64,000 nucleotides of DNA from Bacteroidota bacterium (GTDB lineage Bacteria > Bacteroidota > Bacteroidia > JABEUT01), in assembly GCA_021823405.1 (NCBI GenBank), contig JAKAOA010000002.1, positions 12,434 to 76,433 on the forward strand. Direction: 5' to 3'. This document shows positions 1 through 64,000 of this stretch, in pieces. How positions within the stretch are numbered: the first letter of the stretch is position 1; each line of letters starts with the position of its first letter. The notes under the pieces were generated by a model. The model was given only the letters and a program-made list of their open reading frames with translations. It had not been told where the DNA came from and made no database searches. The position numbers and the translations under genes were made by a program.

Positions 1-962
1 AATATGCAAAAAATCCGAGCGCGGGCAATGAAGAAGAAAAGATAGAGATGCTCGGCAAAAAGGAATCATTTAAAGATGTGAACCTGTGGGACGACTACGA
101 CAAGATGTCGCCCGTGAACCTTACCAATAACGCCGACAATCTCGGACTACGCTGGAAGATGGCGATAGACCTTAATTCCTGTATCGGTTGCGGCAGTTGC
201 GTAGTAAGTTGTAATGCCGAGAACAACATACCTGTAGTAGGTAAAGACGAAGTGATGCGTACACGCGAAATGCACTGGATACGGATAGACCGCTATTACA
301 GCAGCGATATGACAATGGAGGAAGCGAAGAAAGAGGATATGACGGAATCGAACCGGATGTATGCCATGATGACGCCCTCGAGCGATAACCCTGAAGTTGC
401 ATTCCAGCCCGTAATGTGCATGCAATGCAACCATGCCCCATGCGAAACAGTATGTCCGGTAATTGCCACCAGCCATAGTTCAGAAGGCATTAACCAGATG
501 GTTTACAACCGCTGCGTAGGTACAAAATACTGCGCCAATAACTGTCCGTATAAAGTCCGCCGTTTCAACTGGTTTAATTACTACAGGGATGAAAAATTTG
601 TTGATGTAAATCCTGCACAGGAAAGCAACATCATAGGCAGAATGGTATTGAACCCTGATGTAGTGGTGCGCTCAAGAGGGGTAATGGAAAAATGTTCTTT
701 CTGTCTGCAACGCATTCAGGCGGGCAAATTGAAAGCCAAACTGGAAAGCCGCGAGATAAAGGATGGCGACATACAACCTGCCTGCGCACAATCCTGTCCG
801 ACCCAAGCGCTGATGTTTGGTAATGTAAATGATAAAGAGAGCAGGGTGGCAAAGCTTATAAATGACGAACGTGAGTACCTCCTGCTCGCCGACCTTGATA
901 CCCAGCCCAATGTATTCTATATGACCAAGATACGCAATAAGGACAAAGCAATCCTTGAATAG
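1..962 (+). CDS. actB: Alternative complex III subunit ActB, Fe-S (4Fe-4S ferredoxin-like) C-terminal part; gene is truncated at the window 5' edge. The frame-3 reading is open from position 3 to the stop at 960-962.
   Basis: Four CxxCxxCxxxCP-type cluster motifs (CIGCGSCVVSCNAEN, CMQCNHAPCETVCP, CVGTKYCANNCP, CSFC...CAQSCP). No stop codon from the window start in frame. Followed by the actC-F genes. Confidence 0.8.
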   Translation, partial: YAKNPSAGNEEEKIEMLGKKESFKDVNLWDDYDKMSPVNLTNNADNLGLRWKMAIDLNSCIGCGSCVVSCNAENNIPVVGKDEVMRTREMHWIRIDRYYSSDMTMEEAKKEDMTESNRMYAMMTPSSDNPEVAFQPVMCMQCNHAPCETVCPVIATSHSSEGINQMVYNRCVGTKYCANNCPYKVRRFNWFNYYRDEKFVDVNPAQESNIIGRMVLNPDVVVRSRGVMEKCSFCLQRIQAGKLKAKLESREIKDGDIQPACAQSCPTQALMFGNVNDKESRVAKLINDEREYLLLADLDTQPNVFYMTKIRNKDKAILE

Positions 963-1002
963 TAAGGAACGATTAACGAATATTAATATATAATAAAAGA
1001 AA

Positions 1003-2427
1003 ATGTCGCATCACGAATCAAACATCAGAGAGCCCCTACTGTTAGGTAAAAAAACATACCACCAGATAACAGAAGATGTAGCGCGTCCTGTAGAAGGGAA
1101 GGCGAACAACTACTGGTGGCTTATGCTCACCTTTGCCATCATCGCCTGGATTTGGGGCATCTGGTGCATGGCTTATTGCGTGGGGAGAGGCATTGGAACC
1201 TGGGGGCTTAACAGAACCATATTCTGGGGATGGGATATTACTAATTTCGTTTGGTGGATAGGAATAGGGCACGCCGGAACACTTATCTCCGCCGTTCTTT
1301 GCCTGTTCCGTCAACGCTGGCGTCTTACTATCAACCGGTCAGCCGAAGCCATGACCATTTTCGCCGTAATGTGCGCCGCCATTTTCCCTGTACTTCACAT
1401 GGGTAGACCATGGCTGGCATACTTCGTTTTCCCGCTGCCGAACCAGTTCGGTTCCTTGTGGGTTAACTTTAACTCGCCGCTATTGTGGGACGTGTTCGCC
1501 ATATCGACCTATTTTACCGTATCTCTTGTTTTCTGGTACCTTGGTCTTATCCCCGATTTTGCCATGATACGCGACAGGGCGATAGATAAAGGTAGAAAGC
1601 TATTTTATACCCTTTTAAGTTTCGGCTGGAGCGGACGCGCCAAGGACTGGCAACGTTACGAAGAAGTGTCGCTGGTACTGGCAGGCATAGCCACACCGCT
1701 TGTGTTCTCGGTTCACTCAATAGTAAGTTCCGACTTTGCGACCGGCGTGGTGCGCGGCTGGCACTCCACCATCTACCCGCCCTACTTTGTTGCAGGAGCC
1801 ATTTTTTCCGGTATGGCAATGGTGCTTACCCTTGTCATAATAGGAAGAAAAGTGCTTAACCTTGAGGAATATATTACCATACAGCACGTAGATACCATGA
1901 ACAGGGTAATGCTTACCATGGGCGCCGTAGTTGGCATAGCATACTTTGTAGAATTCTTTATGGCATGGTACTCCGGCGATCCCAACGAAAGTTTTATTTA
2001 TCTCTCCTGGAACAACGCAAAAGGAGTTTATGGCTGGGCATTCTGGTCGCTTATTATCTGCAACATCCTGTTGCCTCAAATTTTGTGGGTAAAAAAATAT
2101 CGCAGAAATCTTTATATAACCTTCATCCTATCCATAGTAATAAATATCGGAATGTGGTTCGAACGGTTTTGTATCATCGTTACCGACCTCTACCGCGATT
2201 ACATTCCTTCCGACTGGACCTATTACCGCCCTACTTTTGTAGAAGTAGGCACTTATGTTGGAACGCTTGGCATGTTCTTCACCTTTTTCCTGATTTTCGC
2301 CCGCTGGTTCCCGTTCATTGCACAGGCGGAACTTAAAACAACCCTGAAAGCGACAGGCGACCTTTATCACAATCCGCCCCGCCGCCTCACCCATAATGAA
2401 GAAGCGCTCGTACCTCAAAACTCATAA
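1003..2427 (+). CDS. actC: Alternative complex III subunit ActC (NrfD/PsrC-like polytopic membrane quinol-oxidising subunit)
   Basis: 474 aa, many TM helices, NrfD-like. Operon position between actB and actD. Confidence 0.8.
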   Translation: MSHHESNIREPLLLGKKTYHQITEDVARPVEGKANNYWWLMLTFAIIAWIWGIWCMAYCVGRGIGTWGLNRTIFWGWDITNFVWWIGIGHAGTLISAVLCLFRQRWRLTINRSAEAMTIFAVMCAAIFPVLHMGRPWLAYFVFPLPNQFGSLWVNFNSPLLWDVFAISTYFTVSLVFWYLGLIPDFAMIRDRAIDKGRKLFYTLLSFGWSGRAKDWQRYEEVSLVLAGIATPLVFSVHSIVSSDFATGVVRGWHSTIYPPYFVAGAIFSGMAMVLTLVIIGRKVLNLEEYITIQHVDTMNRVMLTMGAVVGIAYFVEFFMAWYSGDPNESFIYLSWNNAKGVYGWAFWSLIICNILLPQILWVKKYRRNLYITFILSIVINIGMWFERFCIIVTDLYRDYIPSDWTYYRPTFVEVGTYVGTLGMFFTFFLIFARWFPFIAQAELKTTLKATGDLYHNPPRRLTHNEEALVPQNS

Positions 2428-2439
2428 TTTTTTTCTATC

Positions 2440-2964
2440 ATGGCTACATACATTCATGCCCTCTACAACGACGACGACCGCCTGATTGACGGAGCGAAAA
2501 AGGTTCGCGAACAGGGCTTTTCAATCAAAGAAGTTTTCTCTCCGTTCCCAGTACACGGCATCGATAAGGTGATGGGGCTTAAACGCACCCGCATTTCTAT
2601 ATGCTGCTTTATATACGGATGCACCGGCTTTTCCCTCGCCTTCTGGATGATATGGTATATGCTCATTAAAGATTGGCCTATAGATATAGGCGGGAAACCA
2701 AACTTTACATGGTATCATAACATACCATCGTGGATTCCCGTTTTGTTCGAAGCAACTATATTTTGTTCCGCACACGGTATGGCGCTCACGTTGTTATTCA
2801 GAAGTTGGCTTTTCCCGGGCGTTACCCCAAAAAACCCCGACCCGCGTACCACCGACGATCACTTCCTGATGGTATTACCTGCTCACAGCGAGGAAGACGA
2901 ACTTAAACTCATAGCTACCGCCAACGCAACAGGCGCAGTGGAAGTAAAAAAAGTGCATTTGTAA
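2440..2964 (+). CDS. actD: Alternative complex III subunit ActD (DUF3341 membrane protein)
   Basis: 174 aa, two TM segments. Conserved position in the ACIII operon. Confidence 0.7.
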   Translation: MATYIHALYNDDDRLIDGAKKVREQGFSIKEVFSPFPVHGIDKVMGLKRTRISICCFIYGCTGFSLAFWMIWYMLIKDWPIDIGGKPNFTWYHNIPSWIPVLFEATIFCSAHGMALTLLFRSWLFPGVTPKNPDPRTTDDHFLMVLPAHSEEDELKLIATANATGAVEVKKVHL

Positions 2965-3027
2965 TAGAGCAACTGTCAGAATTATATTAAGTAACAGGAT
3001 ATAAATAGTAAACTGCGAATTACCATT

Positions 3028-3696
3028 ATGAAAAATAAAATGCAAAAGATGCTGATGAAAATAATTCCAATGCTTGGGGCGGGAGTTTATTTTTCATTGC
3101 TTTTCAGTTCCTGTACACGGAACAATCCCGACAGTTCGGGAGTTGAATACATGCCCGATATGTACCGGTCGCCCTCCTATGAAGATAATTCGGTGAATGG
3201 CTTTTATGCCGACAGCATGACCGACCGCCGTCCGGTTACAGGTACTGTACCCGTAGGTTTTTGGCCCGACCCGTTTCCGAACACCCCCGATGGCTGGGCG
3301 GATGCGAAGCAATATCTGAAAGATCCTTACCCTGCTTCACCGGAAGTGCAAGCCGATGGCAAAGCAATATTCGAGATTTACTGCATACACTGCCACGGAA
3401 AAGAGGGCAAAGGCGATGGTCCCGTCGCCCAAAAGCTGCCCGGTCCTCCGCCGCCTTACTCCAGTCCGCAAATCAGGGCATATTCGGAGGGAGAAATATA
3501 TCAGGTGCTTGAATACGGAGGGGCTTATGGAAACAACCTGATGGGGTCGCACGCCTCCCAACTTACCGTTGATGAAAGATGGAAACTGATACGTTATATA
3601 CAAGTGCTTCAAAACCTGGGGCAGTCGGATTCCACGAAGGCAACCACCGCCACTGATACAGTTAAAAATACAGTACCTTCCACTCCAAACTCATAA
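3028..3696 (+). CDS. actE: Alternative complex III subunit ActE, mono-heme cytochrome c lipoprotein
   Basis: Single CxxCH (CIHCHG). Signal peptide with lipobox LLFSSC. Operon context. Confidence 0.75.
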   Translation: MKNKMQKMLMKIIPMLGAGVYFSLLFSSCTRNNPDSSGVEYMPDMYRSPSYEDNSVNGFYADSMTDRRPVTGTVPVGFWPDPFPNTPDGWADAKQYLKDPYPASPEVQADGKAIFEIYCIHCHGKEGKGDGPVAQKLPGPPPPYSSPQIRAYSEGEIYQVLEYGGAYGNNLMGSHASQLTVDERWKLIRYIQVLQNLGQSDSTKATTATDTVKNTVPSTPNS

Positions 3697-3723
3697 TTTA
3701 TAGTTCTTAACTCTTATCTTAAT

Positions 3724-4935
3724 ATGAATTATTACACTTTTTCAGGCAGGACTAAAAATTTCACCTTTGCACTAATGGGAATTGGAGTAATTGCGCTCCT
3801 CTACGGATTATTCAACGGAGAAATAAGCGGCGCCCGGTTCTGGGCTAATATTCTTCTGGAAGGACTGTTTTTTAGCTTTATTGCTCTCGGCGCGGTATTC
3901 TTCATGTCGCTGCAATATGTAGCGCAGGCGGGCTGGTCGGTACTCGTAAAACGCGTGTATGAGGCGATAGGAACATTTATGCCTTTCGGATTGCTCGCTA
4001 TTTTTATTGTTCTTGTAGCCAGTATTATTGGCGGCATGGCAGGGCATAATGATATTGTATATCGTTGGATGCAGAAAGGAGTAACCGACCCCTCAAGCCC
4101 TGTTTATGATGAGATGGTAGTGAAAAAATCGATGTGGCTTAACATTCCCTTTGTACTGATACGAACCATTGTTATTACCTCGGTATGGATTTATATGGGA
4201 ATGGTAATGCGCAAGCGTTCCATAGAAATGGACCTTACTAATGATTTCCTGCCGCTTCATTATAAAAACATGATGACCGCAGCCGTTTATATTGTTTTCT
4301 TCGGAATAACCGAACAGTTTATGGCGTGGGATTGGGTAATGGCGATAGATTATAATTGGCACAGCACCCTCTTCGGCTGGTATCTGTTCGACGATATGTG
4401 GCTTACCAGCGTAGTAGTAACCATATTACTTACTCTCTATCTAAAAAGAAAGGGGCTTTTGCAAAATGTAAATTCAGACCATATTCACAATCTCGGTTTA
4501 TGGATGTTTGCATTAAGCGTATTATGGACTTACCTCTGGTTTTGGCAGTTCATGCTCTATTGGTACACCAACATACCTGACGAAGTGGTATTCTTTCAGC
4601 CCCGTATTGACCATTACAGGTGGCTTTTCTGGATCATGATGATGGTGAACCTCCTGTTCCCGCTCATCGGGTTAATGACCCGCGATACAAAGCGCAATCC
4701 TATGTTCCTTGCAATAATAGGCAGCACAATAATGGTAACCCATTGGATAGACGCCTATATATGGGTAATGCCCGGTTCGGTAGGCACCGGATGGCATATC
4801 GGCTTCCTTGAAATCGGCTTATTAGCCGGCTTTACAGGTTTGTTCCTCTTCGTAGTTCTTAGCTCGCTGGCGAAAGCTCCGATACAGGTAAAAAATCATC
4901 CCTATCTTGAAGAAAGTTTGCACCACCATTTTTAA
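3724..4935 (+). CDS. actF: Alternative complex III subunit ActF (NrfD-like membrane subunit)
   Basis: 403 aa polytopic membrane protein directly after actE. Confidence 0.7.
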   Translation: MNYYTFSGRTKNFTFALMGIGVIALLYGLFNGEISGARFWANILLEGLFFSFIALGAVFFMSLQYVAQAGWSVLVKRVYEAIGTFMPFGLLAIFIVLVASIIGGMAGHNDIVYRWMQKGVTDPSSPVYDEMVVKKSMWLNIPFVLIRTIVITSVWIYMGMVMRKRSIEMDLTNDFLPLHYKNMMTAAVYIVFFGITEQFMAWDWVMAIDYNWHSTLFGWYLFDDMWLTSVVVTILLTLYLKRKGLLQNVNSDHIHNLGLWMFALSVLWTYLWFWQFMLYWYTNIPDEVVFFQPRIDHYRWLFWIMMMVNLLFPLIGLMTRDTKRNPMFLAIIGSTIMVTHWIDAYIWVMPGSVGTGWHIGFLEIGLLAGFTGLFLFVVLSSLAKAPIQVKNHPYLEESLHHHF

Positions 4936-5019
4936 ACCGATAAGAAAAAATTAAAGTTTATCCGCACACGCTTTTTATGTAATTTTACGACCAATTAATC
5001 AAATTAAATTAGAAGTTAA

Positions 5020-6006
5020 ATGATAACCTTCCTATCATATCTTGCTGTTGTATTGGCGCTGGTACTTGTATTTCAGTTGATGAACGTGTACCAACTTGCA
5101 TCTGAACTTAAAGGCGAAAACACCGGGCTGGCAAACGACCGTGACAACCACTCGCAGGGAATAGGCATGCTCCTGTTTGTTGCAGGATTTTTTATATTCC
5201 TCATATCCCTGATTTTCATCTATAAGGATAAAATGCTCCCTGAAGCCGCTTCGGATGTAGGCAGAGAAGCCGACCACCTGATGAACTTCAACTGGGTTAT
5301 TATATTCATAGTGTTCTTCATCACAGAAGCAATGCTGTTTTATTTTGCCAATAAGTATAAGAAGAGCAAAACCAATGCAAAAGCTTTTTATTTCCCCCAC
5401 CAGGATAAACTTGAATTGATATGGACCGTAGTACCGTCAATTGTGCTTGCAGTAATTATTATTTATGGATTAAGTTTATGGGGAAAAATGACGGGTAAGC
5501 CCGATAAAGATTCCATTATCGTTCAGATTTATGCCAAACAATTTGATTTTACCGCGCGCTATGCCGGACAAGATAATGTACTTGGTAAAACCGACTACAA
5601 ACTGATAGATGATGCAACCAATCCGCTTGGTTTGGATACCACTGATAGCAAAGGTTGGGATGACATTATAGTAAAGGGAGAACTCCATGTACCGGTAAAT
5701 CATCCCGTTGATTTCAAATGCAATTCAAGAGATGTAATGCATGGCATGTATATGCCCTATTTCCGGGAACAGATAAACTGTGCGCCCGGATTAACTACCG
5801 ATATGCACTTTATCCCTACCATCACCACAGCCCAGATGCGGCAGATGGTGCACGATACCACCTTCGATTACATGCTGTTATGCAACAGAGTATGCGGTGC
5901 AGGTCACTATAATATGCAGATGAAAATAGTGGTGGACAGCCCTGAACAATTTAATGAGTGGCTCGCCAAACAGAAAACATTCCGTTCGGGCATTGCCGCC
6001 AAATAA
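5020..6006 (+). CDS. coxB: Cytochrome c oxidase subunit II (CuA centre; no fused heme c domain)
   Basis: CuA ligand motif H...CNRVCGAGHYNMQM. N-terminal TM helices. No CxxCH. Upstream of subunit I. Confidence 0.85.
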   Translation: MITFLSYLAVVLALVLVFQLMNVYQLASELKGENTGLANDRDNHSQGIGMLLFVAGFFIFLISLIFIYKDKMLPEAASDVGREADHLMNFNWVIIFIVFFITEAMLFYFANKYKKSKTNAKAFYFPHQDKLELIWTVVPSIVLAVIIIYGLSLWGKMTGKPDKDSIIVQIYAKQFDFTARYAGQDNVLGKTDYKLIDDATNPLGLDTTDSKGWDDIIVKGELHVPVNHPVDFKCNSRDVMHGMYMPYFREQINCAPGLTTDMHFIPTITTAQMRQMVHDTTFDYMLLCNRVCGAGHYNMQMKIVVDSPEQFNEWLAKQKTFRSGIAAK

Positions 6007-6054
6007 AAGTTGAAATCAGAATAGAGAAAATTATATAATCTTAATAATAATTAA

Positions 6055-7869
6055 ATGGAAACTCACAACCACCAAGCTGCGGAGCATCATCATCACGAAG
6101 AGCACCACGAACTACCTTTTATCAGGAAGTACGTGTTCAGCATGGACCATAAAATTATAAGCAAACAGTTCCTTTTCACCGCCATGTTCATGGCATTTGC
6201 AGCAGCCATAATGAGCATGCTGTTCAGATTGCAGTTGGGCTGGCAGGGACATCCTTTCGGAATAATCCATTATCTGCTTGGCGACAAATGGGGCAGCTAT
6301 AACGGCAAAGCAGGCGTAATGGACCCCAACATTTACCTTGGTTTAGTAACCATTCACGGAACCATCATGGTATTCTTCCTGCTCACAGGCGGACTAAGCG
6401 GGACATTTGCAAACCTGCTTATTCCACTGCAAGTGGGAGCGCGCGATATGGCATCGCCCTTTCTGAATATGCTTTCCTACTGGTTCTTCCTTGTTTCATC
6501 CCTAATAATGTTCATTTCGCTTTTTGTGCAAACAGGACCTGCATCCGCCGGCTGGACGATATATCCGCCGTTGAGCGCACTGCCCCAGGCAATGGACGGC
6601 TCAAAGCTGGGGATGACCCTATGGCTCATTAGCATCGCCCTGTTCATCGTTTCTTCCTTACTTGGCGGTCTAAATTACATTGTTACTGTTATTAACCTGC
6701 GCACAAAAGGCATGAAAATGACCCGACTCCCATTAACAATATGGGCATTGCTGATAACAGCCATTCTCGGTGTTCTGTCGTTCCCGGTATTATTCGGCGC
6801 CGCCATATTGCTTATATTCGACAGAACCTTCGACACCAGCTTCTTCCTGTCCGATATTTTTATCGGCGGTCAGGCATTATCGCAGACAGGAGGCAGCCCC
6901 ATCCTTTTTGAGCACCTCTTCTGGTTCCTCGGTCACCCCGAAGTGTATATAGTAATTATGCCCGCCTTCGGGATAATGAGCGAAATTATTTCCATAAGCG
7001 CACGGAAACCCATTTTTGGCTACCGCGCTATGATTGGCTCCATGCTCTCCATCGCCTTTCTTGCCTTTATCGTATGGGGGCATCACATGTTTGTAAGCGG
7101 CATGAATCCGTTCCTCGGTTCGGTGTTCGTATTTACCACCCTGCTTATAGCTATTCCGTCCGCCGTAAAGGCGTTTAACTATATAACAACACTATGGAAA
7201 GGGACAATACATTTTAATCCGCAGGTGCTTTTTGTAATCGGCGCCGTATCCACCTTTATCTCCGGCGGTCTTACCGGCATTATTCTGGCAGATTCCGCAC
7301 TGGACGTATCGGTTCACGGAACCTATTTTGTGGTGGCGCATTTTCACATTGTAATGGGTTTGTCTGCCGTACTGGCGATGTTCGGCGGCGTATATCACTG
7401 GTTCCCCAAAATGTTCGGACGGCTGATGAACAAAAAATTGGGCTACTGGCATTTCTGGCTTACCTTTATATGCGCATACGGTGTCTTCCTGCCTATGCAC
7501 TTTTTGGGCTTGGCAGGCGTTCCGCGCAGGTATTACACGAACGAATTCTTCCCCGTATTTGAAAAACTGCAGAGCATTAATCAGATTGTAACCGTTTTCG
7601 CGATAATCGGCGTTCTCTCGCAGATAATTTTCTTTGTCAACTTCTTTTACAGTATGAGAAAAGGTCAGGTTGCCGAACAAAATCCATGGCACGCCAACAC
7701 CTTGGAATGGACTACAAAGCTTGTACCCGGTCATGGCAATTGGGAAGGACCTCTGCCGGTAGTTCACCGCTGGGCTTACGATTACAGCAAGCCAGGTAAG
7801 GAACAGGACTATGTACCTCAAACCGTTCCGATAGAGCCGGGCGAATTGGATGAAGGCGCACACGCCTGA
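6055..7869 (+). CDS. ctaD: Cytochrome c oxidase subunit I (heme-copper oxidase catalytic subunit); His-rich N-terminal tail HNHQAAEHHHHEEHHE
   Basis: 604 aa, 12+ TM helices. Conserved GHPEVY and HHMF..G motifs. Confidence 0.9.
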   Translation: METHNHQAAEHHHHEEHHELPFIRKYVFSMDHKIISKQFLFTAMFMAFAAAIMSMLFRLQLGWQGHPFGIIHYLLGDKWGSYNGKAGVMDPNIYLGLVTIHGTIMVFFLLTGGLSGTFANLLIPLQVGARDMASPFLNMLSYWFFLVSSLIMFISLFVQTGPASAGWTIYPPLSALPQAMDGSKLGMTLWLISIALFIVSSLLGGLNYIVTVINLRTKGMKMTRLPLTIWALLITAILGVLSFPVLFGAAILLIFDRTFDTSFFLSDIFIGGQALSQTGGSPILFEHLFWFLGHPEVYIVIMPAFGIMSEIISISARKPIFGYRAMIGSMLSIAFLAFIVWGHHMFVSGMNPFLGSVFVFTTLLIAIPSAVKAFNYITTLWKGTIHFNPQVLFVIGAVSTFISGGLTGIILADSALDVSVHGTYFVVAHFHIVMGLSAVLAMFGGVYHWFPKMFGRLMNKKLGYWHFWLTFICAYGVFLPMHFLGLAGVPRRYYTNEFFPVFEKLQSINQIVTVFAIIGVLSQIIFFVNFFYSMRKGQVAEQNPWHANTLEWTTKLVPGHGNWEGPLPVVHRWAYDYSKPGKEQDYVPQTVPIEPGELDEGAHA

Positions 7870-8107
7870 TTATGTAACCAAATTACGCAGATAAGAATGC
7901 TGACTGTGTAGCAGGGAAGTCAGTTTGGTCATAATAAGGGAGAAAGTCGCATACGTATCAAAGTGATAAGGGAAAATGTTAGTAAAATAATATGCTGAAA
8001 ATCAATTATATAAACACTTCTAAAAGGATTTAGTATGAAAATAAATATGCGTAAAGGCATTTTGTAAGAATTAATATATATATTTGAACTCTTAAACCAA
8101 AAAAAAT

Positions 8108-10201
8108 ATGAAAAAATTATTAATTACAGCATGCGCAATATTCAGTTTGATATTCGCTGCAAAGGCGCAATTGCCATACGCGCAAAACTTCCAAACCTCC
8201 ATGACGAATATGCCTGTTGGTTGGGATACCGGTTATTATAAGTATCATAAAGGAATAGCGCCGGGATGGCAATTTAATGACGTATGGCCAACCCATGGAA
8301 ATAGCTTATGGAAAGGAAATGTTGCAACACACACGTATTGTACGTTTGTTGATGATATTGATTACGATTACACCGGGGCTTATAATAATACTTCAGGAGT
8401 TAACTGTTATGATACATTACGGACAAGTTCCTTTAATTGTTCGGCATCCGCCAATGTTTTTCTCCAGTTCGACTATAACTTCAATAATTATACGGGCTTT
8501 GAGGTTGGAACGGTTGCCATATCAACCGATGGAGGAGCTACATGGACTACTGCGGTTACCTTGCCTCAAGTAAATGACATAACCTGGCACAACGGACAAG
8601 TATTTGATATTTCGGCTCAAGCAGGCAGTCAATCAAGTGTAATGCTTGCCTTCTGCTATTGGAACGATAGCGCCGGGGTATATGGATATTACGGCAAACA
8701 TTATCCGGGTTGGGGAATGGCAATAGATAACTTAAATGTTTATGTACCCAAAGCATACGATGTACAGGTAACGAGTCAAACCCAGTCGGCATTCCTTCAG
8801 GTTGGTAAAGCTTACACCATGTCAGGAACCGCCTTCGATTCTGGCAGCGCAACAATTACATCCATGACCATGAATTACAGTGTAAATGGCGGCGCTACCC
8901 AATCGCAGAATATATCCGGTATTTCGGGTTTCAGCGCACTTACAAGTTTAAGCCCTAACTGGAGTTTAGGTTCTATACCATTCACACCTCCGGCTGTGGG
9001 ATTATATACTATTAAGTACTGGGCTACCGCCCTTAATGGCGCGAATGCCAATCTTAATTCCGACACCTTAAAAGCTACCTTCATGGCAGTTGACAGTTTA
9101 CAGCCACGTACCGCACTATTTGAAGAAACAGTAGGACAATCTTGCTATTACTGTATGTTGGCTGGTCCAAATGTAGATTCAGTGGGTTACAACCAAGCTG
9201 GAAATGTTAATATCATTCATTACCACGTACCCTATCCCGGTCCGCCGGATTATATGTATTCTGCAAATACAGGCATAGGCACCTTTTACGAAACCTATTA
9301 TAGCGTGGCAGGTACGCCCGATGGCGAGTTAGACGGACAGAGTTTATATCCCGGCGCTCTTTTAGCTCCGAATGATTTTTCAACGCCTTATGTTGAAAGT
9401 GAGAATGCAATGGGCGCGCCCTTTAAAATAAAGATTAACAGCGTTACCTATAATCCGAGTACATTAATGTACAATGCCAATGTTACGGTAACTTCCTATG
9501 GTACGTTTTCATCGGGCTTAATAGCGAGAGCGGTAATTACCGGTGATACGGTTGTTTATACACAGGACTACAGTGCGGATGATCCGCCAAGCAGCTTTCA
9601 GCCGCCAGATGGAACCAATCCAAGCGGAACATCCGATTATTATTGGCAGTTTGTAACAAGGTTTGCATCGGTAGCATTGGATGAAATGCCAAGCACAAGT
9701 GGCACTTCGTTAGGCGCATTCACCCCAAATGCAAACCAAACGCTTAACCTTAGCTGGAAGAGAAACCATCCGGATTCTTATGACCGTAGCTTGTATCCAT
9801 ACGATTCTTCCGCCTCGGAACATCTTACCGTATTCATTCAGGCAGATGCCGGAATTGCAACGGTGGGGATACCTAATAAGTATGTTCTGCAGTCGGCTTC
9901 CAAGCAGATTAGTATTGTAAATGGAGTTCAGGATTTGACCGATGGCGTAGATTTCAATCTCTACCCAAATCCGACCAGCAAAATGACTAATCTCTACTTC
10001 ACCCTTGATCAGGAGCAACATCTAAGCGTACAGATGTACAATATGCTTGGCGAACAGGTTTATTCCAATGACTTTGGAACCATGTCGGCGGGCGATCATC
10101 TGGTAAACATAAATTGCGCCACATTCCAATCAGGCGTTTATTTTGTTAGAATTACCACCGATAAGTCATCAGTTACAAAGCGGTTAGTTATTCAGCAATA
10201 A
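8108..10201 (+). CDS. T9SS C-terminal sorting domain-containing secreted protein (MAM/choice-of-anchor-J-like N-terminal domain)
   Basis: Signal peptide MKKLLITACAIFSLIFAAKAQ. C-terminal Por-secretion sorting domain (...LYPNPTSKMTNLYF...GVYFVRITTDKSSVTKRLVIQQ). Confidence 0.7.
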   Translation: MKKLLITACAIFSLIFAAKAQLPYAQNFQTSMTNMPVGWDTGYYKYHKGIAPGWQFNDVWPTHGNSLWKGNVATHTYCTFVDDIDYDYTGAYNNTSGVNCYDTLRTSSFNCSASANVFLQFDYNFNNYTGFEVGTVAISTDGGATWTTAVTLPQVNDITWHNGQVFDISAQAGSQSSVMLAFCYWNDSAGVYGYYGKHYPGWGMAIDNLNVYVPKAYDVQVTSQTQSAFLQVGKAYTMSGTAFDSGSATITSMTMNYSVNGGATQSQNISGISGFSALTSLSPNWSLGSIPFTPPAVGLYTIKYWATALNGANANLNSDTLKATFMAVDSLQPRTALFEETVGQSCYYCMLAGPNVDSVGYNQAGNVNIIHYHVPYPGPPDYMYSANTGIGTFYETYYSVAGTPDGELDGQSLYPGALLAPNDFSTPYVESENAMGAPFKIKINSVTYNPSTLMYNANVTVTSYGTFSSGLIARAVITGDTVVYTQDYSADDPPSSFQPPDGTNPSGTSDYYWQFVTRFASVALDEMPSTSGTSLGAFTPNANQTLNLSWKRNHPDSYDRSLYPYDSSASEHLTVFIQADAGIATVGIPNKYVLQSASKQISIVNGVQDLTDGVDFNLYPNPTSKMTNLYFTLDQEQHLSVQMYNMLGEQVYSNDFGTMSAGDHLVNINCATFQSGVYFVRITTDKSSVTKRLVIQQ

Positions 10202-10221
10202 AAGGCAATTTAGCTTCATAG

Positions 10222-10262
10222 AACCACCCTTGACAATAAAAAGTCAAGGGTGGTTTCAGTTA
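10222..10262 (+). terminator. Rho-independent terminator: 13-bp perfect stem AACCACCCTTGAC / GTCAAGGGTGGTT with 8-nt loop
   Basis: Perfect inverted repeat 10222-10234 / 10243-10255 immediately after the stop at 10201, followed by a T-containing tail. Confidence 0.7.
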
Positions 10263-10336
10263 TTAAAGTGTTAAATAAGCTAAATATACTTTCCCTAATT
10301 TAGAAAAACTTACTATCTTTGAATAAAATTTACAAT

Positions 10337-11086
10337 ATGAAAAAGTCATTACTAATAATTGGTGTTGCAATCTTCTCCCTTTTTCAGGCGAAGGCGCAGT
10401 TTATTGAAATTATGCGCGCCAATGGCAATCACTCCATTAATGATTCAACCATTACTGTTGTGGGTAACAATGGCATGCCCCAATACACTGTAAATTTTTA
10501 TGTGGTGAATACCGGAATTTCAACTTTAAATGTAAAATGTAAATGGGAAATTAAAACTGCTGTTGCCCATACATCGAATGCCATTTGCTGGGGATTATGC
10601 TTTGGTGCGAACTCATCCCTTGACTATACTGCCCCCAGTACGCAAGCCATGTCAAAACAAGGCGGCGGTACCGATACTAATATAACCTTTGTGGGTTATT
10701 ATAACGACTCGTCAAAAGTGGCCACAGAATCAATCTACTACATATTTTATAATTCTACCAACCCATCCGATTCATCCTGGGTGCTGGTAAATTATGTAAT
10801 AAACAGTGATGCAGGAGTAGCCAATGTATCAGCCAACCAATTGCATATTTCCGCTCCTTACCCCAACCCTGCGAACAAATATGCAAGCTTCAATTACAAC
10901 ATCAATACTACCTCACATTTAACCCTTTATAACTCTATCGGTCAGAAAGTTAATGATGCTGTATTAAACCCTTCCGGCAACAGATTCAATCTGGATGTTT
11001 CGGGTATGCCTTCCGGAATTTATTTCTGTGAATTATATGACGGTACATCCCAACCGGTGTTCCAGAAATTAGTGGTAGCGCATTAA
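10337..11086 (+). CDS. Small T9SS C-terminal sorting domain protein. The track ORF starts at 10319; the signal peptide begins at MKKSLLIIGVAIFSLFQAKAQ (10337).
   Basis: C-terminal T9SS sorting-domain-like tail (LYNSIGQKV...GIYFCELYDGTSQPVFQKLVVAH). N-terminal signal peptide. Confidence 0.6.
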   Translation: MKKSLLIIGVAIFSLFQAKAQFIEIMRANGNHSINDSTITVVGNNGMPQYTVNFYVVNTGISTLNVKCKWEIKTAVAHTSNAICWGLCFGANSSLDYTAPSTQAMSKQGGGTDTNITFVGYYNDSSKVATESIYYIFYNSTNPSDSSWVLVNYVINSDAGVANVSANQLHISAPYPNPANKYASFNYNINTTSHLTLYNSIGQKVNDAVLNPSGNRFNLDVSGMPSGIYFCELYDGTSQPVFQKLVVAH

Positions 11087-11183
11087 TTACCGGAATCCTT
11101 AATTGAAAATTGGTTACTGTTTGTTGAAACATTTGAACATCTTGCAGGTTCAACGCTTCATTCTGCCTTCATTTTTATTTCTC

Positions 11184-11191
11184 TATCTTTG
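11184..11191 (+). promoter_or_regulatory. Candidate Bacteroidetes sigmaA -7 box TATCTTTG (TAnnTTTG) about 25 bp upstream of the TlpA ATG at 11216
   Basis: Exact TAnnTTTG consensus seen in the sequence. The ORF-track start (11189) falls inside it, so the true start is 11216. Confidence 0.4.
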
Positions 11192-11215
11192 CTGCAACAC
11201 AAATGCAAACATTTT

Positions 11216-11722
11216 ATGAAAAAGATAATTGTAGCGCTCGCACTCCTTACTTCTTCATTATACATTTGCTCGGGGCAAGGGTTGAATAATACCAAGATTC
11301 CCTCCGTAGATGTAAGAACCCTGAACGGAGCCAATTTCAATACCAGCAAGCTTTCAAACGGCGGAAAGCCGATGATTGTGGACTTTTGGGCTACATGGTG
11401 CAAACCCTGCATTGCCGAACTGGATGCCATAGCCGAAAACTATCCCGACTGGAAGAAGGAAACAGGCGTAAAGGTTATCGCCATCTCGGTTGACGACCAG
11501 CGCACCAGTTCTAAGGTGCCATCATTTGTGCGGCAAAAGGGCTGGACATACGACGTATATCTCGACCCAAATCAGGATTTCCAAAGGGCAATGCAGGTTA
11601 TTAATTGCCCCTGTACATTTATTGTGGACGGAACAGGTAAAATTGTATGGGTGCATAACTCATATATAGAAGGTGACGAAGACAACCTGTACTCCGCACT
11701 TAAAAAAGTAGTGCATAAATAA
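11216..11722 (+). CDS. TlpA/ResA-family thiol:disulfide oxidoreductase (thioredoxin fold, CxxC = WCKPC), secreted
   Basis: WATWCKPC active-site motif. Signal peptide MKKIIVALALLTSSLYICSGQ. Confidence 0.75.
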   Translation: MKKIIVALALLTSSLYICSGQGLNNTKIPSVDVRTLNGANFNTSKLSNGGKPMIVDFWATWCKPCIAELDAIAENYPDWKKETGVKVIAISVDDQRTSSKVPSFVRQKGWTYDVYLDPNQDFQRAMQVINCPCTFIVDGTGKIVWVHNSYIEGDEDNLYSALKKVVHK

Positions 11723-11797
11723 CCGTAAGACGGCTGTATACACGCCGCTTAACTATAAAGAGAACGGCGCTATTTTATTCAAAACGAAACGTCGGAG

Positions 11798-12322
11798 ATG
11801 ACCATGAGAAAGGCAATCTTCATTTTCATATTCACAGCGTCCGCCATAATTCAACTTAATGCTCAAGACACGGGGTTCAAACTACCCGGAATCATGGTAC
11901 GAAATTTGAACGGAGACGCAGTAAATACCGCAACCTTCTCAAACGGCGGTAAGCCCGTTATAATCGATTTTTTCGCTACATGGTGCCGACCCTGTATTAT
12001 GGAATTGAATGCCATAGCCGATATGTATGATTATGAGCAAAAGCGAACCGGAGTGAAGGTAATTATTATCTCGGTAGATTCAGCTTCTTTTAAGAGCGGC
12101 AAGGTTGCCAAATTTATCAGAAGCAAGGGATGGAGATATGAGGTTTATCTTGATTCGGCAGGCGATTTTCAGAAAGCCATGAATGTTACCGATACCCCCG
12201 AAACATATATCATCAACGGCAAAGGAATTGTGGTTTGGGAACATACTTCCTACCTTGAGGGCGACGAGAACGGACTATTTGAGGCGCTCGATAAAGTAGT
12301 CGGCATTTCATCAGCGCATTAG
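11798..12322 (+). CDS. TlpA/ResA-family thiol:disulfide oxidoreductase, tandem paralog (WCRPC)
   Basis: FATWCRPC motif. Same domain order and similar length as the upstream gene. Confidence 0.75.
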   Translation: MTMRKAIFIFIFTASAIIQLNAQDTGFKLPGIMVRNLNGDAVNTATFSNGGKPVIIDFFATWCRPCIMELNAIADMYDYEQKRTGVKVIIISVDSASFKSGKVAKFIRSKGWRYEVYLDSAGDFQKAMNVTDTPETYIINGKGIVVWEHTSYLEGDENGLFEALDKVVGISSAH

Positions 12323-12415
12323 GCGATAATGACTTGCGTTATCACTGATTTGAAAGGTTTTTTTAGCTTTGTGCAATAAAGCGAACAATTACAAATTATA
12401 AACAATACCCTGCCC

Positions 12416-14077
12416 ATGGGAAAAACTAAAATTAACCCATATCCGTTAAACATTCTTATCATGGGTATCTTGTCATTATCATTTCTACAATCCGGAGCGC
12501 AGATTCTGAATGGAGCAGGTCAGATACATGGAAGCATGGAGGTAGATGCCGCAACCTATACAGCGGATTCACTTATTGGGGCGCCACTGGTTCCTGAAAA
12601 GATGGACGTGCAGAATTTTACAGAACTGGATTATACCAACGGACGAATATCGGCAGGAGTGCGCTATGAAACCTACGACAATGCCTTACTGGGTTACGAC
12701 CCTCGCTATAACGGAAGCGGAATTGCTTACCGCTATGCACGTTATACCGATTCAGTAGTGGATATAACCGTAGGTAATTTTTATGAACAGTTCGGCAGCG
12801 GGATGATATTCCGTACCTACTGGAGCTACCCCCTTGGCGTAGATAACTCGCTCGACGGAGTAAGATTACGGTTAACGCCCCATAAAGGTATTTACATTAA
12901 AGCCGTTACCGGACATCAGCGCTACTACTGGACAGAAGGCGTGGGAATAGTACGCGGAGTTGACGGCGAAATAAATATGAACGAACTCATACCAAACTGG
13001 GAACAGCATAAAACCAATGTGATACTCGGCGGCAGTTTTGTAAGCAAATACCAGGCGCCGGATAACCCGAGCTATAATATGCCTGCCAACGTGGGAGCTA
13101 CCGCCGGCAGAATTAACATTACAAACGGCGGGTTCAGTTTTTACACAGAATACGCCTACAAAATAAATGACCCTTCGGCGGTAAATGGATATCTTTTCTG
13201 CCCCGGACAAGGATTGTTTTCCAAGGCAACCTACGCCCAAAAAGGAATTTCCCTCTCATTTTCGGCAGAGCGGATTCAGAATATGAGCTTTAAATCGGAT
13301 AATGCAGCTGTGAAAAATGACCTTGATATGAATTACCTGCCCTTCCTGCCAAGAGATGAAACATATCAGGTAGCAACATTTTTCCCTTATGCCACACAGC
13401 CAAACGGCGAAGAAGGACTGGACGGCGAAACGCAATTTACCATACCTAAAGGAACACTTTTCGGAGGGCATTACGGTACATCAGTCGATGTGGAGTTTTC
13501 TGCCATCAATTCGCTTGACACAACCACCCTGAACGACCTGAACACTACCAGACAAGGATATACATCTAAATTTTTCGGCATAGGGCAGACCAATTACTGG
13601 GATAACCTTACAATAGAATTACAGCACAAATTCTCACCCAAATTCAGAATGATAGCGCAATATGATTATGAGACCTACAATACAGACATTATTCAGGATG
13701 AAGTGGGTTTTCCTACTATTCATGCAAATATGGGAGTGCTCGACAGCTACTGGAGGGTTACCGAAAGTAACACCCTTCACATAGAAGCGCAGGAATTCTA
13801 CGCCACAGAATATCAGGGAAGCTGGGCAGTAGGTCTTGCCGAATTCAACTTTGGACCTAGCTGGTTCATCGGTGCGCTTGACGAATACAATTATGGCAAC
13901 CCAAATCCATTGGAACGCATACACTATGCAACCTTTACCGGCGGTTATACCAAGGGTTTCTTCCGGATTACACTCGGCTACGGCAAAACGCGCGCAGGTA
14001 TCCTTTGTATAGGAGGCGTATGCAGGGAAATACCCGCCGCCGACGGATTCACCTTATCACTCACAGAAAGTTTTTAA
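12416..14077 (+). CDS. Putative outer-membrane beta-barrel protein (uncharacterised family), 553 aa
   Basis: Signal peptide. Alternating aromatic/hydrophilic beta-strand pattern. C-terminal ...LSLTESF with terminal Phe typical of OMP barrels. Confidence 0.5.
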   Translation: MGKTKINPYPLNILIMGILSLSFLQSGAQILNGAGQIHGSMEVDAATYTADSLIGAPLVPEKMDVQNFTELDYTNGRISAGVRYETYDNALLGYDPRYNGSGIAYRYARYTDSVVDITVGNFYEQFGSGMIFRTYWSYPLGVDNSLDGVRLRLTPHKGIYIKAVTGHQRYYWTEGVGIVRGVDGEINMNELIPNWEQHKTNVILGGSFVSKYQAPDNPSYNMPANVGATAGRINITNGGFSFYTEYAYKINDPSAVNGYLFCPGQGLFSKATYAQKGISLSFSAERIQNMSFKSDNAAVKNDLDMNYLPFLPRDETYQVATFFPYATQPNGEEGLDGETQFTIPKGTLFGGHYGTSVDVEFSAINSLDTTTLNDLNTTRQGYTSKFFGIGQTNYWDNLTIELQHKFSPKFRMIAQYDYETYNTDIIQDEVGFPTIHANMGVLDSYWRVTESNTLHIEAQEFYATEYQGSWAVGLAEFNFGPSWFIGALDEYNYGNPNPLERIHYATFTGGYTKGFFRITLGYGKTRAGILCIGGVCREIPAADGFTLSLTESF

Positions 14078-15129
14078 TGAATCATCAATCTTATTGCAAT
14101 ATGAACAACAAGCAGATACTTTCAGCCAACATCGGAGGGATATTTTCGTACGTCATGGCGCTGGCTATCCTGTTCAGCAGCGGCTGCGATTATATCACCA
14201 ACCCAGTTGTAACCCATAGCGGTAATTCAGCTCTGCCTACAAGTCCTCCCACACGTGTAGATAGCACATCTGCCACCGACGACGCTTTGACAAAAGCGCT
14301 GGTGGAAGATTATACAGGGCACCGCTGCGAAAATTGCCCCGCGGCAGCTATACAAATCGACCCGTTACTTACAGGGGTTAAGGCAGCGAATATAGTACTG
14401 TTACAGGTAAACTGTACCTTGACATTCGGTCAGGGATTCCCTAAAAACAGCTTTGTGGGTTTGCCCGATACTGCATACGGAATAGATTACAGAATTACCG
14501 CCGGAAATAACTGGAACAATACTTTCATTAATGGTGATAACAATGGGCTGCCCGGCACCATGGTGGACAGGTTATATTATTCTCCATCCGCGGGTGCGGG
14601 CGGCGGGAACGACTTATACCTGAACGTGAAAAATGTTTCAACTCCCTTTGATTCATTGACTGCTACAAGTCCAACTGCATCCATACACATTATCGACAGT
14701 ATGTGGGCGCCGCCGACAAGCTTCCTGGCAATGAACATTACCACAAAATTGCACAATCCACAGAGCGGCAATACCTATTGGCTGGTAGTATGCCTTGCTG
14801 AAGACAGCATCTATGATTGGCAGGACAGTTTGAATGTAAACAGGCAGTATTACCTAAAAAGAATGACCTTGCGAAAAGTAATTAACGGCAATGGCAGCGG
14901 TTGGGGCGATAGCTTAACGCATACCACTTCGCCGCAGACAAAGTACTACACTTTTACCAACGATACGTTAATGTTAAATAATTCGATGCCGATATCTCTT
15001 CCACCCAAAATACCTACCCGTTTCTGGAATATGGCGCACATGTATATTGTAGCTTTTGTATATCAGCAGACGCCAAGCGGTAAGCCATACGATTATATGG
15101 TATTACAGGCGCAGAAACTCCATCTCTAA
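14077..15129 (+). CDS. Hypothetical lipoprotein. The start is ATG 14077 or 14101 (MNNKQILSANIGGIFSYVMALAILFSSGC lipobox). The track ORF start at 14005 overlaps the upstream gene and is rejected.
   Basis: Lipoprotein signal peptide with FSSGC lipobox. The ATG at 14077 overlaps the upstream stop (TAATG). Confidence 0.55.
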   Translation: MNHQSYCNMNNKQILSANIGGIFSYVMALAILFSSGCDYITNPVVTHSGNSALPTSPPTRVDSTSATDDALTKALVEDYTGHRCENCPAAAIQIDPLLTGVKAANIVLLQVNCTLTFGQGFPKNSFVGLPDTAYGIDYRITAGNNWNNTFINGDNNGLPGTMVDRLYYSPSAGAGGGNDLYLNVKNVSTPFDSLTATSPTASIHIIDSMWAPPTSFLAMNITTKLHNPQSGNTYWLVVCLAEDSIYDWQDSLNVNRQYYLKRMTLRKVINGNGSGWGDSLTHTTSPQTKYYTFTNDTLMLNNSMPISLPPKIPTRFWNMAHMYIVAFVYQQTPSGKPYDYMVLQAQKLHL

Positions 15130-15161
15130 AGCCGTTTGCCCGGAATTACAGGCGGTAGGGC

Positions 15162-16301
15162 TTAAAGTGTTCCTCTGCGCGCTTGTTCTCTTTCGATGGA
15201 TTCGAAGAGCGCTTTAAAGTTACCGGCTCCAAACGACTTGGCGCCTTTACGCTGTATCACTTCATAGAATAGAGTAGGGCGGTCTTCTACAGGTTTCGTG
15301 AATATCTGAAGCAGATAGCCCTCTTCATCCCGGTCAACAAGGATTTTTAGACGCCTTAAATCTTCTATTTTTTCGTCAATCTTACCCACTCTGCTGTACA
15401 AATCCTCGTAATAGGTATCAGGGGTAGGCAGAAATTCCACGCCCCTGGCATTCAGTTCGGTTACTGTGGTAAGTATATCATTCGTTTCAAGAGCTATGTG
15501 CTGCACTCCGGCAGTGTGATAAAAGTCGAGGTACTCTTCAATCTGCGATTTCTTTTTGCCTTTGGCAGGTTCGTTTATAGGGAATTTAATGTAGCCGTTG
15601 CCGTTGCTTACCACTTTGCTCATAAGGGCGGAGTACTCGGTAGATATTTGTTTGTCGTCGAAGGTAAGAAGTAGTTTGAAGCCCATTACCTCTTCGTAAA
15701 ATTTAACCCATTTATTCATTTCGCCAAGCGGAACATTTCCAACGCAGTGATCTACATGTTTCAGCCCTACCGGTTTGATTTTAAAAAGGGAATTCGCCTT
15801 CTGGTATCCCGGAAGAAATTCGCCTTTGTAGTTTTTGCGTTCTACAAAGGTGTGTATGGTTTCTCCGTAAGTAAAGATGGAAGCGGTTTTAACTTCGCCG
15901 GATTCATCTCTCATCGTTTGAGGAAGAATAGCAGGTTTTGCGCCTCTTCTTACCGTTTCATTAAATGATTTCTCGGCATCATCAACCCATAATGCGAGAA
16001 CTTTAACCCCGTCACCATGTTTTTGAACATGTTCCGCCGCCGGATGCTTTGGGGTAAGTGCGGTGGTTAGCACAAGCCGAACTTTACCCTGTTTTAATAC
16101 GTAAGATGTCTTGTCCTTTACGCCTGTTTCCAATCCTGAATAGGCAACCAGCTCATATCCCCAAGCGGATTGGTAGTAATAGGCGGCTTGTTTTGCATTA
16201 CCTACATAAAATTCAATATAATCGGTGCCGTTGATAGGCAAAAAATCGGGACTGGCGTTTTTATGCAACTCCTTCAGTTTATTTTCTACTGCTGTTTCCA
16301 T
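15162..16301 (-). CDS. hppD: 4-hydroxyphenylpyruvate dioxygenase
   Basis: 379 aa. Two-module VOC fold with conserved HPPD C-terminal region (..FGAGNFKALFESIEREQARRG). Confidence 0.85.
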   Translation of the reverse strand: METAVENKLKELHKNASPDFLPINGTDYIEFYVGNAKQAAYYYQSAWGYELVAYSGLETGVKDKTSYVLKQGKVRLVLTTALTPKHPAAEHVQKHGDGVKVLALWVDDAEKSFNETVRRGAKPAILPQTMRDESGEVKTASIFTYGETIHTFVERKNYKGEFLPGYQKANSLFKIKPVGLKHVDHCVGNVPLGEMNKWVKFYEEVMGFKLLLTFDDKQISTEYSALMSKVVSNGNGYIKFPINEPAKGKKKSQIEEYLDFYHTAGVQHIALETNDILTTVTELNARGVEFLPTPDTYYEDLYSRVGKIDEKIEDLRRLKILVDRDEEGYLLQIFTKPVEDRPTLFYEVIQRKGAKSFGAGNFKALFESIEREQARRGTL

Positions 16302-16347
16302 ATCTTATTTTTTAATTTTAAAGGTTCAATCTTAATCCGTTCGTGGC

Positions 16348-17505
16348 TTATTCCACCCAGCTCTTATAGTATTTTCCATCATCAATTTTAATGGCATCTT
16401 TGGTAACCATAAGCGGGCGGAAGGTGTCTATCATTACTGCGAGTTCTTTGGTTTCCTTCTGACCAATGCTTCGTTCCATAGCGCCGGGAGCCGGTCCGTG
16501 GGGTATGCCTTTTGGATGAAGCGTAATATTGCCCTCCTTTATATTGTTGCGGCTCATAAAATCGCCATCTACATAATAAAGAACTTCATCAGAATCAATG
16601 TTACTATGGTTATAGGGGGCGGGTATCGCTTTCGGATGATAATCGTATAGGCGCGGACAAAATGAACAAACAACGTAATTGCGCGCTTCGAAATTCTGAT
16701 GTACGGGCGGCGGCTGATGAACGCGCCCGGTAATCGGTTCAAAGTCATGAATGGAAAAGGCATAAGGATAATTATAGCCGTCCCAACCGGCTACGTCAAA
16801 TGGGTGATAGGCATATACGAGCTCATGAAGATGGTTTTCCTTTTTTATCTTCACCAGAAAATCACCTTTTTCGTCTATGGTTTCAAGTTTAGAGGGCACG
16901 CGCAAATCGCGTTCGCAAAACGGCGAATGTTCCAACAATTGTCCGAATTCATTTCTATATCTCGAAGGCGTATAAATAGGGCTGAATGATTCAAGAAAGA
17001 GCAGCCGATTTTCCTTTGTGCTGAATTCTATTTGATAGATCATGCCACGCGGGATAATAAGATAGTCGCCATAGCCGAAAGGTATTTGTCCCATGAAGGT
17101 ATGCAGCGTGCCACTCCCCTTGTGAATGAATAAGAGTTCGTCGGCATCGGCATTTTTATAAAAATAATTTTTCATAGATTGAACCGGGGCTGCAAGTCCG
17201 AGCCATAAATCGTTGTTCAGCAGTAACGTTTTGCGGCTATCCAAAAAATCGCTTGCGACAGGTACGTCGAAACCATTAAGCAACATGGAGCGTATATTAT
17301 GCGTTACAGCAATTTCGGGTGTTATATCTTTACTTTTATTTATCGATTTAACCTGCGTAGGACGGTGCAAATGATATAACAATGACGACATCCCCGAGAA
17401 CCCCTCTGTTCCAAAAAGCTCTTCGTAATGGTATCCCGATTTCTCTTTTGCAAAAACGGTGTGCCTTTTGTGCGGTACTTTACCCAATTTATGATATATC
17501 GGCAT
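16348..17505 (-). CDS. hmgA: Homogentisate 1,2-dioxygenase. The start is moved to the ATG at 17505 (MPIYHKLGK...); the track start 17529 is a TTG.
   Basis: HGD family length and motifs. Adjacent to hppD (tyrosine catabolism pair). Confidence 0.85.
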   Translation of the reverse strand: MPIYHKLGKVPHKRHTVFAKEKSGYHYEELFGTEGFSGMSSLLYHLHRPTQVKSINKSKDITPEIAVTHNIRSMLLNGFDVPVASDFLDSRKTLLLNNDLWLGLAAPVQSMKNYFYKNADADELLFIHKGSGTLHTFMGQIPFGYGDYLIIPRGMIYQIEFSTKENRLLFLESFSPIYTPSRYRNEFGQLLEHSPFCERDLRVPSKLETIDEKGDFLVKIKKENHLHELVYAYHPFDVAGWDGYNYPYAFSIHDFEPITGRVHQPPPVHQNFEARNYVVCSFCPRLYDYHPKAIPAPYNHSNIDSDEVLYYVDGDFMSRNNIKEGNITLHPKGIPHGPAPGAMERSIGQKETKELAVMIDTFRPLMVTKDAIKIDDGKYYKSWVE

Positions 17506-17556
17506 GAGATGAAGGATTAACGAAAGCAAATTTAGTAATATTTCCCCAGAGATATA

Positions 17557-17570
17557 GTGATAAATATCAC
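17557..17570. promoter_or_regulatory. Inverted repeat GTGATA-AA-TATCAC, a candidate operator in the hmgA-hppD upstream region
   Basis: 6-bp perfect arms seen in the sequence, 50-60 bp upstream of the hmgA ATG (minus strand). Confidence 0.3.
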
Positions 17571-17924
17571 AAACAAAGTGTCCGATAAACAGATTCGGTC
17601 AGGTGCTTTATAATGAATCAGGGGAAAAATAAGTAGATTATACTGGCTAAGTTGTATTTGTTAAAATTCATGGCATCGGCATAACTATCAGCCCCGATTG
17701 TAATTGGCGGCTCGTAGGGATATTTTAACAGGTTATGAATAAAATTACAAAAATTAAATGGCATATTACTGAAAAAGAACTGTTTTATTGCCAAGCTCAT
17801 CTTAATCTGTGTAATTTAGCGTCATTTTCAGGTTGTTTATAGAACATTTTCATTCAAAATACGTTATTATTAGGAGCAAAAGAGCGGATAATGAGATTTT
17901 CAAGGACAGTATTGCAATTTTAAT

Positions 17925-18560
17925 ATGAAACCGAGATTATTCATAGTTACGATAATGGCGGTACTACCATTCCCATGCTATTGTCAAAGCGCATTGGCAT
18001 CAGCGCTGCCGCGCGATACCGCAGCAAAGCGGAACTCACCTGTATTGCAAACGGAACTGCCTGCAATTATAGTGAATGGAGATACATTACCGCAGGCACA
18101 GTTACCTGATGTAGCGATTATAGCCGCAAGAATATTTAAAAATTATAACGATGCGCTGCGCTACTATACGTTACAGCATGATGTGGAAATCGCCTATCCT
18201 TATGCAGTGCTTGCCGGCGCCACTTTCAGGCAGTGCGAGGAAACGCTAAAAACGATGTCGGACGAGTCGGAGAAAAAGCATTTTGTTAAGACAGTCGAAA
18301 AGCAGTTAATGAAACAATATTCGGATGAACTGAAAGCGCTTACTGTAAATCAGGGAAAGATTCTGATTAAACTGATTGATCGTGAGACCGGAAACTCGTC
18401 CTACGAGATGGTTAAGGATTTGAAGGGCTCATTCTCGGCGTTTATGTGGCAGACGGTCGCCCGCCTCTTCGGCGATAACCTTAAATCTACCTACGATGCC
18501 GATGAAGAGGACCGCGATATTGAAAACATAATAGGATTGATAGAAACTGGTGCCATTTAA
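17925..18560 (+). CDS. Hypothetical secreted protein (DUF4294-like)
   Basis: Signal peptide. 211 aa. No recognisable catalytic motif. Confidence 0.5.
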   Translation: MKPRLFIVTIMAVLPFPCYCQSALASALPRDTAAKRNSPVLQTELPAIIVNGDTLPQAQLPDVAIIAARIFKNYNDALRYYTLQHDVEIAYPYAVLAGATFRQCEETLKTMSDESEKKHFVKTVEKQLMKQYSDELKALTVNQGKILIKLIDRETGNSSYEMVKDLKGSFSAFMWQTVARLFGDNLKSTYDADEEDRDIENIIGLIETGAI

Positions 18561-18567
18561 CCCATCT

Positions 18568-19281
18568 TCAGGGCAGTGTAGCCGATACAGGAATGATTTT
18601 ACCATTGAAATTGGCGACGCCGTTAAGCGCAAAGTCCCTTATAAAATGAGCCATCTTTGCAGGAGTCATAAGGGCGCGTTCTCCGGGAAATGCCTGCGCG
18701 AACATTTCGGTCTGCACTGCTCCAAGGCAAAGGCAGTTCACAGCTATATTTCTCCCGGTTACTTCTTCCGCCAGACATTCTGTAAGACAGCCAAGAGCTG
18801 CCTTACTCGCGCTGTAGGCGCTCAACCCCCCATATTTTTTGCTCCCCTGAAAGCCGCCCATACTGCTTATATTAACAATATGAGTGGGTTTTTCTCCCTT
18901 CCCCATATAGGGCAGCATTAAACGGATTAAATCGAAAAGAGACAATACATTAACCCTGAAAATCGCCTCAACCTCTTCACGCGTCAGTTCGTCGAATGGC
19001 TTATTTATTAGCATTCCGGCATTATTTACCAGGATATCCACCGAATTTACACAGGACAATAATTCTGGAACAAAGGACAGAGGCAGTTTATCCAGATTAA
19101 GGTCGAGCACTAAAGGATAAATGCGGGCGCCCGGATATTGTGAGTGGCATTCCCTCCGGAGCTGTTCAAGTTTAAGTCGGTTTCTTGCTATCACTACTAC
19201 TTTATGGTTGATATCTGTAGCAAACCTTTTGGCGAGTTCATATCCTATTCCACGGCTGGCTCCGGTAATTACAATATTCAT
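18568..19281 (-). CDS. SDR-family short-chain dehydrogenase/reductase
   Basis: N-terminal TGASRGIG Rossmann motif. YxxxK (YSASK) catalytic motif. Confidence 0.8.
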   Translation of the reverse strand: MNIVITGASRGIGYELAKRFATDINHKVVVIARNRLKLEQLRRECHSQYPGARIYPLVLDLNLDKLPLSFVPELLSCVNSVDILVNNAGMLINKPFDELTREEVEAIFRVNVLSLFDLIRLMLPYMGKGEKPTHIVNISSMGGFQGSKKYGGLSAYSASKAALGCLTECLAEEVTGRNIAVNCLCLGAVQTEMFAQAFPGERALMTPAKMAHFIRDFALNGVANFNGKIIPVSATLP

Positions 19282-19328
19282 TGGTTGCTTTATTAAAATA
19301 CAAATATCCGAAAATAACGATATCTCCT

Positions 19329-20186
19329 CTATACCTGTTCAGTCAGCGAGATATTATCGATAAGCCGAACATCGCCGCTAAAAGCGGCTATGCATGCCAC
19401 AGCAGATTTACCGCTCGCCTTATCTTTCACCGGTTCCAGCGTTTCGGCGTTCACAATTTCGAAATAATCTAGTTTTAGGGGTGAAACCATATTAAATCTG
19501 TCTTTAACAAATTCTTTCAGTTCCGCTGAAGTTTTTTCTCCCCACATCGATTTTATCTTAAAGAGGGTTTGAGGGATGATAGAGGCATTGCTTCTTTCTT
19601 CTGCCGAAAGCAGCCGGTTACGCGAACTCATTGCCAGCCCATCGTCCTCGCGCACGATGGGGCACGCCTTTATGATTACCGGAAGGTGATGTGTATGTAC
19701 AAAATGCCTGATAAGCACGAGTTGCTGAAAGTCCTTTTTCCCAAAATAGGCATTATCCGGTTTAATAATGCAGAAAAGTTTGTTTACTATGGTCAGCATT
19801 CCCGCAAAATGTCCCGGACGCGATTTACCTTCCATCACCTTATCAAGAATTCCGAAATCTTCGTTAATGGTGGAGTAATCGCCCTTGCGGTACATTTCAT
19901 CCACTGATGGCGCAAACAGAATATCGCATCCCGCAGAAGCGAGCATCTGCATATCATCATCGATGGTTCTTGGATATTTCTCCAAATCGGAAGGACTGTT
20001 GAACTGGGTAGGGTTTACGAAAATGCTGCATACGGTAACGTCGTTTTCCGATTTTGAACGCGTTACAAGCGACAAATGTCCGCGATGCAGGGCGCCCATA
20101 GTTGGCACAAAGCCAATACTCCGTTTGCCATTTCTGTAGGGTGACAGCGCATCCTCCGTTTCTTTAATAGTGGCGTAAATCTTCAT
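19329..20186 (-). CDS. panC: Pantoate--beta-alanine ligase. The start is moved to the ATG at 20186 (MKIYATIKE); the track start is a TTG.
   Basis: PTMGALHRGH HIGH-type motif and conserved PanC core. Confidence 0.85.
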   Translation of the reverse strand: MKIYATIKETEDALSPYRNGKRSIGFVPTMGALHRGHLSLVTRSKSENDVTVCSIFVNPTQFNSPSDLEKYPRTIDDDMQMLASAGCDILFAPSVDEMYRKGDYSTINEDFGILDKVMEGKSRPGHFAGMLTIVNKLFCIIKPDNAYFGKKDFQQLVLIRHFVHTHHLPVIIKACPIVREDDGLAMSSRNRLLSAEERSNASIIPQTLFKIKSMWGEKTSAELKEFVKDRFNMVSPLKLDYFEIVNAETLEPVKDKASGKSAVACIAAFSGDVRLIDNISLTEQV

Positions 20187-20389
20187 CGCTGTTTGAATAA
20201 GGGCTGGCAAAAGTATTTAATTTATGCGATGCTTTGAATTTGCGAATTTTGGCAAATTCAATGGTGGTCGGTATGCAATTGTGCGGCAGGAATACAAGAG
20301 AATTGAAAATAAGATAGCCGTTTCATACTTGCCACTATCTTCATAAATCACGGTCGAATATTCGACTATATTATTACAAGGTTGATATG

Positions 20390-22414
20390 TTAGTTCTTGC
20401 CATCCGGTTTAAGATTATCCGGCACTGTATTTTTGGGCTGTTCCAATTTAAGAGGTATGGATGAACTTAAAATTTTGAATTCGATGCGGCGGTTTAGTTT
20501 CATTCCTGCAGGGTTCCAGCTCCCGTCAGTATTCTTATTTTTGGCTATAGGGAATTGCGGACCATACCCCTTTGCTACGAGTCGGGTAGAATCTATACCC
20601 AATTTTATGAGGGAATTTACTACGGCTTTCGCCCTTTCGTAAGACAGCTTCATATTCATCTGATCGCTGCCCTGCGCATCGGTATAACCTGAAATCTCTA
20701 CGTTCATGCCTTTGTATCTGGTCATAATGTCGTAAAGATGCGATAACTCCGCTTTAGATTCAGGCGATAACTGGGTGCTGCCGCTCGCGAAGAAAATATT
20801 TTTCAGAATTATTTTCTCACCCACTCTTAACGGATTAAGATCGACTGCCTTATCGATTATAGAATACGCTGTATTGAAACGCACGTCTATATTCTCCGAC
20901 TCGAACAAATAATCTTCCGCGCTATAGGTAATATTATAATTCTTTCCTGACGGCAGAATGATAAGATACCTTCCGGTTGCCGAGTTCGGAACGTAAGTGC
21001 CAATAATTTCGCCTGTTTCATTATCTGTAACCGTTATAGAAATATTTTGGGGTACGGTGCTGTCCACCGCCGATTTTATAATACCTCTGTAAACCGTGAT
21101 TGCTTCAGCTTTCTTTTCCGGAAAAGTGATGCGGTAAATATCCGTTTCTCCCTCTCCGTTATCCTTAAATGAGGAGTAATAAGCTCCCTTGCCGTCAGAT
21201 GTCGGGAAGAAGAAAATATCGTCGCCGGGCGAGTTCACGGGGTAGCCCATATTTACCGGCGCACTCCAGTGACCATTGCTGTCTCTGGCGCTTGAGAAAA
21301 CATCAAAACCGCCCATAGTATTATGGCCTGTGGAACTGAAGTAGAGTGTGCTGTCGTTGGCGCTGATAAAAGGTGCGTCTTCTTCATATTGCGTATTGAT
21401 GTTTGGTCCAAGGTTCATGGCTTTTCCCCACTGTCCGTTTGGCAACAATCGGCTCATATATATATCGCGACCTCCGAAGCCGCCTGGGCGGTTACTTGTA
21501 AAATATAAGGTTTGACCATCCGCGCTGACGCTGGCGCTTGGTTCCCAATATTTAGAATCTACGTTTTCGTCCAATTTTTCAGGAGTCGACCACTGGGTTC
21601 CGTTCAGGTGCGTGGTAAAAATATCGCCTCCGTTCTCGTCGCGATAAATGTATATGGTCTGCCCGTCGGGCGAGATGCCTACTGTTGCAGAGTGCATGCG
21701 GGGCTGGTTTACAGGCGGACCAATATTGAATGCTTTGTCCCAGCTGCTTCCTTTCATATTTGCCATGTATATCTGCTCGAAGAATTTTCCTGTCTCATCT
21801 TTTTCTCCTTCGCGGCGCGAAGTAAAAAATATCTGCGCTTCATCGGCGGTAACCACGGGTGAATAATCGGGATACGGGCTGTTGATATTGCTGCCCAGAT
21901 TCGCTACTGTCATTTTTACCGGATGAGCGACAAGTTCCTTGCCCGTATTACACATCTGTATTGAACGCCTGATGGAAGCCGTCTGCTGCTTGTCTGAAGC
22001 AGTGTCTATCATGCCAAGGAATTTGTTAAAATATCCGATAGCGGAATCGAACCTATAGGAAAGATGACACGCCTTTGCCAGATAGAGATAGGCATCGGCG
22101 GGGGCATGAGTTTCCTTATAATTTCCCGGATTATACTTTTCAGATATGTCATTGCTTGCGGTTAAAAGATAGGGAATAGCCAGTTCCTGATGGGTGGGAG
22201 CGTTTATATAACATACCCCAACCTGAAAATTAATATTGTTGTTATCCACCTGCGTTTGGTGCAGGGTTAGGAAGAGCGGCAACGCCTGATCATATTGGTT
22301 GGTGTTAAATAGCGCTTCCGCCTTTTCATAATCCTTTTTAAAATCCTGCGCGGAAAGAAGAAAACTTGCCTGTAACAGGCAAAGCAGTAAAATGAAGAAT
22401 CGGTTGTTTTTCAT
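20390..22414 (-). CDS. OmpA-family outer-membrane/periplasmic protein with TPR-like and TolB-like beta-propeller repeats and a C-terminal OmpA peptidoglycan-binding domain
   Basis: C-terminal OmpA-like motif (..GYTDAQGSDQMNMKLSYERAKAV..). Repeated WD40/TolB-like segments. Signal peptide. Confidence 0.65.
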   Translation of the reverse strand: MKNNRFFILLLCLLQASFLLSAQDFKKDYEKAEALFNTNQYDQALPLFLTLHQTQVDNNNINFQVGVCYINAPTHQELAIPYLLTASNDISEKYNPGNYKETHAPADAYLYLAKACHLSYRFDSAIGYFNKFLGMIDTASDKQQTASIRRSIQMCNTGKELVAHPVKMTVANLGSNINSPYPDYSPVVTADEAQIFFTSRREGEKDETGKFFEQIYMANMKGSSWDKAFNIGPPVNQPRMHSATVGISPDGQTIYIYRDENGGDIFTTHLNGTQWSTPEKLDENVDSKYWEPSASVSADGQTLYFTSNRPGGFGGRDIYMSRLLPNGQWGKAMNLGPNINTQYEEDAPFISANDSTLYFSSTGHNTMGGFDVFSSARDSNGHWSAPVNMGYPVNSPGDDIFFFPTSDGKGAYYSSFKDNGEGETDIYRITFPEKKAEAITVYRGIIKSAVDSTVPQNISITVTDNETGEIIGTYVPNSATGRYLIILPSGKNYNITYSAEDYLFESENIDVRFNTAYSIIDKAVDLNPLRVGEKIILKNIFFASGSTQLSPESKAELSHLYDIMTRYKGMNVEISGYTDAQGSDQMNMKLSYERAKAVVNSLIKLGIDSTRLVAKGYGPQFPIAKNKNTDGSWNPAGMKLNRRIEFKILSSSIPLKLEQPKNTVPDNLKPDGKN

Positions 22415-22416
22415 GT

Positions 22417-23769
22417 TCAGATGGTTCGGTTTATATCAAAAGATTCAAGATAATCAGATACCCGTTTCAAAAAACTTCCTCCCATGGCTCCATCAACCAC
22501 CCTATGGTCGAATGAAAGTGAGAGATAGGTCATGTGACGTATCCCTATTGTATCGCCCTGCGGGGTTTCGAGCACTACAGGTTTTTTCTTAATTACCCCT
22601 GTGGCAAGTATAGCGACCTGGGGCTGGTTAATAACCGGAGTGCCCATTATGTTGCCGAAAGTGCCTACGTTGGTCAGCGTAAATGTTCCGCCTTGGGTAT
22701 CGTCGGGTATAAGTTTGTTTTTGCGGGCGCGGTTGGCTAGGTCATTCACCGCCCGGGTTAAGCCCAACAGGTTCATCCGGTCGGCGTCTCGTATTACAGG
22801 CACTATCAGGTTACCGGTCGGCAATGCAACAGCCATGCCGATATTTATTCTTTTATGGCGGATAATCTTTGTACCGTCAACCGACACATTCACGAGCGGA
22901 AAATCTTTTATCGCTTTTACAATGGCTTCAATAAAAATAGGAGTGAATGTTAGTTTCTCACCTTCCCGTTTCTCGAAAGTCGCCTTTATTTTTTCACGCC
23001 ATAAAACTATACTGGTAACATCGGTCTCCACAAAGGAACTCACATGTGCGGATGTTCGTTTGCTCATCACCATGTGGTCGGAGATAAGTTTACGCATCCT
23101 GTCCATTTCTATTATCTCATCATCGCCGCTTGCCGTAGCTTTATATTGAGGTGTTGCAGCGCCTATCGGTTCTGTATTTGCAGATAGAACCGTCTGTGGC
23201 GTGCTTTTCCCATTGCTCTGTCTTGCCGGCAGATAGGCGAGAATATCGTTTTTTGTAACTCTGCCTTCTTTTCCGCTGCCAGTTATGGTCTCCAGTTCGG
23301 CGATACCTATCCCTTCCTTCTGTGCTATGCTTCTTACCAGCGGCGAATAGAATTTACCTGACGGCGAGGAATGTCTTATGGGGCTGTGCGATGATGAATG
23401 TTCCGAATAAGCGGGTTGAACAGTTTTTAAATTCTCCTGACTGGTTTTCGTTTCAACGGCATTCATTTTAACTGCCGTTTGTATGGCGGCAGGGGCAGCG
23501 GGATTTGTTCCGTTTCCGGGCTGAACATCGCCCTGCGATATAATGGCAATCGGCTTGCCGACAGCCACCACATCACCCTCTTTGCAAAGTTTTTTAAGCA
23601 ATACCCCTCCCGAAGGCGCCGGAATCTCCGAATCTACCTTATCGGTTGCAATTTCTACGAGTGTTTCGTCGGCATTCACCTTATCGCCCTCGTTCTTAAC
23701 CCATTTGATAATGGTTGCTTCTATTACGCTTTCCCCCATCCGGGGCATCACTATTTCTGTTTGTGGCAT
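22417..23769 (-). CDS. Dihydrolipoamide acyltransferase (E2 component of a 2-oxo acid dehydrogenase complex)
   Basis: N-terminal lipoyl domain (..VEIATDKV..). Pro/Ala-rich linker and E3-binding region. C-terminal catalytic domain with DHRVVDG motif. Confidence 0.85.
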   Translation of the reverse strand: MPQTEIVMPRMGESVIEATIIKWVKNEGDKVNADETLVEIATDKVDSEIPAPSGGVLLKKLCKEGDVVAVGKPIAIISQGDVQPGNGTNPAAPAAIQTAVKMNAVETKTSQENLKTVQPAYSEHSSSHSPIRHSSPSGKFYSPLVRSIAQKEGIGIAELETITGSGKEGRVTKNDILAYLPARQSNGKSTPQTVLSANTEPIGAATPQYKATASGDDEIIEMDRMRKLISDHMVMSKRTSAHVSSFVETDVTSIVLWREKIKATFEKREGEKLTFTPIFIEAIVKAIKDFPLVNVSVDGTKIIRHKRINIGMAVALPTGNLIVPVIRDADRMNLLGLTRAVNDLANRARKNKLIPDDTQGGTFTLTNVGTFGNIMGTPVINQPQVAILATGVIKKKPVVLETPQGDTIGIRHMTYLSLSFDHRVVDGAMGGSFLKRVSDYLESFDINRTI

Positions 23770-23898
23770 TTTGGCTTCGTTACTTAGCGCAAAAATAAGG
23801 TAAAATTCCTAAAACGCCATTATGATACCATTAATTACCTTTTAAAAGTCTGAATAATCCCTTATTACATCATTATATTTAGCATAATTGGGTTTACT

Positions 23899-23906
23899 TA
23901 TATTTG
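23899..23906 (+). promoter_or_regulatory. Candidate -7 box TATATTTG (TAnnTTTG) about 60 bp upstream of the hydrolase gene
   Basis: Consensus match seen in the sequence. Confidence 0.3.
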
Positions 23907-23968
23907 CGGTGACTGCAAACATTCTGGATTAAAAGGAAAATTGGCCCGGCAAAAACAATTCAACATTA

Positions 23969-24754
23969 ATGAAACTCGCTTTCAGGAAGATAGGCAACGG
24001 CAGACCATTATTCATACTGCACGGATTGTTCGGTTCCTCCGACAACTGGCAGACGCTGGGTAAGAAATTTGCCGGCAATTTCACTGTTTTTCTCATTGAT
24101 TTAAGGAATCACGGTCGTTCGCCTCATAGTGATGAATTCAGCTACCGGCTGATGAGCGAAGATTTAAGTGAACTCATGGAGGATGAAGGAATTGAAAAGA
24201 CGACGATTCTCGGTCATTCTATGGGCGGCAAAGCAGCTATGTATTTTGCGGCTTTAAAACCTGAATTGGTAGAAAAACTGGTAGTTGTAGATATTGGGAC
24301 GAGAGAATACAGGGCAACAAACCAGCATGTAATAGATGCCTTGGGGCATATTGATACCCGCAATCTGTCTTCGAGAAAAGATGCGGAAGAAATTCTTAAA
24401 AAATATCTTGATGACGAACCTACACGTCAATTCCTGCTCAAAAACCTCTATTGGACCGATGACGGAAAATTAAACTGGAGATTTAACTTTGAAGCGATAA
24501 GGAGTAATATTAAAAGCATTGGAGAGGCAACGCCGTCGCTTGCCACCCTTGTTCATACGCCCGTGCTTTTTGTGGCAGGCGAGGATTCGGACTATCTGTC
24601 ACGCGGCGATATGGAATATATCCGGGCTTTAATTCCTCTTGCCCGGCTTGAAATTATTCCAGGAGCTGGGCATTGGGTACATGCCGACCAACCAAAACTT
24701 TTCTTCGAGGCGGTGATGCAGTTTCTGGTGATGCCCGGTGACATTCTTATCTAA
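23969..24754 (+). CDS. Alpha/beta-hydrolase fold protein
   Basis: GHSMGG nucleophile elbow. C-terminal HW(V)H motif. 261 aa. Confidence 0.8.
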   Translation: MKLAFRKIGNGRPLFILHGLFGSSDNWQTLGKKFAGNFTVFLIDLRNHGRSPHSDEFSYRLMSEDLSELMEDEGIEKTTILGHSMGGKAAMYFAALKPELVEKLVVVDIGTREYRATNQHVIDALGHIDTRNLSSRKDAEEILKKYLDDEPTRQFLLKNLYWTDDGKLNWRFNFEAIRSNIKSIGEATPSLATLVHTPVLFVAGEDSDYLSRGDMEYIRALIPLARLEIIPGAGHWVHADQPKLFFEAVMQFLVMPGDILI

Positions 24755-24757
24755 ATG

Positions 24758-24886
24758 ATACACTGCCCGTAAGTGATTTTGCGACCGCGTCCCGATGGCT
24801 ATCGGAACGCCCAACTCCCACTTTTCACTAAACTACGGTGAACGGGGGTTGCGAATTTTCGCAACCCGATAGCTATCGGGTTCAAT
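24758..24886. repeat. MITE/REP-like small repeat, copy 1. Conserved ends: TAYACTGCCCGTAAGTGATTTTGCGA ... CCCGATAGCTATCGGGTTCAA. Contains the palindrome CCGATAGCTATCGG.
   Basis: The 26-bp and 21-bp termini are shared with the copy at 37253-37360. Internal palindromic boxes. Confidence 0.6.
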
Positions 24887-24949
24887 TTTGTGACCTGTAT
24901 AAATGCAGAATCAGAAATAGATTTTAGCTCGAACTTGGAGGTGATGGGT

Positions 24950-25036
24950 GGGTATCCACTTTTTGAGGTATTTTTTAGTTAATAACTTGATTATCTAATA
25001 GTTGATTGTATACACTGGGTATACTAATGGATACCA
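24950..25036. repeat. GGTATACC-box repeat, copy A: a 43-bp block GGGTATCCACTTTTTGAGGTATTTTTTAGTTAATAACTTGAT plus GTATAC-containing boxes
   Basis: Near-identical 42-43 bp block and GGTATAC(C) boxes shared with 53455-53550. Confidence 0.55.
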
Positions 25037-25301
25037 TAAGTAATACTTTAAGTAATGAGTTATAAAATTAAGACAATCAACCTAATCACAGATTAACGCT
25101 AATGGAGCTAATCATAACTTCCGGGACAGTGAGAAAGCGTAAATATATATATATTACTGAACATAGGATATTATATGTTAAATATTTTTAACCTGTTGAG
25201 CGATTATACCGCGATATCAATTAGCAGCCCTCATAATGGTTAACTTATTATACCGATATACCGCTAAATCCGGTAAGCCCATAATTTGTATTTTTGCAGT
25301 A

Positions 25302-26024
25302 ATGATAGTGGATATTTTCATACCCTGTTTTATAGACCAGTTATATCCGCAAACGGGATTGAACATGGTTAAGGTGCTTGAGAAAGCCGGCTGCAGGGTT
25401 AATTATAACCCTGAACAGACCTGCTGCGGTCAGCCCGCTTTTAATGCTGGATTCTGGAGCGATGCCAAGAAAGTTGCCTCAAAATTCATTCATGAATTTC
25501 AGAACGACCGCTATATCGTTTCCCCATCGGCTTCGTGCACCGGGTTTGTAAAAAACAGCTATCCGGACCTGTTCAACAACTCTGTGCTGCATAACGAACA
25601 AAAACAGGTTTCCAAGAATATATTTGAATTCAGTTCGTTTTTAGTAAATGTGCTGAAGATTACCGATTTCGGCGCCTCGCTCGAAGGCATAGCCACCTAC
25701 CACGATTCCTGTTCGGGATTGCGCGAGTGCTCAATAAAGAACGAACCGCGCACCTTACTGTCTAATGTACGTAAGCTGGAACTGCGGGAGATGAAAGATA
25801 CTGAAACCTGCTGCGGATTCGGCGGCACGTTTGCAGCCAAATATGAGCCGATAGCGGTAGGTATGGTTTCCGACAAAGTAAAAAACGCCGTTGAAACCGG
25901 GGCGAATTATATCATCTCAACCGATTCATCGTGCCTCCTGCATATTGAAAGCTACATTAAAAAACAGAATTTCAATATTAAGCCGATGCACATAGCTGAC
26001 GTGCTTGCCAGCGGCTGGGAATAA
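25302..26024 (+). CDS. LutA-like (Fe-S)-binding CCG-domain oxidoreductase subunit. The start is chosen at MIVDIFIPCF; the track ORF begins at 25236.
   Basis: Two CCG-type cysteine clusters (CCGQPAFNAGF ; CCGFGGTFA). Family N-terminus FIPCF.DQ.YP. Confidence 0.7.
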   Translation: MIVDIFIPCFIDQLYPQTGLNMVKVLEKAGCRVNYNPEQTCCGQPAFNAGFWSDAKKVASKFIHEFQNDRYIVSPSASCTGFVKNSYPDLFNNSVLHNEQKQVSKNIFEFSSFLVNVLKITDFGASLEGIATYHDSCSGLRECSIKNEPRTLLSNVRKLELREMKDTETCCGFGGTFAAKYEPIAVGMVSDKVKNAVETGANYIISTDSSCLLHIESYIKKQNFNIKPMHIADVLASGWE

Positions 26025-26079
26025 AAGAAACCTGCAGAAGAGATAATTCGTAAAAATAAAATTTTCAGGTAGCTGTAAA

Positions 26080-26982
26080 ATGTGTGTAAAGATGCTTATG
26101 AGAAATAAAACAGGTACCTTTTTCCTTTTATCGATGGTTACAGGCATTGCCGGAGCCCAAATACGCGACTCCGCATCGCTCATCAGGGCGGCAGACAGCC
26201 TCAAAACTATTTACATTTATGCCGATACCGGCGCTGCGCTGAATCGCACCGATGAACAGGGCAGGAAAGAAGGGCTTTGGGAAAAGCGGTACCCCAATGG
26301 TAAGTTAAGGTACAGAGGTCATTTCAGGAATGGCATGCCGACAGGCATTTTCAAATATTACTGGGATAATGACAGCATCCAGAATATTTCTGTTTACACA
26401 GACAACGGCGCCGTTACGCATACGCAGATGTTTTACAGGAGCGGAGGCATTTATGCTACGGGCAAATTTGAAAATAAGCAGATGGACAGCTTGTGGAGTT
26501 TCTACAGCGAGTCGTCGAAACTTGTAACTACAGAGCTATATAAAAAGGGCAAGAAGGAAGGAAAATCAATAATATATTTTCCCGACGGGAACGTAATGGA
26601 TGTGCGAAACTGGCATGATGGCATGTTAAATGGTTTATGGCAAACATTTTATGACGACGGGCAATTACGGTTGCAATTAAATCTGGTAAACAATAAGAAA
26701 GAAGGCAGATTTGTAACTTATGGCGACGGCAGCCCTGAAGAACCGACAGTTGACGGGTATTATAAAAACAATGAGAAAGACGGCGATTGGTTATATACCC
26801 GCATGGATGGCAGCGGAACAGATACCCTGAAATATAAGAACGGGGTTCTTACCAATCCTCAACGGTTTGAGCTGTCGCAACACAACCTCGATTCGTTGAA
26901 GCTGAAATATCAGGATTTACAGGAGCAGCTTGACCATCCGGATGACGGCGTTGATGGTAACCTACGAAATAATTTCCGTTGA
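26080..26982 (+). CDS. Secreted MORN-variant repeat protein (YwqK-family, annotated elsewhere as toxin-antitoxin system YwqK family antitoxin)
   Basis: Repeated G.W..YY.NG.L...G.Y.NG..GL units. Signal peptide. Confidence 0.65.
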   Translation: MCVKMLMRNKTGTFFLLSMVTGIAGAQIRDSASLIRAADSLKTIYIYADTGAALNRTDEQGRKEGLWEKRYPNGKLRYRGHFRNGMPTGIFKYYWDNDSIQNISVYTDNGAVTHTQMFYRSGGIYATGKFENKQMDSLWSFYSESSKLVTTELYKKGKKEGKSIIYFPDGNVMDVRNWHDGMLNGLWQTFYDDGQLRLQLNLVNNKKEGRFVTYGDGSPEEPTVDGYYKNNEKDGDWLYTRMDGSGTDTLKYKNGVLTNPQRFELSQHNLDSLKLKYQDLQEQLDHPDDGVDGNLRNNFR

Positions 26983-27038
26983 GCCTTTAGCAGTGACGAC
27001 GGGTAAGCAATATCGGTTTCAGAAAAGGCATGAGACGC

Positions 27039-28400
27039 CTAAAAGGACGCTTTAATTCGCTGTACAGTCCGCTTATCCGCCGCTTCAATGGTAAAGGTAA
27101 TATTCGCAAAGTGCAACTGTTCTTTCTTTTCAGGTATTCTTCCAGCAAGTTCTATCACAAATCCGCCGAGGGTATCGGCTCCGCCTTTCTGTGCTTGGAA
27201 TATAGAGGGGTCGAGTTCTGTAATTCTGCAAAAATCAACCAGCGATATTTTCCCTTCAAATACAAAATTATGTTCGTCTAATTTTGAATAGATTAATTTA
27301 TCTTCATCAAATTCGTCGCGTATTTCGCCAAGTATTTCCTCCACTATATCCTCAAGTGTTACCATACCCGAAGTGCTTCCGAATTCGTCAACAACTATGG
27401 CGAGGTGAATTTTATTTTCCCTGAATTCTTCAAGAAGGTCGTTAATCTTTTTGCTTTCGGGCACAAAAAAGGGAGGATGCAGAAGCGTTTTCCAGTTAAA
27501 GGAATCATCCTCGTCTGTGCAGGCGATTAGGTCTTTGGTATAAAGAATACCGGTAATTGAGTCGGGCGATGAGGAGTAAATAGGTATTCTGGAAAATCCG
27601 CAGTCGACAGCTTTTTTGAGTAGTACGGTAAAAAGAATATTATCCTGAAAGGCGACAATATCTACGCGGGGCTGCATAATCTCCTTTACATCCTTATTGC
27701 CGAACTGTATAATGTCGCGAAGTATTTTACGCTGTCCTTGCGGCATTGCAGGGGCGGTAATTTCGAGCGCCTCGGAGAGGTTAGCAGTAGATAATCCGGC
27801 TCTTCTGCGAAGGATGTATTTATCGAGAAAAGCAGTTGACAATACAAGCAGAGAGGCGAACGGATAGAAAAGCGACCGTATAATATAGACGAACGCCACC
27901 AGATTTCCGGAAACCTTTAGCGGATTACTTGCCGCAAGTCCTTTCGGTATGGTGTCGCAGAGAAGCAGTATTATCAAGGTAAGACCTACTACCTGAATGA
28001 GAAAAGAAAGTACGGGGTAGGAATGAGTGTTGATGATGCTTTCCGTTATAAATGCAGTAAGTATCACTATGCTCATATTAAAGAAATTGTTAGCAATAAT
28101 GAGCGATGCGAGCACGTGATTTGAATTATCGTAAAGATGCAGGATTTGCATATCTTTTTTCTTCTCCGATGTCTTCAGAATGCTTTTTTCGGTACTCGAA
28201 ATGGAGAACAGAGCAGTTTCGGCGCTCGACACCAATGCCGATAGGGCGATTAATAATAACACAACTATAGCGGCGGTGATAATCGTAAAGGGACCGACCG
28301 AAATTTCCAGCAGAACAGCTAATAGCTTTATACTATAGAAATGAGGGTTTAATACAGCACAAAACATGGATGAAGCGCTCATCGCAAATCTATCGTTCAT
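27039..28400 (-). CDS. gldE: CNNM/HlyC-CorC family membrane protein (DUF21 TM + CBS pair + CorC_HlyC); GldE-like gliding-motility-associated protein
   Basis: Domain order TM - CBS - CorC. Located immediately downstream of ssb, as in flavobacterial gldE loci. Confidence 0.6.
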   Translation of the reverse strand: MNDRFAMSASSMFCAVLNPHFYSIKLLAVLLEISVGPFTIITAAIVVLLLIALSALVSSAETALFSISSTEKSILKTSEKKKDMQILHLYDNSNHVLASLIIANNFFNMSIVILTAFITESIINTHSYPVLSFLIQVVGLTLIILLLCDTIPKGLAASNPLKVSGNLVAFVYIIRSLFYPFASLLVLSTAFLDKYILRRRAGLSTANLSEALEITAPAMPQGQRKILRDIIQFGNKDVKEIMQPRVDIVAFQDNILFTVLLKKAVDCGFSRIPIYSSSPDSITGILYTKDLIACTDEDDSFNWKTLLHPPFFVPESKKINDLLEEFRENKIHLAIVVDEFGSTSGMVTLEDIVEEILGEIRDEFDEDKLIYSKLDEHNFVFEGKISLVDFCRITELDPSIFQAQKGGADTLGGFVIELAGRIPEKKEQLHFANITFTIEAADKRTVQRIKASF

Positions 28401-28409
28401 CTGTATTGC

Positions 28410-28826
28410 TTAAAAAGGAAGTTCCGATGGCGGAGTAATATCCAGGTCCTCGGGTGTAGCGGTAATCGCCTCTACCGAGCCATCGCCGGAAATGTTCTTA
28501 CGGCTTAATATCGTCAGGTTTTCTCCAACCACTTCAGTAGCCCTTTTTTTCGAGCCGTCCTTATCTTCCCATGAGCGCGTTCGGAGGCGTCCTTCTATGT
28601 AAACCTGCATACCTTTTTTAAGCAATTTTTCCGCCACTTCGGCAAGTCCCCTCCATAGCACGATATTGTGCCATTCCGTTGACTCTACTTTCTCGCCGGC
28701 TCTGTTTTTATGAACTTCAGTAGTGGCTAATGGAAAGTTGGCTACGGCTATTCCTCCTTCCAGATAGCGAACTTCAGGGTCTTTTCCTAAGTTACCTATC
28801 AGAATTACTTTGTTTACTCCCGACAT
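28410..28826 (-). CDS. ssb: Single-stranded DNA-binding protein
   Basis: OB-fold N-terminus [21 protein letters not shown]. Acidic C-terminal tail ending DIPF-like (..PPSELPF). Confidence 0.9.
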
Positions 28827-29127
28827 GTTTTTCTGTAATTGGTTGAATATTAAAACACAAATGTATAAGAATTCGTTTACAAATTACTCAAAATGAATAA
28901 AAATATGAATATATGGTAAAAAGCTGCCAATTATCATAAATATACGTTAAACAGGTTTATTTGCATGATTTATCAGAAATTTGCAAACCCGGCGCCGCTC
29001 TTTTTGCCGTCGTGCAGGTAGTCCGTGGTATCTCATTTTGGAAATTAAAGGTATATTAGTACTATGAATTTTTTATGAAGATGTAGGGTGAATACATGAA
29101 TAAGAGGTATGAAAACAGGATAGAATA

Positions 29128-30177
29128 ATGCAAACAAGAAACATACGCCATCTTAATCTGAAGGAGTTAGAATCTTTCTTTCATTCCAAAGGCGAACCCG
29201 GATTCAGAGCCGTTCAGGTGTATGACTGGCTTTGGAAGAAATCAGCGCGTTCGTTCGATGAAATGACCAATCTGTCGAAAAAAATACGTGAAATCCTTAA
29301 AGAATCCTTTGTATTGGAAGGCGCTATAATTGATTATTCACAGGAGAGCAATGATGGTACGGTTAAGAACGCAGTCCGGTTGATTGACGGTAAAAAGGTG
29401 GAGTGTGTTCTTATCCCCGCCGGCAAAAGGATTACCGCATGCGTTTCTTCACAGGTGGGGTGCAGCCTCGATTGCCGGTTCTGCGCTACTGCCAAACTGA
29501 AAAGAGAACGTAACCTGACCTCCGATGAGATTTATGACGAAGTGGTTTTTATTCAAAAGCAGGCGTTGGAAAAATTCAATACCCCGCTTACCAACATAGT
29601 ATATATGGGCATGGGCGAGCCGCTGCTTAACTATGCCAATGTGCTCGATTCCATTGAGAAAATTACCTCACCTGCAGGGTTGAACCTCTCGGCTAAACGA
29701 ATAACATTAAGCACTGCCGGCATTGCCAAAATGATTAAGAAGCTGGGCGATGACGGGGTTAAATTTAACCTTGCTGTTTCGCTCCATGCCGCTACGGATG
29801 AGAAGCGTGACAAGATAATGCCCGTAAACAGAGCTATTCCATTGAAGGAACTTAAAGAATCGTTGCGATATTTTTATAATAAAACCCATTCCCAGATTTC
29901 ATTTGAATATATCGTATTCAACGACTTTAATGATACGCCCGAAGACGCATACCGGCTCGCAGAGTTCTGTAAGCAAGTCCCGTCAAAGGTGAATCTTATT
30001 GAATATAACCCCATTGGCGAAGGGGGCTACAGGCAAACCGCACCCGACAAATTGAATATCTTCTTAAAGTTTATGAAAAACAAAGGGATAATAACTAATG
30101 TGCGGCGAAGCCGGGGAAAAGACATTGATGCCGCTTGCGGGCAACTTGCGAATAGGGTGTTGCAACATCAGCAATAG
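29128..30177 (+). CDS. rlmN: 23S rRNA (adenine2503-C2)-methyltransferase, radical SAM
   Basis: CxxxCxxC radical-SAM cluster (CSLDCRFCAT). Conserved C-terminal Cys. 349 aa. Confidence 0.85.
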   Translation: MQTRNIRHLNLKELESFFHSKGEPGFRAVQVYDWLWKKSARSFDEMTNLSKKIREILKESFVLEGAIIDYSQESNDGTVKNAVRLIDGKKVECVLIPAGKRITACVSSQVGCSLDCRFCATAKLKRERNLTSDEIYDEVVFIQKQALEKFNTPLTNIVYMGMGEPLLNYANVLDSIEKITSPAGLNLSAKRITLSTAGIAKMIKKLGDDGVKFNLAVSLHAATDEKRDKIMPVNRAIPLKELKESLRYFYNKTHSQISFEYIVFNDFNDTPEDAYRLAEFCKQVPSKVNLIEYNPIGEGGYRQTAPDKLNIFLKFMKNKGIITNVRRSRGKDIDAACGQLANRVLQHQQ

Positions 30178-30191
30178 GCGGGCGCGCTTAT

Positions 30192-31274
30192 TTATTTCTT
30201 TTCCTTACGGTAGATATCGAACTTGAGTGAGAAGATGTTGGAATATGGTGCAACAGCGGCGCCGCCGAGGTTAGTTAGCGTATAATCGAGATAGAATGAC
30301 TTGATTTTCAACCCAACTCCGAAATCAGGTTGAAAAGTGGTTACCGGTTGTCCCGTTGGGTCGGTGGTTTGCTGTATATTCCCTAAACCCATTCTTAAAA
30401 AGACGATGTTTCTGTATCCCACTTCAAATCCGCAATGGGGGTCAACGCTTACGGTATTGCTGGTTATCAGGGTATTTCTTAAACCATCGAAGGTTAGGTC
30501 AGCGTCCACCTCGGCGAGCAGAGATACTTTATTTTTGAAAAAGTGGAAATTCCTTCCCGCCCCAAGTAATAATCTGGGTAGTGTAATTTCCAGTCCGTTG
30601 GTAGGTATTATATTTCCTGTTTCCTGAAAAATCTGTTCTGTTGCCTGGTCAAGCGTGTAAGACCAAGCGTTGAATGTAGAGGTTACATCGCGTCCCACCG
30701 CCCCGAACTGCCAGTCCTTATACTGATACTGTCCGCCTACATCAAAGCCGAACCCCCAAGAACTGGCAAAGCTCCCCACTATGCTGTGAATAACCTTTAC
30801 ATTGGCGCCCAGCGATAATCCCGGTATCCCGAATTTGCGGGCGTAAGAGAAGAGAAATGCGTAGTCGGCTACAGAGAAGGATGTGATGTTGTTATAATTT
30901 ACATTGCCATTGGCGTCAATCAGTTGTGTGGTGTTCGGTATATTGTCCACCCCGAAACGAAGGAAGGTAACGCCAAAATTACTTACACTGTCTATCCGTG
31001 CTGCCAGCGCGGCATAGTCGTAAGCGCCTATGCCGGCAAAGAAATCGTCATGCATAAGAGATATTTCTATATTACCGGGCACACCTGTAAGTCCTGCGGG
31101 ATTCCAGTAGCCCGCAGTAACATCATTTACCGAAGCGGTAACTGAATTAGCCATGCCAAGCGCTCGGGCGCCAACGCCTATATCCATAAAATCGTTGCTG
31201 TAAACCGGGGCTATCTGCCCGAATACGGGAGCGATGGTTATAGATAAAGCGGCTGCAAGTATAATCCTTTTCAT
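30192..31274 (-). CDS. Outer-membrane beta-barrel protein, possibly PorV/PorQ (T9SS-associated) family
   Basis: Signal peptide. Gly/aromatic-rich beta strands. 360 aa. Family assignment is by resemblance only. Confidence 0.4.
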   Translation of the reverse strand: MKRIILAAALSITIAPVFGQIAPVYSNDFMDIGVGARALGMANSVTASVNDVTAGYWNPAGLTGVPGNIEISLMHDDFFAGIGAYDYAALAARIDSVSNFGVTFLRFGVDNIPNTTQLIDANGNVNYNNITSFSVADYAFLFSYARKFGIPGLSLGANVKVIHSIVGSFASSWGFGFDVGGQYQYKDWQFGAVGRDVTSTFNAWSYTLDQATEQIFQETGNIIPTNGLEITLPRLLLGAGRNFHFFKNKVSLLAEVDADLTFDGLRNTLITSNTVSVDPHCGFEVGYRNIVFLRMGLGNIQQTTDPTGQPVTTFQPDFGVGLKIKSFYLDYTLTNLGGAAVAPYSNIFSLKFDIYRKEKK

Positions 31275-31407
31275 GGTGGATTTTAAAGTCCGGATTTAGA
31301 AATGTGGGGTTGTGAAAGCTATATATTAACCTAATTATTAATGATTTATTGTTAAATCATTATTTTCTTAAATGAATAAAAGGGTATCTGCGCCTCTTTC
31401 GCCATAA

Positions 31408-32064
31408 TTAATGGAGTTTGGAACGAATCAAGCTGATAAACTCCTCGCGTGTCTTTTCATTATTCAGAAAACCGCCGGTAAACGCCGATGTTGTAGTAAC
31501 GGAGTTCTGTTTCTGAACGCCGCGCATCTGCATGCACAGGTGCTGCGCTTCTATCACTACTGCTACGCCAAAGGGCTGAAGCGTGTTCTGCAAGCAATCG
31601 CGTATCTGGTCAGTAAGGCGTTCCTGTAGCTGAAGGCGGCGCGCGAAAGCATCCACCACGCGTGGTATCTTACTTAATCCCACAACCTTACCATTAGGAA
31701 TATAGGCGATATGCGCTTTTCCGAAAAAGGGCAGAATATGGTGCTCGCAGAGGGAATAAATTTCAATGTCCTTTACTATAACCATCTGACTGTGTTTTTC
31801 GTTGAACATTGCAGAACGTATTATACTTTCGGGGTCGATGTTGTATCCATGGGTAAGGAACTGCAACGCCTTAGCTACCCTTTCGGGCGTTTTCTTCAAG
31901 CCGTCGCGTTCGGTGTTTTCACCTATCCCTTTCAGCATTTGGGTATATAGCCCGGCAAGGTGTTTGGTAAGGGTTTTATTGTATTTATCTATCTTTATAT
32001 AGCCATTCGGTTCATCTTCGTCGTCAACCATGATGCCCTGAAATGTTTTACTGTTTGTTTTCAT
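31408..32064 (-). CDS. folE: GTP cyclohydrolase I
   Basis: Conserved CEHH and C-terminal HMCMQMRGV motifs. Confidence 0.9.
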
Positions 32065-32479
32065 TTTCCTTTATGGTATGTACAATTGGTAGTGTCGTTT
32101 TCATAAAACCCCAAAGGTAGTAACAATTGTCACTCCCGGTATCTTTAAAGCGATGTTCAACAAGTTCTGTTTTTGGAGGAATTAATCAAAATTCAACTTT
32201 TTGCCCCTTCAAGAGGTGCAGAAGTTTTGGGTGAGGATTTTTTAAAGGCATACTATATTATTTCGTAATATTGCTTAATTGGACATTTTTATTTTTCAAT
32301 AAACTATAATTCTTAAATTATTCCTACCATTTGGTAATCAATGGATATGTAGTAGATATGAAGAAGATGGTGATACAACAAAAAACTAATGTCCCGGAAT
32401 TTTTTCTCTGACCGCTTTTTATGTTTCATGATTTCTTAATTAAGAAAGCAATCTGTCGTTACATCCCCTGAAGACCTTT

Positions 32480-33778
32480 ATGACAAAAAAACTTTGGCAA
32501 AAGGATACAGAACTCAATAAGTTGGTTGAACAGTTTACTGTCGGCAGCGATACTGAATTCGACCTGTTGCTTGCACCTTACGATGTACAGGCATCAAAAG
32601 CCCACGCAGCCATGCTTAATAAATGCGGCTTGCTGAACAAAGACGATTTGAAAAAACTACTTACAGCCCTTTTTGAAATTGAAACAGAGATAGAAAAAGG
32701 TAAGTTCAGGATTGAACAGGGAGTGGAAGATGTACACTCGCAAATTGAAATAGAGCTTACGGCAAAGGCAGGTGAGGCAGGGAAAAAGATACATATCGGC
32801 AGGTCGCGCAACGACCAGGTGCTTACCGCACTTAAACTATACCTGAAGGCAGAGTTAAGAGAGGTTACGGCAATGGTAGAGCAACTATTCAACCTTTATC
32901 TTGGATTAAGCGAGAAGCACAAGAAGATACTGTTACCGGGTTATACCCACTTGCAGATTGCCATGCCTTCGTCGTTCGGGTTATGGCTGGGGGCTTATGC
33001 CGAAAGTTTGTGCGATGATATGGAAATGATTGTGGCGGCATACCATACCGTAAACAAGAACCCTCTGGGCAGTGCGGCGGGTTATGGCTCCTCGTTCCCA
33101 ATCGACAGGGAGCTTACTACAAAACTTCTCGGCTTCGGGGGTATGAACGTAAACTCGGTATATGCCCAAATGACCAGAGGCAAGGCGGAAATGGCTGCTG
33201 CCGTCGCCATGTCAGCAATAGCCCGCACCCTCGCCAGATTCTCATACGACGTATGCCTCTATATGTCGCAAAACTTCGGCTTTATCTCCTTCCCCGAAGA
33301 GTTGACAACAGGCAGCAGCATTATGCCGCATAAAAAGAATCCCGATATTTTTGAACTTGTGAGAGCCAGATGCAACCTGATACAGGCGGCGCCTTACCGG
33401 CTTACCTTGCTTACATCCAACCTGCCGAGCGGGTACCACCGCGATATGCAGCTTACCAAAGAGACGCTGTTCCCGGCTATTGCCCAGCTGAAGGATTGTC
33501 TCGGCATAACTATTTATGCGTTGCCACAAATGATAGTGAATAAGGAGATACTGAAAGACAAACGATATGAGTATCTTTACAGTGTGGAAGCGGTGAACGA
33601 ACTTGTATCAAAAGGTATACCGTTCCGCGATGCGTATAGAAAAATCGGTTTGGACATTAAGAACGGGAAATTCTCACCGTCCGGCGGACTAAAACATACC
33701 CACACCGGAAGCGTCCACAACTTAGGAACGGACCTGATACGTAAGAACTTTAAAGAAACATTGAAGAAATTGGAGTAG
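32480..33778 (+). CDS. argH: Argininosuccinate lyase
   Basis: Fumarate-lyase signature GSSIMPHKKNPD. Confidence 0.9.
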   Translation: MTKKLWQKDTELNKLVEQFTVGSDTEFDLLLAPYDVQASKAHAAMLNKCGLLNKDDLKKLLTALFEIETEIEKGKFRIEQGVEDVHSQIEIELTAKAGEAGKKIHIGRSRNDQVLTALKLYLKAELREVTAMVEQLFNLYLGLSEKHKKILLPGYTHLQIAMPSSFGLWLGAYAESLCDDMEMIVAAYHTVNKNPLGSAAGYGSSFPIDRELTTKLLGFGGMNVNSVYAQMTRGKAEMAAAVAMSAIARTLARFSYDVCLYMSQNFGFISFPEELTTGSSIMPHKKNPDIFELVRARCNLIQAAPYRLTLLTSNLPSGYHRDMQLTKETLFPAIAQLKDCLGITIYALPQMIVNKEILKDKRYEYLYSVEAVNELVSKGIPFRDAYRKIGLDIKNGKFSPSGGLKHTHTGSVHNLGTDLIRKNFKETLKKLE

Positions 33779-33852
33779 AGATTATAATTACCTCAAAACA
33801 TTCACGTTCCGCCCGATGACTGACGAACCATAAGAAATTAATACAGAGGAGT

Positions 33853-34545
33853 ATGGGCATTAAACAGAGTATCCTTGTGGTAGAAGACGAGCCCAAGGTG
33901 GCGACTTTCATAAAAAAAGGGCTTGAAAAAAGTTCTTTTACCACAGAAGTCGCCAATGACGGAATGATGGGTAATAAAATGGCGTTAAAGAATAATTATC
34001 ATGCGATTATAGTAGATATTAACTTGCCGAAAATGAACGGCTATGATTTATGTAAATTAATAAGGCAGAAAAAACCGGAAGTGCCGATACTGATACTTAG
34101 CGCGCTGGATAGCATAGACGATAAACTTCTGGGATTCGACATCGGCGCAGATGATTATTTGGTAAAACCATTTGAATTCAGCGAGCTGCTTGCACGACTT
34201 AAATCTCTGCTGAAACGCGTGTCGGGTGTAGTCAGGGGCGCCAATTCGATAAATATAGCCGACCTTGCAATTGACAGCGAAAGGAAAGAGGTGAAACGCA
34301 TGAATAACAGAATAGACCTTTCCGCCAAAGAGTATTATTTGCTGGAATATTTGGCTAAAAATGCAGGCAAGGTTATTTCGCGCGCCGAACTGGCTGAAAA
34401 GATTTGGGGTATCAGCTTCGACAGCGGCACAAATGTAATTGATGTTTATATTAATTTCTTGCGTAAAAAAATAGACAAGGATTACGAAAAAAAACTGATA
34501 CATACTTACATTGGTATTGGCTATACGCTAAAAGAGGATGTGTAA
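33853..34545 (+). CDS. OmpR-family two-component response regulator
   Basis: Receiver domain (DD...D...K). C-terminal winged-helix DNA-binding domain. Confidence 0.85.
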   Translation: MGIKQSILVVEDEPKVATFIKKGLEKSSFTTEVANDGMMGNKMALKNNYHAIIVDINLPKMNGYDLCKLIRQKKPEVPILILSALDSIDDKLLGFDIGADDYLVKPFEFSELLARLKSLLKRVSGVVRGANSINIADLAIDSERKEVKRMNNRIDLSAKEYYLLEYLAKNAGKVISRAELAEKIWGISFDSGTNVIDVYINFLRKKIDKDYEKKLIHTYIGIGYTLKEDV

Positions 34546-35918
34546 TGCAGATACGGACCAAATTCGCGCTGCTGTTCATATTAATAGCGACATCCATCGT
34601 AGTTACCTTCTCCGTTATAATCTATTACCTATCCTATAACGACCAGGAAAAGGAATTTTATAGTCGCTTAAGGGCGCATGCTCTTACTACAGCTAAACTT
34701 TATTCAAAAGATGTTAAAGAAATAAACTCGAAATTACTTAAAGTTATTGATAAAAATAGCGTGAATTCCTTCCCCGAGGAGAAGATAGTGGTTTATAATA
34801 TTTTGGGCATGAAAGTATATAGCAGCCCGGACGACAGCGCCATCACCTTTCTGCCGCCCGAACTGCTTAGTAAAATTAAATTGAACTCGGAAATACGCTT
34901 CAAACAAAACGGTAATGCTGTAATTGGACTTCTCTACAAAAGCAAAGATGACCGGTTAATTGTTATGGCATCGGGATTTAATAAGTACGGTGAAGACAGT
35001 TTGTCATTCTTGTCCAAAACACTAATCCTTAGCTGCATTATAACCATTAATATCATCGGACTGATTGGCTTCTTTTTTTCTAAACAGGCGTTAAAGCCAT
35101 TAAAAGAAATGGTGTCGCAGGTTGAAAATATATCGGCAACCAACTTGAACACCCGTGTAAGAATGGGGAACAAGACAGATGAAATTGCACGGCTCGCCAC
35201 AAACTTCAATCAGATGCTTACCCGCATAGAACAAGCGTTCGAGATGCAAAAAAGTTTTGTTTCCAATGCGGCGCACGAATTAAGAACCCCGCTTACAGCC
35301 ATGACAGGTCAGCTGGAAGTAGCCCTGCTAAGCGATAACAACGCTAAGGAATACAAGGAAATCATGTCTTCGGTTCTGGATGATGTAAGAGAACTTAATA
35401 ACCTCACAAATGGTTTGATAGAGCTGAACAGGGCAAGTATGGACGCCTCTAACTTCAGAAAACAAGGCATCAGGGTAGATGAGTTATTGTGGCAATCGAG
35501 GAGCGACTTATTGAAACGTCATCCGGAATACAAGGTTTTTATAAGTATCGGCTCCTTTCCAGACGATGAGAAGAAACTAACCATACAGGGCAGCCCGTTC
35601 CTTAAAACGGCTATTCTCAACCTAATGGATAATGGCTGCAAGTTCTCTGCCGATAAACAGGTTAATGTAACTTTTGATGTAACCGATGAACGGATGAAAT
35701 TGGTGTTCGCCGATAAGGGCGTTGGCATACCTGAAGAAGATTTAATAAATATTTTCCAGCCGTTCTACCGGGCAAGCAATGTTCAGAATTTTGGCGGATA
35801 CGGCATCGGCCTGCCATTAACCTATAAGATTATACAACTTCATAAAGGAACGATGAAAATTGCCTCCGAGGTTAATTCATTTACCGAAGTAACCATTACA
35901 CTTCCTGCCTTTACTTAA
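34545..35918 (+). CDS. Sensor histidine kinase (two TM segments, HAMP, HisKA H-box NAAHELRTPLT, HATPase)
   Basis: H-box and G-boxes present. Start overlaps the regulator stop (ATGTAATG). Confidence 0.85.
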   Translation: MQIRTKFALLFILIATSIVVTFSVIIYYLSYNDQEKEFYSRLRAHALTTAKLYSKDVKEINSKLLKVIDKNSVNSFPEEKIVVYNILGMKVYSSPDDSAITFLPPELLSKIKLNSEIRFKQNGNAVIGLLYKSKDDRLIVMASGFNKYGEDSLSFLSKTLILSCIITINIIGLIGFFFSKQALKPLKEMVSQVENISATNLNTRVRMGNKTDEIARLATNFNQMLTRIEQAFEMQKSFVSNAAHELRTPLTAMTGQLEVALLSDNNAKEYKEIMSSVLDDVRELNNLTNGLIELNRASMDASNFRKQGIRVDELLWQSRSDLLKRHPEYKVFISIGSFPDDEKKLTIQGSPFLKTAILNLMDNGCKFSADKQVNVTFDVTDERMKLVFADKGVGIPEEDLINIFQPFYRASNVQNFGGYGIGLPLTYKIIQLHKGTMKIASEVNSFTEVTITLPAFT

Positions 35919-35980
35919 ATAAGAAACGGCGCCCATCTTACAATGAACGCCGTTGTGATGATAGGAATGGACTACCCCCT

Positions 35981-36289
35981 TTACTTCTGGCTTGCTGCCT
36001 TGTCCTTACTTAAATCCTTTTTATCCGCCTTTACGTCGCTATTGTCCTTTTGAACGTTCTTTTCCGCGGCAACGGCCTGATTGGGATGTCCGTTCTTCTC
36101 ATCCTTATCTCTTTGCGCCTTATCTGCTGCCATCTTATCTTCCGCCTGGTTAAGATTATGTTGGTCTTGCTTTACTGCAGTGCCGTTTCCGGTTTGGGCG
36201 CCGGTATTACTCTGGGCGTTCGCAATAGTTGGAGTTAAAGCGATAACTGCGATAACTGCACCTGCGGCAATAAACTTTTCGATTTTCAT
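35981..36289 (-). CDS. Small secreted Lys/Asp/Gln-rich low-complexity protein
   Basis: Signal peptide MKIEKFIAAGAVIAVIALTPTIANA followed by a KD-rich tail. Confidence 0.4.
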   Translation of the reverse strand: MKIEKFIAAGAVIAVIALTPTIANAQSNTGAQTGNGTAVKQDQHNLNQAEDKMAADKAQRDKDEKNGHPNQAVAAEKNVQKDNSDVKADKKDLSKDKAASQK

Positions 36290-36378
36290 AATTGTTAATA
36301 TTAATTGGTTATTATGATGCGAAATTAAATCGGCAAGGGTATGATAAAATTAAAGCCGTATTAAAATTGGTATTTTAA

Positions 36379-37410
36379 CTATTTAACAGCTATAACAAGG
36401 TATCTGCTCTCACTCCAGAAGGAGCCCTTGTTTCCAATGTAAAGGGTATCACCCGAATCATTTCCTCTAATTTTATAAGAAGCGGGAGGGTGAATGGTGA
36501 ACAATTTCTTATACCTTGCCCCTAGCGGCAGCATGTTTATGTTATTCAGGTCTGTTTTAATGAACGCGGTTTTATCAAGCCCTGACTTTAACTGTATATT
36601 TCTTCCAATGCCTACCACGCCTGCGTTACCGGTAATAACGCCTTTATCTTTTAAATATTTCAGCGTTCCTATTATGTAATATACCGTATTTATATTATTG
36701 GTTAAAGATTTTATTGTCTTGCTCTCATCGCGCAACAGGGCTATGCTGTCATTAAACTGTTCGGTAATCTCTTCGTAAGCGGCGTTTATTTTGGTTAACC
36801 TGTTCTGCAACGCGCTTATTTCTGCATCCTGTTCATTAATCTGGTGCTTCAGGTTCTTTACCATGGCTTCGAAGCCGGTAATCGCCATGGTGCTTTTCTT
36901 AAGCGACACCTGCAGATTATTGAACTCCCGGTGATTTTTGATTATCAGGTTATCTATCGCCTTTATGTCGACAATCGGATTGTAACTGGTTTTATTTTCC
37001 CCATTAAGGGTTATTACATGCTCCCTCGACTTAATCTGCTCCAGGGTTTCCTGTATTTTATTGAACGAGTTTACATAGCTCCTAATGGCTGAATCATCCT
37101 GCTGTGTTTGCATTATAATTGTGGAATCCTGAATATGCAGCGCCTGGTATTTCTTTAAAAGCGAATCGTTATTACATCCGGTAAATAAAATCCAAACGAA
37201 AAATATTAAACCTAAATATTGAAGCCATACTCTAAGGGTAACTTCCGTTGTTTTTATACTGCCCGTAAGTGATTTTGCGAAAAGAATATACCTGTACAAG
37301 CAATTATACCAATGCTTTGCATCTTTGAATTTTAACAACCCTATAGCTATCGGGTTCAACTGCGGTCGATAAAATTTATCAGGAAGTAAAATTTTACGCA
37401 TTTGATTCAA
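36379..37410 (-). CDS. Hypothetical coiled-coil lipoprotein. The lipobox LFTGC is about 70 aa into the track ORF, so the true start is uncertain. The 5' end overlaps the MITE-like repeat.
   Basis: Internal signal-peptide-like segment LQYLGLIFFVWILFTGC. Long heptad-like Q/E/K-rich region. Confidence 0.45.
   Translation of the reverse strand: MNQMRKILLPDKFYRPQLNPIAIGLLKFKDAKHWYNCLYRYILFAKSLTGSIKTTEVTLRVWLQYLGLIFFVWILFTGCNNDSLLKKYQALHIQDSTIIMQTQQDDSAIRSYVNSFNKIQETLEQIKSREHVITLNGENKTSYNPIVDIKAIDNLIIKNHREFNNLQVSLKKSTMAITGFEAMVKNLKHQINEQDAEISALQNRLTKINAAYEEITEQFNDSIALLRDESKTIKSLTNNINTVYYIIGTLKYLKDKGVITGNAGVVGIGRNIQLKSGLDKTAFIKTDLNNINMLPLGARYKKLFTIHPPASYKIRGNDSGDTLYIGNKGSFWSESRYLVIAVK
37253..37360. 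repeat. MITE/REP-like small repeat, copy 2. Shares 26-bp and 21-bp termini with 24758-24886.
   Basis: Identical CTGCCCGTAAGTGATTTTGCGA and ATAGCTATCGGGTTCAA ends. Confidence 0.6.
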
Positions 37411-37659
37411 TTCCAGGGTATAATTTTATTAAATTGTGACACGGCATTATACCTATAAATATCTCATAATAGGTTATCATTTGCCGGGAATGCAATGCAC
37501 ATATCCATTTTCCCAATGTATAAAATATCCTACAGGCAAAGATTAAAATCGGATTAAAATGATGCTTGCCTTCTTAATTTGCTTCTACATCCGATAGAGA
37601 AACATCAGTAAAACGATACGTTCAGTATGCAACCGTACAGCCGGTTCTACAAAAGTGAA

Positions 37660-38418
37660 TCAGGTACCTACCCGCTTCCCGAACAACTCATTCACTTTTC
37701 TGTCGTAATCGGGGTTCACCGTGCCGAAGACAACATCCCAGACACGGGTATAAAAACCGTAATTGCCTTTAAAATATTTGTGGTGCATGTTATGGCTTAC
37801 CGACGTGTTGAGCCATTTGCCCGCACTGCTTTTTATGAGCCATTCCGGGTATATTTCGTATCCCAGGTGTCCGTAAACATTTATAACGGTGCTTATCACA
37901 AAAAAGATTAGCACGGCAAAACGGTTCATGGGCATTATAAAAACAAGCACGGGTAATATGCCTGCCTCCACCAGCGCCTCAAGAGGATGAAAAGCGAAGG
38001 CAGCCCATGGCGAGGGGTTGGTTGACAGATGATGCACCCGATGAAATATCTTGAAGATACGCGGATGGTGCATAAACCGGTGCGTCCAGTAGAAATAAAA
38101 ATCGTGAACGATAAGCGCAAAAACAATGCTTGCGGCGAAATAGATCCAACCATAATCGCTGATGCGGTCATACATCAGCGTATATTTCTTTACCGGAGAC
38201 CGGAGAATAATAAACACATAGAGAGCAATAAATACAAATGTGAGGATGGAGTAACCTATCTCGCGCAGGTAATCCTTCTTTTGCGGAAAGTCGCTCTGTA
38301 GCCGAAGTTTCAGAAACCTTACCGGCTTAATAATATAAAAAATAAAAAAGAACCCGCCGGCTATTGCAACATACCTCAACAGGAGTATAAGGTAGGCGTA
38401 TAAAAAGAATTTACCCAT
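37660..38418 (-). CDS. Sterol desaturase / fatty-acid hydroxylase superfamily membrane enzyme
   Basis: Three His boxes (HRFMHH, HRVHH, HNMHH) in a polytopic membrane protein. Confidence 0.8.
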   Translation of the reverse strand: MGKFFLYAYLILLLRYVAIAGGFFFIFYIIKPVRFLKLRLQSDFPQKKDYLREIGYSILTFVFIALYVFIILRSPVKKYTLMYDRISDYGWIYFAASIVFALIVHDFYFYWTHRFMHHPRIFKIFHRVHHLSTNPSPWAAFAFHPLEALVEAGILPVLVFIMPMNRFAVLIFFVISTVINVYGHLGYEIYPEWLIKSSAGKWLNTSVSHNMHHKYFKGNYGFYTRVWDVVFGTVNPDYDRKVNELFGKRVGT

Positions 38419-38419
38419 T

Positions 38420-40753
38420 TCAGAAGGTCATCCCCACGCTTAGTGAGGGCATGATAGGAAGCTGGTACACCACCTGGTCGGCAATACGGTTAATGTAGAA
38501 TATATTTTTGGTATTCATTACATTTATTACGCTTAAATTAAAATGCAGCCCTACGCTTTGCGAAATCTGATACGACTTGTCAACTCCCACGTCAAGCCGC
38601 GAATAGTCAGGTAACCTCTGGCTGTCGAAACCGCTATATACAATACCGAGGTTGCCGTTTGAAGTGGTATAATTGGTTGTAATGTTATTAAACGGAACCA
38701 TCGGATAATAGCCCTGGGTAGGGGTAAAGGGAAATCCGGAGCCATAGTTATACCGAACATCGAACATCCAGCTTAGGTCTTTACCCGCCTTATATGAAAC
38801 AACTACATTCACATTATTCCTCCGGTCGAAAGGTGGCGGGAATGAATAGGTGCCCGACCAATAATTAACGTAGCCAAGTGAATAGACCGTGTAAATCATA
38901 ATACGCTTGTAGTTATACTTGATACTCATATCGGCACCGTATGCCTTGCCCGACTGAATAAGAAAGGGCTTCGACAAAGTGTCAGGTACACCGGGCGTTC
39001 CTTCGGCATAAATCTGATTATAATTCAGGGTGGTGGTCTGCAAAAAATCTTTGTAATATGCCTGCATATCCATCTGAATATATGGAGAGGGGTCGTATTC
39101 AAACCCCGCCGTAAGGTGATAGGCGCGCTGAAGGGGGTTGTTCACCGTAAATTGTGCGCCGTTCTGCTGGGTAAAGGTTGAAGGCGTTTCGGAGGTTGGC
39201 GGACAGGTAAGCTGGGCATAAAACAGGTCAACCACCTCTTGCTCGTTAATCGCGGCTAACAGGTTTTGGGAATATAATCCGGCAGCGCCCTTGAACCTGA
39301 ATTTTGAGGTAAAATTATACTTCATGTCAAAACGAGGTTCGGGAGAAAATTCGCCGAGAGAGCCATAATACTGCATCCTGAAACCGGGTTCCAGTATCAG
39401 CTTCTTGTTGTCACTTGTAAACTTCATCTTCACGTAGCCGTTTATCTCCTGCGAGTTGTATATCTCCGATATGTAGAGGTTTTCGGCATTCGTAAAATCA
39501 TAATGGGTTGTGGTGCTCGAAAGTTCAAAACCATACATCAGGTCGATATTGCCAAGAAATTGCGTGAATTTCAAACCCATACTGAAAGTGCCTATGGAGC
39601 TTGTATCGCCGCCCTGCTGGTAAATTTTATAGTTGGAATAATCAATATTGCCTTCCATAAGCGAGGTAGTGGACGCAGGTACAAGGATGAAGTTAGCGCC
39701 TAATCCGGCTTGGTTCCATCCGCCTATGTAAAGGTTCGGATAATCCACATTATCGTTATAGTTAAATCCGAAGAAATTAATTTTACTTCCGTTGGCGGTA
39801 TTGATTGAAACTTTGCCATAGTAGTCGGAATAGTTGAATGGTATGCCATGCCCTGAATCAACCCATGGGAAGAGTGTTTTTGATGTTTGCTCGAGGTAGG
39901 AGTTCTTCGCGGAGATAATGAATGAGGCAGATGCTTTATTGGGGTCGTCATCGGAATTTTTCGCAATTGGTCCTTCTACCAATGCATGTGCGCCGAATGG
40001 GCTTGCGTCAACCTCGCCCGTAACTTCTTTTTTATTGCCGTCGCGCGTGTGTATGTCCATTATGGAGGAAATCCTGTCGCCGAATTCGGCATTGAAACCG
40101 CCTGCATATACGGTGGCATCGCTTATTATATCGCCATCAAACACCGAGAACAATCCAATGGAATGAAACGGCTCAAAAATGGTCATTCCGTCGAGCAGCA
40201 CCTTATTCTGCACCGGCTGCCCGCCTTCTATATATATTTGACCGCCCTGGTCGCCCGTTGATACCACTCCGGGCAGTATCTGCAAATATTGCGCTATTTC
40301 GGGCTGTCCGCCTATGGTGGGTATCTGCTCCATATCCTTAGGCGTTATTACATAAGTGGAGACCTGTGTTTCGGTCTGGCGCGCCTGTTGTTGGGCGGAG
40401 ATGTGCACCTCCTTCAGGTTTATTCCCGATTCTTTCAGATATAGTTTGCGCGCTATGATCTGCCCCTTGCCTACTGTAACATCCTCTGAAAGAGTGTCGT
40501 AGCCCATGCTGGTTATCATTATTGTGTAGTTGCCCGGCGGCAGATGGGTTATTGAATAGTAGCCGTTCACGTCGGTAACCGAACCGTAGGTAGTTCCTTT
40601 CAGGAATACGGTGGTGAAGAGCGACGGCTCGCCCGTTTTTTTAAGATAGACGAAGCCCCTGATGGTTCCGGTCTGTGCGTAACCGGTTGCAGATAATAGG
40701 GTTATGCCAAGGGTTAAAACTAGTATGGAATTTAAAATTCTAAATTTATTCAT
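38420..40753 (-). CDS. TonB-dependent outer-membrane receptor with N-terminal carboxypeptidase-regulatory-like domain
   Basis: Signal peptide. CarbopepD_reg-like N-terminus. Plug and 22-strand barrel length. C-terminal aromatic residue (..SLSVGMTF). Confidence 0.8.
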   Translation of the reverse strand: MNKFRILNSILVLTLGITLLSATGYAQTGTIRGFVYLKKTGEPSLFTTVFLKGTTYGSVTDVNGYYSITHLPPGNYTIMITSMGYDTLSEDVTVGKGQIIARKLYLKESGINLKEVHISAQQQARQTETQVSTYVITPKDMEQIPTIGGQPEIAQYLQILPGVVSTGDQGGQIYIEGGQPVQNKVLLDGMTIFEPFHSIGLFSVFDGDIISDATVYAGGFNAEFGDRISSIMDIHTRDGNKKEVTGEVDASPFGAHALVEGPIAKNSDDDPNKASASFIISAKNSYLEQTSKTLFPWVDSGHGIPFNYSDYYGKVSINTANGSKINFFGFNYNDNVDYPNLYIGGWNQAGLGANFILVPASTTSLMEGNIDYSNYKIYQQGGDTSSIGTFSMGLKFTQFLGNIDLMYGFELSSTTTHYDFTNAENLYISEIYNSQEINGYVKMKFTSDNKKLILEPGFRMQYYGSLGEFSPEPRFDMKYNFTSKFRFKGAAGLYSQNLLAAINEQEVVDLFYAQLTCPPTSETPSTFTQQNGAQFTVNNPLQRAYHLTAGFEYDPSPYIQMDMQAYYKDFLQTTTLNYNQIYAEGTPGVPDTLSKPFLIQSGKAYGADMSIKYNYKRIMIYTVYSLGYVNYWSGTYSFPPPFDRRNNVNVVVSYKAGKDLSWMFDVRYNYGSGFPFTPTQGYYPMVPFNNITTNYTTSNGNLGIVYSGFDSQRLPDYSRLDVGVDKSYQISQSVGLHFNLSVINVMNTKNIFYINRIADQVVYQLPIMPSLSVGMTF

Positions 40754-41034
40754 CAGCCCTCAATATCTTATATGATGTAAAAAGGCGGTAAAGATAACAA
40801 ATCTACTTATGGCAAGTAACCATTGCTTTTCGTGGATTCAGTTTGCGACTTACCCGGTCGCTCTTTAGCGCCTTAATTTTTTAGGCAGCTCATTTTAAAA
40901 ATTATTTAAATTTGGATTTTCAATAGTCGGAAAACTATACCACTACCCGGCTATATAGCTCTCAATAGGGTAATGTGTATTCAATAAATCAATCCGGAAA
41001 TTAACCGTTCCCGATAAATTTCAACATTCTATTT

Positions 41035-41739
41035 ATGAGAAAATCAGTATTACGTTTTACAATTTTTCTTCTTTTCTTTAGCTTTTCTTTCGTAATGCCC
41101 GCAAAAGCATTTTGGCTGCTTGGCTTTTCAAATGCTTTTACCCTGTCGCCGGGCTCTATCGGCTTCATTGGCGGCACCGGAGGTCAATTAACGGGGGTGG
41201 GAGCGCCGGCGTTATGGAGTTATACTCCCTTCCTTGCTCATGCGGGCATTCGCGTTGGGATAGCTAAGAGAATCGACTGGGGATATCGGCTCTGTACGGT
41301 AGCCATGCCCTATTCGAGTGCGGGTCCTACCTTAGGCGCCGAAACGGATTTTAAAGTACGGGTAACGCCCGATAGCAGCAAATGGCAAGTTGCAGTAGTT
41401 GGCGGCGGGGCTTACTCTTATTTAGCGCTTGCAGGCCGCTCGCGCAACGCATGGGCGCCCGGCGTAGCACTTATTCTTAGCCATTCTTTATCCAAAAGGG
41501 TAATTGCAAGCATAAATGCCAGATACGTCTATACTGCCATACCAAGCGCCGAAGGCGGCTCGTTAAAGAACAATCTTACGGCGGCAGGCGGCAGCTTTAA
41601 CCTTGGATTTAAAATAAATGATTATACAAGCATCATTCCCGAGGCAGGCGTCTTCGATTTTCGCGGAAACCTGAACGGTGCGCCTATGAATGGCGTTGGT
41701 TTGCAATACGGCATCATTATCTCCGCCAGGATAAAGTAA
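41035..41739 (+). CDS. Hypothetical secreted/outer-membrane Gly/Ala-rich protein
   Basis: Signal peptide MRKSVLRFTIFLLFFSFSFVMPAKA. Confidence 0.45.
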   Translation: MRKSVLRFTIFLLFFSFSFVMPAKAFWLLGFSNAFTLSPGSIGFIGGTGGQLTGVGAPALWSYTPFLAHAGIRVGIAKRIDWGYRLCTVAMPYSSAGPTLGAETDFKVRVTPDSSKWQVAVVGGGAYSYLALAGRSRNAWAPGVALILSHSLSKRVIASINARYVYTAIPSAEGGSLKNNLTAAGGSFNLGFKINDYTSIIPEAGVFDFRGNLNGAPMNGVGLQYGIIISARIK

Positions 41740-41970
41740 AAATGTAATTTCCGGACTATTTATAATATTTTCGGCATTGAACGGATAACCACCCTTTATT
41801 AAAGAAAGATGGCTCTCAAGAGAGCCAAGGAAATATTTATGGGGCTGTACCCATTTTTGGCGAAGGGAATTTATATTTATGTTATCTTTGCAGCATTCGA
41901 AACCCGCATTAATAGAATTTGGAAAATCTGCACGAAAAAAAATCTTCAAAAATTTTCAACAAAAATTTAT

Positions 41971-41997
41971 TTTGTAATTAAATAAGTACTATCTTTG
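41971..41997 (+). promoter_or_regulatory. Bacteroidetes-type sigmaA promoter for rplL: -33 TTTG (41971-41974) and -7 TATCTTTG (41990-41997), 19-bp spacing
   Basis: Both consensus elements seen with canonical spacing about 45 bp upstream of the rplL ATG. Confidence 0.5.
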
Positions 41998-42042
41998 CGC
42001 CCCTTTTAAAAATAATACAATCCCAAAAAACAAAAAAACCCC

Positions 42043-42423
42043 ATGGCAGATTTAAAATCATTCGCAGAACAGTTGGTTGGCTTGTCTGTAAAAGAAGTCA
42101 ACGAATTAGCTAAAATATTAAAAGACGAATACGGTATTGAACCCGCCGCTGCCGCCGCAGTAGCAGTTGCCGCCCCCGGCGCTCCCGGAGCAGGCGCAGC
42201 AGCCGCAGCCAAAACCTCCTTCGATGTAATTCTTAAGAACGGAGGTCAGGCAAAACTTCAGGTAGTAAAAGTTGTAAAAGAACTAACCGGACTTGGACTC
42301 AAAGAATCGAAAGACCTTGTAGACGGAGCGCCCAAACCGGTAAAGGAAGGCGTATCAAAAGAAGAAGCAGAAACTATTAAAGCAAAATTAACCGAAGCAG
42401 GAGCCGAAGTTGAGGTTAAATAA
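42043..42423 (+). CDS. rplL: 50S ribosomal protein L7/L12
   Basis: Ala-rich hinge and conserved C-terminal domain (..[12 protein letters not shown]). Confidence 0.95.
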
Positions 42424-42590
42424 GGGCAGAACCCCGCATATTACAACTACCATTAACCAGGATATATTGCCGGAATTCAGGCAGTTATGTCTTGGTTAGG
42501 TCTGTTTTTGTCAGTTCGTTATTCGTTAGTTTCTGAATCAGGTATTCGTATTCGCCAGTTCATTTTTTTAATCCACCGACCTTAATAAAT

Positions 42591-45500
42591 ATGGCTATGT
42601 CACCAACCAGCAAGAAAAAACAGCGCATCAACTTCTCATCCGCTAAATTCCATACCGATTACCCCGACTTTTTGGATATTCAGGTGCAGTCCTTCAAGGA
42701 CTTTTTCCAACTGGAAACAACCCAGGAGAACAGGAAAAATGAAGGTCTTTATAAGGCATTCATGGAAAACTTCCCCATCAGCGACGCACGTAACGTATTC
42801 GTACTCGAATTTTTAGATTATTTTGTTGACCCTCCACGCTATACCATGGAGGAATGTATTGAAAGAGGGCTTACTTACAGCGTACCCCTCAAAAGCAAAA
42901 TGAAACTATATTGTAACGACCCCAATCACGTTGATTTTGAAACAATAATACAAGATGTTTACCTCGGCACCATACCCTATATGACGCCTCGAGGAACATT
43001 TATCATTAACGGTGCCGAGAGGGTAGTTGTATCACAATTACACCGATCTCCGGGTGTATTTTTCGGACAGAGTCGCCACCCTAACGGAACAAAGCTCTAT
43101 TCAGCTCGCATCATTCCCTTCAAAGGCGCATGGATGGAATTCGCCACCGACATAAATAATGTATTATACGCCTATATAGACCGCAAAAAGAAACTACCCG
43201 TTACCACCCTGTTCCGCGCCATCGGATTTGAAACAGATAAGCAGATACTTGAACTTTTCGGACTGGCTGATGAAATAAAAGTTACCAAAGAATCGCTTGA
43301 AAAATCGGTAGGCAGGAAACTGGCGGCAAGAGTGCTGCGCACCTGGGTAGAGGACTTTGTAGACGAAGATACCGGTGAAGTGGTATCAATAGAGCGTAAT
43401 GAAATAATTGTGGAGCGTGAAACTATCCTCGAAGAAGCCCATATTGACCGTATCCTTAAATCCAAGACCGAATCTATCATCCTCCACAAGGAAGATAAGA
43501 AAACTGCCGATTATGCCATAATATACAGCACCCTGCAAAAAGATACCACTAACTCCACAAAAGAAGCGGTGCATTTTATCTACCACCTCTTACGTAGCAC
43601 CGAACCCCCTGATGAAGAAACCGCCCGGGGTATAATCGACAAACTTTTCTTCTCCGATAAACGTTACGATCTTGGCGAAGTAGGTCGGTTCCGAATTAAT
43701 AAAAAATTGGGAATGCAAACTCCCGAAACCACAAGAGTATTGACCCGCGAAGATATAATAGCCATTGTAAAATATCTTATAGCCCTCATCAATTCAAATG
43801 CCGATGTGGATGATATTGACCACTTGAGCAACAGGCGTGTAAGGACTGTTGGCGAACAACTCTATGCCCAGTTCAGTGTAGGATTAGCGCGTATGGCAAG
43901 AACCATCCGCGAAAGGATGAATGTACGCGATAATGAAGTGTTCACTCCACTTGACCTTATAAATGCCAAGTCGCTCACCTCGGTAATCAACTCTTTCTTC
44001 GGTACCAACCAGCTCTCGCAATTCATGGACCAGACCAACCCTCTCTCTGAAATAACGCACAAACGCAGATTATCGGCGATTGGACCCGGTGGCTTGTCGC
44101 GCGAAAGAGCAGGTTTTGAAGTACGGGACGTACACTACACCCACTATGGACGGCTCTGCCCCATAGAAACGCCGGAAGGACCAAACATCGGTCTTATTTC
44201 ATCATTGTGCGTGTTTGCAAAAATAAATCCCTTGGGCTTCATCGAAACCCCTTACCATGAGGTAGAAAAAGGGAAAGTAGCAACATCCAAAGAACCCATT
44301 TACCTGTCGGCGGAAGAAGAAGATAATAAGGTAATAGCTCCAAGCAATACACCTGTGGCAGGCGAAGGTACATTTGAAGAATCACAGGTTAAAGTCCGCT
44401 TCAAAGGCGACTTCCCGATTGTAGAGAAGAACAAAGTTGACTTGATGGATGTGGCTCCCAATCAAATTGCTTCAATAGCCGCCTCATTAATTCCATTTCT
44501 GGAACACGACGACGCTAACCGCGCGCTTATGGGCTCTAATATGCAACGCCAGGCAGTACCTCTTATGAGACCGGAAGCGCCAATTGTAGGAACCGGACTC
44601 GAAAGAAATGTCGCCGAGTTTTCGCGCGTACTTATAACAGCCGAAGGAACCGGAGTGGTGGAAAGGGTTGATGCTAAAGAAATTGTTATACGTTATAATA
44701 GGAACGAAGAGGAAAAACTCTTAAGTTTCGAGGGCGATATAAAAACTTACCCCCTCACCAAATTCAGAAAGACAAACCAAAGTACCTCTATAACCCTTCG
44801 CCCCATTGTGAAAAAAGGCGAAAAGGTTGCCAAAGGACAGATACTGTGCGAGGGCTATGCCACCTCCGACGGCGAACTTGCACTCGGCAGAAACCTGAAA
44901 GTGGCATTTATGCCTTGGAAGGGATACAATTTTGAAGATGCTATAGTTATTTCGGAACGTGTGGTAAGAGAAGACCTCTTCACATCTATACATATTGACG
45001 AGTATTCCCTTGAAGTGCGCGACACTCGCCGCGGACCTGAAGAACTAACCCCCGATATACCGAATGTAAGCGAAGAAGCCACTAAAAATCTGGATGAAAG
45101 GGGCATTATTCGGGTTGGTGTTGAAGTAAAAGAAGGCGATATATTGATAGGTAAAATCACTCCCAAAGGCGAAAGCGACCCCTCACCCGAAGAAAAACTC
45201 CTGCGCGCCATATTCGGCGATAAGGCGGGCGATGTGAAAGATGCATCCCTGCGCGTTCCATCAGGCGTTGAAGGAATGGTAATCGACTGCAAGCTGTTCA
45301 TGAAATACCTGAAAGATAAAAAAGCGAAGGCAGATGAGAAAACCGAATTGGATAAAATAGATAAGGAATACGCCAGAGATATTGAAAAACTGAAAGCTGA
45401 ACTGGTTGAAAAACTCTTCGCCATACTGAACGGAAAAGTATCAAACGGAGTATATAATAACCTTAAAGAGGAATTGATTGAGAAAGGAACGAAATACACA

Positions 45501-46409
45501 CAGAAATTACTCGAAAAGGTAGATTTTCTCCAAGTGAACCCCAAACGCTGGACCCACGATAAGGATAAAAACGCCTTGATTGAGCAAATCATTCACAACT
45601 TCAACCTTGCAAACAATGAGCTGCTTGGAATAAACAAACGCAAAAAGTTTGCCATTACAGTCGGAGACGAACTACCATCAGGCGTTAACCAAATATCGAA
45701 AGTATATCTTGCACAAAAGAGAAAACTGAAGGTAGGCGACAAAATGGCAGGACGACACGGTAATAAAGGCGTAGTTGCCCGTATTGTAAGAGAGGAAGAT
45801 ATGCCATTCCTCGATGATGGAACACCTGTGGATATTGTACTCAATCCCTTAGGCGTGCCATCGCGTATGAACCTCGGTCAGATTTATGAAACCGTACTCG
45901 GATGGGCTGGACTTAAATTGGGCGTGAATTTTTCAACCCCGATATTCGACGGCGCTTCCATTGACCAGATTAAAGAATTGACAGAAAAAGCAGGGGTTCC
46001 GACCTTCGGAGCAACCTACCTCTGCGACGGCGGCACAGGTGAACGTTTCGACCAGCCGGCAACGGTAGGAGTAATATATATGCTTAAGCTGGCGCACATG
46101 GTGGACGATAAAATGCACGCACGCTCCATCGGACCATATTCGCTCATTACCCAACAACCGCTCGGCGGTAAAGCACAGTTCGGCGGACAACGTTTCGGCG
46201 AAATGGAAGTATGGGCGCTGGAGGCATTCGGCGCATCGCACGTACTTCAGGAAATGCTTACTGTAAAAGCGGATGACGTGATAGGAAGAGCAAAAACTTA
46301 TGAATCGATAGTAAAGGGAGACAACCTTCCGATACCCGGTATACCCGAATCGTTCAATGTCTTGCTTCATGAATTGCATGGTCTGGGTCTCGAAATGAAA
46401 ATGGATTAA
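42591..46409 (+). CDS. rpoB: DNA-directed RNA polymerase subunit beta
   Basis: 1272 aa with conserved RpoB blocks. Confidence 0.97.
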
Positions 46410-46482
46410 TAAAGCGGCTATGCGGCTTGAATAGTAGAAGTGAACTGCCTGAATTATAATTAATAACTCATAAAATTAAAAT

Positions 46483-49400
46483 ATGGCTTCTTCAAGGGAA
46501 CAAAAACAGAGAAGTAATTTTACCAAGGTAACCATCAGTTTGGCATCTCCCGAAAAAATTTTGGGAAGGTCGCATGGCGAAGTATTAAAGCCGGAAACTA
46601 TTAATTACCGCACCTACAAGCCGGAAAGAGACGGTCTTTTCTGCGAACGCATTTTCGGTCCTACTAAGGATTGGGAATGCCACTGCGGAAAGTATAAGCG
46701 CATCCGCTATAAAGGAATAATTTGCGACCGTTGCGGGGTAGAAGTTACCGAGAAGAAAGTACGGCGCGAACGCATGGGACATATCTCCCTCGTAGTGCCG
46801 GTAGCCCATATCTGGTACGTACGTTCGTTGCCAAGTAAAATAGGATATCTGCTCGGACTTTCCACCAAGAAACTCGAAATGGTGGTTTATTATGAAAAAT
46901 ATATTGTAATAGAACCGGGTGTACAAGCTGCCGCCGGAGTGAAAAAGTATGATTTCCTTAGCGAAGACGAATACCTTAAAATACTCGAATCATTGCCGAA
47001 GGAGAACCAGCACCTTGACGATAACGACCCGAATAAATTCATAGCAAAGATGGGAGGCGAAGCGCTATACGACCTTTTAAAGCGCATCGACCTTGACTCC
47101 CTCGCCTACGAACTGCGCCATAAAGCCAACACCGAAACTGCCCAACAACGTAAAAATGAAGCCCTAAAGCGTTTGCAGGTTGTCGAATCGTTCCGTCGGG
47201 CAAATACCCGCGTGGAAAACCGCCCCGAATGGATGGTGCTGAAGGTACTTCCTGTTATTCCGCCGGAATTGCGTCCTCTTGTGCTGCTCGATGGCGGAAG
47301 GTTTGCAACATCCGACCTGAACGACCTCTATCGCCGTGTGATAATTAGAAATAACCGTCTGAAACGGCTTATTGAAATAAAAGCGCCTGAAATAATCCTG
47401 CGTAATGAAAAACGAATGTTACAGGAATCAGTAGATGCTTTATTGGATAATTCAAGGAAATCAACCGCTACAAAAACCGAATCAAACCGCTCCCTTAAAT
47501 CGTTAGCCGATAGCCTTAAAGGTAAGCAAGGACGCTTCCGCCAGAACCTGCTTGGTAAACGTGTGGACTATTCAGCGCGCTCGGTGATTGTTGTAGGACC
47601 TGAAATGAAACTGCACGAATGCGGATTACCGAAAGACATTGCTTTGGAGCTTTACAAACCATTTGTAGTTTGTAAAATTATTGAAAGGGGTATTGTTAAA
47701 ACCGTAAAATCAGCCCGTAAACTTGTCGACCGCAAAGTAGCCGCCGTATGGGATATACTTGAAAACGTAATAAAAGGACATCCGGTATTGCTTAACCGCG
47801 CACCTACATTACACCGGTTATCAATACAGGCGTTTCAGCCAAAGCTGATTGAAGGCAAGGCAATACAGCTTCACCCTCTTACCTGTACCGCATTCAACGC
47901 CGACTTTGATGGCGACCAGATGGCTGTACACCTGCCGCTGGGCAATGCCGCTGTTCTCGAAGCACAATTGTTAATGCTCGCTTCGCATAACGTATTAAAC
48001 CCTGCCAACGGAGCTCCTATAACGGTACCGTCGCAGGATATGGTGCTCGGATTATATTATATCACCAAAATGAAAGCCAGCTCGAAAGCCGAAAAGGTTA
48101 AGGGGGAAGGTTTGTCATTTTATTCAGCCGAAGAAGCCATTATCGCCTACAACGAAAAGAAAGTTGACCTGCATGCTAAGGTAAGGGTGAAAACAACAGT
48201 GAAGGAAAAAGGTAAACTGACAGACAAACTAATAGAAACCACTCTCGGAAGAATACTCTTCAACCAGGCAGTGCCTAAGGAAATGGGCTTCATAAACGAA
48301 CTGCTCACTAAAAAGAACCTCCGCGATATAATTGCCGAAATTTTGAAGGTTGCCGGTATGGCAAAAACCGCCAAGTTCCTGGACGACATAAAGGACATGG
48401 GATACTATTACGCCTTTAAAGGCGGACTCTCTTTCCGTATAGACGACGTGATAGTACCGCAGGACAAAGAAAAAATGATAGATGCAGCCCGCGACCAGAT
48501 AGAAGAGGTTATGAATACCTATAACATGGGGTTCATTACCAACAACGAAAGGTATAATCAGATTATAGACATTTGGACGCATACCAATTCCAAGATAACA
48601 AAAAAGGTGCTTGACCAACTTTCCGCCGACCGCCAGGGATTCAATGCAATTTACATGATGCTTGATTCCGGGGCAAGGGGTTCGAAAGAACAGATACGGC
48701 AGCTTTCAGGCATGAGAGGTTTGATGGCAAAGCCCCAGAAATCGGGAGCCACCATGCAGGAAATAGTTGAAAACCCGGTTATTTCTAACTTTAAAGAAGG
48801 GCTTTCAATATTAGAATACTTCATTTCTACACACGGCGCACGTAAAGGGTTGGCTGATACAGCCCTCAAAACAGCGGACGCCGGCTATTTGACGCGCCGC
48901 CTTGTGGATGTTTCACAAGACGTTATTATAAACAGCGAAGATTGCGGAACACTGCGCGGATTAACGGCAACCACATTACGCAAAAACGATGAGGTGGTAG
49001 AAACGCTCTATGACAAGATACTTGGAAGGGTAAGTTTGCACGATGTACACGACCCTGCCACCGGTGAATTGATTGTTGCCGCCAATGAGGAGATAACAGA
49101 AGCCCATGTAGAAAAAATAAAGCAATCACCGATAGAAAGCGTTGAAATCCGCTCCGTTCTTACCTGCGAGATGAGAAGTGGCGTTTGCGCAAAATGTTAT
49201 GGCAGAAACTTGGCTACAGGCAGAATGGTGCAAAAAGGCGAAACGGTAGGTGTTATCGCGGCGCAATCTATTGGGCAGCCGGGAACCCAGCTTACACTGC
49301 GTACATTCCACGTAGGAGGTACGGCATCGAATATCTCCGCATCATCTAAGATAGAAGCCAAATATGATGGAAAGGTGGAAATAGATGAGATAAGAACCAT

Positions 49401-50787
49401 TATGCGTAACAACCCTGAAGGTGAAAAAGTGCAGGTGGTGATATCTCGCTATGCCGAATTGAAAATACTGGACAGGAACACCGGATTGGTGTTAACTACC
49501 GGCAATATACCTTATGGTTCCCAACTCTATACGAAAAACGGCGCCTTTGTAAAAGCAGGAGAGTTACTGTGTGACTGGGATCCATACAATGCTGTCATTA
49601 TCTCCGAATTTGCCGGTAAAACGGAATTTGAATATATCGAAGAGGGTGTAACTTTCCGGGAAGAATCAGACGAACAGACAGGTTTCAAGGAGAAGGTTAT
49701 TATTGAAACAAGGGATAAGACCAAGAACCCGATGATTAAGATTGTGAAGGGCAAGGAAGTGATGAAGACCTACAACATCCCTGTAGGCGCTCACATCATG
49801 GTAAATCATGGCGCCAGCGTAGAGACCGGTCAGATATTGGTTAAAATACCGCGTATCGCCGGTAAATCGGGCGATATTACGGGTGGTCTGCCGCGTGTAA
49901 CCGAATTATTCGAGGCGCGGAACCCTTCCAATCCGGCAGTTGTATCAGAGATAGACGGCGTAGTAACCTTCGGCAAAGTGAAGAGAGGAAATCGGGAAGT
50001 GATGGTGGAATCGAAAACAGGAGCCAAAATGACCTATCTTGTTCCGTTAAGCAAGCATATACTCGTTCAGGAAAACGACTTTGTGAAAACGGGAGAACCC
50101 CTTTCTGACGGGGCAGTAACTCCAGCCGACATTCTATCCATTAAAGGTCCTACAGCAGTGCAGGAATATCTGGTAAACGAAATTCAGGAGGTATACCGCT
50201 TGCAGGGTGAAAAGATAAATGACAAACATTTTGAAGTTATCGTTCGCCAAATGATGCGAAAGGTTGAGATTGAGGAAGCTGGAGATACCAACTTTCTTGA
50301 AAAACAACTTGTACCTAAGAGCGAGTTCATGGCGGCTAACGATGAGCTATATGGCAAGAAGGTAATAACCGATGCCGGCGATTCGGCTGCCTATAAGGTA
50401 AGCCAGCTTGTAAGCGCGCGTAAACTACGCGACGAAAACATCCGGCTGAAGCGCGAAGGCAAGAAGCTGATACAACACCGTGAAGCGGTGCCGGCAACTT
50501 CAAATCCTGTTCTGCAGGGTATTACACGCGCCTCACTCCAAACGGAAAGCTTTATTTCCGCTGCGTCGTTCCAGGAAACGGTAAGGGTGCTCAACGAAGC
50601 CGCCATCGGCGGAAAAGTGGACTACCTGCAAGGTTTGAAGGAAAACGTTATCGTAGGTCACCTGATACCTGCCGGAACCGGCTTACGGGAGTATGAGAAA
50701 CTGATTGTCGGCTCTATGGAAGAATACCAACGCCTGATGGAAAGCAAGCAGGAGAAGGAAGCCGTGGAAGCGGAGACAGTAAGATAG
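46483..50787 (+). CDS. rpoC: DNA-directed RNA polymerase subunit beta'
   Basis: 1434 aa. Zn-finger [28 protein letters not shown] catalytic motif. Confidence 0.97.
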
Positions 50788-50795
50788 AACAGAGT

Positions 50796-50832
50796 TTATA
50801 AAACCGGAAAGCCGCTCGAAAGGCGGCTTTCT
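50796..50832. terminator. Intrinsic terminator between the convergent rpoC and wecB genes: stem GAAAGCCGC / GCGGCTTTC followed by TTTTATTT
   Basis: 9-bp inverted repeat with 7-nt loop and a T-run. Confidence 0.7.
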
Positions 50833-50861
50833 TTTATTTAAACGGGCAGTACCGTTAAGAA

Positions 50862-52022
50862 TCATGAACGGCGTGCGCCATCAAAGGTCTCAATGATTTG
50901 TTCGCAGATAAATTCCGAGGCGCTGCCATCGCCATATAGCAATGGGAACTGCAATTCTTTATTTCCGTTGAGGAAGTGGTCGGCTCCTTGGCAAATCTTA
51001 TTATAATCGGACCCAACCAGCAGAGCGTTTTTGCTTTCCACAAGTTCGGGCCAGGGCGTTTCATCGAGCATGATAAGACATGGTTTCCTTACAAAATACG
51101 CCTCTTTTTGAACGCCTCCCGAATCGGTAATCACCAGGTCGGCATATCTCTCGAATGCTATCATATCCAGGAATGACGCAGGCTCGGTAATCTGTATTCT
51201 TTTACTAGAGAGGATATTGTGCAGCGCTGGCATTTCGGACAACTTTTGTTTAGTGCGAGGGTGAAGCGGAAGAACTATATTCCTGCTGTGTTTTTCAGCT
51301 ATCGACGCAAGTGCCTTCAAAATGTTTTCAAGCGTTTCCGCCTTGTCCACATTGCTCGGGCGGTGCATGGTTGCCAATATATAACTGCTTCCGCTAATCT
51401 TATATTTCCGGAATACATCCGCCTTCTTAACTTTATTGAGAAAGAAAAGGGTATTATCATACATTATGTCGCCGCACCTGAACACTCTCGGATTGTCTGG
51501 AGTTACAGGATGTCCGGTTCTATTCTCCAGAATGAACCCTTCTTTCTGCAAAGAGCGCATTCCTGCATCGGACGGAACGAACAACAACGAAGAAAAGTGG
51601 TCGCAGATAAGCCGGTTCACCTCTTCGGGGTATATCTTGTTGTAGCTTCGCACCCCGGCTTCAACATGGATGATGGGGATGAACAGTTTTATTGCCACAA
51701 GACAGGCCGCCAGGGTGGAATTTGTGTCGCCGTAAAGGAGCATGGCATCGGGGTTCTCTTTCAGAACTACCTCCTCTATCGCAATCATCATATTAGCGGT
51801 TTGTGCGGCATGGCTCCCTGAACCGATACCGAGGTTATACTTTTCCTTCGGTATTTCCAGTTCTTCAAAAAATACTTTCGCCATATTTTCGTCATAGTGC
51901 TGCCCTGTATGAACGATGACTTCGCGGATATGTTTGCTGAAATGCTTACGGATAGCCCTGCTGATGGCGGCAGCTTTTATGAATTGGGGACGGGCTCCTA
52001 TTACCGTTACAAGTTTTATCAT
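50862..52022 (-). CDS. wecB: UDP-N-acetylglucosamine 2-epimerase (non-hydrolysing)
   Basis: N-terminus MIKLVTVIGARPQFIK and conserved epimerase core. Confidence 0.85.
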   Translation of the reverse strand: MIKLVTVIGARPQFIKAAAISRAIRKHFSKHIREVIVHTGQHYDENMAKVFFEELEIPKEKYNLGIGSGSHAAQTANMMIAIEEVVLKENPDAMLLYGDTNSTLAACLVAIKLFIPIIHVEAGVRSYNKIYPEEVNRLICDHFSSLLFVPSDAGMRSLQKEGFILENRTGHPVTPDNPRVFRCGDIMYDNTLFFLNKVKKADVFRKYKISGSSYILATMHRPSNVDKAETLENILKALASIAEKHSRNIVLPLHPRTKQKLSEMPALHNILSSKRIQITEPASFLDMIAFERYADLVITDSGGVQKEAYFVRKPCLIMLDETPWPELVESKNALLVGSDYNKICQGADHFLNGNKELQFPLLYGDGSASEFICEQIIETFDGARRS

Positions 52023-53350
52023 AATTCCGTTCTCTTTTCGGGGGTAAGCGTATCGAACAGCGCCGCCAGTTGTTTAGTCAGTTCGGACGCCGAATATTGC
52101 TCAACATTTACCGACCGGATAGTATTCCTGCCTTCAAGGTAGAGTTGGTATAACATCTTCACCGTACTTTTCATTTTTTCCTTGTCGCCAAAATTACAAC
52201 AATAACCTGCATGGCAATTCTGAATAACATAAGCCGCATCGCCTTTTTCGGGACCTATAAGCAGGATAGGTCGCTGCGCTTTCAGGTAATCGAACAACTT
52301 TCCCGTCAGTACAAATTCGCTGTTAGGTATCCTGTCGATGGGGAGCAACAGCGCCTGCGCCGAACACAGGTGCGCAATGGTTTCGCGGTAAGGTATAAAA
52401 TCTATTTTCTTCAAATTGGCGCCCAGCTTATAACGTTCTATGGAAGCCAATACATCGGATGCTACGCTGCCTATCAGTTTTATCTCCAGACGGGCGGCGA
52501 AGTTGCTATCCTTCTTTACCATTTCCGCAAGGGTTTCCCACAAATCGTCACAGTTGCGGTTATTCTTAAAGCTGCCGACGTGAACGACGGTGAATTTCTT
52601 ATCGGGCGGATAGATCTCGGATAGGGGCGCAGCCGACTTGAATCCTTCGGTTTCGTTATAGCTGTTGTATATTACTGCCGAATCGCGGTTGTACCTGTCC
52701 TTGAATTCGTTATACATGGTGCGCCCGACAACCGTAACCGCGCTTGCGTTTTCAATCACCATACGTTCCAGCCGTTCGTGTTTACGCTTAGCCCATGGCG
52801 AAAGAAACATCTCGCCAAGGTAATCCATTGTAGTCCAGGGGTCTCTAAAATCGGCTACCCATGGAATGTGTAAATCTTTGCTCAACCGTTGCGCTATAAG
52901 GTGCATGGAATGCGGCGGGCCGGACGAAAAGATTAAATCTACCTTTCGGGCGGATAAAACCTTTTTAAGATATCGCACCGATGGCTTTACCCATAGTGCA
53001 CGGGCGTCCGGTATGAAGAAGTTGCCGCGGATGAACCACAGAATTTTAGTCACGAGCCGTTTTTTGCCTTCCAGGTTATCGAGTACCTTACCGTTTTGCG
53101 GCTTGCCCGACTTTACCGCCCGCGGGAAAAAATTGTTGGGCTCATATATTTTATATTTTATCGTTTCAATGCCTTCAGGTATTTCACGGATAAGGGCTTC
53201 GTCGTACAAGGCATAGTTCGGGTTATCCGCCGTATATACCATCGGTTCCCAGCCGTAGTTGCGCAGATACTTAACGAATCGAAGGCAGCGCTGCACGCTT
53301 GTTCCGCCGGCGGGAGGCCAGTAATATGTTATAATCAGGACTTTTTTCAT
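52019..53350 (-). CDS. Family 4 glycosyltransferase. The start is chosen at the ATG 53350 (MKKVLIITYYWPP); the track start is a TTG at 53374.
   Basis: GT4-like N-terminus and C-terminal GT1 domain. Stop/start overlap with wecB. Confidence 0.7.
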   Translation of the reverse strand: MKKVLIITYYWPPAGGTSVQRCLRFVKYLRNYGWEPMVYTADNPNYALYDEALIREIPEGIETIKYKIYEPNNFFPRAVKSGKPQNGKVLDNLEGKKRLVTKILWFIRGNFFIPDARALWVKPSVRYLKKVLSARKVDLIFSSGPPHSMHLIAQRLSKDLHIPWVADFRDPWTTMDYLGEMFLSPWAKRKHERLERMVIENASAVTVVGRTMYNEFKDRYNRDSAVIYNSYNETEGFKSAAPLSEIYPPDKKFTVVHVGSFKNNRNCDDLWETLAEMVKKDSNFAARLEIKLIGSVASDVLASIERYKLGANLKKIDFIPYRETIAHLCSAQALLLPIDRIPNSEFVLTGKLFDYLKAQRPILLIGPEKGDAAYVIQNCHAGYCCNFGDKEKMKSTVKMLYQLYLEGRNTIRSVNVEQYSASELTKQLAALFDTLTPEKRTEL

Positions 53351-53454
53351 GAACGGCATGTAAAAGTAGGACAAATCCGGGAATGCCAGATATGGAAAAA
53401 GTCAGGCAATTTTCGATTTTACTGGCAGATATTTTAATTAAGCCGCGTATCTTT

Positions 53455-53550
53455 GGGTATACACTTTTGGGGGTATTTTTTAGTTAAAAACTTGATATAC
53501 AGTATGTTAATGGTATACACAGGGTATACATTTGTATACCATTAGTATAC
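53455..53550. repeat. GGTATACC-box repeat, copy B: the 42-bp block shared with 24950-24992 plus four or five GTATAC-containing boxes in both orientations
   Basis: GGGTATACACTTTTGGGGGTATTTTTTAGTTAAAAACTTGAT is shared with copy A. GGTATACCATTAGTATACCC is the reverse complement of GGGTATACTAATGGATACC in copy A. Confidence 0.55.
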
Positions 53551-53551
53551 C

Positions 53552-54310
53552 CTATCGGGCTGTATCCTCTGCCGTCGCGAGCAAAATCTGTTCAATTTTC
53601 TTTAGCTGGTCGGGTCTTAATTTCTTTATCTCTTCCTGGCTCAAGCGCGTTTGATTAATCTGTATGTAGTTGTGTTGGTTTTCTACGTAATTTTTACTTG
53701 AACTACTCCCTGAATTTATGGCACCGGTTGCTTCAAGGAATAGTTTTATGGCTTTCATGTCGCCTCCCGATGCTTCACGGTATAATATGGCAAGTATTTT
53801 CCCGCTTACCAGTTTATAACGGTCCTTTTGTTCCAAATAGTTGGGATTATGTTCGTATTCCTTTAAATGTTTGTAAAGGGTTCTTCTGCTTACCCCCGTC
53901 ATCTCAAGCAGGTCCGATTTCCTTGGCATAATGCCGTGTTTGGCAATATACTTATTTATCGCCTGAACTATATTGGCATGGTTTGTTTCCCAAATATCGT
54001 CCTGGAAGCCGGCGTGCAGAACGGGAGCAACCCTTTCCAGAAATTCTTCCTGTTCCTCTCCTTTCAGTCGGTTTGCGTCACGGTTTATTTTATTAATTAA
54101 ATAATCCTTCTCTTCGTCGTTCAGTTGCAGGAAGTCCTTCCTTGTTATCTTTTCCTGCTCGTATAGGGCGTCTGCTTTCGCGAATAGGGCGGGACAGATG
54201 TCCTTTACCGGAGGATTGACGGTTGCAGGCTCGGAGGCATTGGAGCCGGGCGCGGCTGTTTTACCTGATACGGTTTGAATTTGTTGGCTGATGGCTTGAT
54301 TTGTTTCCAT
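53552..54310 (-). CDS. Hypothetical HTH-containing protein at the boundary of the accessory island
   Basis: Predicted HTH segment ...DLLEMTGVSRRTLYKHLKEY. Confidence 0.45.
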   Translation of the reverse strand: METNQAISQQIQTVSGKTAAPGSNASEPATVNPPVKDICPALFAKADALYEQEKITRKDFLQLNDEEKDYLINKINRDANRLKGEEQEEFLERVAPVLHAGFQDDIWETNHANIVQAINKYIAKHGIMPRKSDLLEMTGVSRRTLYKHLKEYEHNPNYLEQKDRYKLVSGKILAILYREASGGDMKAIKLFLEATGAINSGSSSSKNYVENQHNYIQINQTRLSQEEIKKLRPDQLKKIEQILLATAEDTAR

Positions 54311-54463
54311 GATGGTATGATTTTAAATGTTAATGATGACGCAAATATATACATTTAATGGCACATAATATATAATATGTTTATTTATTGAAAAAAGTAT
54401 TAAACAAATCCAATCATCTTTGGAAGATAGATTAGCAACGATAGGGTTGACTTACCCAACAAA

Positions 54464-54485
54464 AAAGCCCTATTTACAGGGCTTT
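54464..54485 (-). terminator. Intrinsic terminator hairpin AAAGCCCT-ATTTAC-AGGGCTTT (T-run on the minus strand). Copy 1 of a triplicated secA-terminator-like hairpin.
   Basis: The 38-bp block 54452-54489 is identical to 56768-56805. Confidence 0.6.
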
Positions 54486-54751
54486 AGTGTTACAGCGTAC
54501 CGGAAAAGTTCTTCAAAAGTTTCAAACTTTTCCTTCGGTTCCTTATGATGCTCCGGTAGTATTGATTTTGAAAAATGTTTTTCCCTGCCTTCTTTTCCTG
54601 AATAAATCTTTTTCTCAATGTTTGAAGCCCATACATAGCCGTGGTTACCAATCACAGTGCAAGAATAGTTTTCCCAGCTAAATAATCTTTCTATTTGGGT
54701 CTCACTAAATCCAAAATGAATTAATCTTTCATTTGTTAAGTCTTCAATCAT
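54470..54751 (-). CDS. Hypothetical small protein (93 aa), last gene of the cassette array. The C-terminus is encoded by the terminator hairpin.
   Basis: ORF only. No motif recognised. Confidence 0.3.
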   Translation of the reverse strand: MIEDLTNERLIHFGFSETQIERLFSWENYSCTVIGNHGYVWASNIEKKIYSGKEGREKHFSKSILPEHHKEPKEKFETFEELFRYAVTLKPCK

Positions 54752-54766
54752 TTAATATGTCTAACG

Positions 54767-55228
54767 TCATTGCTTTTTAATTGGTTTACCATTAGTATCA
54801 ACATCAATAGCATCATTACTATCGTCAATAAATGAGGTATAGAAATCCACCACCATATTATTTTCAAAACTAACTTCAAGAACATATTTATATTTTCCCG
54901 CCTCGCTAAAAGCATAATACGGGGCAAGAAAGTAATCAAATGTATAGTTCCCGCCATTGTGAATTATTTTATTGGGTTCTCCGAGAAATGCAAATATTTC
55001 TTTATTCGTATATTGTTTAATATTTATCCCATTAACCGATACTATTTTCCTTGTTATTGTGTCCTCTATCAAAGCACTGTCTCTGAAAAGGTTCTTTCCC
55101 AATGAATCAGCTTTCCACCTCGAAGAAAAATCACCATTGGTCATATTTTTAAAACCACCAATTAGATGAGGTTGCCCAAAAGCCACAACCGAAATGAAAG
55201 AGAACAATATGAGAAAAGCAGGCTTCAT
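54767..55228 (-). CDS. Secreted hypothetical protein (153 aa) sharing the signal peptide MKPAFLILFSFISVVAFGQ with the neighbouring MORN genes
   Basis: The first 55 nt of the CDS are identical to 55836-55890. Confidence 0.5.
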   Translation of the reverse strand: MKPAFLILFSFISVVAFGQPHLIGGFKNMTNGDFSSRWKADSLGKNLFRDSALIEDTITRKIVSVNGINIKQYTNKEIFAFLGEPNKIIHNGGNYTFDYFLAPYYAFSEAGKYKYVLEVSFENNMVVDFYTSFIDDSNDAIDVDTNGKPIKKQ

Positions 55229-55890
55229 TTTATTTCATTGCCGTTTTCATCGTAATTTTTTTGTTCCTGTAGAGTATCATTCCTGAAAAGTTTTTCACTC
55301 TTTAATTTTCCGTTTTCAAAGTACTCTTTTTCAACCCCATCTTTTTTGCTGTTCACTACTGGACTTTCTATTTTTAAATTACCATTTTCGTAATAACCCT
55401 TCTCAATTCCATTCTCTTCACCGTTCGCCCAGTGTCCTTCTACTTCCAGATTCCCATTTTCGTAATATCCTTTTAATGTTCCATTCCTTTTACCTTTTAA
55501 ATATTGTCTTTCATATTCTATTTTGCCGCTTTCATAGTATTGCCTTTCTGTGCCGGTTTCTTTTCCATTTTCATCGTAAGGAACCTCCAGGAATAATTTT
55601 CCTGTGAATTCGTCGTAAATTCTTCCTATTCCGCTCAATTTACCATTGTGGTAATTGCAAAGCATATAATATGGTGAATTGGTATCCTTTGAAATTTCTC
55701 CCCAATTATTTAGGTATTCCATCCATTCCCCTTCTTTTCTAAAAAGTTTTCGTTTGTTCTTAGCTTCAGCTTTAAATCTTGCTTCCCTGATTCTCCCGCT
55801 GTCATGGGGTTCTATCAGAGTTTTCAGAACTTCCTGCCCAAAAGCCACAACCGAAATGAAAGAGAACAATATGAGAAAAGCAGGCTTCAT
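55225..55890 (-). CDS. Secreted MORN-variant repeat protein (YwqK-family immunity-like)
   Basis: Repeats GEWMEY.., NGKLSGIGRIYDEF, SGKIEYERQYLKGKRNGTLKGYYENGNLEVEGHWANGEENGIEKGYYENGNLK. Start codon overlaps the upstream stop. Confidence 0.65.
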   Translation of the reverse strand: MKPAFLILFSFISVVAFGQEVLKTLIEPHDSGRIREARFKAEAKNKRKLFRKEGEWMEYLNNWGEISKDTNSPYYMLCNYHNGKLSGIGRIYDEFTGKLFLEVPYDENGKETGTERQYYESGKIEYERQYLKGKRNGTLKGYYENGNLEVEGHWANGEENGIEKGYYENGNLKIESPVVNSKKDGVEKEYFENGKLKSEKLFRNDTLQEQKNYDENGNEIK

Positions 55891-56549
55891 TTTATTCGAT
55901 TACCGTCCTTATATTCTACAACTCCTATTTTTTCTCCACGTTCATTATACCAAACATGCTCTCCTTCTAGCTTATCGTTCATAAATCTACCTTGACTTTC
56001 AATGTTACCATTTTTAAAATACCAAGTCCACATTCCAGTCTTTAAGCCCATTTTATACTCTCCTTCAATTTTTTTCCAACCATCAAATGATCTCCAAATA
56101 AAATTACCATTAAGTGAATCATCTTTAAGAGTACCATACCTAGTCTCTTCCTTTTGATAATCATATTCTTCAATCAAACCATTACGTTTCCCATCATGCC
56201 ATATTGAGAGTCGTATAAGTCTTCCTACGCTATCCCATTCTTTCCACTCACCTTCCTTATTATTGTTCTCATAAGAACCTTCTGACTGCTTCACCCCATT
56301 TGGATACCAGTTGCTCCATTTACCAATTAATGCCCCATTTTTAAAACAACCAACCGATTGAATTTTATTGTTAGAAAAATAGTAAGTCCATAAGCTGTCT
56401 TCTTTATTCAGTTTAAACCTGCCGATGCCTTTTAAATTATTTTTTAGGTATATTGTATCATTCTTTTTTTCAACGCCCAATGAATCCTGCTGCTGCCCAA
56501 AAGCCAAAAGCGAAATGAAAGAAAATAATATTAGTAAAGCAGGCTTCAT
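55887..56549 (-). CDS. Secreted MORN-variant repeat protein (YwqK-family immunity-like), paralog
   Basis: Signal peptide MKPALLILFSFISLLAFGQ. Repeats GEWKEWDSVGRL, NGLIEEYDY, KTGMWTWYFKNGNIESQGRF. Confidence 0.65.
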   Translation of the reverse strand: MKPALLILFSFISLLAFGQQQDSLGVEKKNDTIYLKNNLKGIGRFKLNKEDSLWTYYFSNNKIQSVGCFKNGALIGKWSNWYPNGVKQSEGSYENNNKEGEWKEWDSVGRLIRLSIWHDGKRNGLIEEYDYQKEETRYGTLKDDSLNGNFIWRSFDGWKKIEGEYKMGLKTGMWTWYFKNGNIESQGRFMNDKLEGEHVWYNERGEKIGVVEYKDGNRIK

Positions 56550-56551
56550 TT

Positions 56552-56697
56552 TATTTCATTGCCGTTTTCATCGTAATTCTTTGTTGCCCGCTTTCATTGA
56601 CGGTTTCAATTGTCTGAAACGGCAATGCAATACGAATAGGCGTAACCTTTTTGCCGTCTTTATACTTCCCTTCCCAAATAAGTTCGGTCATGATTAA
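56552..56697 (-). pseudogene. Short ORF / 3' remnant of a further cassette gene. The 28-bp TTATTTCATTGCCGTTTTCATCGTAATT at its end is identical to the 3' end of the 55225-55890 gene but is read in another frame.
   Basis: Nucleotide identity of 56551-56578 with 55229-55256. Confidence 0.35.
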
Positions 56698-56779
56698 TTA
56701 TATCTGTGTTGAATTTACGGCGGGGAAATTAGTGAAAAAAGCATTTTCAATGTGTGCTTTGCAAAATTTACCCAACAAA

Positions 56780-56801
56780 AAAGCCCTATTTACAGGGCTT
56801 T
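56780..56801 (-). terminator. Intrinsic terminator hairpin AAAGCCCT-ATTTAC-AGGGCTTT, copy 2. Probably the original secA terminator displaced by the insertion.
   Basis: Identical to copy 1. About 75 percent similar over roughly 90 bp to the secA-proximal region 63428-63520. Confidence 0.6.
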
Positions 56802-56843
56802 AGTGCAGTTCAGTATAAAATCAGTATATCTTTAGTTTGCGGC

Positions 56844-56860
56844 AGTTACTTACCGTGGCA
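56844..56860. repeat. attL core: 17-bp copy of the secA 3' terminus (reverse complement encodes NCHGK-stop)
   Basis: Identical to 63501-63517. Confidence 0.7.
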
Positions 56861-56910
56861 AAAACTATTTATACCTAATTCTATTGGATTGTAGCGTTTT
56901 GAGGTACAAA

Positions 56911-56932
56911 TAGGGTACAAAATAACTCAAAA
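56911..56932. repeat. Two GGTACAAA arm-type direct repeats (GAGGTACAAATAGGGTACAAAA), left arm
   Basis: The 22-bp string is identical to 63359-63380. Confidence 0.65.
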
Positions 56933-57089
56933 ATATCATTGGGAAAATGTTGCATAGAGTATTTCATTAGTTTGAAATTCAATTTGCTTTGAAATATTTA
57001 CCTTTTGAGAATCCGTGTTTTCTTTTGGTATTAATTTTCCCATTATCTTACCAAAAGACCTAATGGCTGATGGGGATGAATAATTCTTT

Positions 57090-57494
57090 TCAACCACTTG
57101 TAATAGTAAAAAGTTGTTTGTCTTTTTCATAAGCATATATTTTTTCAGCTATAATTAAGTAAACTATTACTTTCCAAATGCTTTCAAAATCTGAAAGTTT
57201 AAGATGTTTTTCCCTTTTTAATTGTATAAATTTTTGATAATCAGTTTCCCTAATATAATTTAATATACCGATGGTGTTGTCTATATTATTGTTAGTGAAA
57301 TATACCGCATACGCTGTTTTACCTGTACCCTTATCACCAATAATAAAATACGTAGATTGTTTCTTTATTTTATATAAAAATTCATTCTCTATAAATATTT
57401 TATTGAATATCTCTCTATTTTCTTTTTTTTTGTAATTCTCAGCATCATTAAATCCGAGATACAATTTTCCAATTGGAATTTTTTGCTTTTCCAT
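57090..57494 (-). CDS. P-loop NTPase (Walker A GDKGTGKT). Apparently disrupted: the reading continues in the +1 frame as ORF 56936-57136.
   Basis: Walker A motif. The overlapping out-of-frame ORF shares sequence through a homopolymer-rich segment at 57095-57130. Confidence 0.45.
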   Translation of the reverse strand: MEKQKIPIGKLYLGFNDAENYKKKENREIFNKIFIENEFLYKIKKQSTYFIIGDKGTGKTAYAVYFTNNNIDNTIGILNYIRETDYQKFIQLKREKHLKLSDFESIWKVIVYLIIAEKIYAYEKDKQLFTITSG

Positions 57495-57496
57495 AT

Positions 57497-58399
57497 TTAA
57501 TAAAATTTGATTTTATTCTGAATCAAATAAGGTTCTATCCTGTTTTTAGCGAGTTTTACATAGTCAGGACTAATATCGTAACCGACAAAATTTCTTTCAG
57601 ATTTTAGTGCAGAAATAGCAGTCGTCCCACTACCCATAAAAATATCAAGAATATTATCTCCTTTCAATGAATATAGCTGTATAAGACGATAAGGTAATTC
57701 TTCAGGAAACGGTGCAGGGTGTCCAATTTTCCTTGCACTTTCCGTATTCATGCTCCATATTGATTTTGTCCATTCCATGAATTGCTCTTTGGTAATAGTA
57801 TCCTTCTTCCCATTGGCTTTTCTTTGATAATCGCCTTTTGAAAATACTAAAATATATTCGTGTGTATCTCTTAATACCGGATTAGTAGCACTTTTCCAAC
57901 TACCCCAAGCCATTGAAACACCTGCACCTGCACCTTTAACCCAAATTATTTCGCCCCTCATTTTAAAGCCAATATCATTCATCATTTTAGATATATGGTC
58001 TGAAAGTGGAATATATGGTTTGCGTCCAAGATTGGCGACATTAATACATACTCTTCCCCCATTGACTAAAACCCTGAAAGTTTCAGTAAAAGAATTTTTA
58101 AGCAGGGTTAAATATTCTTGCAAAGTCAAATTATTGTCATATTCTTTTGTAACGTTATAAGGAGGTGAGGTAATCATTAAATGAATAGAATTGTCGGGTA
58201 ACTCTTTCATGTTTTCCGCCGTTCCTAAAATAAATGTATTTAAGTATTCTTTTGGAACTGAATTTTCGTTTGTGTTAATTTTCTTTTCTCCATTTATTAC
58301 AGAATACAGTTTAGAATTGTAAAACTTAGAGCTATCATGGTTTATACGTCCCCCTGTTCCGAATGAACTGGTCTTTGTGCCTGCTATTCTTGTTCCCAT
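57497..58399 (-). CDS. DNA methyltransferase, beta-class amino-MTase (motif IV SPPY precedes the C-terminal FxGxG), likely N4-cytosine specific
   Basis: MITSPPYNV catalytic motif. C-terminal DIFMGSGTT SAM-binding motif. Confidence 0.75.
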   Translation of the reverse strand: MGTRIAGTKTSSFGTGGRINHDSSKFYNSKLYSVINGEKKINTNENSVPKEYLNTFILGTAENMKELPDNSIHLMITSPPYNVTKEYDNNLTLQEYLTLLKNSFTETFRVLVNGGRVCINVANLGRKPYIPLSDHISKMMNDIGFKMRGEIIWVKGAGAGVSMAWGSWKSATNPVLRDTHEYILVFSKGDYQRKANGKKDTITKEQFMEWTKSIWSMNTESARKIGHPAPFPEELPYRLIQLYSLKGDNILDIFMGSGTTAISALKSERNFVGYDISPDYVKLAKNRIEPYLIQNKIKFY

Positions 58400-59031
58400 A
58401 ATTCAATCCATCTTTTGAAAGGTTTATATTCAATAGCTTCTTTATGCCAATTAATTGCAATTTTTAATGTTTCAGGTTGCGACAATAAATATTTCATTGC
58501 TTTTCCGGTCATTTCCACACCACGAGGGTTTGTCCCTTCCTTTGGTAATTTTATGTATTCCTTACGTCCTATTGTTTCAAGAGCTTTAATTTGCGTTTCT
58601 TTTGGAATGTAATAAAACCCGCCGCCGTTACTCCAGTTAATTTGAATAAAAATCATGTCGCATCCAGGATTATATTTTGCGCTAAACTCCTTTGCTTTTG
58701 CAGCATCAACAGTCCAAACCAACTTTACTCCATTTACCGCTCCTGTAATTGTCTTTATTGAAATAGGGCAACCAAATACCTTAACGTCCATTTCTGTTTC
58801 GGTGGTTGGTATTTCAGTTTCAACATTTGTAGTACCAAATTTATATAAAAGAAATGCAACTATTATCCTTTCTCTAATTGTTCCAACTTCCATTCCAATT
58901 TTACCAGCTCTTGAACTTTCAAGTTCGGCAATATGAAATAATTTTGGAAGTGTATTTTGAATTTTTAATATGGTCTCTTTTTCTTTAAAAATACCTTGAA
59001 TATTTGCCTTCATCGTGTAAATATTTTTCAC
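58384..59031 (-). CDS. Candidate type II restriction endonuclease partner of the methyltransferase (uncharacterised, 215 aa)
   Basis: 16-bp overlap with the MTase start. Possible (D/E)xK segment EMDVK. No other recognisable domain. Confidence 0.4.
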   Translation of the reverse strand: MKNIYTMKANIQGIFKEKETILKIQNTLPKLFHIAELESSRAGKIGMEVGTIRERIIVAFLLYKFGTTNVETEIPTTETEMDVKVFGCPISIKTITGAVNGVKLVWTVDAAKAKEFSAKYNPGCDMIFIQINWSNGGGFYYIPKETQIKALETIGRKEYIKLPKEGTNPRGVEMTGKAMKYLLSQPETLKIAINWHKEAIEYKPFKRWIELWEQE

Positions 59032-59289
59032 AAAGTAAGCAAAATTTATCCAAAATAATTTCTTTCTGTTAATAAATATACCTATGAACTAAGCATTAAC
59101 CCGCCCCCCTTCATAATATTGCACATTTTCCAAACGTAAATCTGCCGCCAAATGAAAATAATAATTCTTTTTCCCGAAAATAGAAGGTGCAATAATATCC
59201 TCCGATTATTCCACCCCGCCCTTATCAAAAAAATACCCTGCCCCGCCCTGTACGGTTTGGGTAGTAATTCTTTTTCACAAGGTCTTTGA

Positions 59290-60357
59290 TTAATTTAAAA
59301 CCGTGTCAATACAGTTTTCTAACAGGGATTCCAGTTCCGGCGGCTTTGAAAAGCCAATAAGCGGAAAATCTAAGTCATCATTAATATAGTCGCCCGTTTT
59401 CGGGTCTAAGTGCCATATTTTATAATCCCCTACAGGTGTGAATGTTACTTTTTTGGGCTGTTCAGGTAGAGTAAAACCAAAACCTTCAAAAACGTGCTTT
59501 TTATCCAGTGCTTTTAAAATATTATAAAGTGCGTGGGCGTATATTGTAGGGGCTGCCATTCCTTGCAATTTTTTATCATTATCCGGCTCGGTGAATATTT
59601 TTCCGCAATACTTAATTAATTCAATTAACGCTCCTTGCATATTCCATACTGGCTTTACCTTTTGTGCTCCTGGGTTTGCATATTTCAAAGTCCATAGTTT
59701 ACACCATTCCTTTTTAAGAGTGTCGCCTATTTCCTTATTCTTAACTATGATATGGAAATGTGGGTTGTAAGTATGCTTTTCAGGGTTAAATCCACACTCT
59801 AACGTCCTTATCCCTATTAACTTTTTACATTTTCCTTTTTTATAACCTCTGTCATATTTGTCAATGATTACAGCAATAGCCCGACACATACCGTCAATAT
59901 ATTTTTTTAAGTTTTTGACTTTTTGCGCTTTTACTGTTAGTGTTACAAAATAAGCGTTTCCCCATTCGTTTTGAAAATAGGGATAGTATCGGTTCAATAA
60001 GTCAGCTTTGCGGTTACCGCAACATAACGGACAAAATCGCAGCTTACAATATTTCCCGTGTAGCTTTCCCCCAGTTGTATAGATTTTACCTAAACAATGG
60101 TAAGCGTTCCAACACTGTTTAATGAAATCATAATCCCTGTATTCTTTTGCCACGTCAATAAGTTTTAGCACTAAGGCGTTACTAATCATTCTCCTTTTAG
60201 CCAACTTTTGTAACCCTGTATTGTCGGCAATATCTTTTCCTTTCCCCTTAACTATTATTACAGGGTTTCGGGAAGGTTTGACATATAGAGGTGTACGGTG
60301 AACTGCTAATGTATAGATTTCCTTCCCCAAAGGGTTTCGTTTTCGCTCTATTCTCAC
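59290..60357 (-). CDS. rep: Rolling-circle replication initiator / HUH endonuclease with a Cys-rich zinc-finger-like segment
   Basis: Three RCR motifs in order: FVTLTV, HTYNPHFHIIV (HUH) and LIELIKYCGK (YxxK). Cys cluster CKLRFCPLCC. Confidence 0.7.
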   Translation of the reverse strand: MRIERKRNPLGKEIYTLAVHRTPLYVKPSRNPVIIVKGKGKDIADNTGLQKLAKRRMISNALVLKLIDVAKEYRDYDFIKQCWNAYHCLGKIYTTGGKLHGKYCKLRFCPLCCGNRKADLLNRYYPYFQNEWGNAYFVTLTVKAQKVKNLKKYIDGMCRAIAVIIDKYDRGYKKGKCKKLIGIRTLECGFNPEKHTYNPHFHIIVKNKEIGDTLKKEWCKLWTLKYANPGAQKVKPVWNMQGALIELIKYCGKIFTEPDNDKKLQGMAAPTIYAHALYNILKALDKKHVFEGFGFTLPEQPKKVTFTPVGDYKIWHLDPKTGDYINDDLDFPLIGFSKPPELESLLENCIDTVLN

Positions 60358-60359
60358 AG

Positions 60360-60692
60360 CTACCTTCTTTTACCCTTTACATAGTCCTTTGCTTCGGCGG
60401 CTATTTCTGTAACCGTTTTTTTACGCCCAGCCTTTATATATTCCATCAAATCTTGCCTTGAGAAATACAATCGGTGGGAACGCTTACATACTGGGATTTC
60501 AGCTTTGTGTACTTTGGTGTACAGGGTAGCTTTAGAAAGTTTTAGAAACTCTGCGGCCTGCTCAATGGTTAAAAGCTCATCGGCTTCGGGCTGAGGCTCA
60601 CCACTCCTTTCAAGTAATAACCGCTTTATCTCACTTACTTCATTAGTAAGCTGGGTAACGGCTTGGGGTAAATTTTCAAATGTGATTTCCAT
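60360..60692 (-). CDS. Excisionase-family helix-turn-helix DNA-binding protein (xis-like)
   Basis: HTH LTIEQAAEFLKLSKATLYTKVHKAEIP typical of Bacteroidetes mobile-element excisionase/HTH-17 proteins. Adjacent to int and rep. Confidence 0.65.
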   Translation of the reverse strand: MEITFENLPQAVTQLTNEVSEIKRLLLERSGEPQPEADELLTIEQAAEFLKLSKATLYTKVHKAEIPVCKRSHRLYFSRQDLMEYIKAGRKKTVTEIAAEAKDYVKGKRR

Positions 60693-60765
60693 TGTACTAT
60701 CAGTTTTAAATTTGATAGTGCAACAGTATAGGGGGCTTTTAGGGGCAACAATAGGGGCGTACGCC

Positions 60766-62184
60766 CTATTTTAGTTTTTGGTAGTCGTTTTGTACCGTTT
60801 CTTTATGCAGGTGTGCCGTATAGCGTTCCTTATTTTCCGTAGTGTTTTTAAGCAATGAACTGATATTACCCTTTACTGCCCTGCCATCTTTATCAGAGTT
60901 AAGCCACTTGCCAATTTCCTTGTTCAGTTTATATTTTGTCTGCAAATGGTTTTTCTCTAAATGCTTTAAAAAGCCCAAATAATCAAACATTGCTATACAG
61001 TAAGGTAGTTCATTTGAGCTTATCAATTCTACCAACTTTTCTTTATTTTCTGCCGTTAATTGCTTGACCATTGGTAAATCAAAGAAGCCATATTTACCAA
61101 ATACAATCTTTAATTTATCCGCTTTCGTTTCTGTTTGCTTGGGCGGTGCGGGTTTTAATATGGGAATAAGTTCATCAATAAACCTTTTTTCATCAGCATA
61201 CCATTTCTTTAACATTTTCCTGTATCGGTGTTCCTCATTGGGTGAACTATTTTTATACCCTTGTTGAAGTTCCAATTTCCTATTGTTTATTATGAGTTCC
61301 AGTTTGATTTTATTTGCATCCGTAATAAGCCCCTTTTCGTATAATTTCAACCCGTTTATCTGCGTTAAAAGATTATCAGTTAAGCTTATTAATGCTTCAA
61401 ATAGGCTGCCTTTTGTATGCAGCTTTGCTTTTGCAAATCCACTATACTTGTTTACCTCTGGCACACTGTTCAATATAGGTAATTGATTTTCAAAATGCTG
61501 TTTAAGGGGGCTGAAAAAGCTTAATTCAAAGGGGAATATCCTAAGCCAGTCCTGATAAACCTTGTATAAAACATTCAAATCAGTTGATGTTGCAGTCGGT
61601 TCTGAAATATCTATTCTATGTGGTAGCTCGCTTTGAAATAGCGTCTTTGAAGGCTGATTGGCCTCTGTTACGGTTTCTTCTGTGATAGAGTACTTGTCAA
61701 TAAATTCAGTCAATTTTTTCACTTTAGACAATTCACCCTGAGTTAAGTCGCCTTTGGGCTTTTTAATAAGCTTTTTTACTTTATCTAAATACAAGTGCAG
61801 CCCTACGGCTGGCTGCCCAAAACTTGTAACATTATACTCAATATAGTCCGTTATTTCTTTATACCAATTAGGTGAATCTATCTGTTTAGAAATATGGTAT
61901 TCAGTATATGAAAGCTGCTTAATAATCTTGTCAGCAATACCATTATAGTTATCTTTCAGAAACCACCACTTACCATCGTATTCTTTATGTATTGCGCAGC
62001 AATTTGGGAATTTCTCAAACCATTTTACTGCCTCATCATAAACGCCTTTATGAAACGGACAGCAATTAGGTAACTGCTCTTTTGTTTCGGGATTGGCGGG
62101 GGGTTCATAACCTGCGGGAGGCTTTACCTCAAATGCTTGAATAAAAAAGTTTGCAGCATCAATTTCAACAAAGGGTTTGTCCAT
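60766..62184 (-). CDS. Hypothetical 472-aa element protein with Cys/His cluster CCPFHKG...CCAIHKEY
   Basis: ORF between int and xis. No recognised domain. Confidence 0.4.
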   Translation of the reverse strand: MDKPFVEIDAANFFIQAFEVKPPAGYEPPANPETKEQLPNCCPFHKGVYDEAVKWFEKFPNCCAIHKEYDGKWWFLKDNYNGIADKIIKQLSYTEYHISKQIDSPNWYKEITDYIEYNVTSFGQPAVGLHLYLDKVKKLIKKPKGDLTQGELSKVKKLTEFIDKYSITEETVTEANQPSKTLFQSELPHRIDISEPTATSTDLNVLYKVYQDWLRIFPFELSFFSPLKQHFENQLPILNSVPEVNKYSGFAKAKLHTKGSLFEALISLTDNLLTQINGLKLYEKGLITDANKIKLELIINNRKLELQQGYKNSSPNEEHRYRKMLKKWYADEKRFIDELIPILKPAPPKQTETKADKLKIVFGKYGFFDLPMVKQLTAENKEKLVELISSNELPYCIAMFDYLGFLKHLEKNHLQTKYKLNKEIGKWLNSDKDGRAVKGNISSLLKNTTENKERYTAHLHKETVQNDYQKLK

Positions 62185-62195
62185 TGCAATGTTCT

Positions 62196-63311
62196 TTACA
62201 AGTCCAGTTTTATTTTATCAGCCGCTTCCCGTTTCGTTTGGTCAATAATCTTAGCGTAAATCATAGTTGTTTTTAGTTCACGGTGTCCCAGTAATTTTGA
62301 TACCGTAAATATATCAGTTCCCTTACTAAGCTGTAATGTTGCGTAGGTGTGCCTAAAGCTATGAAAGGTTATATTTTTTGTAATGCCCGCTTTAAGTACC
62401 CAGCGTTTTAAATGAAAATTCATAAATGCAGAGTATTGTAGCCCCTCAAAAACGCTTTCATCAGGTAGCCCAGGTTTGCCCAATATATTATACGCCTGTT
62501 CTGAAATTGGTAATACCTCAACCCCCTTTGTTTTCTTTTGCCTGAAACGCAAATAATAACCTTCGGCCTTGCTATGCTGTACCTCTGCCCAAGTAAGCTT
62601 TTGAATATCTGAAAATCTTAACCCTGTAAGCGAAGCAAATAAGGCGGCCTGTTTAAGTAATGGTAAACTACATTCGGTTTTTGCCAAAGTGTTCAATTCT
62701 TCCATTGTAAGAAACTGTCTTTCAGTTTCAGCCTCCTTTATTCTTTCGACTTTTGCACTAATATCAGATTTTATCCGCCCGTCTTTGTAGGCTTGCTTTA
62801 AAGCCGCTTTTAATTTGTTAAAGTATGAAAAGGCCGTATTCTGCGATATAGGTAGCTTACTTCTTATTCGTGGTTCTTTTAGAAGGTATGCTTTGAAGTC
62901 ATTGCAGAATTTCGGGGTAATGTCTGTAAACCGTATAGTACCCCCGCTAAATTCTTTTAAGTAATGCAGGGCGCAAAGCCATATTTCACGGTTTCGCTGG
63001 TTATGTTTATCAGCTAATTCTTTAAAGTAGTCAACAAAATTAGCGTTAAGGTCATTCGTAGAAAGAAACCCATACTGACCGTTTTGAATTTCAATTTGTC
63101 GGGTTGCCCGTATATTTTCTGCAAGGGCTTTTGTATCTATGTTATGCTGTTTGTCAAAGGGTGTCTTTGGCTTATCATACAAATGAAGCCCTAAAAACTC
63201 CCTTCGTGTAAGTTCTCCCGTGTCAGGATGAGTTATAGGTGGGTAGAAATCTAAATACAGGCTTTTACGGTTGCCTGAAATGTCTTTTGTTCTTAGTTTA
63301 ACTTTTGTCAT
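62196..63311 (-). CDS. int: Tyrosine site-specific integrase (phage-integrase family)
   Basis: C-terminal catalytic region HSFRHTYATLQLSKGTDIFTVSKLLGHRELKTTMIYAKI (H-x-x-R ... Y). Confidence 0.9.
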   Translation of the reverse strand: MTKVKLRTKDISGNRKSLYLDFYPPITHPDTGELTRREFLGLHLYDKPKTPFDKQHNIDTKALAENIRATRQIEIQNGQYGFLSTNDLNANFVDYFKELADKHNQRNREIWLCALHYLKEFSGGTIRFTDITPKFCNDFKAYLLKEPRIRSKLPISQNTAFSYFNKLKAALKQAYKDGRIKSDISAKVERIKEAETERQFLTMEELNTLAKTECSLPLLKQAALFASLTGLRFSDIQKLTWAEVQHSKAEGYYLRFRQKKTKGVEVLPISEQAYNILGKPGLPDESVFEGLQYSAFMNFHLKRWVLKAGITKNITFHSFRHTYATLQLSKGTDIFTVSKLLGHRELKTTMIYAKIIDQTKREAADKIKLDL

Positions 63312-63329
63312 GGCTTAAAGTGTTATTGA

Positions 63330-63379
63330 GGTACAAACGAGGTACAAAAAATAATTATGAGGTACAAATAGGGTACAAA
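63330..63379. repeat. Four GGTACAAA arm-type direct repeats immediately upstream of int (right arm)
   Basis: GGTACAAA at 63330, 63341, 63361 and 63372. Confidence 0.65.
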
Positions 63380-63435
63380 AGTAAACAAAATAAGCAACTA
63401 TTGGAACAAAACAGGTATTAAATATGAGCAATAAA

Positions 63436-63458
63436 AAAGCCCTCTATTAAAGGGCTTT
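63436..63458 (-). terminator. Intrinsic terminator of secA (stem AAAGCCCT / AGGGCTTT, loop CTATTAA, then TTTTTTAT on the minus strand). Copy 3, the variant hairpin.
   Basis: Located 45-70 bp downstream of the secA stop. Confidence 0.65.
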
Positions 63459-63500
63459 ATTGGGGTTTACTATAAAATTAGTATAAAACTACTTTGTGTT

Positions 63501-63517
63501 AGTTACTTACCGTGGCA
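63501..63517. repeat. attR core: 17-bp direct repeat overlapping the secA stop codon
   Basis: Identical to 56844-56860. Confidence 0.7.
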
Positions 63518-64000
63518 GTTCTTATATTTTTTCCCCGAGCCGCATGGGCAAGGGTCGTTGCGCCCCACTTTTTTTTCGGCTTTTGCCGGCTGCTGTTGTT
63601 TCGGCGAAGCGCCCGGAGCGCCGCCTGACTGTTCGTCGCCGGTGCGGTTGGTTTGCAGTTCGGGTTCTAATTCCCTTGTCCTTACTTCCTGAACAGATTG
63701 AGGCGCCTGCGAGAAAACGGCATTTTTCAGCAGAAAGGAAGCCATGTTTTTATTCATCCTCACCAGCATCTGGCTGAACAGGTTGAAGGACTCAAACTTA
63801 TATACCAGCAAGGGGTCCTTCTGTTCGTACACTGCATTTTGAACCGACTGTCTCAAGTCGTCCATCTCCCTAAGGTGTTCCTTCCACTCGTCGTCCATCA
63901 CGGCGAGGATGACCGTTTTTTCAAGTTCCTTAATAACCTCTTTTCCTTTACTTGCGAACGATGTTTCGATGTTTGCCATCACAGGTATCACGCGCAGCCC
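63503..64000 (-). CDS. secA: Preprotein translocase SecA, C-terminal part (gene continues beyond the window)
   Basis: C-terminal zinc-binding tail ...[19 protein letters not shown]. The frame is open to the window edge; the track start at 63991 is an internal GTG. Confidence 0.85.

Follow-up and report, generated by a model that had tools for sequence, protein, structure and literature searches.

The window analyzed here, a 64-kb stretch of Bacteroidota DNA, contains a region of low GC from ~53.5 to 63.5 kb that reaches the 3′ end of secA. Next to secA lies E2, an intact integrative element of 6,657 bp (56861–63517). Its secA-proximal core, the crossover region (63501–63517, minus strand), has an exact 17-nt duplicate at its distal junction (56844–56860, minus strand), where the arm of an older element also starts. 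The core, AGTTACTTACCGTGGCA, comprises the last codons of secA (CHGK plus the stop) and 2 further nt, and its two copies are direct repeats 6,657 bp apart that overlap the secA end. Allowing up to three mismatches, we found no third core in the 64 kb; there are only two, and both flank E2. Arm-type integrase sites are present at both ends of E2: four copies of RGGTACAAA, 11 nt apart within pairs, at 63329–63379 (plus strand), and the distal sites at 56902–56921. The integration (P) arm (63436–63500, minus strand) consists of a 44-nt spacer (63459–63502) and a hairpin (63436–63458), and is followed by a 371-aa tyrosine integrase with PF13102 and PF00589 domains (62196–63311, minus strand), which is 54–75% identical to those at >80 other loci. 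The remainder of the element (56861–62195, minus strand) encodes p472, which is the post-integrase gene, an HTH_17 protein, a Rep_1 protein, a ThaI endonuclease, an N6/N4 methylase and p134, a truncated Sll1717-type ATPase.

The E2 integrase has >418 metagenomic relatives, and the arms align across the 80 loci that were kept. Members of the family target the final codons of secA or, in most cases, mnmE, and these gene ends (secA ..CHGK* or mnmE ..CIGK*) form the crossover core. On the transcribed strand, the core is followed by a spacer (43–44 nt in 17 of 17 family arms, and 44 nt at both arms in the window), a hairpin, ~60 nt and TTGTACC arm sites; then come an excisionase-like gene in some members, the integrase, the post-integrase gene, HTH_17 and a replication gene, which in many members is a primase in place of Rep_1; and the element ends with cargo, distal arm sites and a second core. 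Arms of different members differ in sequence, and the TTGTACC pairs are conserved in all of them. A family arm profile built exclusively from other loci matched a full arm at 63355–63517 (E = 1e-26). By its integrase homology, its core repeat over target codons and its arm anatomy, E2 can be assigned to this family. A literature search found no published description of these integrases, which are possibly an abundant and undescribed group; with their many relatives, 44-nt spacer, conserved hairpin and frequent tandem arrangement, the secA/mnmE elements could be catalogued.

Tandem arrays account for 5–6 of 18 arms, and in three of them (L074, L049, and L041) an arm separates two elements and has no target gene close by, indicating that its hairpin is element-borne. 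The native secA terminators lead to the same conclusion because they differ from the hairpin in both sequence and spacing. At L021, which has a secA target and an integrase 70% identical to that of E2, identity at the secA end does not extend beyond CTGTCACGGAAA, and the native terminator that was displaced, a distinct hairpin lying 20 nt past the stop, is homologous to that of an empty-site relative (L017). Integration would displace the target gene's own terminator, and the element would supply its hairpin instead. We conclude that the hairpin, AAAGCCCT-loop-AGGGCTTT, is a predicted portable terminator within the family integration arm. The initial annotation had taken 63436–63458 for the functional secA terminator; the hairpin is indeed terminator-like and now follows secA, but its place in the arm marks it as apparently element-supplied and not native. 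Repeated terminator-like hairpins after a housekeeping gene may in general be footprints of successive terminator-carrying integrations rather than a native signal.

As the initial annotation had noted, the window contains exactly three copies of the hairpin motif (AAAGCCCT-N6/7-AGGGCTTT), at 54464–54485 (copy 1), 56780–56801 (copy 2) and 63436–63458 (copy 3), and all three copies sit within the secA island; none is expected in shuffled sequence. Each scored as an intrinsic terminator on the minus strand, with folding energies of −13 to −17 kcal/mol, and they are positioned as putative terminators of secA (copy 3), the E2 operon (copy 2) and the MORN/p93 transcription unit (copy 1). Copy 3 is diverged from the other two. 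Copies 1 and 2 lie in a 38-bp block whose two occurrences (54452–54489, minus strand, and 56768–56805) are identical at 38 of 38 positions, loop and non-stem flanks included, as had also been reported; no further copy with ≤3 mismatches was present in the window. The block is a perfect 8-6-8 palindrome with edges 4 nt before and 12 nt after it, the same in both copies, and the integrase-side end point common to the two falls right after TTTGTTGGGTAA.

Chance resemblance between terminators, a repeat dispersed genome-wide, or mis-assembly of the metagenome could in principle produce such copies. Terminators built from an A-tract, a GC stem and a U-tract converge in form, and the exact 22-mer was also found at unrelated loci in Mesobacillus and Sediminibacterium. 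Identity over all 38 nt is however expected zero times by chance, and in a collection of ~185,000 species genomes, which does not include the source genome, the 22-mer occurred in 8 genomes at one copy per genome. The hairpin arrangement is identical on three long contigs, and an independent Logan contig breaks exactly 30 nt (k−1) inside the block, consistent with the repeat; the arrangement is real and not an assembly artefact. We regard this whole group of explanations as extremely improbable. There were no Rfam matches in the window, and scans of viral contigs with the integrase and the hairpin as queries gave no match.

Copy 2 belongs to a second, shorter arm. The sequence at 56777–56860 is 75% identical to 63434–63517 over 84 nt ending in AGTTACTTACCGTGGCA, in agreement with the similarity originally estimated for these regions. 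That first reading held one of the two to be chromosomal and the other to come from the element's attP; we found that the supposedly chromosomal copy is itself apparently element-derived. The family profile matched 56763–56869 (E = 5e-15, model positions 8–114 only), with no arm sites after it, and this match, together with the different native secA terminators of L017 and L021, is why we assign copy 2 to a family arm. The arm (56768–56843, minus strand) comprises a 44-nt spacer, hairpin copy 2 and the 12 nt beyond it, shows the same 75% identity to the arm of locus L039 as to that of E2, and loses its homology to the family abruptly at 56767/56768. Copy 2, its spacer and the adjoining core thus read as the arm of an earlier element, E1, and not as chromosomal sequence.

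Beyond this arm lies a set of cassettes and gene fragments, all on the minus strand. An ORF of 46 codons (56551–56691) joins 38 N-terminal codons of a gene out of frame to the last ~33 nt of a MORN221-type 3′ end; its product had no match in plasmids, PDB, Pfam or NCBIfam, and its N terminus presumably resembles some DNA methyltransferases. The three secreted-protein cassettes that follow (54767–56549) encode MORN_2 proteins of 220 and 221 aa and a 153-aa protein. An 89-nt repeat covering the signal peptide and upstream sequence recurs in all three (56494–56582, 55835–55923, and 55173–55261). This repeat (family D1), together with D4 and D7, shows 56550–56582 to match the 221-aa gene at its 3′ end. 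Next comes p93 (54470–54751), a truncated form of the backbone gene that follows the integrase in this family: 87 codons remain from its start, the cut lies at 54489/54490, and the last six codons and stop of the ORF fall in the hairpin block. Its homologues (n = 70; 243–700 aa) match residues 1–88 only and continue as ..YAV|LVGSIERP.., and their C-terminal parts match the gene directly after the integrase in nine family loci. We considered whether the 12 nt after the hairpin continue p93 (F-V-G against L-V-G), and rejected this since tblastn with full-length homologues found nothing past 54485. The initial annotation was correct that the MORN array has no integrase of its own: none lies between the 38-bp blocks, 53552–56691 encodes neither an integrase nor a relaxase domain, and 53.4–56.8 kb has no GGTACAA arm site.

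Further out, a gene for a 252-aa HTH protein of the phBC6A51 type (53552–54310, minus strand) has ~10 homologues, some named "DNA-binding phage protein." GC at this gene (53.5–54.5 kb) is 40–42%, against 45–50% in the chromosome and 33–37% in the MORN region. At L074 a homologue of the protein's C terminus directly precedes the distal arm sites of an L062/L074-type element, and on this one locus we base its probable assignment as the distal gene of E1; other homologues stand alone in chromosomal contexts (L099 and L100). Five GGTATAC/GTATACC sites at 53456–53551, four of them at an exact 11-nt spacing (two direct and two inverted), share that spacing with the GGTACAA pairs of E2 and are possibly the distal arm-type sites of E1; no such cluster occurred in any other fetched locus. 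L062 and L074, at 82–90% nucleotide identity, carry this post-integrase gene and a hairpin that differs from copies 1 and 2 by one indel, and their gene order is that of the window: arm, post-integrase gene, and an HTH252-like gene ahead of the distal arm sites. The stretch from ~53440 or 54452 to 56860 thus appears to be the remnant of an older family member, with the HTH gene attached to it through that single locus.

Core and profile searches recognized neither a distal core nor a native secA terminator near 53.4 kb, and the string CTGCCAGTAAAAT was too weak to count. Exact-protein look-ups with the integrase, p93, MORN220 and the HTH gene returned only this same arrangement, and the loci examined yielded no intact E1-type element carrying the exact 38-bp block. 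In L012, the nearest relative by the glycosyltransferase gene, secA is not adjacent, as is the case throughout L012–L015, so a true empty site from a close relative was not available.

Copy 1 differs from the two arm hairpins in what surrounds it. The family profile matched here at the hairpin only (54453–54488; E = 3e-6), and the block abuts a gene cut at codon 87. Because it has no spacer, core or arm sites, copy 1 does not appear to be an att site or the end of an element. The initial annotation had pointed to a degenerate core-like string beside it. The string, GTTACAGCGTACCGG, is present at 54489–54503, but it is coding sequence of the truncated gene. AAGAACT..CGGTA..TAAC looks to the eye like the end of secA, but is embedded in conserved coding sequence. 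In local alignments of the flank (54490–54589) with the spacer/core/secA flanks, 543 and 1974 of 2000 shuffles scored at least as high as observed, as expected of chance similarity. We rejected it as an att remnant. Separately, a likeness to the core GGTAAGTAAC was noted in GGGTAAGTCAAC, at the junction of copy 1; taken as a trace of core-by-core recombination it fits no product of such recombination, and we set it aside.

These observations bear on the proposal that the MORN array (54490–56767) is an integrase-less satellite or CIME with 38-bp att-like ends, mobilized by the neighboring integrase. Perfect 38-bp direct repeats around a 2,278-bp low-GC segment that has no integrase give the idea its appeal, and the concept is established in other families (PMC5704250, section 2.3). 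However, the crossover identity for this integrase resides in the 17-nt core and not in the hairpin, the attL and attR hairpins of E2 differing in their loops with identity limited to the core; core, spacer and arm sites are all missing from the distal repeat; the segment ends in a gene cut at codon 87 and a gene fragment; and the core-like string is not significant. The satellite reading is largely refuted, and we now give it very little credence. What survives of the initial annotation is a second, older and integrase-less insertion at the secA hotspot, as the arm profile, the truncated backbone gene and the family's tandems suggest; its delimitation by att-like blocks does not stand, and trans mobilization of the MORN block has no basis in the sequence, because the only two cores are those on either side of E2.

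We favor, at a probability of roughly 0.6, an island formed by tandem accretion and decay, in which E2 inserted next to an earlier element, the now eroded E1 of the L062/L074 type. In a first event, E1 would have integrated at secA. In a second, E2 would have entered the secA-proximal core of E1, leaving the core, spacer and hairpin copy 2 of E1 at the far end of E2. In a third, E1 would have decayed, its arm sites and integrase giving way to ~2.0 kb of MORN-type cassettes and a gene fragment, with a loss from codon 88 of the post-integrase gene to, probably, the promoter of the distal HTH gene; a 38-bp duplicate of the E1 hairpin block, copy 1, would sit at the junction. We infer the order of these events, the origin of copy 1, and the attribution of the HTH gene and the GGTATAC repeats to E1. 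Since the two 38-bp copies share their integrase-side end point to the nucleotide, one element plus deletions is insufficient and a duplication step has to be assumed: copy 1 would be a duplicate of part of the E1 arm, and templated duplication at the deletion junction is suggested as its source.

Three successive family elements (E0, E1, and E2) at secA could replace that duplication. Copy 1 would then be the arm hairpin of E0, which also gave the 252-aa HTH gene and the GGTATAC repeats, and copy 2, the MORN region and p93 would come from E1. The frequency of tandem arrays in the family speaks for this history, as does the GC difference between 53.5–54.5 kb and the MORN region, and one deletion, starting at p93 codon 88 and reaching through the spacer of the following element, would give the junction in a single step. 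Against it, two elements would need blocks identical at all 38 positions while family arms differ, two independent deletions would have to start from the same nucleotide, 12 nt past each hairpin, and the pieces follow the order of one L062/L074-type element. We consider three elements unlikely.

The edges common to both copies, 4 nt ahead of a perfect palindrome and 12 nt behind it, could alternatively mean that the block is a recombination or termination signal delimiting a 2,316-bp unit, with the MORN unit captured or moved by hairpin-directed recombination, for instance at an 8-6-8 pseudo-site for a tyrosine recombinase or at a stop/nick signal for a rolling-circle Rep. E2 does encode a Rep_1 protein, and the common end point is otherwise unexplained. 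The stems, however, are unlike the family core half-sites GTTACTTT/AAAGTAAC; relatives with Rep_1 (copy 3 of E2, and L009) do not conserve the 12 nt that follow the hairpin; many family members have a primase and not Rep_1; and a second example was absent among 100 loci. This reading is highly improbable, and just as doubtful is its corollary, that the MORN unit is a hairpin-bounded cassette which could be captured, duplicated or released by a functional recombination or replication-termination signal. If true, this would add a new route by which small integrative elements gain and shuffle cargo.

Under tandem accretion and decay, the structure is of a known sort and leaves current models of site-specific accretion and decay unchallenged. 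CIME-IME/ICE tandems (the ICESt1-type model; PMC5704250, section 2.3) resemble the window in accretion, decay of the resident and a composite island. A CIME retains by definition both attL and attR (PMC5704250), whereas the E1 remnant, which like a CIME has no integrase or relaxase domain, keeps the gene-proximal arm only, its distal core not being detected, and the internal 38-bp duplicate does not look like an att site. The window family also differs in belonging to Bacteroidota and in having an arm with a replacement terminator placed at a fixed 44 nt. SGI1 and its relatives in Gammaproteobacteria insert at the 3′ end of trmE/mnmE (PMC8409611 and PMC7449626), mnmE being the main target of the window family too, and both groups are small integrase-bearing islands in which tandems are possible; the likeness is one of target, the phylum is different, and the window element targets secA. 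No mobilization genes were recognized in the window family, which has Rep_1 or primase replication genes instead. NBU-type Bacteroides elements (PMC5704250) are likewise small Bacteroidota elements that encode a tyrosine integrase and whose attP restores the target 3′ end, a resemblance by description; they target tRNA gene 3′ ends, in contrast to the protein-coding genes targeted here, and no relaxase or oriT was identified in the window family.

For annotation of the locus, the ORFs of 93, 46 and 134 codons are best treated as gene fragments and the secA terminator as element-derived. A hairpin 1.2 kb from a large MORN protein at L010 was judged coincidental, its chromosomal context being unrelated. 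In Flavipsychrobacter (L008), the identical 22-mer follows secA at native-type spacing with no element nearby, so that such a hairpin could also be chromosomal; the match may reflect coincidence or ancestral capture.

The 64-kb window contains three instances of AAAGCCCT-N5-8-AGGGCTTT, at 54464-85, 56780-801 and 63436-58 (hairpin copies 1, 2 and 3, respectively), where shuffled sequence predicts 0, and all three copies are terminator-like on the minus strand, with folding energies of -13 to -17 kcal/mol. Copies 1 and 2 lie in identical 38-bp blocks (54452-54489 and 56768-56805), of which we found no further copy in the window with up to 3 mismatches allowed. The segments 56777-56860 and 63434-63517 are 75% identical, and each ends in the exact 17-nt repeat AGTTACTTACCGTGGCA (56844-60 and 63501-17), which includes the stop and final four codons of secA (minus strand, 63991 to 63503). 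The pattern scan and the block and alignment comparisons thus agree with the initial annotation on the three hairpins, the 38-bp identity and the ~75% similarity.

Every gene from 50.9 to 64 kb is on the minus strand. In the direction of its transcription, secA is followed by the 17-nt crossover repeat (core), a 44-nt spacer and hairpin copy 3, with four GGTACAAA arm sites between this hairpin and the integrase of E2, an intact integrative element at 56861-63517. The E2 genes encode, in order, the tyrosine integrase, a 472-aa protein, HTH_17, Rep_1, a ThaI endonuclease, an N6/N4 methylase and a 134-aa fragment of an Sll1717-type ATPase; two more arm sites and a second core close the element, giving a core-to-core repeat spacing of 6,657 bp. 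Beyond lie a second 44-nt spacer, hairpin copy 2 and 12 nt (TTTGTTGGGTAA), and then, also on the minus strand, a 46-codon ORF, MORN_2 proteins of 220 and 221 aa and a 153-aa protein, the last three having a signal peptide and an 89-nt repeat in common. The 93-codon ORF p93 (54470-54751, minus strand) and hairpin copy 1, whose 4-nt and 12-nt flanks are those of copy 2, come next, followed by a 252-aa HTH protein gene with a cluster of GGTATAC sites and finally by glycosyltransferase, UDP-GlcNAc 2-epimerase and rpoC genes. GC content is 45-50% in the chromosomal genes, 40-42% in the HTH gene, 33-37% in the MORN region between the two 38-bp blocks and 26-40% in E2. The E2 cargo includes a ThaI-type restriction-modification pair (57497-59031), and the match of its last gene (57090-57494) covers just positions 1-104 of the Sll1717-family P-loop ATPase model (454 positions), indicating a truncated cargo gene.

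In a scan of ~185,000 species genomes, the exact 22-mer hairpin was present in 8, one copy each; a dispersed repeat, judged on the copies known from the 64-kb window, is unlikely. Two of the eight, L005 (Draconibacterium) and L009 (Agriterribacter), have integrases 54-60% identical to that of E2, adjoining the hairpin at the 3' end of mnmE. When metagenomes were scanned with an aligned set of the three integrases (of E2, L005 and L009), >418 relatives were found, and 80 loci were retained. Upstream of these integrases, the regions align as the last codons of the target (mnmE ..FCIGK* or, in L020 and L021, secA ..CHGK*), spacer, AAAGCCCT-loop-AGGGCTTT, ~60 nt, TTGTACC arm sites and integrase. 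The hairpin stands 43-44 nt from the stop codon in 17/17 family arms and 44 nt at window copies 3 and 2. At 5 or 6 of 18 arms, the core is preceded by another element's distal arm and not by the target gene, in tandem arrays (L074, L049, L041, L022/L030, L029 and probably L062); the arm, hairpin included, therefore travels with the element. An integrase family combining a replacement terminator at fixed distance with frequent tandem arrays may be worth describing.

Most family members insert at the last codons of mnmE (trmE; L005, L009, L038, L039, L047, L075, L077, L082, L089/90, L096 and L097), a gene end that SGI1-type islands of Gammaproteobacteria also use (PMC8409611), and the secA-targeting members (the window, L020 and L021) have a target ending ..GK* TAAC in common. 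In distal arms of the family (e.g., L049 at about 740-790 and L074 at 3440-3470), an inverted repeat, AGTTACTTT-N9-AAAGTAAC, flanks the core and probably represents two integrase core-binding half-sites around the overlap region; attB, in mnmE or secA, has a good right half-site but not a good left one.

The secA downstream region of relatives, whose comparison the initial annotation had proposed, was available both as a complete element, in L021 (SecA C terminus 66% and integrase 70% identical to the window's), and as an unoccupied site, in L017 (SecA 72% identical). The displaced native sequence at the far end of the L021 element reads CTGTCACGGAAAATAA, 20 nt, AAAAAGCCCCGCAATACTGCGGGGCTTTTT and then a small lipoprotein gene; L017 has the homologous TAATAATTGATTTTGTTAAAT followed by AAAAAGGCCCCGAAGTATTTCGGGGCCTTTTT. 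Neither sequence is similar to the element arm. The region of copy 2, on the other hand, is 75% identical both to the E2 arm and to the arm of an unrelated locus, L039. A profile built from 20 arms of other loci only, excluding the window, matched copy 3 as a full arm with arm sites (63355-63517, E=1e-26); copy 2 over core, spacer, hairpin and ~12 nt, where the match ends (56763-56869, E=5e-15); and copy 1 over the hairpin block alone (54453-54488, E=3e-6). Because the native sequences differ and the family profile matches, we conclude from sequence comparison that the DNA at the far end of E2 is the arm of an earlier family member, E1, and not chromosomal secA downstream sequence, and that the hairpin now terminating secA (copy 3) comes from E2. 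Copy 3 is placed to act as the present secA terminator, as initially annotated, but the proposal that one copy is chromosomal did not hold, since none of the three hairpins is native.

On a Flavipsychrobacter sp. chromosome (L008, 2078-2130), secA is followed by a hairpin identical to copies 1 and 2 over all 22 nt. The spacing is of the native type (24 nt) and starts with TAATAATT, like that of L017 and L021, and within 6 kb no integrase is encoded. The match may be coincidental, or it may hint that the family originally took its arm hairpin from a secA terminator. In L021, the native secA terminator (15723-15755) and that of the next gene, for a 161-aa lipoprotein (16313-16345), are 82% identical over 33 nt, so similar terminators bracket one small gene in the element-free stretch of a relative too.

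A profile-free search of 1.8 billion proteins returned 70 homologues of p93, nearly all of 243-700 aa and matching p93 residues 1-88 only. p93 reads ..FEELFRYAV|TLKPCK* and its homologues ..FE(E/D)LF.YAV|LVGSIERP..; the break, at 54489/54490, is the edge of the 38-bp block, and the hairpin supplies the last six codons and stop. The C-terminal parts of the homologues match the gene directly after the integrase in L033-35, L058, L062, L076, L083, L087 and L091, so p93 corresponds to codons 1-87 of a family backbone gene. Another gene fragment is the 46-codon ORF, whose end is the 3' terminus of a MORN221-type cassette read out of frame (repeat families D1, D4 and D7). There is no third core in the region and no GGTACAA arm site between 53.4 and 56.8 kb. 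The MORN region accordingly reads as a wreck, not a unit with ends, and mobilization of the MORN block by the neighboring integrase, as once suggested, lacks a second pair of cores. The degenerate core-like string reported beside the distal block, GTTACAGCGTACCGG, was rejected as p93 coding sequence with chance-level similarity to the core. Copies of the 89-nt repeat (55173-55261, 55835-55923 and 56494-56582) are 83-92% identical and span ~33 nt of one gene's end and ~56 nt of the next gene's start, with signal peptide MKPAFLILFSFISVVAFGQ; linking three otherwise different secreted proteins, they look like a cassette array growing or shrinking by recombination at common 5' ends.

As evidence against an assembly artefact at the 38-bp repeat, three long contigs of the same species show this arrangement, with 3 mismatches to the window in 20 kb. 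A Logan contig, assembled independently, breaks off exactly 30 nt (k-1) inside the block, which is the behavior expected when two different flanks run into a common 38-mer. On the integrase side, both copies end at the same nucleotide, 12 nt past the hairpin, with unrelated sequence beyond. Two independent deletions would not have one end-point in common, so truncation of the arm probably preceded duplication of the block; copy 1 could have arisen by templated insertion at the deletion junction that removed the center of E1. Rather than an att site, as initially proposed, the 38-bp repeat is an element-borne terminator with an internal duplicate. The main alternative is a three-element history, with a hypothetical oldest element, E0, in addition to E1 and E2; that the palindrome acts as a recombination or rolling-circle signal has a low probability.

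A single older element, E1, would suffice. L062 and the left element of L074 are of one type (82-90% nucleotide identity), and a single indel separates their hairpin, AAAGCCCTGTAAATAAGGGCTTT, from copies 1 and 2. Their order is hairpin, excisionase-like gene, integrase, p93-family post-integrase gene, HTH_17, 375-aa protein and primase, and in L074 a homologue of the C terminus of the 252-aa HTH protein directly precedes the distal arm sites and core. In the window, this order and orientation are kept by hairpin copy 2, p93, the 252-aa HTH gene and the 11-nt-spaced repeats (GGTATAC at 53512, 53523, 53534 and 53545, spaced as arm sites are). From one locus, we infer that the HTH gene and the GGTATAC repeats belong to E1; homologues of this gene are also found on their own in chromosomal surroundings. 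In the most economical history, E1 would have integrated at secA, E2 would then have integrated into the secA-proximal core of E1, and E1 would have decayed. The initial suggestion of an older, integrase-less insertion at the same secA site was right in essence, given the E1 arm detected by profile and the p93 family fragment. The proposed history follows the three-step route of "integration, decay, accretion" described for other families (PMC5704250, section 2.3), and the secA island is a further example of an already known kind of structure.

The GGTATAC cluster comprises five GGTATAC/GTATACC sites (53456-53551), four of them spaced by exactly 11 nt (two in direct and then two in inverted orientation), and overlaps the 3' end of the 252-aa HTH gene. 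About 100 fetched loci contained no such cluster; it could have provided arm-type sites for an integrase since lost, or it could serve the HTH protein as an operator. In the nearest relatives (L012 and L013), the glycosyltransferase-epimerase pair (52019-53374 in the window) does not adjoin secA, its neighbors being a RelB-like gene and purE, or a YfhO-family gene; the adjacency of these genes to the island may reflect rearrangement or deletion at the island's far end. A bidirectional terminator-like hairpin of 11 pairs (50806-50832) lies between the convergent rpoC and epimerase genes.

Follow-up and report, generated by a model that had tools for sequence, protein, structure and literature searches.

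Tandem genes for exported paralogs with homogenised leader-encoding 5′ ends are known from the Mycoplasma vlp/vsp, Staphylococcus aureus lpl and Borrelia lipoprotein families, and att-flanked segments without a recombinase are known as cis-mobilisable elements (CIME) beside ICESt1 of Streptococcus thermophilus. The YwqK protein of B. subtilis is cytoplasmic and has no signal peptide. In Fusobacterium, the MORN2 family is secreted, with many paralogues that are often clustered and have no demonstrated function (10.1101/534297). The rAID-1 arrays of Bacteroidales comprise at least two co-directional genes at a GC content of 41% or less, with repetitive intergenic sequences and, immediately 5′, a XerD-like recombinase at least 44% identical to BF9343_RS08045 (10.1101/471110). 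Lastly, immunity to BteO, a T6SS effector of B. fragilis, is conferred by the periplasmic protein BtiO (PDB 9uu1; PMC12541434).

Here, we describe three tandem minus-strand genes (A, B and C) in a 64,000-nt window (the whole stretch of Bacteroidota DNA that was analyzed) that resemble several of these systems in part. We consider it probable that the array consists of ordinary, fast-evolving tandem paralogs that have undergone partial gene conversion and lie in a foreign module beside an integrative element.

Genes of the array and their families

Gene A (55887-56549) encodes a protein of 220 aa and gene B (55225-55890) one of 221 aa, both on the minus strand and both with a predicted leader of the Sec/signal peptidase I type followed by MORN_2 repeats. 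Their scores of 46.4 and 68.8 bits, respectively, pass the Pfam gathering cut-off for MORN_2 (PF07661; 29.6 bits, whole-protein score). Gene C (54767-55228, minus strand; 153 aa) shares its leader with B. It is no MORN gene, however, and had no match in Pfam, NCBIfam, PADLOC or PHROG. The first-pass annotation, which had proposed three MORN/YwqK genes, was thus correct for A and B, but not for C. As it had also noted, the genes diverge past the leader; the A and B proteins are paralogues with 30% identity (E 4e-14), and the bodies of B and C do not align.

Gene A is highly divergent, with only two weak matches in the homologue search. Gene B belongs to a family of secreted Bacteroidia proteins of about 160-370 aa that share the consensus MKxxLIxIxS...AxGQ at the protein level, followed by a DSGFTNKAEAKN motif, and typically end in NYDENGNEIK. 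Uncultured Bacteroidia from soil and peat encode a great many members of this family, often in tandem arrays of up to seven genes, and arrays whose genes overlap at the junctions are found in many MAGs. In being small, with signal sequences, repeats and clustered paralogues, these proteins are similar to the other expansions of secreted MORN_2 proteins (PF07661, COG2849 ‘YwqK’), where the label ‘YwqK antitoxin’ is a case of annotation transfer. Unlike Fusobacterium MORN2, however, the family described here is limited to uncultured soil and peat Bacteroidia and has its own DSGFTNKAEAKN motif and NYDENGNEIK tail, and the array, one member of which is not a MORN protein, occupies a small foreign module. 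A fourth YwqK-like gene, previously noted at 26080-26982, does match MORN_2 (E 1.8e-13). Its leader is unrelated, the surrounding chromosomal DNA has a GC content of 44%, and the local identity of its product with A and B reaches only 23-35%.

The family of gene C is rare (27 representatives at E ≤ 0.001). Its subfamily combines an N-terminal FTNK module and a C-terminal ENGNEIK-like tail with a body different from that of B. The predicted fold is BamE/BLIP-like, with an AlphaFold pLDDT of 87.9 from a 28-sequence alignment (46 with a two-sequence input), and a Foldseek search of the PDB with this model gave no significant match.

The N-termini of A, B and C all consist of MKP and a hydrophobic segment of 14 residues (mean Kyte-Doolittle value 2.7) that ends in AFG|Q, in line with the Bacteroidetes Q-rule (PMC5837995). 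This supports export of the three proteins via Sec and signal peptidase I, as we infer from their sequences. They are probably periplasmic protein-binding modules.

The module and the neighboring integrase element

The array occupies a 2.3-kb module of 34.6% GC, with four co-directional ORFs and no integrase (flanks, 45-50% GC). A feature absent from the first-pass annotation is a 38-bp direct repeat around the whole unit. Its two minus-strand copies are perfectly identical, have sharp edges and bracket the entire array; the upstream copy (56768-56805) contains a terminator-like hairpin (56780-56801) and a T run, and the downstream copy (54452-54489) a terminator-like hairpin at 54464-54485. 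The upstream copy, which is preceded by a diverged duplicate of the secA 3′ end, probably served secA as its original terminator; the downstream copy marks the end of both the transcription unit and the module. As the two repeats are the sole terminator-like sites on the minus strand in this region and bracket the genes, A, B and C most likely form one transcription unit. The strict Bacteroidetes promoter motif (TTTG-N17-23-TAnnTTTG) was not found upstream of the array, and the core of the repeat had no matches in JGI metagenomes or IMG/VR. The fourth ORF of the module (54470-54751, minus strand; 93 aa) has no homologues or domains and forms a one-member cluster. Since its last 7 codons lie within the 38-bp repeat, it is probably what is left of a truncated gene at the edge of the module.

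Adjoining the array, and not part of it, is an integrative element of 6.6 kb and 35.1% GC (56861-63500, minus strand), inserted at the 3′ end of secA. It encodes a tyrosine integrase (62196-63311), a 472-aa protein of no assigned function (with no relatives found in IMG/VR), HTH_17 and Rep_1 proteins, a ThaI-type restriction-modification pair and a truncated Sll1717-type ATPase. The att-like 17-mer TGCCACGGTAAGTAACT, corresponding to the last secA codons, is present at 56844-56860 (minus strand), where it probably forms the right boundary of the element, and again at 63501-63517 (two exact copies, whereas 0.12 would be expected when up to 3 mismatches are allowed). The alignment of the duplicated secA 3′ end covers about 95 nt at roughly 70% similarity and runs on into the terminator. 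We also considered whether the array could be cargo inside the integrase element; this was ruled out by the secA 3′-end duplicate at 56768-56860.

The module thus has direct att-like repeats on both sides and no recombinase inside, and its neighbor carries an integrase and shares a boundary copy with it. The 2.3-kb module and the 6.6-kb element have probably accumulated as separate foreign segments at a single integration hot-spot. As in CIMEs beside ICESt1, three direct att-like copies split the island into an integrase element and an integrase-less module. The difference is that the copy pairs have distinct exact cores here (a 17-mer and a 38-mer), and that the module is only 2.3 kb long and contains gene remnants. 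The left end of the island (53.3-53.7 kb) and the secA-side att region share no exact match of 10 nt or more and no significant local alignment.

Leader and junction repeats

The 5′ ends of B and C are identical at 62 of 62 nt (55173-55234 at the start of C and 55835-55896 at the start of B, minus strand), comprising 56 nt of coding leader and 6 nt upstream; no identity of this length is expected by chance. The block had been reported as 55 bp, and while its identity is real, it is 62 nt long. The identity stops at the Gln codon after the predicted signal peptidase site. At the start of gene A (56494-56549, minus strand), the copy is a close variant, as reported, matching at 50/56 nt, with three synonymous and three nonsynonymous differences. 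The earlier statement that the three genes begin with the same 19 codons is hence true for B and C (leader peptide MKPAFLILFSFISVVAFGQ), but not for A (MKPALLILFSFISLLAFGQ).

The genes are joined by ATGA stop/start overlaps of 4 nt, observed at both the A/B (55887-55890) and B/C (55225-55228) junctions in agreement with the first-pass annotation. There is consequently no intergenic DNA between A, B and C, and the repeat is made up of a coding 5′ end and the preceding 3′ end. This junction repeat is the longest repeat in the array region, at 89 nt. A 43-nt perfect block (56536-56578 = 55215-55257) also spans the junction and includes, upstream of A, a 29-nt copy of a B-type 3′ end (56550-56578 = 55229-55257, minus strand). 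This copy lies within a remnant ORF (56551-56691), where it is read out of frame (...ITMKTAMK* vs. NYDENGNEIK*); a copy of the end of the middle gene in another frame had indeed been described, although as 28 bp. The rest of the remnant ORF is the beginning (~36 codons) of a gene for a Type III restriction-modification methyltransferase (56584-56691, minus strand), an assignment made solely with the full-length PADLOC model MTase_III, of which positions 20-57 of 616 are matched (E 6e-4). The methyltransferase remnant had no match in Pfam, NCBIfam, the PDB (phmmer) or plasmids (tblastn). The ORF is a deletion scar in which a B-like 3′ end follows, out of frame, the start of a methyltransferase gene, with a possible AACAAA microhomology at the junction (56579-56590).

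Such a patchwork of identities at the junctions implies that unequal crossing-over or gene conversion has taken place. Between A and B, nucleotide identity is 86-93% in the leader (86% over the first 20 codons) vs. 30-55% in bins of the body. Among identical residues, codons are also identical at 14/17 positions within the first 45 codons, vs. 18/46 in the body (p = 0.0024). For gene C, the closest relatives (P0002 and P0131) are 51-56% identical in the mature part and carry other signal peptides, indicating that the leader of C was acquired by recombination. In other genomes, five of 33 adjacent pairs show amino acid identities of 0.76-0.87 at the 5′ end vs. 0.35-0.52 in the body. When all 33 pairs were pooled without selection, the excess of 5′ synonymous identity was not significant (53% vs. 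50%, p = 0.075), suggesting that homogenisation of the 5′ ends is sporadic rather than a family-wide rule; a p value of 7e-6 obtained for the 5′ codon excess is biased, since those pairs had been picked for their 5′ similarity. The idea that the leader is a hot-spot for recombination or cassette exchange is partly borne out by the five pairs and by the different leaders of the relatives of C, but the leader is no widespread cassette signal, being absent from GTDB representatives and JGI metagenomes.

We propose that A and B would be diverged paralogues from the MORN_2 family expanded in uncultured soil and peat Bacteroidia, and that C would derive from a rare sister family having only the N-terminal module in common with the B family. 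The near-identical 5′ ends would be tracts of recent non-reciprocal recombination between members of the array, either by gene conversion or by unequal crossing-over and subsequent deletion. The B-to-C event would be the youngest (62/62 nt), its leader being foreign to the family of C, and the A/B tract (50/56 nt) would be older. The B-type 3′ end upstream of A suggests that the array was once longer, with the order B-A-B-C; a deletion would then have cut it back, fusing the B-type 3′ end to the ~36 methyltransferase codons. The whole unit constitutes a low-GC module flanked by identical 38-bp repeats of terminator or att-like type. Neither an empty site nor a variant array was found, and the order of events is accordingly that suggested by one haplotype. 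The array is similar to the vlp/vsp, lpl and Borrelia families in its conserved signal-peptide 5′ region, divergent mature parts, tandem arrangement and recombination. Those families, however, encode lipoproteins, some of which phase-vary through site-specific inversion, whereas the leaders here are of the signal peptidase I type, all genes are complete and there is no hint of an expression switch.

Immunity and other readings of the array

A second reading, which we regard as unlikely but worth weighing, is that of an orphan immunity array (AID/rAID-like), horizontally acquired and kept without a toxin, whose exported proteins would neutralise periplasm-acting toxins of competitors, delivered by T6SS or otherwise. 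The setting of the array, foreign DNA of low GC with an integrase element and restriction-modification genes next to it, is in keeping with this idea, as are the small, rapidly diverging and predicted exported proteins and the JGI name of B homologues, ‘antitoxin component YwqK’. The ORFs between 53.5 and 63.3 kb contain no toxin domain, as the first-pass annotation had stated for toxin genes, and absence of the toxin is part of the definition of an orphan array (10.1101/471110). On the other hand, no toxin-type domain recurs among 145 flanking ORFs at 78 related loci, and the family contexts examined are housekeeping genes such as clpX, dxs and gatB. Both MORN_2 and the gene C domain are found fused to TonB_C, and MORN_2 also to the DarT toxin domain, which suggests a binding module of general use. 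No function has been assigned to secreted MORN2 proteins (10.1101/534297), and no T6SS immunity protein was tied to MORN repeats in the literature surveyed.

As in the rAID-1 arrays of Ross et al., the locus has small co-directional acquired genes (four ORFs at 34.6% GC), boundary repeats and a tyrosine recombinase nearby. However, the only integrase is 5.6 kb away, in an element of its own that is bounded by separate att copies, and, as the genes have 4-nt overlaps, the repeats are coding ends rather than intergenic sequences. No sequence match to a known immunity family was found for the array genes. The array also differs from the YwqK type, as A, B and C have hydrophobic leaders, unlike the cytoplasmic type, and no adjacent toxin gene. 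For BtiO, sequence identity is 14%, and it was not recovered by Foldseek; the fold is one also found in BamE, BLIP and OsmE, and no BteO-like gene was seen at the locus. The earlier proposal of an orphan-immunity array goes back to a COG-derived name and was not supported, and an immunity role for A, B and C is possible but unproven.

A more speculative extension, which we consider doubtful, is that the 5′ ends of the family (up to the Gln codon) and its NYDENGNEIK/ATGA 3′ ends would act as homology arms, through which ordinary recombination, whether homologous or microhomology-mediated, could swap or capture unrelated bodies, independently of a recombinase, into an exported, co-transcribed array. 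This would diversify a repertoire of periplasmic binders, possibly of immunity proteins, that rides on att-flanked modules. Gene C would be one example caught in the act, given its B-type leader and the B-like N-terminal motif and C-terminal tail of its subfamily.

It is very improbable that the array is a dedicated integron-like cassette system in which a site-specific recombinase recognises the leader or the 89-nt junction. The repeated unit does run across each gene junction, there is a tyrosine integrase 5.6 kb off, and the subfamily of C looks like a B-type frame (FTNK module and ENGNEIK-like tail) with another body inserted. However, that integrase belongs to the separate element, none being adjacent to the array, and 28/33 tandem pairs elsewhere show no 5′ homogenisation. 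Searches with 56-nt and 29-nt degenerate patterns of the leader had no matches in GTDB representative genomes or JGI metagenomes. The junctions also lack an inverted repeat, an attC-type palindrome or a stable fold, their RNA or single-stranded DNA being less structured than shuffled controls (z = +1.6, +2.4 and 0.0). These data have already largely refuted the cassette reading.

The unstructured junction RNA is what would be expected of start regions and, together with the family-wide conservation of the leader consensus and the DSGFTNKAEAKN motif at the protein level, could be taken to mean that the 5′ ends are shared through purifying selection on the signal peptide or on translation initiation. 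We think this highly unlikely: protein constraint cannot yield 62/62 identical nt, synonymous sites included, in genes whose bodies do not align, and the orthologue-level relatives of C have other leaders. Finally, although the source is a metagenome assembly, collapsed or chimeric repeats can practically be dismissed, because all repeats (up to 89 nt) are shorter than the final k-mer of 141, the reading frames are all intact, and an independent ENA assembly (L001, k = 141) is the same base for base over 18.8 kb except for 3 SNPs, which lie in the integrase; the assembly duplication that might have undone the initial observation is thus not seen.

We therefore return to tandem paralogs with partial gene conversion as the probable explanation. 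If the immunity reading were true, acquired interbacterial defence arrays would extend beyond gut Bacteroidales, something the present evidence does not show. ‘YwqK antitoxin’ annotations should be treated with caution as evidence for immunity. Globally, our data show that secreted MORN_2 proteins have undergone a large expansion, so far unstudied, in uncultured Bacteroidia from soil, and the array would provide a clean, datable illustration of how the 5′ end encoding a signal peptide may be transferred between neighboring genes, even onto a different fold.

Repeats and probable recombination in the array

Genes A (55887-56549, 220 aa), B (55225-55890, 221 aa) and C (54767-55228, 153 aa) are contiguous on the minus strand, each overlapping the next by an ATGA. 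The shared 5′ ends reported in the first-pass annotation were confirmed and extended. B and C are perfectly identical over a 62-nt block (55173-55234 = 55835-55896) made of 6 nt upstream and the first 56 coding nt, with no match of this length expected by chance. The leader of A, the part coding for its signal peptide, differs at 6 of 56 nt (peptide MKPALLILFSFISLLAFGQ vs. MKPAFLILFSFISVVAFGQ). What the repeat finder picked out is in fact an 89-nt junction unit, in which the leader is joined to the 3′ end of the gene before it. Although no gene precedes A, the final 29 nt of a B-type gene are found upstream of it (56550-56578 = 55229-55257).

This 29-nt copy belongs to a 43-nt perfect block and is read in a different frame by a 46-aa remnant ORF (56551-56691). 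Residues 2-36 of the ORF match positions 20-57 of 616 in a Type III methyltransferase model (E 6e-4), the remainder being the out-of-frame B-type tail. The remnant is a deletion scar in which the start of a methyltransferase gene has been joined to an array member, with an AACAAA microhomology (56579-56590) as a plausible breakpoint. A 16-nt inverted repeat just upstream of the A start (56552-56567 vs. 56617-56632, 94% complementary, 49 nt apart) joins the B-type and methyltransferase portions and is probably due to chance. An assembly artefact, envisaged in the first-pass annotation as a source of the identical 5′ ends, is very unlikely, since all repeats are shorter than the 141-nt k-mer of the independent ENA assembly L001, which is identical to the region across 18.8 kb except for 3 SNPs, all in the integrase gene.

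The proposal that the leader is a recombination tract is supported by several observations. C has its closest relatives in P0002 and P0131, to which its mature part is 51-56% identical. Both carry other signal peptides (MKSKTTLIFSLIIFISLTTLTAIGQ and MKFKLIFIVCFSFTLNTFGQ) and are encoded by solitary genes in chromosomal contexts, indicating that the C leader was not inherited together with the C body. The B/C identity ends at a Gln codon. Comparison of the leader ends, ...ATTGGGCAG for the native C type of L002 and ...TTTGGGCAG for the B type, shows a 7-nt microhomology that could have guided the crossover. For A and B, nucleotide identity is 86% in the first 20 codons vs. 30-55% in later bins, and identical residues share the same codon in 14/17 cases in the first 45 codons vs. 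18/46 in the body (p = 0.0024), an excess that protein-level selection alone does not explain. Lastly, the junction upstream of A equals the B/C junction over the upstream 43 nt, while the A/B junction equals it over the downstream 62 nt. This mosaic suggests that the array once had the order B-A-B-C, which would have arisen by unequal crossing-over and been trimmed later.

Homogenization of this kind is sporadic. Among 33 adjacent B-family pairs from other MAGs, five (L014, L017, L024, L026 and L057) have a 5′ amino-acid identity of 0.76-0.87 vs. 0.35-0.52 in the body. When all 33 pairs are pooled, the 5′ end and the body have synonymous-codon identities of 53% and 50%, respectively (p = 0.075); a value of p = 7e-6 derives from a selected subset of pairs. 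Neither the exact leader, whose recurrence elsewhere in the genome the first-pass annotation had proposed to check, nor the 38-bp repeat flanking the array has another occurrence in the collections scanned.

Protein families encoded by the array

The three genes had been described as MORN/YwqK genes. This is correct for A and B, which exceed the Pfam MORN_2 threshold and are 30% identical (E 4e-14), and wrong for C, which has no match in Pfam, NCBIfam, PADLOC or PHROGs. The fourth YwqK-like gene (26080-26982) does encode a 300-aa MORN_2 protein; it lies in chromosomal DNA of normal GC adjoining a CCG-domain protein gene. Its leader is unrelated, and nothing connects it with the array.

Hardly any relatives of A are detectable. 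The B family, with >300 matches, comes mainly from a small number of MAGs of uncultured soil, peat and boreal Bacteroidia, with 6-8 separate loci in individual MAGs. Its members, typically 160-370 aa, have a leader of the type MKxxLIxIxS...AFGQ followed by DSGFTNKAEAKN, and end in NYDENGNEIK. At the tandem junctions of L010, L025 and L027, this conserved 3′ end reads ...TMKTAMK in an alternative frame; in cases without a subsequent stop, ORF callers lengthen the N-terminus of the next gene (e.g. MKTAARLNN..., MIGRKKPNTLMKTAMK...). Start-codon annotation in such arrays is thus often wrong. The array leaders are hydrophobic (mean Kyte-Doolittle value 2.7), lack cysteine and end AFG|Q, in keeping with predicted export and SPI cleavage under the Bacteroidetes Q-rule (PMC5837995).

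The C family is rare, with 27 representatives among 1.84 billion proteins. The predicted structure of C is a confident model (pLDDT 87.9, from a 28-sequence alignment), and a Foldseek search with it returned nothing significant. Domain fusions occur within the family: four members also carry TonB_C, and at least two carry MORN repeats (P0139 and L013 10861-12105). Fusions of the C domain to MORN repeats and to the TonB C-terminal domain are seen among P0139, P0140, P0151 and the L013 gene, and MORN_2 is fused to TonB_C in P0115. The B and C families have their N-terminal module in common, a signal peptide with an FTNK motif, which suggests that both contain a common periplasmic module.

The module and its neighbouring element

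A 38-bp perfect direct repeat with sharp edges (54452-54489 and 56768-56805) encloses the three genes together with the remnant and a 93-aa ORF. Each copy forms a terminator-like hairpin, and between 53.4 and 57.6 kb that strand has no others, making it likely that the bracketed genes form a single transcription unit. The 93-aa ORF ends inside the repeat and is probably a truncated fragment.

Directly upstream of the upper copy, the secA 3′ end is present as a diverged duplicate (56768-56860; ~95 nt, ~70% similarity) that extends through the terminator. This duplicate includes an exact 17-mer (TGCCACGGTAAGTAACT) that covers the last secA codons. The 17-mer is found at 56844-56860 and 63501-63517, delimiting a 6.6-kb integrative element (~56861-63500) inserted at the secA 3′ end. 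The element encodes a tyrosine integrase, a 472-aa protein, HTH_17 and Rep_1 proteins, a ThaI-type restriction-modification pair and a truncated Sll1717-type ATPase. At 57497-59031, the gene for an N4/N6 DNA methyltransferase overlaps with that of an intact ThaI-type endonuclease (PF15514, E 1e-90), the two making up a Type II restriction-modification pair. At the end of the element (56936-57494), the match of a 134-aa ORF to the Sll1717-family P-loop ATPase model is limited to positions 1-104 of 454, and a 66-aa ORF follows and overlaps it. This is a defence-type gene that has been truncated or frameshifted. Next to the integrase gene, four direct GAGGTACAAA-like repeats (63330-63400) are candidate arm-type binding sites.

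The array is not part of this element but occupies a 2.3-kb module of its own, which has no recombinase. GC content is 35.1% in the element, 34.6% in the module, 40.2% in the next kilobase and 45-50% in the flanking chromosome. In the 40% GC stretch between module and chromosome, a 252-aa protein (53552-54310) with weak helix-turn-helix and small-terminase-like matches (E 5e-5 to 7e-4) may be a relic of a still older insertion. At its far left end, before a glycosyltransferase gene, the low-GC island has a cluster of GGTATAC palindromic repeats (53490-53555). Foreign segments have accreted at the secA 3′ end.

Immunity, cassettes and the nature of the array

The first-pass annotation saw here an orphan-immunity or cassette array; both readings are weakly supported at best. 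The only positive lead for immunity is a fold-level match of the C model to BtiO. The name YwqK comes from annotation transfer, and rAID-1 criteria apply only as far as co-directional low-GC genes. Against this reading, B-type genes elsewhere are often tandem (7 genes in L015, 6 in L025, 5 each in L010 and L013), with tight or overlapping junctions common, and the family loci looked at have housekeeping contexts (clpX/LemA, dxs/gatB, a GT4/peptidase neighbourhood). A Pfam census of 145 flanking ORFs at 78 loci gave 165 different families, each seen at most 4 times, with no toxin family among the 25 listed. Fusion partners of MORN_2 include TonB_C and a DarT toxin domain. In the literature searched, secreted MORN2 proteins have no assigned function, and none is connected with T6SS immunity. 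As for cassettes, integron criteria fail for the array.

The array, of modest interest, is a small representative of a family of tandem exported-protein genes that is lineage-specific and evolves fast. It has a 5′ conversion tract of very recent origin and lies in a decayed module, flanked by att sequences, beside an integrative element.

Follow-up and report, generated by a model that had tools for sequence, protein, structure and literature searches.

A probable site-specific integrative element with a Rep_1 initiator at the 3' end of secA in a Bacteroidota genome

The 64 kb stretch of DNA from an uncultured Bacteroidota bacterium analysed here (64,000 nucleotides, referred to as the window) includes a block of low-GC DNA adjoining the 3' end of secA, which raises the question of whether this block is a discrete element and how it would be maintained. 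A preliminary description had read it as an integrative element with its own rolling-circle Rep and a restriction-modification (R-M) system. The present analysis makes it very probable that the 6.7 kb block is a site-specific integrative element, inserted by its integrase at the secA 3' end and presumably maintained, once excised, as a circle by a Rep_1 protein: relatives reside at mnmE or tRNA ends, circles carry the predicted attP, and secA cores without an insertion are present elsewhere.

Boundaries and target site

The 17-bp direct repeat AGTTACTTACCGTGGCA was recovered exactly at both positions described earlier, 56844-56860 and 63501-63517 (Table 1). These were the only exact copies in the window and the number remained two when three mismatches were allowed, shuffled sequences giving expectations of 0.00 (at most two mismatches) and 0.08 (at most three). 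The repeats delimit 6,657 bp of low-GC DNA, a size that counts one core copy. The noted AT-richness was also evident, with 35.2% GC in the element and 44.0% in bases 1-53400, and the discontinuity falls together with the core repeats. Leftward of the element, low GC persists to about 53.4 kb (36.4% GC).

On the side away from secA the core repeat extends imperfectly beyond 17 bp (61 nt, 77% identity). When the 88 nt adjoining the two cores were aligned, 62 of 90 columns were identical and the score was 31, in comparison to -10.6 +/- 5 in shuffles. A terminator-like hairpin falls within this extension, and the spacer and hairpin just outside the element share about 70-77% identity with the copy inside it, which now comes after the secA stop and may act as a terminator. 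The mnmE-type relatives have a hairpin at a similar place, between the core and the arm sites.

Table 1. Features of the element and its surroundings (positions in the window).
Feature	Position	Strand	Basis or remarks
Possible decayed remnant of an earlier related element (tentative)	about 53419..56755	-	36.4% GC
Displaced spacer and terminator-like hairpin (about 56780-56801)	56756..56843	-	just outside the element
Distal 17-bp core	56844..56860	.	other of the two window copies
Distal arm-type pair	56903..56921	+	two GGTACAAA, 11 bp spacing, 42 nt from core
66-aa ORF	56936..57136	-	no family matches in profile searches
Sll1717-family P-loop ATPase, N-terminal fragment, 134 aa	57090..57494	-	NF047389; decayed cargo
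Cognate DNA methyltransferase, N6_N4 class, SPPY motif	57497..58399	-	PF01555, E 7e-47
ThaI-family type II restriction endonuclease	58384..59031	-	PF15514, E 1e-90, full profile
Intergenic region between rep and endonuclease gene	59032..59289	-	three GGGCGGG (of the window's eight) and TTTGATAAGGG stretch
Rep_1 (pUB110/pC194 superfamily) rolling-circle initiator, 355 aa	59290..60357	-	PF01446
HTH_17 excisionase-like DNA-binding protein, 110 aa	60360..60692	-	PF12728, E 2.6e-13
Intergenic region upstream of the HTH-rep operon	60693..60765	-	TAGGGCGTACGCCCCTA near-palindrome, repeated GCCCC
U472, conserved all-helical protein of unknown function	60766..62184	-	N-terminal CCPFHK...CCAIHK motif
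Tyrosine integrase, 371 aa	62196..63311	-	PF13102 and PF00589; phrog_1 integrase
Integrase-proximal arm-type cluster	63330..63379	+	four GGTACAAA in two pairs, 11 bp spacing per pair
Element-borne spacer and terminator-like hairpin (stem about 63436-63458)	63413..63500	-	sequence read
SecA-proximal 17-bp core, attachment-site crossover region	63501..63517	.	one of the two window copies
3' part of secA, target gene	63503..64000	-	ORF ending ...KKYKNCHGK*

As previously proposed, the right copy overlaps the secA stop: the ORF ends at 63503, and its last five codons and stop fall inside the core. The element thus carries its own 17-bp secA end, so that secA stays intact after insertion, and on the parent contig SecA has its full 1095 aa with an intact SEC-C domain. 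The target of this copy is a protein-gene 3' end and not a tRNA, as had been proposed; the core covers the stop codon, and eight close relatives lie at mnmE. The secA genes of L090 and L091/L092 (SecA 67% and 55% identical, respectively) end in the exact 17-bp core with no element after it, and L089 (SecA 84% identical), likewise unoccupied, has 14 of the 17 core bases in common. No circular form or empty secA site of this element or species was found among the three contigs with the flanking gene, all of which carry the element, although these may not be independent samples.

It is extremely improbable that the repeats are coincidental and the block merely a run of ordinary chromosomal genes with no discrete element. 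The sole point for this is that other taxa have the 17-mer natively in secA; against it stand the two copies found in comparison to the shuffle expectations, the location of the second where the architecture of relatives predicts it, about 42 nt beyond the arm-site pair, and the coincidence of the GC break with the repeats. Repeat uniqueness, the conserved arm layout and the circular attP of L102 effectively refute it.

Genes, arm-type sites and decay

The gene content agreed with the preliminary description: integrase, 472-aa protein, HTH protein, Rep, restriction endonuclease, SPPY methyltransferase and disrupted ATPase, all on the minus strand. The profile searches suggested there for Rep and integrase returned the expected families (Table 1), and the integrase, HTH_17/excise, Rep_1, ThaI and N6_N4 methyltransferase matches were all at or above curated cut-offs. 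The integrase belongs to the Bacteroidota Phage_int_SAM_5 type, and LRFSD, HSFRHT, LGHRE and IYAKI were read by eye as its catalytic R, HxxR, H and Y positions. The HTH protein, which also matches TIGR01764 'excise' (33 bits, cut-off 28.8), immediately precedes rep in about 50 related loci and its reading frame overlaps the rep start; it may be the directionality factor. The intergenic region upstream of this operon is a candidate operator or origin, and relatives have their own element-specific repeats at the equivalent position.

The Rep matched PF01446 with E 8e-12 (45.5 bits, cut-off 33.2). Its zinc-finger (CxxRxCxxC), HUH (HFH) and KYxxK motifs, invariant or nearly so in 36 homologues, are intact, and among the 488 homologues all named organisms are Bacteroidota. 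Kazlauskas et al. 2019 list a Draconibacterium protein of this family, A0A0D8J774, in their 'pUB110-like' cluster. Plasmids of the pUB110/pC194 type share the Rep_1 family with its cysteine, HUH and KYxxK motifs; they differ in that their canonical nick sequence (CTTGATA for pC194) was not found in the non-coding parts of the element, and the nearest plasmid Reps in PLSDB, on 5.6-kb Bacteroides plasmids, are only 28% identical. The region between rep and the endonuclease gene could hold iterons or an origin; its GGGCGGG and TTTGATAAGGG motifs had no conservation in relatives. No motif near rep was conserved across the family, and no rolling-circle origin was found.

The octamer GGTACAAA occurs nine times in the window (2.4 expected). 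Four copies are at 63330-63379, as described earlier, but the left pair lies at 56903-56921 instead of 56911-56932, about 10 bp off. The 22-mer said to be shared by both ends was found, as the identical 23-mer TGAGGTACAAATAGGGTACAAAA. All eight relatives with close integrases have the same arm cluster beside int and GGTACAA repeats at both ends in identical layout, while in relatives with a different integrase another repeat replaces GGTACAA; this supports the earlier reading of the octamers as arm-type sites, presumably bound by the integrase. Relatives and the circular attP of L102 have an equivalent arm pair, separated from the distal core by about 45-70 nt.

Among the cargo, the endonuclease matched PADLOC REase_II (E 9e-79) and the methyltransferase MTase_II (E 7e-120, full profile), the SPPY motif of the latter suggesting an m4C product. 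ThaI recognizes and cleaves CGCG, a site absent from the element (0 vs 6.3 expected) and present 142 times in the flanks (125 expected). The ATPase fragment covers only positions 1-104 of 454 in NF047389 and 2-120 of 497 in phrog_13260, so some decay has occurred; the 66-aa ORF is possibly out-of-frame debris of the same gene.

The low-GC DNA to the left includes three paralogous MORN-repeat genes and encodes a 252-aa protein that matches HTH families weakly. At 54470-54751 there is a gene fragment of 93 aa that shares 71% identity with the N-terminus of the 501-aa gene preceding HTH-Rep in L100/L101, and five GGTATAC repeats are present at 53456-53551, four of them phased 11 bp apart. The region, whose limits are approximate, is tentatively regarded as the remnant of an older related element.

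Such remnants would show that elements of this kind decay at this site, and together with the truncated ATPase, the presence of the block in all three known contigs of the organism and the lack of an integrase in the relative L100, they would suit a fixed genomic island, once mobile and now unable to excise or replicate. This is nevertheless rather unlikely, as both 17-bp cores and the arm-site 23-mers are identical, none of the integrase, U472, HTH protein and Rep is shortened relative to its homologues, the Rep motifs are intact, and the R-M pair spans its profiles end to end.

Relatives in Bacteroidota

A chromosomal HTH-Rep_1 backbone was present in at least 200 Bacteroidota species genomes (200 confirmed loci among GTDB species genomes), reaching five classes, and the full Int-U472-HTH-Rep gene order in several related loci. 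The comparison with related genomes that had been proposed thus revealed relatives at mnmE or tRNA 3' ends with direct repeats, besides the unoccupied exact-core secA genes in other taxa. The eight closest integrases (51-66% identity) all lie at the mnmE 3' end, after ORFs ending ...FCIGK; in L057 the preceding ORF is represented on the contig by its end only, CIGK, and MnmE was confirmed by Pfam in both loci tested, L011 and L050. Among Reps with long context, the closest (65% identity) is that of L099, which is also at mnmE. Where the integrase is more distant, the flanking repeats are 43-46 bp of a tRNA-Val, tRNA-Lys or tRNA-Asn 3' end.

The mnmE core TGTATCGGAAAGTAAC resembles the secA core TGCCACGGTAAGTAAC, and the end C-I-G-K-stop is close in sequence to C-H-G-K-stop. 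As the close integrases are all at mnmE with such a core, secA is an unusual target, most likely a secondary site captured by this lineage, and the switch would have proceeded from mnmE to secA.

Circular forms were found among relatives. Two sequencing runs yielded the same 7,839-bp circle (L102 and L103), in which the arm pair, the TGTATCGGAAAGTAA core and the arm cluster follow the order predicted for attP. The L083 contig has a 127-bp terminal overlap and one gene spanning both ends. L093, a 9,447-bp circle with the Rep_1 backbone, includes a partial tRNA only, and contigs from other samples break within its tRNA-like stretch. So far, members of the Rep clade have been encountered either integrated or on integrase-bearing circles, and sister elements have D5_N or AAA_25 helicase modules in place of Rep_1.

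The small size, the use of HUH Rep proteins also by ssDNA phages and the matches of the HTH protein to several PHROG families (phage excisionase, DNA-binding) could indicate a provirus or phage satellite, for instance an ssDNA phage or a capsid-hijacking island with a Rep for packaging-linked replication. We consider this very improbable: profile searches of the element found no capsid, terminase or other structural gene, the U472 model matched no viral structure, the Rep had zero matches in 50,697 phage records and one close relative in 2.9 million IMG/VR contigs, and the cargo of relatives consists of efflux, R-M and Abi genes.

Known systems, transfer and proposed mechanism

Integrative elements with rolling-circle replication are known elsewhere. 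In actinomycete integrative and conjugative elements (AICEs) such as pSAM2, a tyrosine integrase and excisionase are combined with a rolling-circle initiator replicating the excised circle; the initiator of pSAM2, an element that has been placed in the pC194 family, is RepSA (PMC3218068). AICEs share with the present element this gene set and site-specific integration with flanking direct repeats, but they have an FtsK-like Tra for double-stranded DNA transfer, absent here, are restricted to Actinomycetales with mostly tRNA targets, and have an initiator of the RepSA profile instead of Rep_1 (PF01446). Many streptococcal integrative mobilizable elements (IMEs) also have int, xis and a rolling-circle-type Rep, and some have R-M cargo, as here, or toxin-antitoxin cargo (PMC5704250, PMC5357655). 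IME_Sga2069_rpmE and IMESag-rpsI are likewise small, with a tyrosine integrase, a conserved protein-gene 3' end as target and a rolling-circle-type Rep; streptococcal IMEs differ in their Rep families (Rep_trans, Rep_2, PHA00330, Viral_Rep), Firmicutes hosts and, in many, a TcpA coupling protein. For Bacteroidetes, a review lists no IME with a protein related to rolling-circle initiators (PMC5704250).

Integration at the 3' ends of protein genes is well established, the trmE/mnmE target of SGI1 being one case (PMC3218068, PMC5704250, PMC5357655). The gammaproteobacterial SGI1 and MGIVchHai6 share the trmE (mnmE) 3' end with the closest relatives of this element and have a gene for replicating the excised form (PMC5704250, PMC7826253), but belong to another phylum and differ in gene content, with a Rep_3 theta replicon in SGI1, and the present copy is in secA; we read the common target as convergent use of a conserved gene end. 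The Bacteroides mobilizable transposons NBU1, NBU2, Tn4555 and Tn4399 resemble the element in host phylum, integrase lineage, small size and arm-type sites. Their excision requires small DNA-binding proteins. Unlike this element, in which Rep_1 is present instead, they have canonical MobP relaxases and in some cases a primase (PMC5704250).

None of the element genes was recognized as encoding a relaxase, a coupling protein or another transfer function. Compatible with the main explanation, and concerning only the transfer step, is a strict integrative mobilizable element in which Rep_1 acts mainly or additionally as a conjugative relaxase at an origin of transfer and a co-resident conjugative element of Bacteroidota moves the excised circle. 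Rep_1 initiators of three Firmicutes plasmids are also relaxases for ICEBs1 mobilization, and the relaxases of most streptococcal IMEs are related to rolling-circle initiators (PMC5704250, PMC5357655); a canonical Mob gene was found neither in the element by profile search nor in the scanned cargo of five bounded relatives, and occurrence in five classes implies that some transfer route must exist. We regard this role as possible but the less likely one, since the initiator-related relaxases reviewed partner TcpA-type coupling proteins of Firmicutes and all known Bacteroidetes IMEs have canonical MobP-type relaxases (PMC5704250), we noticed no conjugation genes in the window, and the exchange of Rep_1 for helicases in sister elements fits a replication role better.

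In the favoured integrative-element reading, the integrase would recombine the attachment site of the element with the last 17 bp of secA, the element supplying a copy of these (NCHGK and stop codon) and, after it, a spacer and hairpin of its own; the predicted attP junction is ...CTTTGTGTT-AGTTACTTACCGTGGCA-AAAACTATT.... Excision would involve the integrase and the HTH_17 protein, and Rep_1 would nick a putative origin, the circle then being kept by rolling-circle replication. The ThaI-like pair could serve as host defence and addiction module. Judging from sequence, this copy may still excise and replicate, and may pass between cells.

The statement that the gene combination belongs to no standard named family stands for Bacteroidota, for which no named family of int, xis and Rep_1 elements, and no description of U472 or of secA targeting, was found in the literature searched; it does not stand for the kind, as AICEs and streptococcal IMEs already combine int, xis and Rep. 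By sequence comparison, the element is a member of a large modular family of Bacteroidota.

Structure and gene content of the element

The 17-bp core AGTTACTTACCGTGGCA was found at both ends of the element and nowhere else in the window, where no third ungapped copy was present even with up to three mismatches allowed (shuffle expectation 0.00 matches at up to two mismatches and 0.08 at up to three). The right-hand copy spans the five C-terminal codons of secA together with its stop (...KNCHGK*), and SecA on the parent metagenomic contig is complete, with 1095 aa and a C-terminal SEC-C domain. The element is thereby flanked by direct repeats duplicating its target, and a tyrosine recombinase gene of its own, starting 190 bp from the core, adjoins one end. 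The octamer GGTACAAA is repeated near both ends, and a 23-mer including two of these octamers is identical at the two ends. The GC content of the element was 35.2%, compared to 44.0% for the first 53.4 kb of the window. The exact terminal repeat, its position over the secA stop and the higher AT content had all been reported in the preliminary description, and each was borne out; its main interpretation, a site-specific integrative element, is judged correct. It had also located the octamers, correctly for the four copies next to the integrase gene and about 10 bp off for the left pair.

Features of the element and of the DNA beyond its distal core; element genes in their order from secA outward
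Feature	Position	Strand	Description
Element	56844-63517		
Core, right-hand copy	63501-63517		AGTTACTTACCGTGGCA
Octamers, right	63330-63379		four copies of GGTACAAA
Tyrosine integrase	62196-63311	minus	PF13102 and PF00589
U472, 472-aa protein	60766-62184	minus	no family match in four libraries
HTH_17 protein	60360-60692	minus	also above the TIGR01764 'excise' cut-off
Rep_1 rolling-circle initiator	59290-60357	minus	PF01446
Imperfect direct repeat, 20 nt	59017-59036 / 59264-59283		brackets the rep-endonuclease spacer
Three GGGCGGG motifs	59100-59248		in the AT-rich rep-endonuclease spacer
ThaI-family endonuclease	58384-59031	minus	PF15514, E 1e-90, full profile
N6_N4 methyltransferase	57497-58399	minus	full profile
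ATPase fragment	57090-57494	minus	first ~104-120 positions of a 454-497-position Sll1717-type profile
Octamers, left	56903-56921		two copies of GGTACAAA
Core, left-hand copy	56844-56860		AGTTACTTACCGTGGCA
46-aa ORF	56551-56691	minus	MTELIWEGKYKDGKK...PFQTIETVNE...
Three tandem paralogues	54767-56549	minus	153, 221 and 220 aa
93-aa ORF	54470-54751	minus	
Five GGTATAC motifs	53456-53551		left edge of the low-GC block
TTTTACTGGCAG	~53419-53432		could be a gapped core remnant
Predicted attP junction, excised element			...ACTACTTTGTGTT-AGTTACTTACCGTGGCA-AAAACTATTTATACC...
Predicted empty attB junction, secA end			...TTTAGTTTGCGGC-AGTTACTTACCGTGGCA-GTTCTTATATTTT...

Profile matches confirmed the genes proposed earlier, namely the integrase, HTH, Rep, restriction-modification (R-M) and disrupted NTPase genes. 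The catalytic R, HxxR, H and Y positions of the integrase were read by eye in the sequence. The endonuclease and methyltransferase genes are adjacent, full-length (positions 1-202 of 203 of PF15514 and 6-301 of 312 of the PADLOC MTase_II profile) and overlap by 16 bp, forming a ThaI-like R-M system. The specificity of ThaI is CGCG. The element includes no CGCG sites against approximately 6 expected, and the flanks are undepleted (142 against 125 expected), a pattern that fits a ThaI-like system specific for CGCG being carried by the element. This specificity of the element's R-M system is suggested by the ThaI family name together with the absence of CGCG from the element.

The AlphaFold model of U472 was confident (mean pLDDT 83.8) and all-helical. 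The protein had no match in Pfam, NCBIfam, PHROGs or PADLOC. No hit below E 0.2 came from a profile search of the PDB sequences, and none below E 0.4 from Foldseek against viral models; no informative structural neighbour was found.

The Rep protein scored 45.5 bits against PF01446 (cut-off 33.2). Across 36 homologues the cysteine motif, HUH and KYxxK show little or no variation, and the element's Rep has all three; H200, Y250 and K253 were invariant in the 36, and H202 was kept in at least 90%. The protein therefore combines the PF01446 domain, HUH and catalytic tyrosine that define Rep_1 (pUB110/pC194) initiators. A Draconibacterium member of the same Rep family, A0A0D8J774, is listed by Kazlauskas et al. 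2019 in their 'pUB110-like' cluster. Identity of the family with the 'Bacteroidetes' HUH cluster of that study was also considered and rejected, this one traceable family member being placed under 'pUB110-like' instead. The nearest plasmid Reps in PLSDB showed 28% identity and are located on 5.6-kb Bacteroides plasmids; no match was found among PDB sequences.

No double-strand origin of the pC194 kind was found, the nick sequence CTTGATA of the Rep_1 family being absent from the non-coding parts of the element and present in it once, inside the methyltransferase gene. A near-match after rep, TTTGATAAGGG, was not conserved in relatives, nor was T[TC]GATA downstream of rep conserved in 79 Rep loci. 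In the regions before the HTH gene and after rep, exact and one-mismatch k-mers were no more enriched than in shuffles, and the only repeats seen were specific to individual elements. Two candidate origin regions are suggested by their repeats: a near-palindrome with GCCCC repeats upstream of the HTH gene, and the three GGGCGGG motifs in the rep-endonuclease spacer. These three, of the eight in the whole window, lie within 150 bp.

Integration targets of the relatives and evidence for mobility

The eight closest integrases (51-66% identity) were each found after an ORF ending in ...FCIGK (CIGK in locus L057, where only the ORF end is on the contig). The two ORFs tested, in the bounded relatives L011 and L050, were MnmE by Pfam, and the closest Rep with usable context (L099, 65% identity) is also located at mnmE. 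The mnmE group shares a layout in which the mnmE stop lies within the core TTTTGTATCGGAAAGTAAC. After this core come a spacer of ~100 nt, in which a hairpin is often present, three or four clustered TTGTACC motifs, int, other genes and cargo, and finally one or two TTGTACC motifs with the second core copy ~45-50 nt further on. The element in the window is laid out in exactly the same way, its core being the secA core TGCCACGGTAAGTAACT; mnmE itself is absent from the 64-kb window. The mnmE and secA cores (C GGN AAG TAA CTA) are identical in 11 of the 12 last bases, including two past the stop codon, a likeness due to both proteins ending in C-x-G-K. Elements with integrases only ~25% identical were flanked by 43-46 bp of tRNA-Val, tRNA-Lys or tRNA-Asn 3' ends, and two of this tRNA group, L036 and L093, have a different arm repeat, TTGTGCAAA. 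The repeats thus co-vary with the integrase, as is expected of arm-type binding sites and as the preliminary description had read them. It is concluded that secA is an exceptional target for this integrase lineage, and it was probably captured secondarily by an integrase of the mnmE type; this direction is inferred from the distribution of targets rather than from a tree.

Circular forms were found among the relatives. Contigs L102 and L103, from two sequencing runs, are both 7,869 bp long with 30-nt terminal overlaps and are exact rotations of one 7,839-bp circle, in which the order of two TTGTACC motifs, TGTATCGGAAAGTAA, a TTGTACC cluster and the genes HTH-Int-U441 (U441 being a 441-aa protein) is that of the predicted attP. 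Contig L083 has a 127-bp terminal overlap, with one gene spanning the contig ends. L093, with a Rep_1 backbone, forms a closed circle of 9,447 bp, the closure running through a 238-aa gene that other samples contain intact; only a partial tRNA is included, and contigs from three other samples end within that tRNA-like stretch. No circle was found for the element in the window or for its species, and excision, replication and transfer of this copy are putative.

A metagenome scan for the secA end with the core found three contigs from other taxa (SecA 67% and 55% identical), in which the identical 17-mer ends secA and nothing element-like follows. In the uninserted locus L089 (SecA 84% identical), a near-identical core, TGCCACGGTAAGTA, lies unoccupied at the secA stop with a Tim44-like gene next to it. 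Related species with SecA 82-84% identical showed no synteny downstream of secA. No empty site was found within the species: all three contigs with the flanking MORN gene carry the element, possibly deriving from the same source material.

DNA beyond the distal core

Outside the distal core, a stretch of 88 nt is similar to the spacer and hairpin that the element itself carries (61 nt at 77%, or 62 of 90 columns identical), well above shuffles. The low-GC DNA to the left is most simply read as the remains of an earlier family member that had occupied this site and decayed, the present element having been inserted beside it; alternatively, the attP region of the element may once have captured sequence from downstream of secA. 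A decayed neighbour is also suggested by the 93-aa ORF in this low-GC block (53.4-56.8 kb), which matches residues 1-89 of the 501-aa gene preceding HTH-Rep in two other family loci (L100 and L101) at 71% identity. It has the appearance of a truncated gene that an older related element left behind next to the present one. Of the five GGTATAC motifs, two direct and two inverted copies are spaced at exactly 11 bp, the same phasing as in the arm sites, and the motifs resemble an arm-site cluster for a different integrase.

Further features of the block were seen in passing. TTTTACTGGCAG was noticed by eye and is not statistically secured. The three tandem paralogues next to the element have near-identical signal-peptide-like N-termini (MKPAFLILFSFISVVAFGQ), and the two longer ones include MORN_2 repeats. 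The 46-aa ORF had no Pfam match at E up to 1; its sequence is reminiscent of the N-terminus of some DNA methyltransferases, and it may be another gene fragment.

Extent of the family and its affinities

Altogether 488 Rep homologues were detectable, and all named organisms among them are Bacteroidota. In a scan that took a single genome from each GTDB species, 200 Rep loci were confirmed, and 79 distinct loci, on chromosomal-size or other contigs, were kept; these are distributed among Flavobacteriia, Chitinophagia, Saprospiria, Cytophagia and Bacteroidia. The single contig of the 79 assigned outside Bacteroidota is L005, a short contig (1,940 bp in whole) with a family Rep binned as Candidatus Saccharibacteria, probably a binning error. 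In about 50 of the Rep loci the gene directly upstream of rep encodes an HTH_17 protein, and the full Int-U472-HTH-Rep order is kept in several, including L011, L013, L028 and L075.

Bounded relatives were 8.5-13.6 kb long with varied cargo: RND and cation efflux with MerT in L011, type I R-M with an AAA_13 protein in L028, Abi_2 with a type ISP enzyme in L036, Fic with a type ISP enzyme in L050, and a restriction-type endonuclease domain (RE_endonuc) in L051. The examined cargo was thus mainly R-M, Abi and Fic, with metal efflux in one relative, and no Mob, conjugation or capsid genes were found among the scanned cargo genes.

The closest U472 homologues (50-66% identity) sit outside Rep_1 elements. 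There an HTH-Int-U472-HTH block is followed by a D5_N/DUF5906 helicase or AAA_25, together with a DUF6371 protein. The D5_N/AAA_25 sister elements include the 7.8-8.6 kb circles L083 and L102/L103, and one is integrated at mnmE with SIR2/STALD cargo (contig L106, 1477-16328). With the family profile, a U472-type gene adjoined rep in only 13 of the 79 Rep loci, the others having unrelated 416-501-aa genes at that position. Both observations indicate that U472 belongs with the integrase, not with Rep.

Two loci have unusual arrangements. In L072, from a Cyclobacteriaceae MAG, a 3.6-kb HTH-Rep segment occurs twice (8679-12269 and 17418-21008; 99.9% identity, 8.7 kb apart) and may represent a tandem array of elements. 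In L100 (5629-8647), a U501-HTH-Rep block, named for its 501-aa protein, lies with a histidine kinase/LytTR pair on one side and a 2671-aa SprB-like gene on the other, and no integrase occurs within 5.6 kb upstream; the block would seem to be a family member that was stranded or has decayed.

The element is a variant within a known kind of integrative elements, and the kind itself is not new. The actinomycete pSAM2 (int, xis, repSA) shares its predicted replicative integrative mode (PMC3218068), and streptococcal IMEs share integration at 3' ends of genes, there of ribosomal proteins, and proteins related to rolling-circle initiators (PMC5704250, PMC5357655). The element falls outside both groups, since it lacks Tra and TcpA, its Rep is of another family and its host belongs to another phylum. 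More specifically, an AICE would be expected to encode an FtsK/SpoIIIE-type Tra, no FtsK-like domain was found in any element ORF, and the host is one of the Bacteroidota, not Actinomycetales. A Bacteroides mobilizable transposon of the NBU/Tn4555 type was rejected for want of a Mob relaxase, the domain search having found no canonical relaxase domain in the element's proteins; Rep_1 could serve as a substitute, by analogy with the IME precedent (PMC5704250). The mnmE targeting of the relatives parallels that of the gammaproteobacterial SGI1, whose gene content is unrelated. The Riemerella 10K genomic island is a different element, located at tRNA-Arg and without Rep. An ssDNA provirus or phage satellite was likewise considered. 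One close relative of Rep was found in IMG/VR; no match was found in the phage collection, structural genes were not matched and U472 had no viral fold match, and this identity was rejected. Full-text searches found neither the Bacteroidota family nor integration at secA described, which is weak evidence since most subscription journals were outside their scope. The earlier statement that this is not a standard named family therefore holds for the Bacteroidota family, apparently undescribed, and not for the kind, known from pSAM2 and streptococcal IMEs.

A more comprehensive picture is put forward tentatively, as possible and on balance doubtful. It comprises an undescribed, phylum-wide family of small Bacteroidota integrative replicons, in which the integrase, U472-type protein and HTH_17 form a conserved module for integration, joined to a swappable Rep_1, D5_N helicase-primase or AAA_25, and which would be among the main small carriers of defence and resistance cargo. 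The integrase lineage would jump between unrelated essential genes ending in C-x-G-K-stop, here from mnmE to secA, U472 would be a new accessory protein of recombination or transfer, and Rep_1 might double as a relaxase.

The general picture of integrative elements is unchanged; what is added is one family, a new target gene and one conserved protein of unknown function. Three points are beyond the ordinary: the family is large and apparently undescribed, its replication genes are modular, and a switch from mnmE to secA via the similar C-x-G-K-stop ends is plausible. The likeness of the two cores offers a concrete, testable case of target change by an integrase, and the defined attP layout and compact integrase could serve as an integration tool for Bacteroidota. 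The known small integrative elements of Bacteroidota (NBU and Tn4555 types) all have canonical relaxases (PMC5704250), whereas the present family, chromosomal in at least 200 species, relies on a rolling-circle Rep or on a helicase module swapped in for it. With its defence-rich cargo, broad distribution and Rep or helicase module in place of a canonical relaxase, the family could be an overlooked route for the spread of defence genes in environmental and gut Bacteroidota.

Follow-up and report, generated by a model that had tools for sequence, protein, structure and literature searches.

A Rep_1 rolling-circle initiator as the putative replication module of a Bacteroidota integrative element, with a conserved candidate nick site inside its gene

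The window analysed here, a 64,000-nucleotide stretch of a Bacteroidota contig, was found to contain a gene (rep) for a Rep_1-type initiator within an integrated low-GC island. The reading that we favour, at a probability of roughly 0.6, is that this initiator is the replication module of a ~10-kb integrative element, that a conserved core word inside rep is its most likely nick site and that the C-rich boxes beside the gene are not its origin. Replication of the excised element, or its mobilisation by Rep nicking, is a reasonable inference, with the core as the candidate site. The protein and the general element type were already known, and the detail added here is only modestly new. The positions of the features are given in Table 1.

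Table 1. Features of the element, numbered from the first letter of the window.
Feature	Position	Strand	Basis
rep, 355-aa Rep_1 (PF01446) HUH rolling-circle initiator	59290-60357	-	ORF list, Pfam, alignments
Motif I, FVTLTV	59932-59949	-	within rep
HxH motif, HFHIIV	59743-59760	-	within rep
ExxKYxxK motif, ELIKYCGK	59599-59622	-	within rep
Cys cluster, C88...C104-x4-C109-x2-C112	60022-60096	-	within rep
Core T-N-N-ATACATTAGCA-N-AAA-N2-GGGACA, candidate dso/nick site	60292-60317	-	codon-choice test, 77-locus alignment
Variable junction between rep module and cargo, with C-rich boxes and TAATTCTTTTTC x2	59032-59289	.	repeats present, not conserved
C-rich box 1, CCCGCCCCCC	59100-59109	+	sequence
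C-rich boxes 2 and 3, CCCCGCCCT	59214-59222, 59241-59249	+	sequence
12-nt repeat TAATTCTTTTTC, two copies	59162-59173, 59265-59276		sequence
Terminator-like hairpin, GC core TACCC...GGGTA, then T7	59227-59263	-	folding z about -2.2
Backbone regulatory region	60692-60768	-	repeats, palindrome, inverted repeat
HTH_17/excisionase-family DNA-binding protein, 110 aa	60360-60692	-	domain matches
p472, conserved backbone protein	60766-62184	-	460 homologues
Tyrosine integrase (Phage_int_SAM_5 + Phage_integrase)	62196-63311	-	domain matches
Cargo: ThaI-type restriction endonuclease	58384-59031	-	domain match
Cargo: N6_N4 DNA methyltransferase	57497-58399	-	domain match
Low-GC island, approximate extent	53400-63500	.	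GC 35.6% vs about 48% in host

The open reading frame of rep was found to contain the three rolling-circle motifs in the canonical order read by the initial annotation, FVTLTV followed by HFHIIV and ELIKYCGK, together with the Cys-rich segment that it had pointed out. The residues T139/L140/T141, H200/H202 and E246/K249/Y250/K253 were invariant in 20 homologues, as were C88, C104, C109 and C112 of the Cys cluster. In Pfam, Rep_1 was the sole above-threshold match (45.5 bits, E = 8e-12; gathering cut-off 33.2) and the MOB relaxase families (MOBP/Q/V/C and others) were unmatched, so that the initial call of the protein was right; NCBIfam contained no matching family. A total of 488 homologues were found, with PF01446 present in all 120 among the matches listed. 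In a pairwise alignment, Y250, E246 and E187 were found to fall on Y241, E237 and E163 of pUB110 RepU, the residues to which catalytic roles are assigned there, as they are to Y214/E210/E142 of pC194 (PMC5703833). The AF2 model reached a pLDDT of 82.8, the N-terminal 33 residues were predicted to be disordered, and a fold search returned no significant HUH match. Judged by its motifs and alignments, the product is a genuine pC194/pUB110-type Rep_1 HUH initiator, with predicted nicking and rolling-circle activity.

The island is flanked by glycosyltransferase genes on one side and by the 3′ end of secA on the other. Its ends were found to contain arm-like repeats, namely four copies of GAGGTACAAA at 63328-63379 and five to six copies of GGTATAC at about 53455-53555, and the search for att sites gave just one imperfect 15-mer candidate. 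The stop codon of the HTH_17 gene ends 2 nt ahead of the rep start, and in 59 of the 83 loci an HTH-like ORF directly precedes rep. The p472 protein (472 aa) is all-alpha and contains an N-terminal CC...H...CC...H motif; a precomputed Pfam domain (PF19509) was found in one of its homologues, and its structure search gave no significant match, a relaxase-like fold included. The listed GTG start of the restriction gene gives the extent in Table 1, and gene callers choose the ATG at 59013. Related p472/HTH backbones were found to contain D5_N/DUF5906, AAA_25 or DUF3987, that is, primase or helicase modules, at the place occupied here by Rep_1. By this domain composition, Rep fills an interchangeable replication slot of a modular Bacteroidota element consisting of integrase, p472, HTH_17 and replication module. 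No MOB-family match was found among the element proteins scanned against Pfam, Rep being the only nickase, and no TcpA-type coupling protein was seen in the element.

The core was found to occupy rep codons 14-22, reading TCTATACATTAGCAGTTCACCGTACA in the window, with the T-N-N-ATACATTAGCA part at 60304-60317. When the codons at 159 conserved columns of rep were compared with the codon usage of the family, sharp departures were found at T16/L17/A18/T22 (0.84-1.00 vs 0.22-0.29 expected), the only other one being S252 (0.61 vs 0.19). In the anchored alignment little or no variation was seen at the bases of the core in 77/77 loci, and this constancy was found to hold at about 40% protein identity. 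A canonical in-frame start was absent upstream of the core in 12 of 76 loci, where the core was still kept though untranslatable. The word ACATTAGCA was found 75 times against about 9 expected. The core is single-copy in the 64-kb window, it was absent from backbones without Rep_1, and in general no second (terminus) copy was found elsewhere in the elements. The few extra copies resemble additional copies of rep.

On the rep-sense strand T-N-N-ATACATTAG was kept, the window reading TCTATACAT, and nine loci were found to read CTTGATACAT, the same sequence as the pUB110 nick region, in the polarity seen in pUB110 and pC194. The resemblance between core and plasmid nick regions amounts to just 7-10 nt, neither the pUB110 nor the pC194 nick region was recovered by a profile of the core, and the window contains TCTA/TACAT..., not CTTG/ATA (the slash marking the nick). 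Strong stems were found upstream of the core in 23% of loci vs 7% of controls, the stem of the window having 3 bp only. In one locus (L002) a copy of internal rep sequence was found joined exactly at the core, in a single metagenomic contig whose repeat of 55 nt has the length of a k-mer often used by assemblers. A fixed CTTGATA at conserved distance from rep was also considered, and it gave weak bumps only. The T-N-N-ATACATTAGCA word is the best candidate for the nick site of Rep, and the analogy with CTTG/ATA would put the nick between 60315 and 60314. The integrase would excise the element as a circle, after which Rep would nick the rep-sense strand and prime rolling-circle copying of the circle; the same nick could double as the transfer origin.

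The initial annotation had placed the origin in the stretch 59032-59289, taken as a G+C-rich region upstream of rep. The C-rich boxes and both copies of TAATTCTTTTTC were found where it had put them, and the rest of the description did not hold. The rep gene lies on the minus strand, so the stretch is located 3′ (downstream) of it, and upstream of the ThaI-type restriction gene; its composition is not G+C-rich overall (36.0% vs 35.6% for the island), and a strong C skew was found on the + strand (63 C vs 30 G). Although the eight copies of CCCGCCC on both strands of the window are at chance level overall, three same-strand copies in 150 bp were found with P about 0.001 in simulations with the stretch's own composition, and with P < 0.0005 (0/2000 simulations) with that of the island. 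The two exact 9-mers CCCCGCCCT were reached in none of 2000 simulations, and the 12-nt repeat TAATTCTTTTTC was marginal (P about 0.035). The boxes are real and non-random. Only 2 of the 78 other loci had a box next to rep, one copy each, against the three found here. Boxes were absent in rep relatives at 65%, 62% and 52% identity, and also in the 82 available nt past rep of an 81%-identical relative, whose homology to this locus stops at the rep stop codon. None was found in other elements with the same operator, including L050, L086 and L088. A conserved feature 3′ of rep was ruled out by this comparison of homologous loci, and membership of the ThaI-type restriction-modification cassette was likewise rejected, the boxes being absent from 76 related loci of that kind. 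As judged from the related loci, the boxes are a one-off orphan feature of variable junction DNA and not the origin of Rep. Repeats that stand out at one locus can be orphans that comparison with relatives does not support.

The hairpin in this stretch sits right past the rep stop, its GC core is built partly from box 3, and one of the 'AATTCTTTTTC' repeats forms the A-tract beside it. The rep-sense strand folded better than its shuffles (z about -2.2; opposite strand z -0.4), and the structure suggests a terminator. The restriction-modification genes presumably have their promoter in this stretch. The k-mers TATATTTG and TATTTTTG, enriched 3′ of rep, were considered as nick site and rejected for their fit to a promoter box, which we take to be the Bacteroidota -7 box TAnnTTTG. 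The unconstrained Gibbs motif search 3′ of rep returned a purine-rich coding signal and nothing else, no Rfam match was found, and the sigma-70 promoter scan, whose consensus is ill-suited to Bacteroidota, stayed at shuffle level. Constraint on the DNA itself was also considered for the 3′ end of rep (NCID motif, TGTATTGAYAC) and rejected, the codons there varying freely.

The backbone regulatory region upstream of HTH_17 was found to contain the palindrome TAGGGCGTACGCCCCTA and three copies of GCCCCTA at 10-12 bp spacing, together with the inverted repeat TTGCACTATCA-N10-TGATAGTACAA, which overlaps the HTH start codon (p = 6e-16). These repeats were rejected as the origin of Rep: because near-identical sequence is present in L086 and L088, both without Rep_1, the region is not Rep-specific. 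The upstream repeat words of each locus were not enriched 3′ of rep.

The view that the C-rich boxes and the AATTCTTTTTC repeats of 59032-59289 are dso iterons of Rep can draw on the non-randomness of the boxes, on the AGGGCG that they have in common with the half-site TAGGGCG of the backbone operator and on the frequency of element-specific iterons among plasmids. It is very improbable given that the boxes are missing at homologous loci and in the four relatives named above, that L050, L086 and L088 have the operator but no such boxes, that locus-specific upstream words generally do not recur 3′ of rep and that the stretch is found on the 3′ side of rep and the dso of pUB110 and pC194 on the 5′ side. 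Hardly better placed is a single-strand origin (sso) for lagging-strand synthesis in the same stretch. The would-be displaced (rep-sense) strand is the one that folds better than shuffles, but the z-score is weak, the stretch is conserved in no relative and has no Rfam match, and its position is immediately downstream of the candidate nick, the usual place of an sso being just upstream of the dso (PMC5037232).

Two further readings concern the core and the role of Rep. The core may be an RNA-level or regulatory element, such as a translation-initiation feature, an antisense-RNA target or a regulator site, and not a nick site. Copy-control targets of RCR plasmids are commonly found in the mRNA leader or the first codons, which is where the core sits; the core also falls in the predicted disordered N-terminus, and its profile does not retrieve the nick regions of pUB110 or pC194. 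We consider this unlikely, since antisense targets need no fixed phylum-wide sequence and the core does not vary even at about 40% protein identity. The core also agrees with the bases around the pUB110 nick, on the right strand, and coincides with the L002 crossover. Somewhat less doubtful, though still improbable, is that Rep is mainly a relaxase, the element being an IME that uses the Rep nick site as oriT without autonomous replication and rides a co-resident conjugative element. The Rep_1 initiators of Firmicutes plasmids also act as relaxases for ICEBs1 (PMC5704250, PMC5357655), and the lack of MOB-family matches among the scanned proteins and of a relaxase-like fold in p472 argues the same way. 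Against it stand the primase or helicase replication modules that relatives place in the slot of Rep, the closest free plasmid, pBFP35, which has this Rep type and a separate MOBV relaxase, and the TcpA coupling protein, usual in streptococcal elements with Rep-type relaxases and not seen here. The preferred reading remains that of a replication module that would nick at the core.

Bacteroidota commonly contain small integrative islands that carry defence genes, those for restriction-modification included. To our knowledge, the mobilizable elements described in this phylum are MobP/MobV only. A Rep_1 initiator is now placed in the swappable replication slot of one family of these islands, a sequence of 26 nt with phylum-wide conservation is singled out as the candidate nick site, and ATACATTAGCA beside a Rep_1 gene provides a sequence tag for finding such elements. 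A bolder and rather unlikely extension is that the core is the origin of both replication and transfer; if true, widespread Bacteroidota islands, often with defence cargo, would persist by rolling-circle copying and spread via Rep_1 without a MOB relaxase. In that case the orphan boxes, which read G-rich in the displaced strand, might act as an accessory site specific to this element, e.g. for lagging-strand priming or structure formation.

Among known systems, pUB110 RepU and pC194 RepA of Firmicutes share the Pfam family and the motif order with this Rep; RepU also shares the C-x4-C-x2-C cluster and the exactly aligned Tyr/Glu(-4)/Glu triad, at an identity of only 24%. Both plasmids contain the nick-proximal T-N-N-ATACAT on the rep-sense strand (CTTG/ATACAT in pUB110), whereas the conserved 5′ half, TCTTATCTTG, is not kept here. 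They are free plasmids nicked about 180-190 nt upstream of rep, whereas the present rep is chromosomal, accompanied by an integrase, and contains the candidate site inside its first codons. Among free plasmids, the nearest Rep was found in the pBFP35-type 5.6-kb Bacteroides/Phocaeicola plasmids, also of Bacteroidota, whose 'protein rep' is 28% identical across 70% of the protein and contains the same Cys cluster and motifs. Unlike this element, pBFP35 is autonomous and encodes a MOBV relaxase of its own along with a toxin-antitoxin pair; it lacks the ATACATTAGCA core, and its non-coding regions, considered as an origin model, contained nothing comparable. The streptococcal IMEs (Rep_2, Rep_trans/MobT, PHA00330) and ICEBs1 NicK combine a tyrosine integrase with a HUH/Rep-type nickase in place of a MOB relaxase, as here, and dual roles in replication and transfer are shown or proposed for these nickases (PMC5357655, PMC5704250). 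The IMEs use other Rep families, Rep_1 being absent from the relaxase families listed there (PMC5357655, PMC5704250), and the present element differs from them in phylum, in lacking a TcpA-type coupling protein and in its p472 + HTH_17 backbone. In the pT181 family (Rep_trans) the dso is known to lie inside the rep coding region (PMC5703833), as proposed here, but its Rep is of an unrelated fold and family, and its origin is a cruciform. Kazlauskas et al. 2019 described 'integrated plasmids' with HUH Rep genes in site-specifically integrated elements, and a Bacteroidetes-dominated HUH-Rep cluster without plasmid or virus members, probably integrated MGEs (PMC6668415); no anatomy is given for that cluster, and the likeness to the present element lies in the integrated HUH Rep genes.

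The rep gene was found to encode a 355-aa protein matching Pfam Rep_1 (PF01446) with 45.5 bits at a cut-off of 33.2, and no match to relaxase families was obtained in Pfam and family scans, in agreement with its initial annotation as a rolling-circle Rep. The rolling-circle peptide motifs quoted there were all found, in the order given, when the ORF was read directly. The 488 homologues all contained PF01446, some bore the name 'protein rep', and the majority were located on long chromosomal contigs of Bacteroidota; the homologue search yielded no phage-borne relatives. Motif I TLT, H200/H202, E246/K249/Y250/K253, E187 and C88/C104/C109/C112 were invariant over 20 homologues of 41-66% identity. 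In the pairwise alignment with pUB110 RepU, Y250, E246 and E187 corresponded to Y241, E237 and E163, which form the catalytic triad of the family (PMC5703833). A C-x4-C-x2-C cluster was common to the window Rep, RepU and the Rep of the Bacteroides plasmid pBFP35; the nearest free-plasmid Reps were those of pBFP35-type plasmids, with only 28% identity. The AlphaFold model was confident (pLDDT 82.8), and a Foldseek search with it returned no significant solved relative.

Features of the low-GC island and their positions in the window
Feature	Position	Strand	Basis
Low-GC island	~53,400-63,500
GGTATAC(A), 5-6 copies	~53455-53555
252-aa ORF	53552-54310	minus
Three tandem genes	54767-56549	minus
134-aa ORF	57090-57494	minus
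N6_N4 methyltransferase gene, after restriction gene	57497-58399	minus	Pfam scan
ThaI-type restriction endonuclease gene	58384-59031	minus	Pfam scan
Intergenic stretch with C-rich boxes	59032-59289
rep	59290-60357	minus
Core in first codons of rep	60292-60317	minus
Regulatory region between p472 and HTH gene: TAGGGCGTACGCCCCTA palindrome, GCCCCTA x3, TTGCACTATCA-N10-TGATAGTACAA	60692-60768	minus	sequence read
p472 (472-aa backbone protein)	60766-62184	minus
GAGGTACAAA, 4 copies	63328-63379

The first codons of rep were found to contain a near-invariant nucleotide word. The codons of 79 rep genes were aligned, uniformity at conserved residues was compared with the family's own codon usage, and over 159 columns the observed value (0.435) agreed with the expected one (0.412) apart from a few columns. 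The outliers were T16 (ACA, 61/66), L17 (TTA, 68/70), A18 (GCA, 56/56) and T22 (ACA, 64/70), along with S252, which showed an AGY/TCN split. The anchored alignment gave the core T-N-N-ATACATTAG(C)A-(C/G)AAA-N2-GGGACA, in which T36, A39, T40, A41, C42, T44, T45, A46, G47 and C60 were conserved in 76-77 of the 77 loci. The word ACATTAGCA occurred 75 times in 2.4 Mb against ~9 expected, mostly at the core position. In 12 of 76 loci, the interval from the upstream stop to the core was free of in-frame ATG, GTG and TTG codons, and the core is conserved there without translation; the other loci contained an N-terminal extension of 2 to 64 codons, predicted to be disordered. The core was present once per rep gene and was absent from backbones without Rep_1 and from pBFP35. 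A GC-rich hairpin immediately upstream of it was modestly enriched, and weak in the window. Three related loci (L035 ~4848, L071 ~16785, L078 ~5200) contained the extended core a second time in full, on the same strand and 3-9 kb from the canonical one, probably as a sign of additional or tandem rep genes. In a backbone relative without Rep_1 (L089 11228 / L090 7210), a one-mismatch core, GATATACATTAGAA, was found 19 nt into the Zn_ribbon_16/DUF6371 gene; this is within chance expectation, although it is curious that a replication gene should have it at its 5′ end.

The dso (double-strand origin) of pC194 is TCTTTCTTATCTTG|ATAATA (PMC5037232). The pUB110 record contained TTCTTATCTTGATACATATAG ~180 nt upstream of rep and the pC194 record TTCTTATCTTGATAATAAGG ~190 nt upstream, both on the rep-sense strand. 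The Bacteroidota core was found to have the same polarity, its invariant part beginning with the base that follows the classical nick, and CTTGATACAT in nine loci was identical to pUB110 over ten bases. The window core reads TCT|ATACATTAGCA, and the nick is therefore predicted between 60315 and 60314. Homology of the core to the plasmid origins is suggested, not more, because the likeness is short and a profile from 77 core sites did not retrieve those origins. In the related locus L002 (1-64 and 859-913), the 55 nt directly 5′ of the core exactly duplicated an internal stretch of rep, NILSAMKGKRIFERFGFN, which ends in TTTAAT, a mimic of T-N-N-A-T, giving the junction TTTAAT|ACATTAGCA. This is a hint, from a single metagenomic contig, of what aberrant Rep initiation or termination would be expected to leave; the junction could be a footprint of aberrant nicking and joining by Rep or an assembly-graph effect, 55 nt being a common assembler k-mer length.

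The C-rich boxes and repeats of the intergenic stretch had been read as an iteron/dso region upstream of rep. The boxes were found at the positions reported, but the stretch lies 3′ of the gene, because the 355-aa ORF is on the minus strand, and fills the space from the rep stop codon to where the ThaI-type gene starts. Nor is it G+C-rich, with 36.0% GC overall against 35.6% for the island. CCCGCCC occurred at chance level in the whole window (8 seen, 7 ± 2.6 expected); three same-strand copies in 150 bp exceeded chance, with P ~0.001 under the stretch composition and P < 0.0005 (0/2000 simulations) under the island composition. Two exact copies of CCCCGCCCT were likewise reached in 0 of 2000 simulations, and the TAATTCTTTTTC pair was marginal (P ~0.035). 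Of the 79 loci, the window alone had multiple boxes in the 300 nt that follow rep, and two others had a single copy each. In relatives at 65%, 62% and 52% identity the DNA 3′ of rep was unalignable with that of the window and the boxes were absent. In L092, an 81% identical locus, DNA homology reached the rep stop codon and ended there, and no box was found in the available 82 nt after the stop, the first two of the window lying at 41-76 nt. The boxes are thus not kept beside homologous rep genes as an origin of Rep, and, judged by the loss of homology, the conserved rep module ends with the stop codon, the stretch being part of the variable cargo side. Membership of the boxes in the ThaI-type restriction-modification cassette was ruled out as well, since only 3 of 76 related ThaI-type loci contained one incidental copy and none contained anything like the stretch. 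The beginning of the stretch, taken on the rep-sense strand, folded into a terminator-like structure of an A-tract, a GC core formed in part by box 3, and a T7 run, with z only ~-2.2; folding of the opposite strand was unremarkable. The stretch was also found to be flanked by a 20-nt imperfect direct repeat (17/20; ACyTTGTGAAAAAkAwTTAC, rep-sense; 59017-59036 and 59264-59283; P ~0.015), with copies just past the rep stop and at the restriction gene start, which may be a trace of cargo joining.

The gap upstream of the HTH_17 gene was the other candidate for the origin. In nearly all loci it contained short repeats that differed from locus to locus and, after them, an inverted repeat abutting or including the HTH start codon (8.0 paired bases against 6.1 in controls; at least 8 in 55% of loci against 13%; p = 6e-16), a layout similar to the dso-copG-repB arrangement of pMV158. 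It was ruled out as the origin of Rep and is assigned to the backbone as a regulatory site, because a nearly identical sequence precedes the HTH genes of two loci without Rep_1 (L086 8336-8417, L088 8402-8477); the site probably serves the HTH or p472 protein as an operator. The near-identity holds despite p472 proteins only 55-63% identical and different replication modules. The architecture was general across ~55 loci, with differing repeat words, and the words did not recur downstream of rep. In the window, the GCCCCTA copies were spaced by about one helical turn and the inverted repeat contained the HTH start codon. Two further exact copies of the operator half-site ATAGGGCG, 22 nt apart, were found at ~54165-54195, inside the 252-aa ORF and on the strand opposite to that of the operator, the island expectation of this 8-mer being ~0.3 copies.

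The island (35.6% GC against ~48%) had glycosyltransferase genes on one side and the secA 3′ end on the other, and contained, on the minus strand, a tyrosine integrase, p472, an HTH_17 excisionase-family protein, Rep and the restriction-modification pair. After these came the gene of a truncated ATPase of the Sll1717 type, three MORN-repeat paralogues of lipoprotein-like character, and genes for two small or HTH proteins. The int-p472-HTH-rep order was seen again in many of the 79 related loci. Elements with closer p472 homologues had the same int, p472, HTH_17 backbone, but the genes next to it encoded, instead of Rep_1, a Zn_ribbon_16/DUF6371 protein together with one of three others, namely a D5_N/DUF5906 primase-helicase, an AAA_25 helicase or a DUF3987 protein; Rep_1 therefore fills an interchangeable replication slot. 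The p472 structure was all-alpha, the N-terminus had a C-C...H...C-C...H pattern that was invariant, and a structural search gave no match, so nothing points to p472 as a relaxase. Its family comprised at least 460 proteins, nearly all without Pfam domain or annotation (PF19509 on one), and in every case its gene lay between those of the integrase and the HTH_17 protein. The relative L081 (5629-8647) lacked a nearby integrase, and its p472-like, HTH and Rep genes were inserted among host genes, a two-component system on one side and an SprB-like gene on the other; this may be a stranded remnant.

The repeat clusters at the integrase-side end (GAGGTACAAA) and the other end (GGTATAC(A)) look like arm-type recombinase sites, and the sole core-repeat candidate was an imperfect 15-mer, TATAmmATTAGTATA, at 53535 and 63471. 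The 252-aa ORF at the far end gave a weak PHROG 'terminase small subunit' match (E = 5e-5) and only sub-threshold Pfam matches, to HTH families; the PHROG match probably reflects a shared HTH, and a satellite-like packaging role may be considered. The 134-aa ORF covered only the first ~104 of 454 positions of the Sll1717-family P-loop ATPase profile and is probably a truncated defence-type gene. The three tandem genes, with near-identical signal peptides (MKPAFLILFSFISVVAFGQ...) and MORN_2 repeats in two of the three, are paralogous lipoprotein-like cargo.

In the proposed mechanism, the integrase and HTH_17 protein would excise the island, and Rep would nick the rep-sense strand at the core through Tyr250 with Glu246 and Glu187. 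By analogy with pC194 and pUB110, the 3′ end would prime leading-strand synthesis through rep and cargo and on around the circle until the regenerated core is reached. In Firmicutes plasmids, Rep_1 proteins double as relaxases for ICEBs1 (PMC5704250, PMC5357655) and the island encodes no MOB relaxase, so the core nick could possibly also serve transfer. The closest free plasmid (pBFP35-type) has kept a separate MOBV relaxase. Firmicutes are known to have integrated elements that use Rep-type nickases, HUH-Rep 'integrated plasmids' are known more widely, an HUH cluster dominated by Bacteroidetes and probably made up of integrated elements is on record (PMC6668415), and the Bacteroidetes mobilizable elements known so far use MobP/MobV relaxases. 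No description of the anatomy of this Rep_1 family or of its embedded core was found in the literature searched, which does not prove absence. The window element is of a kind already known, with one modestly new, testable detail.
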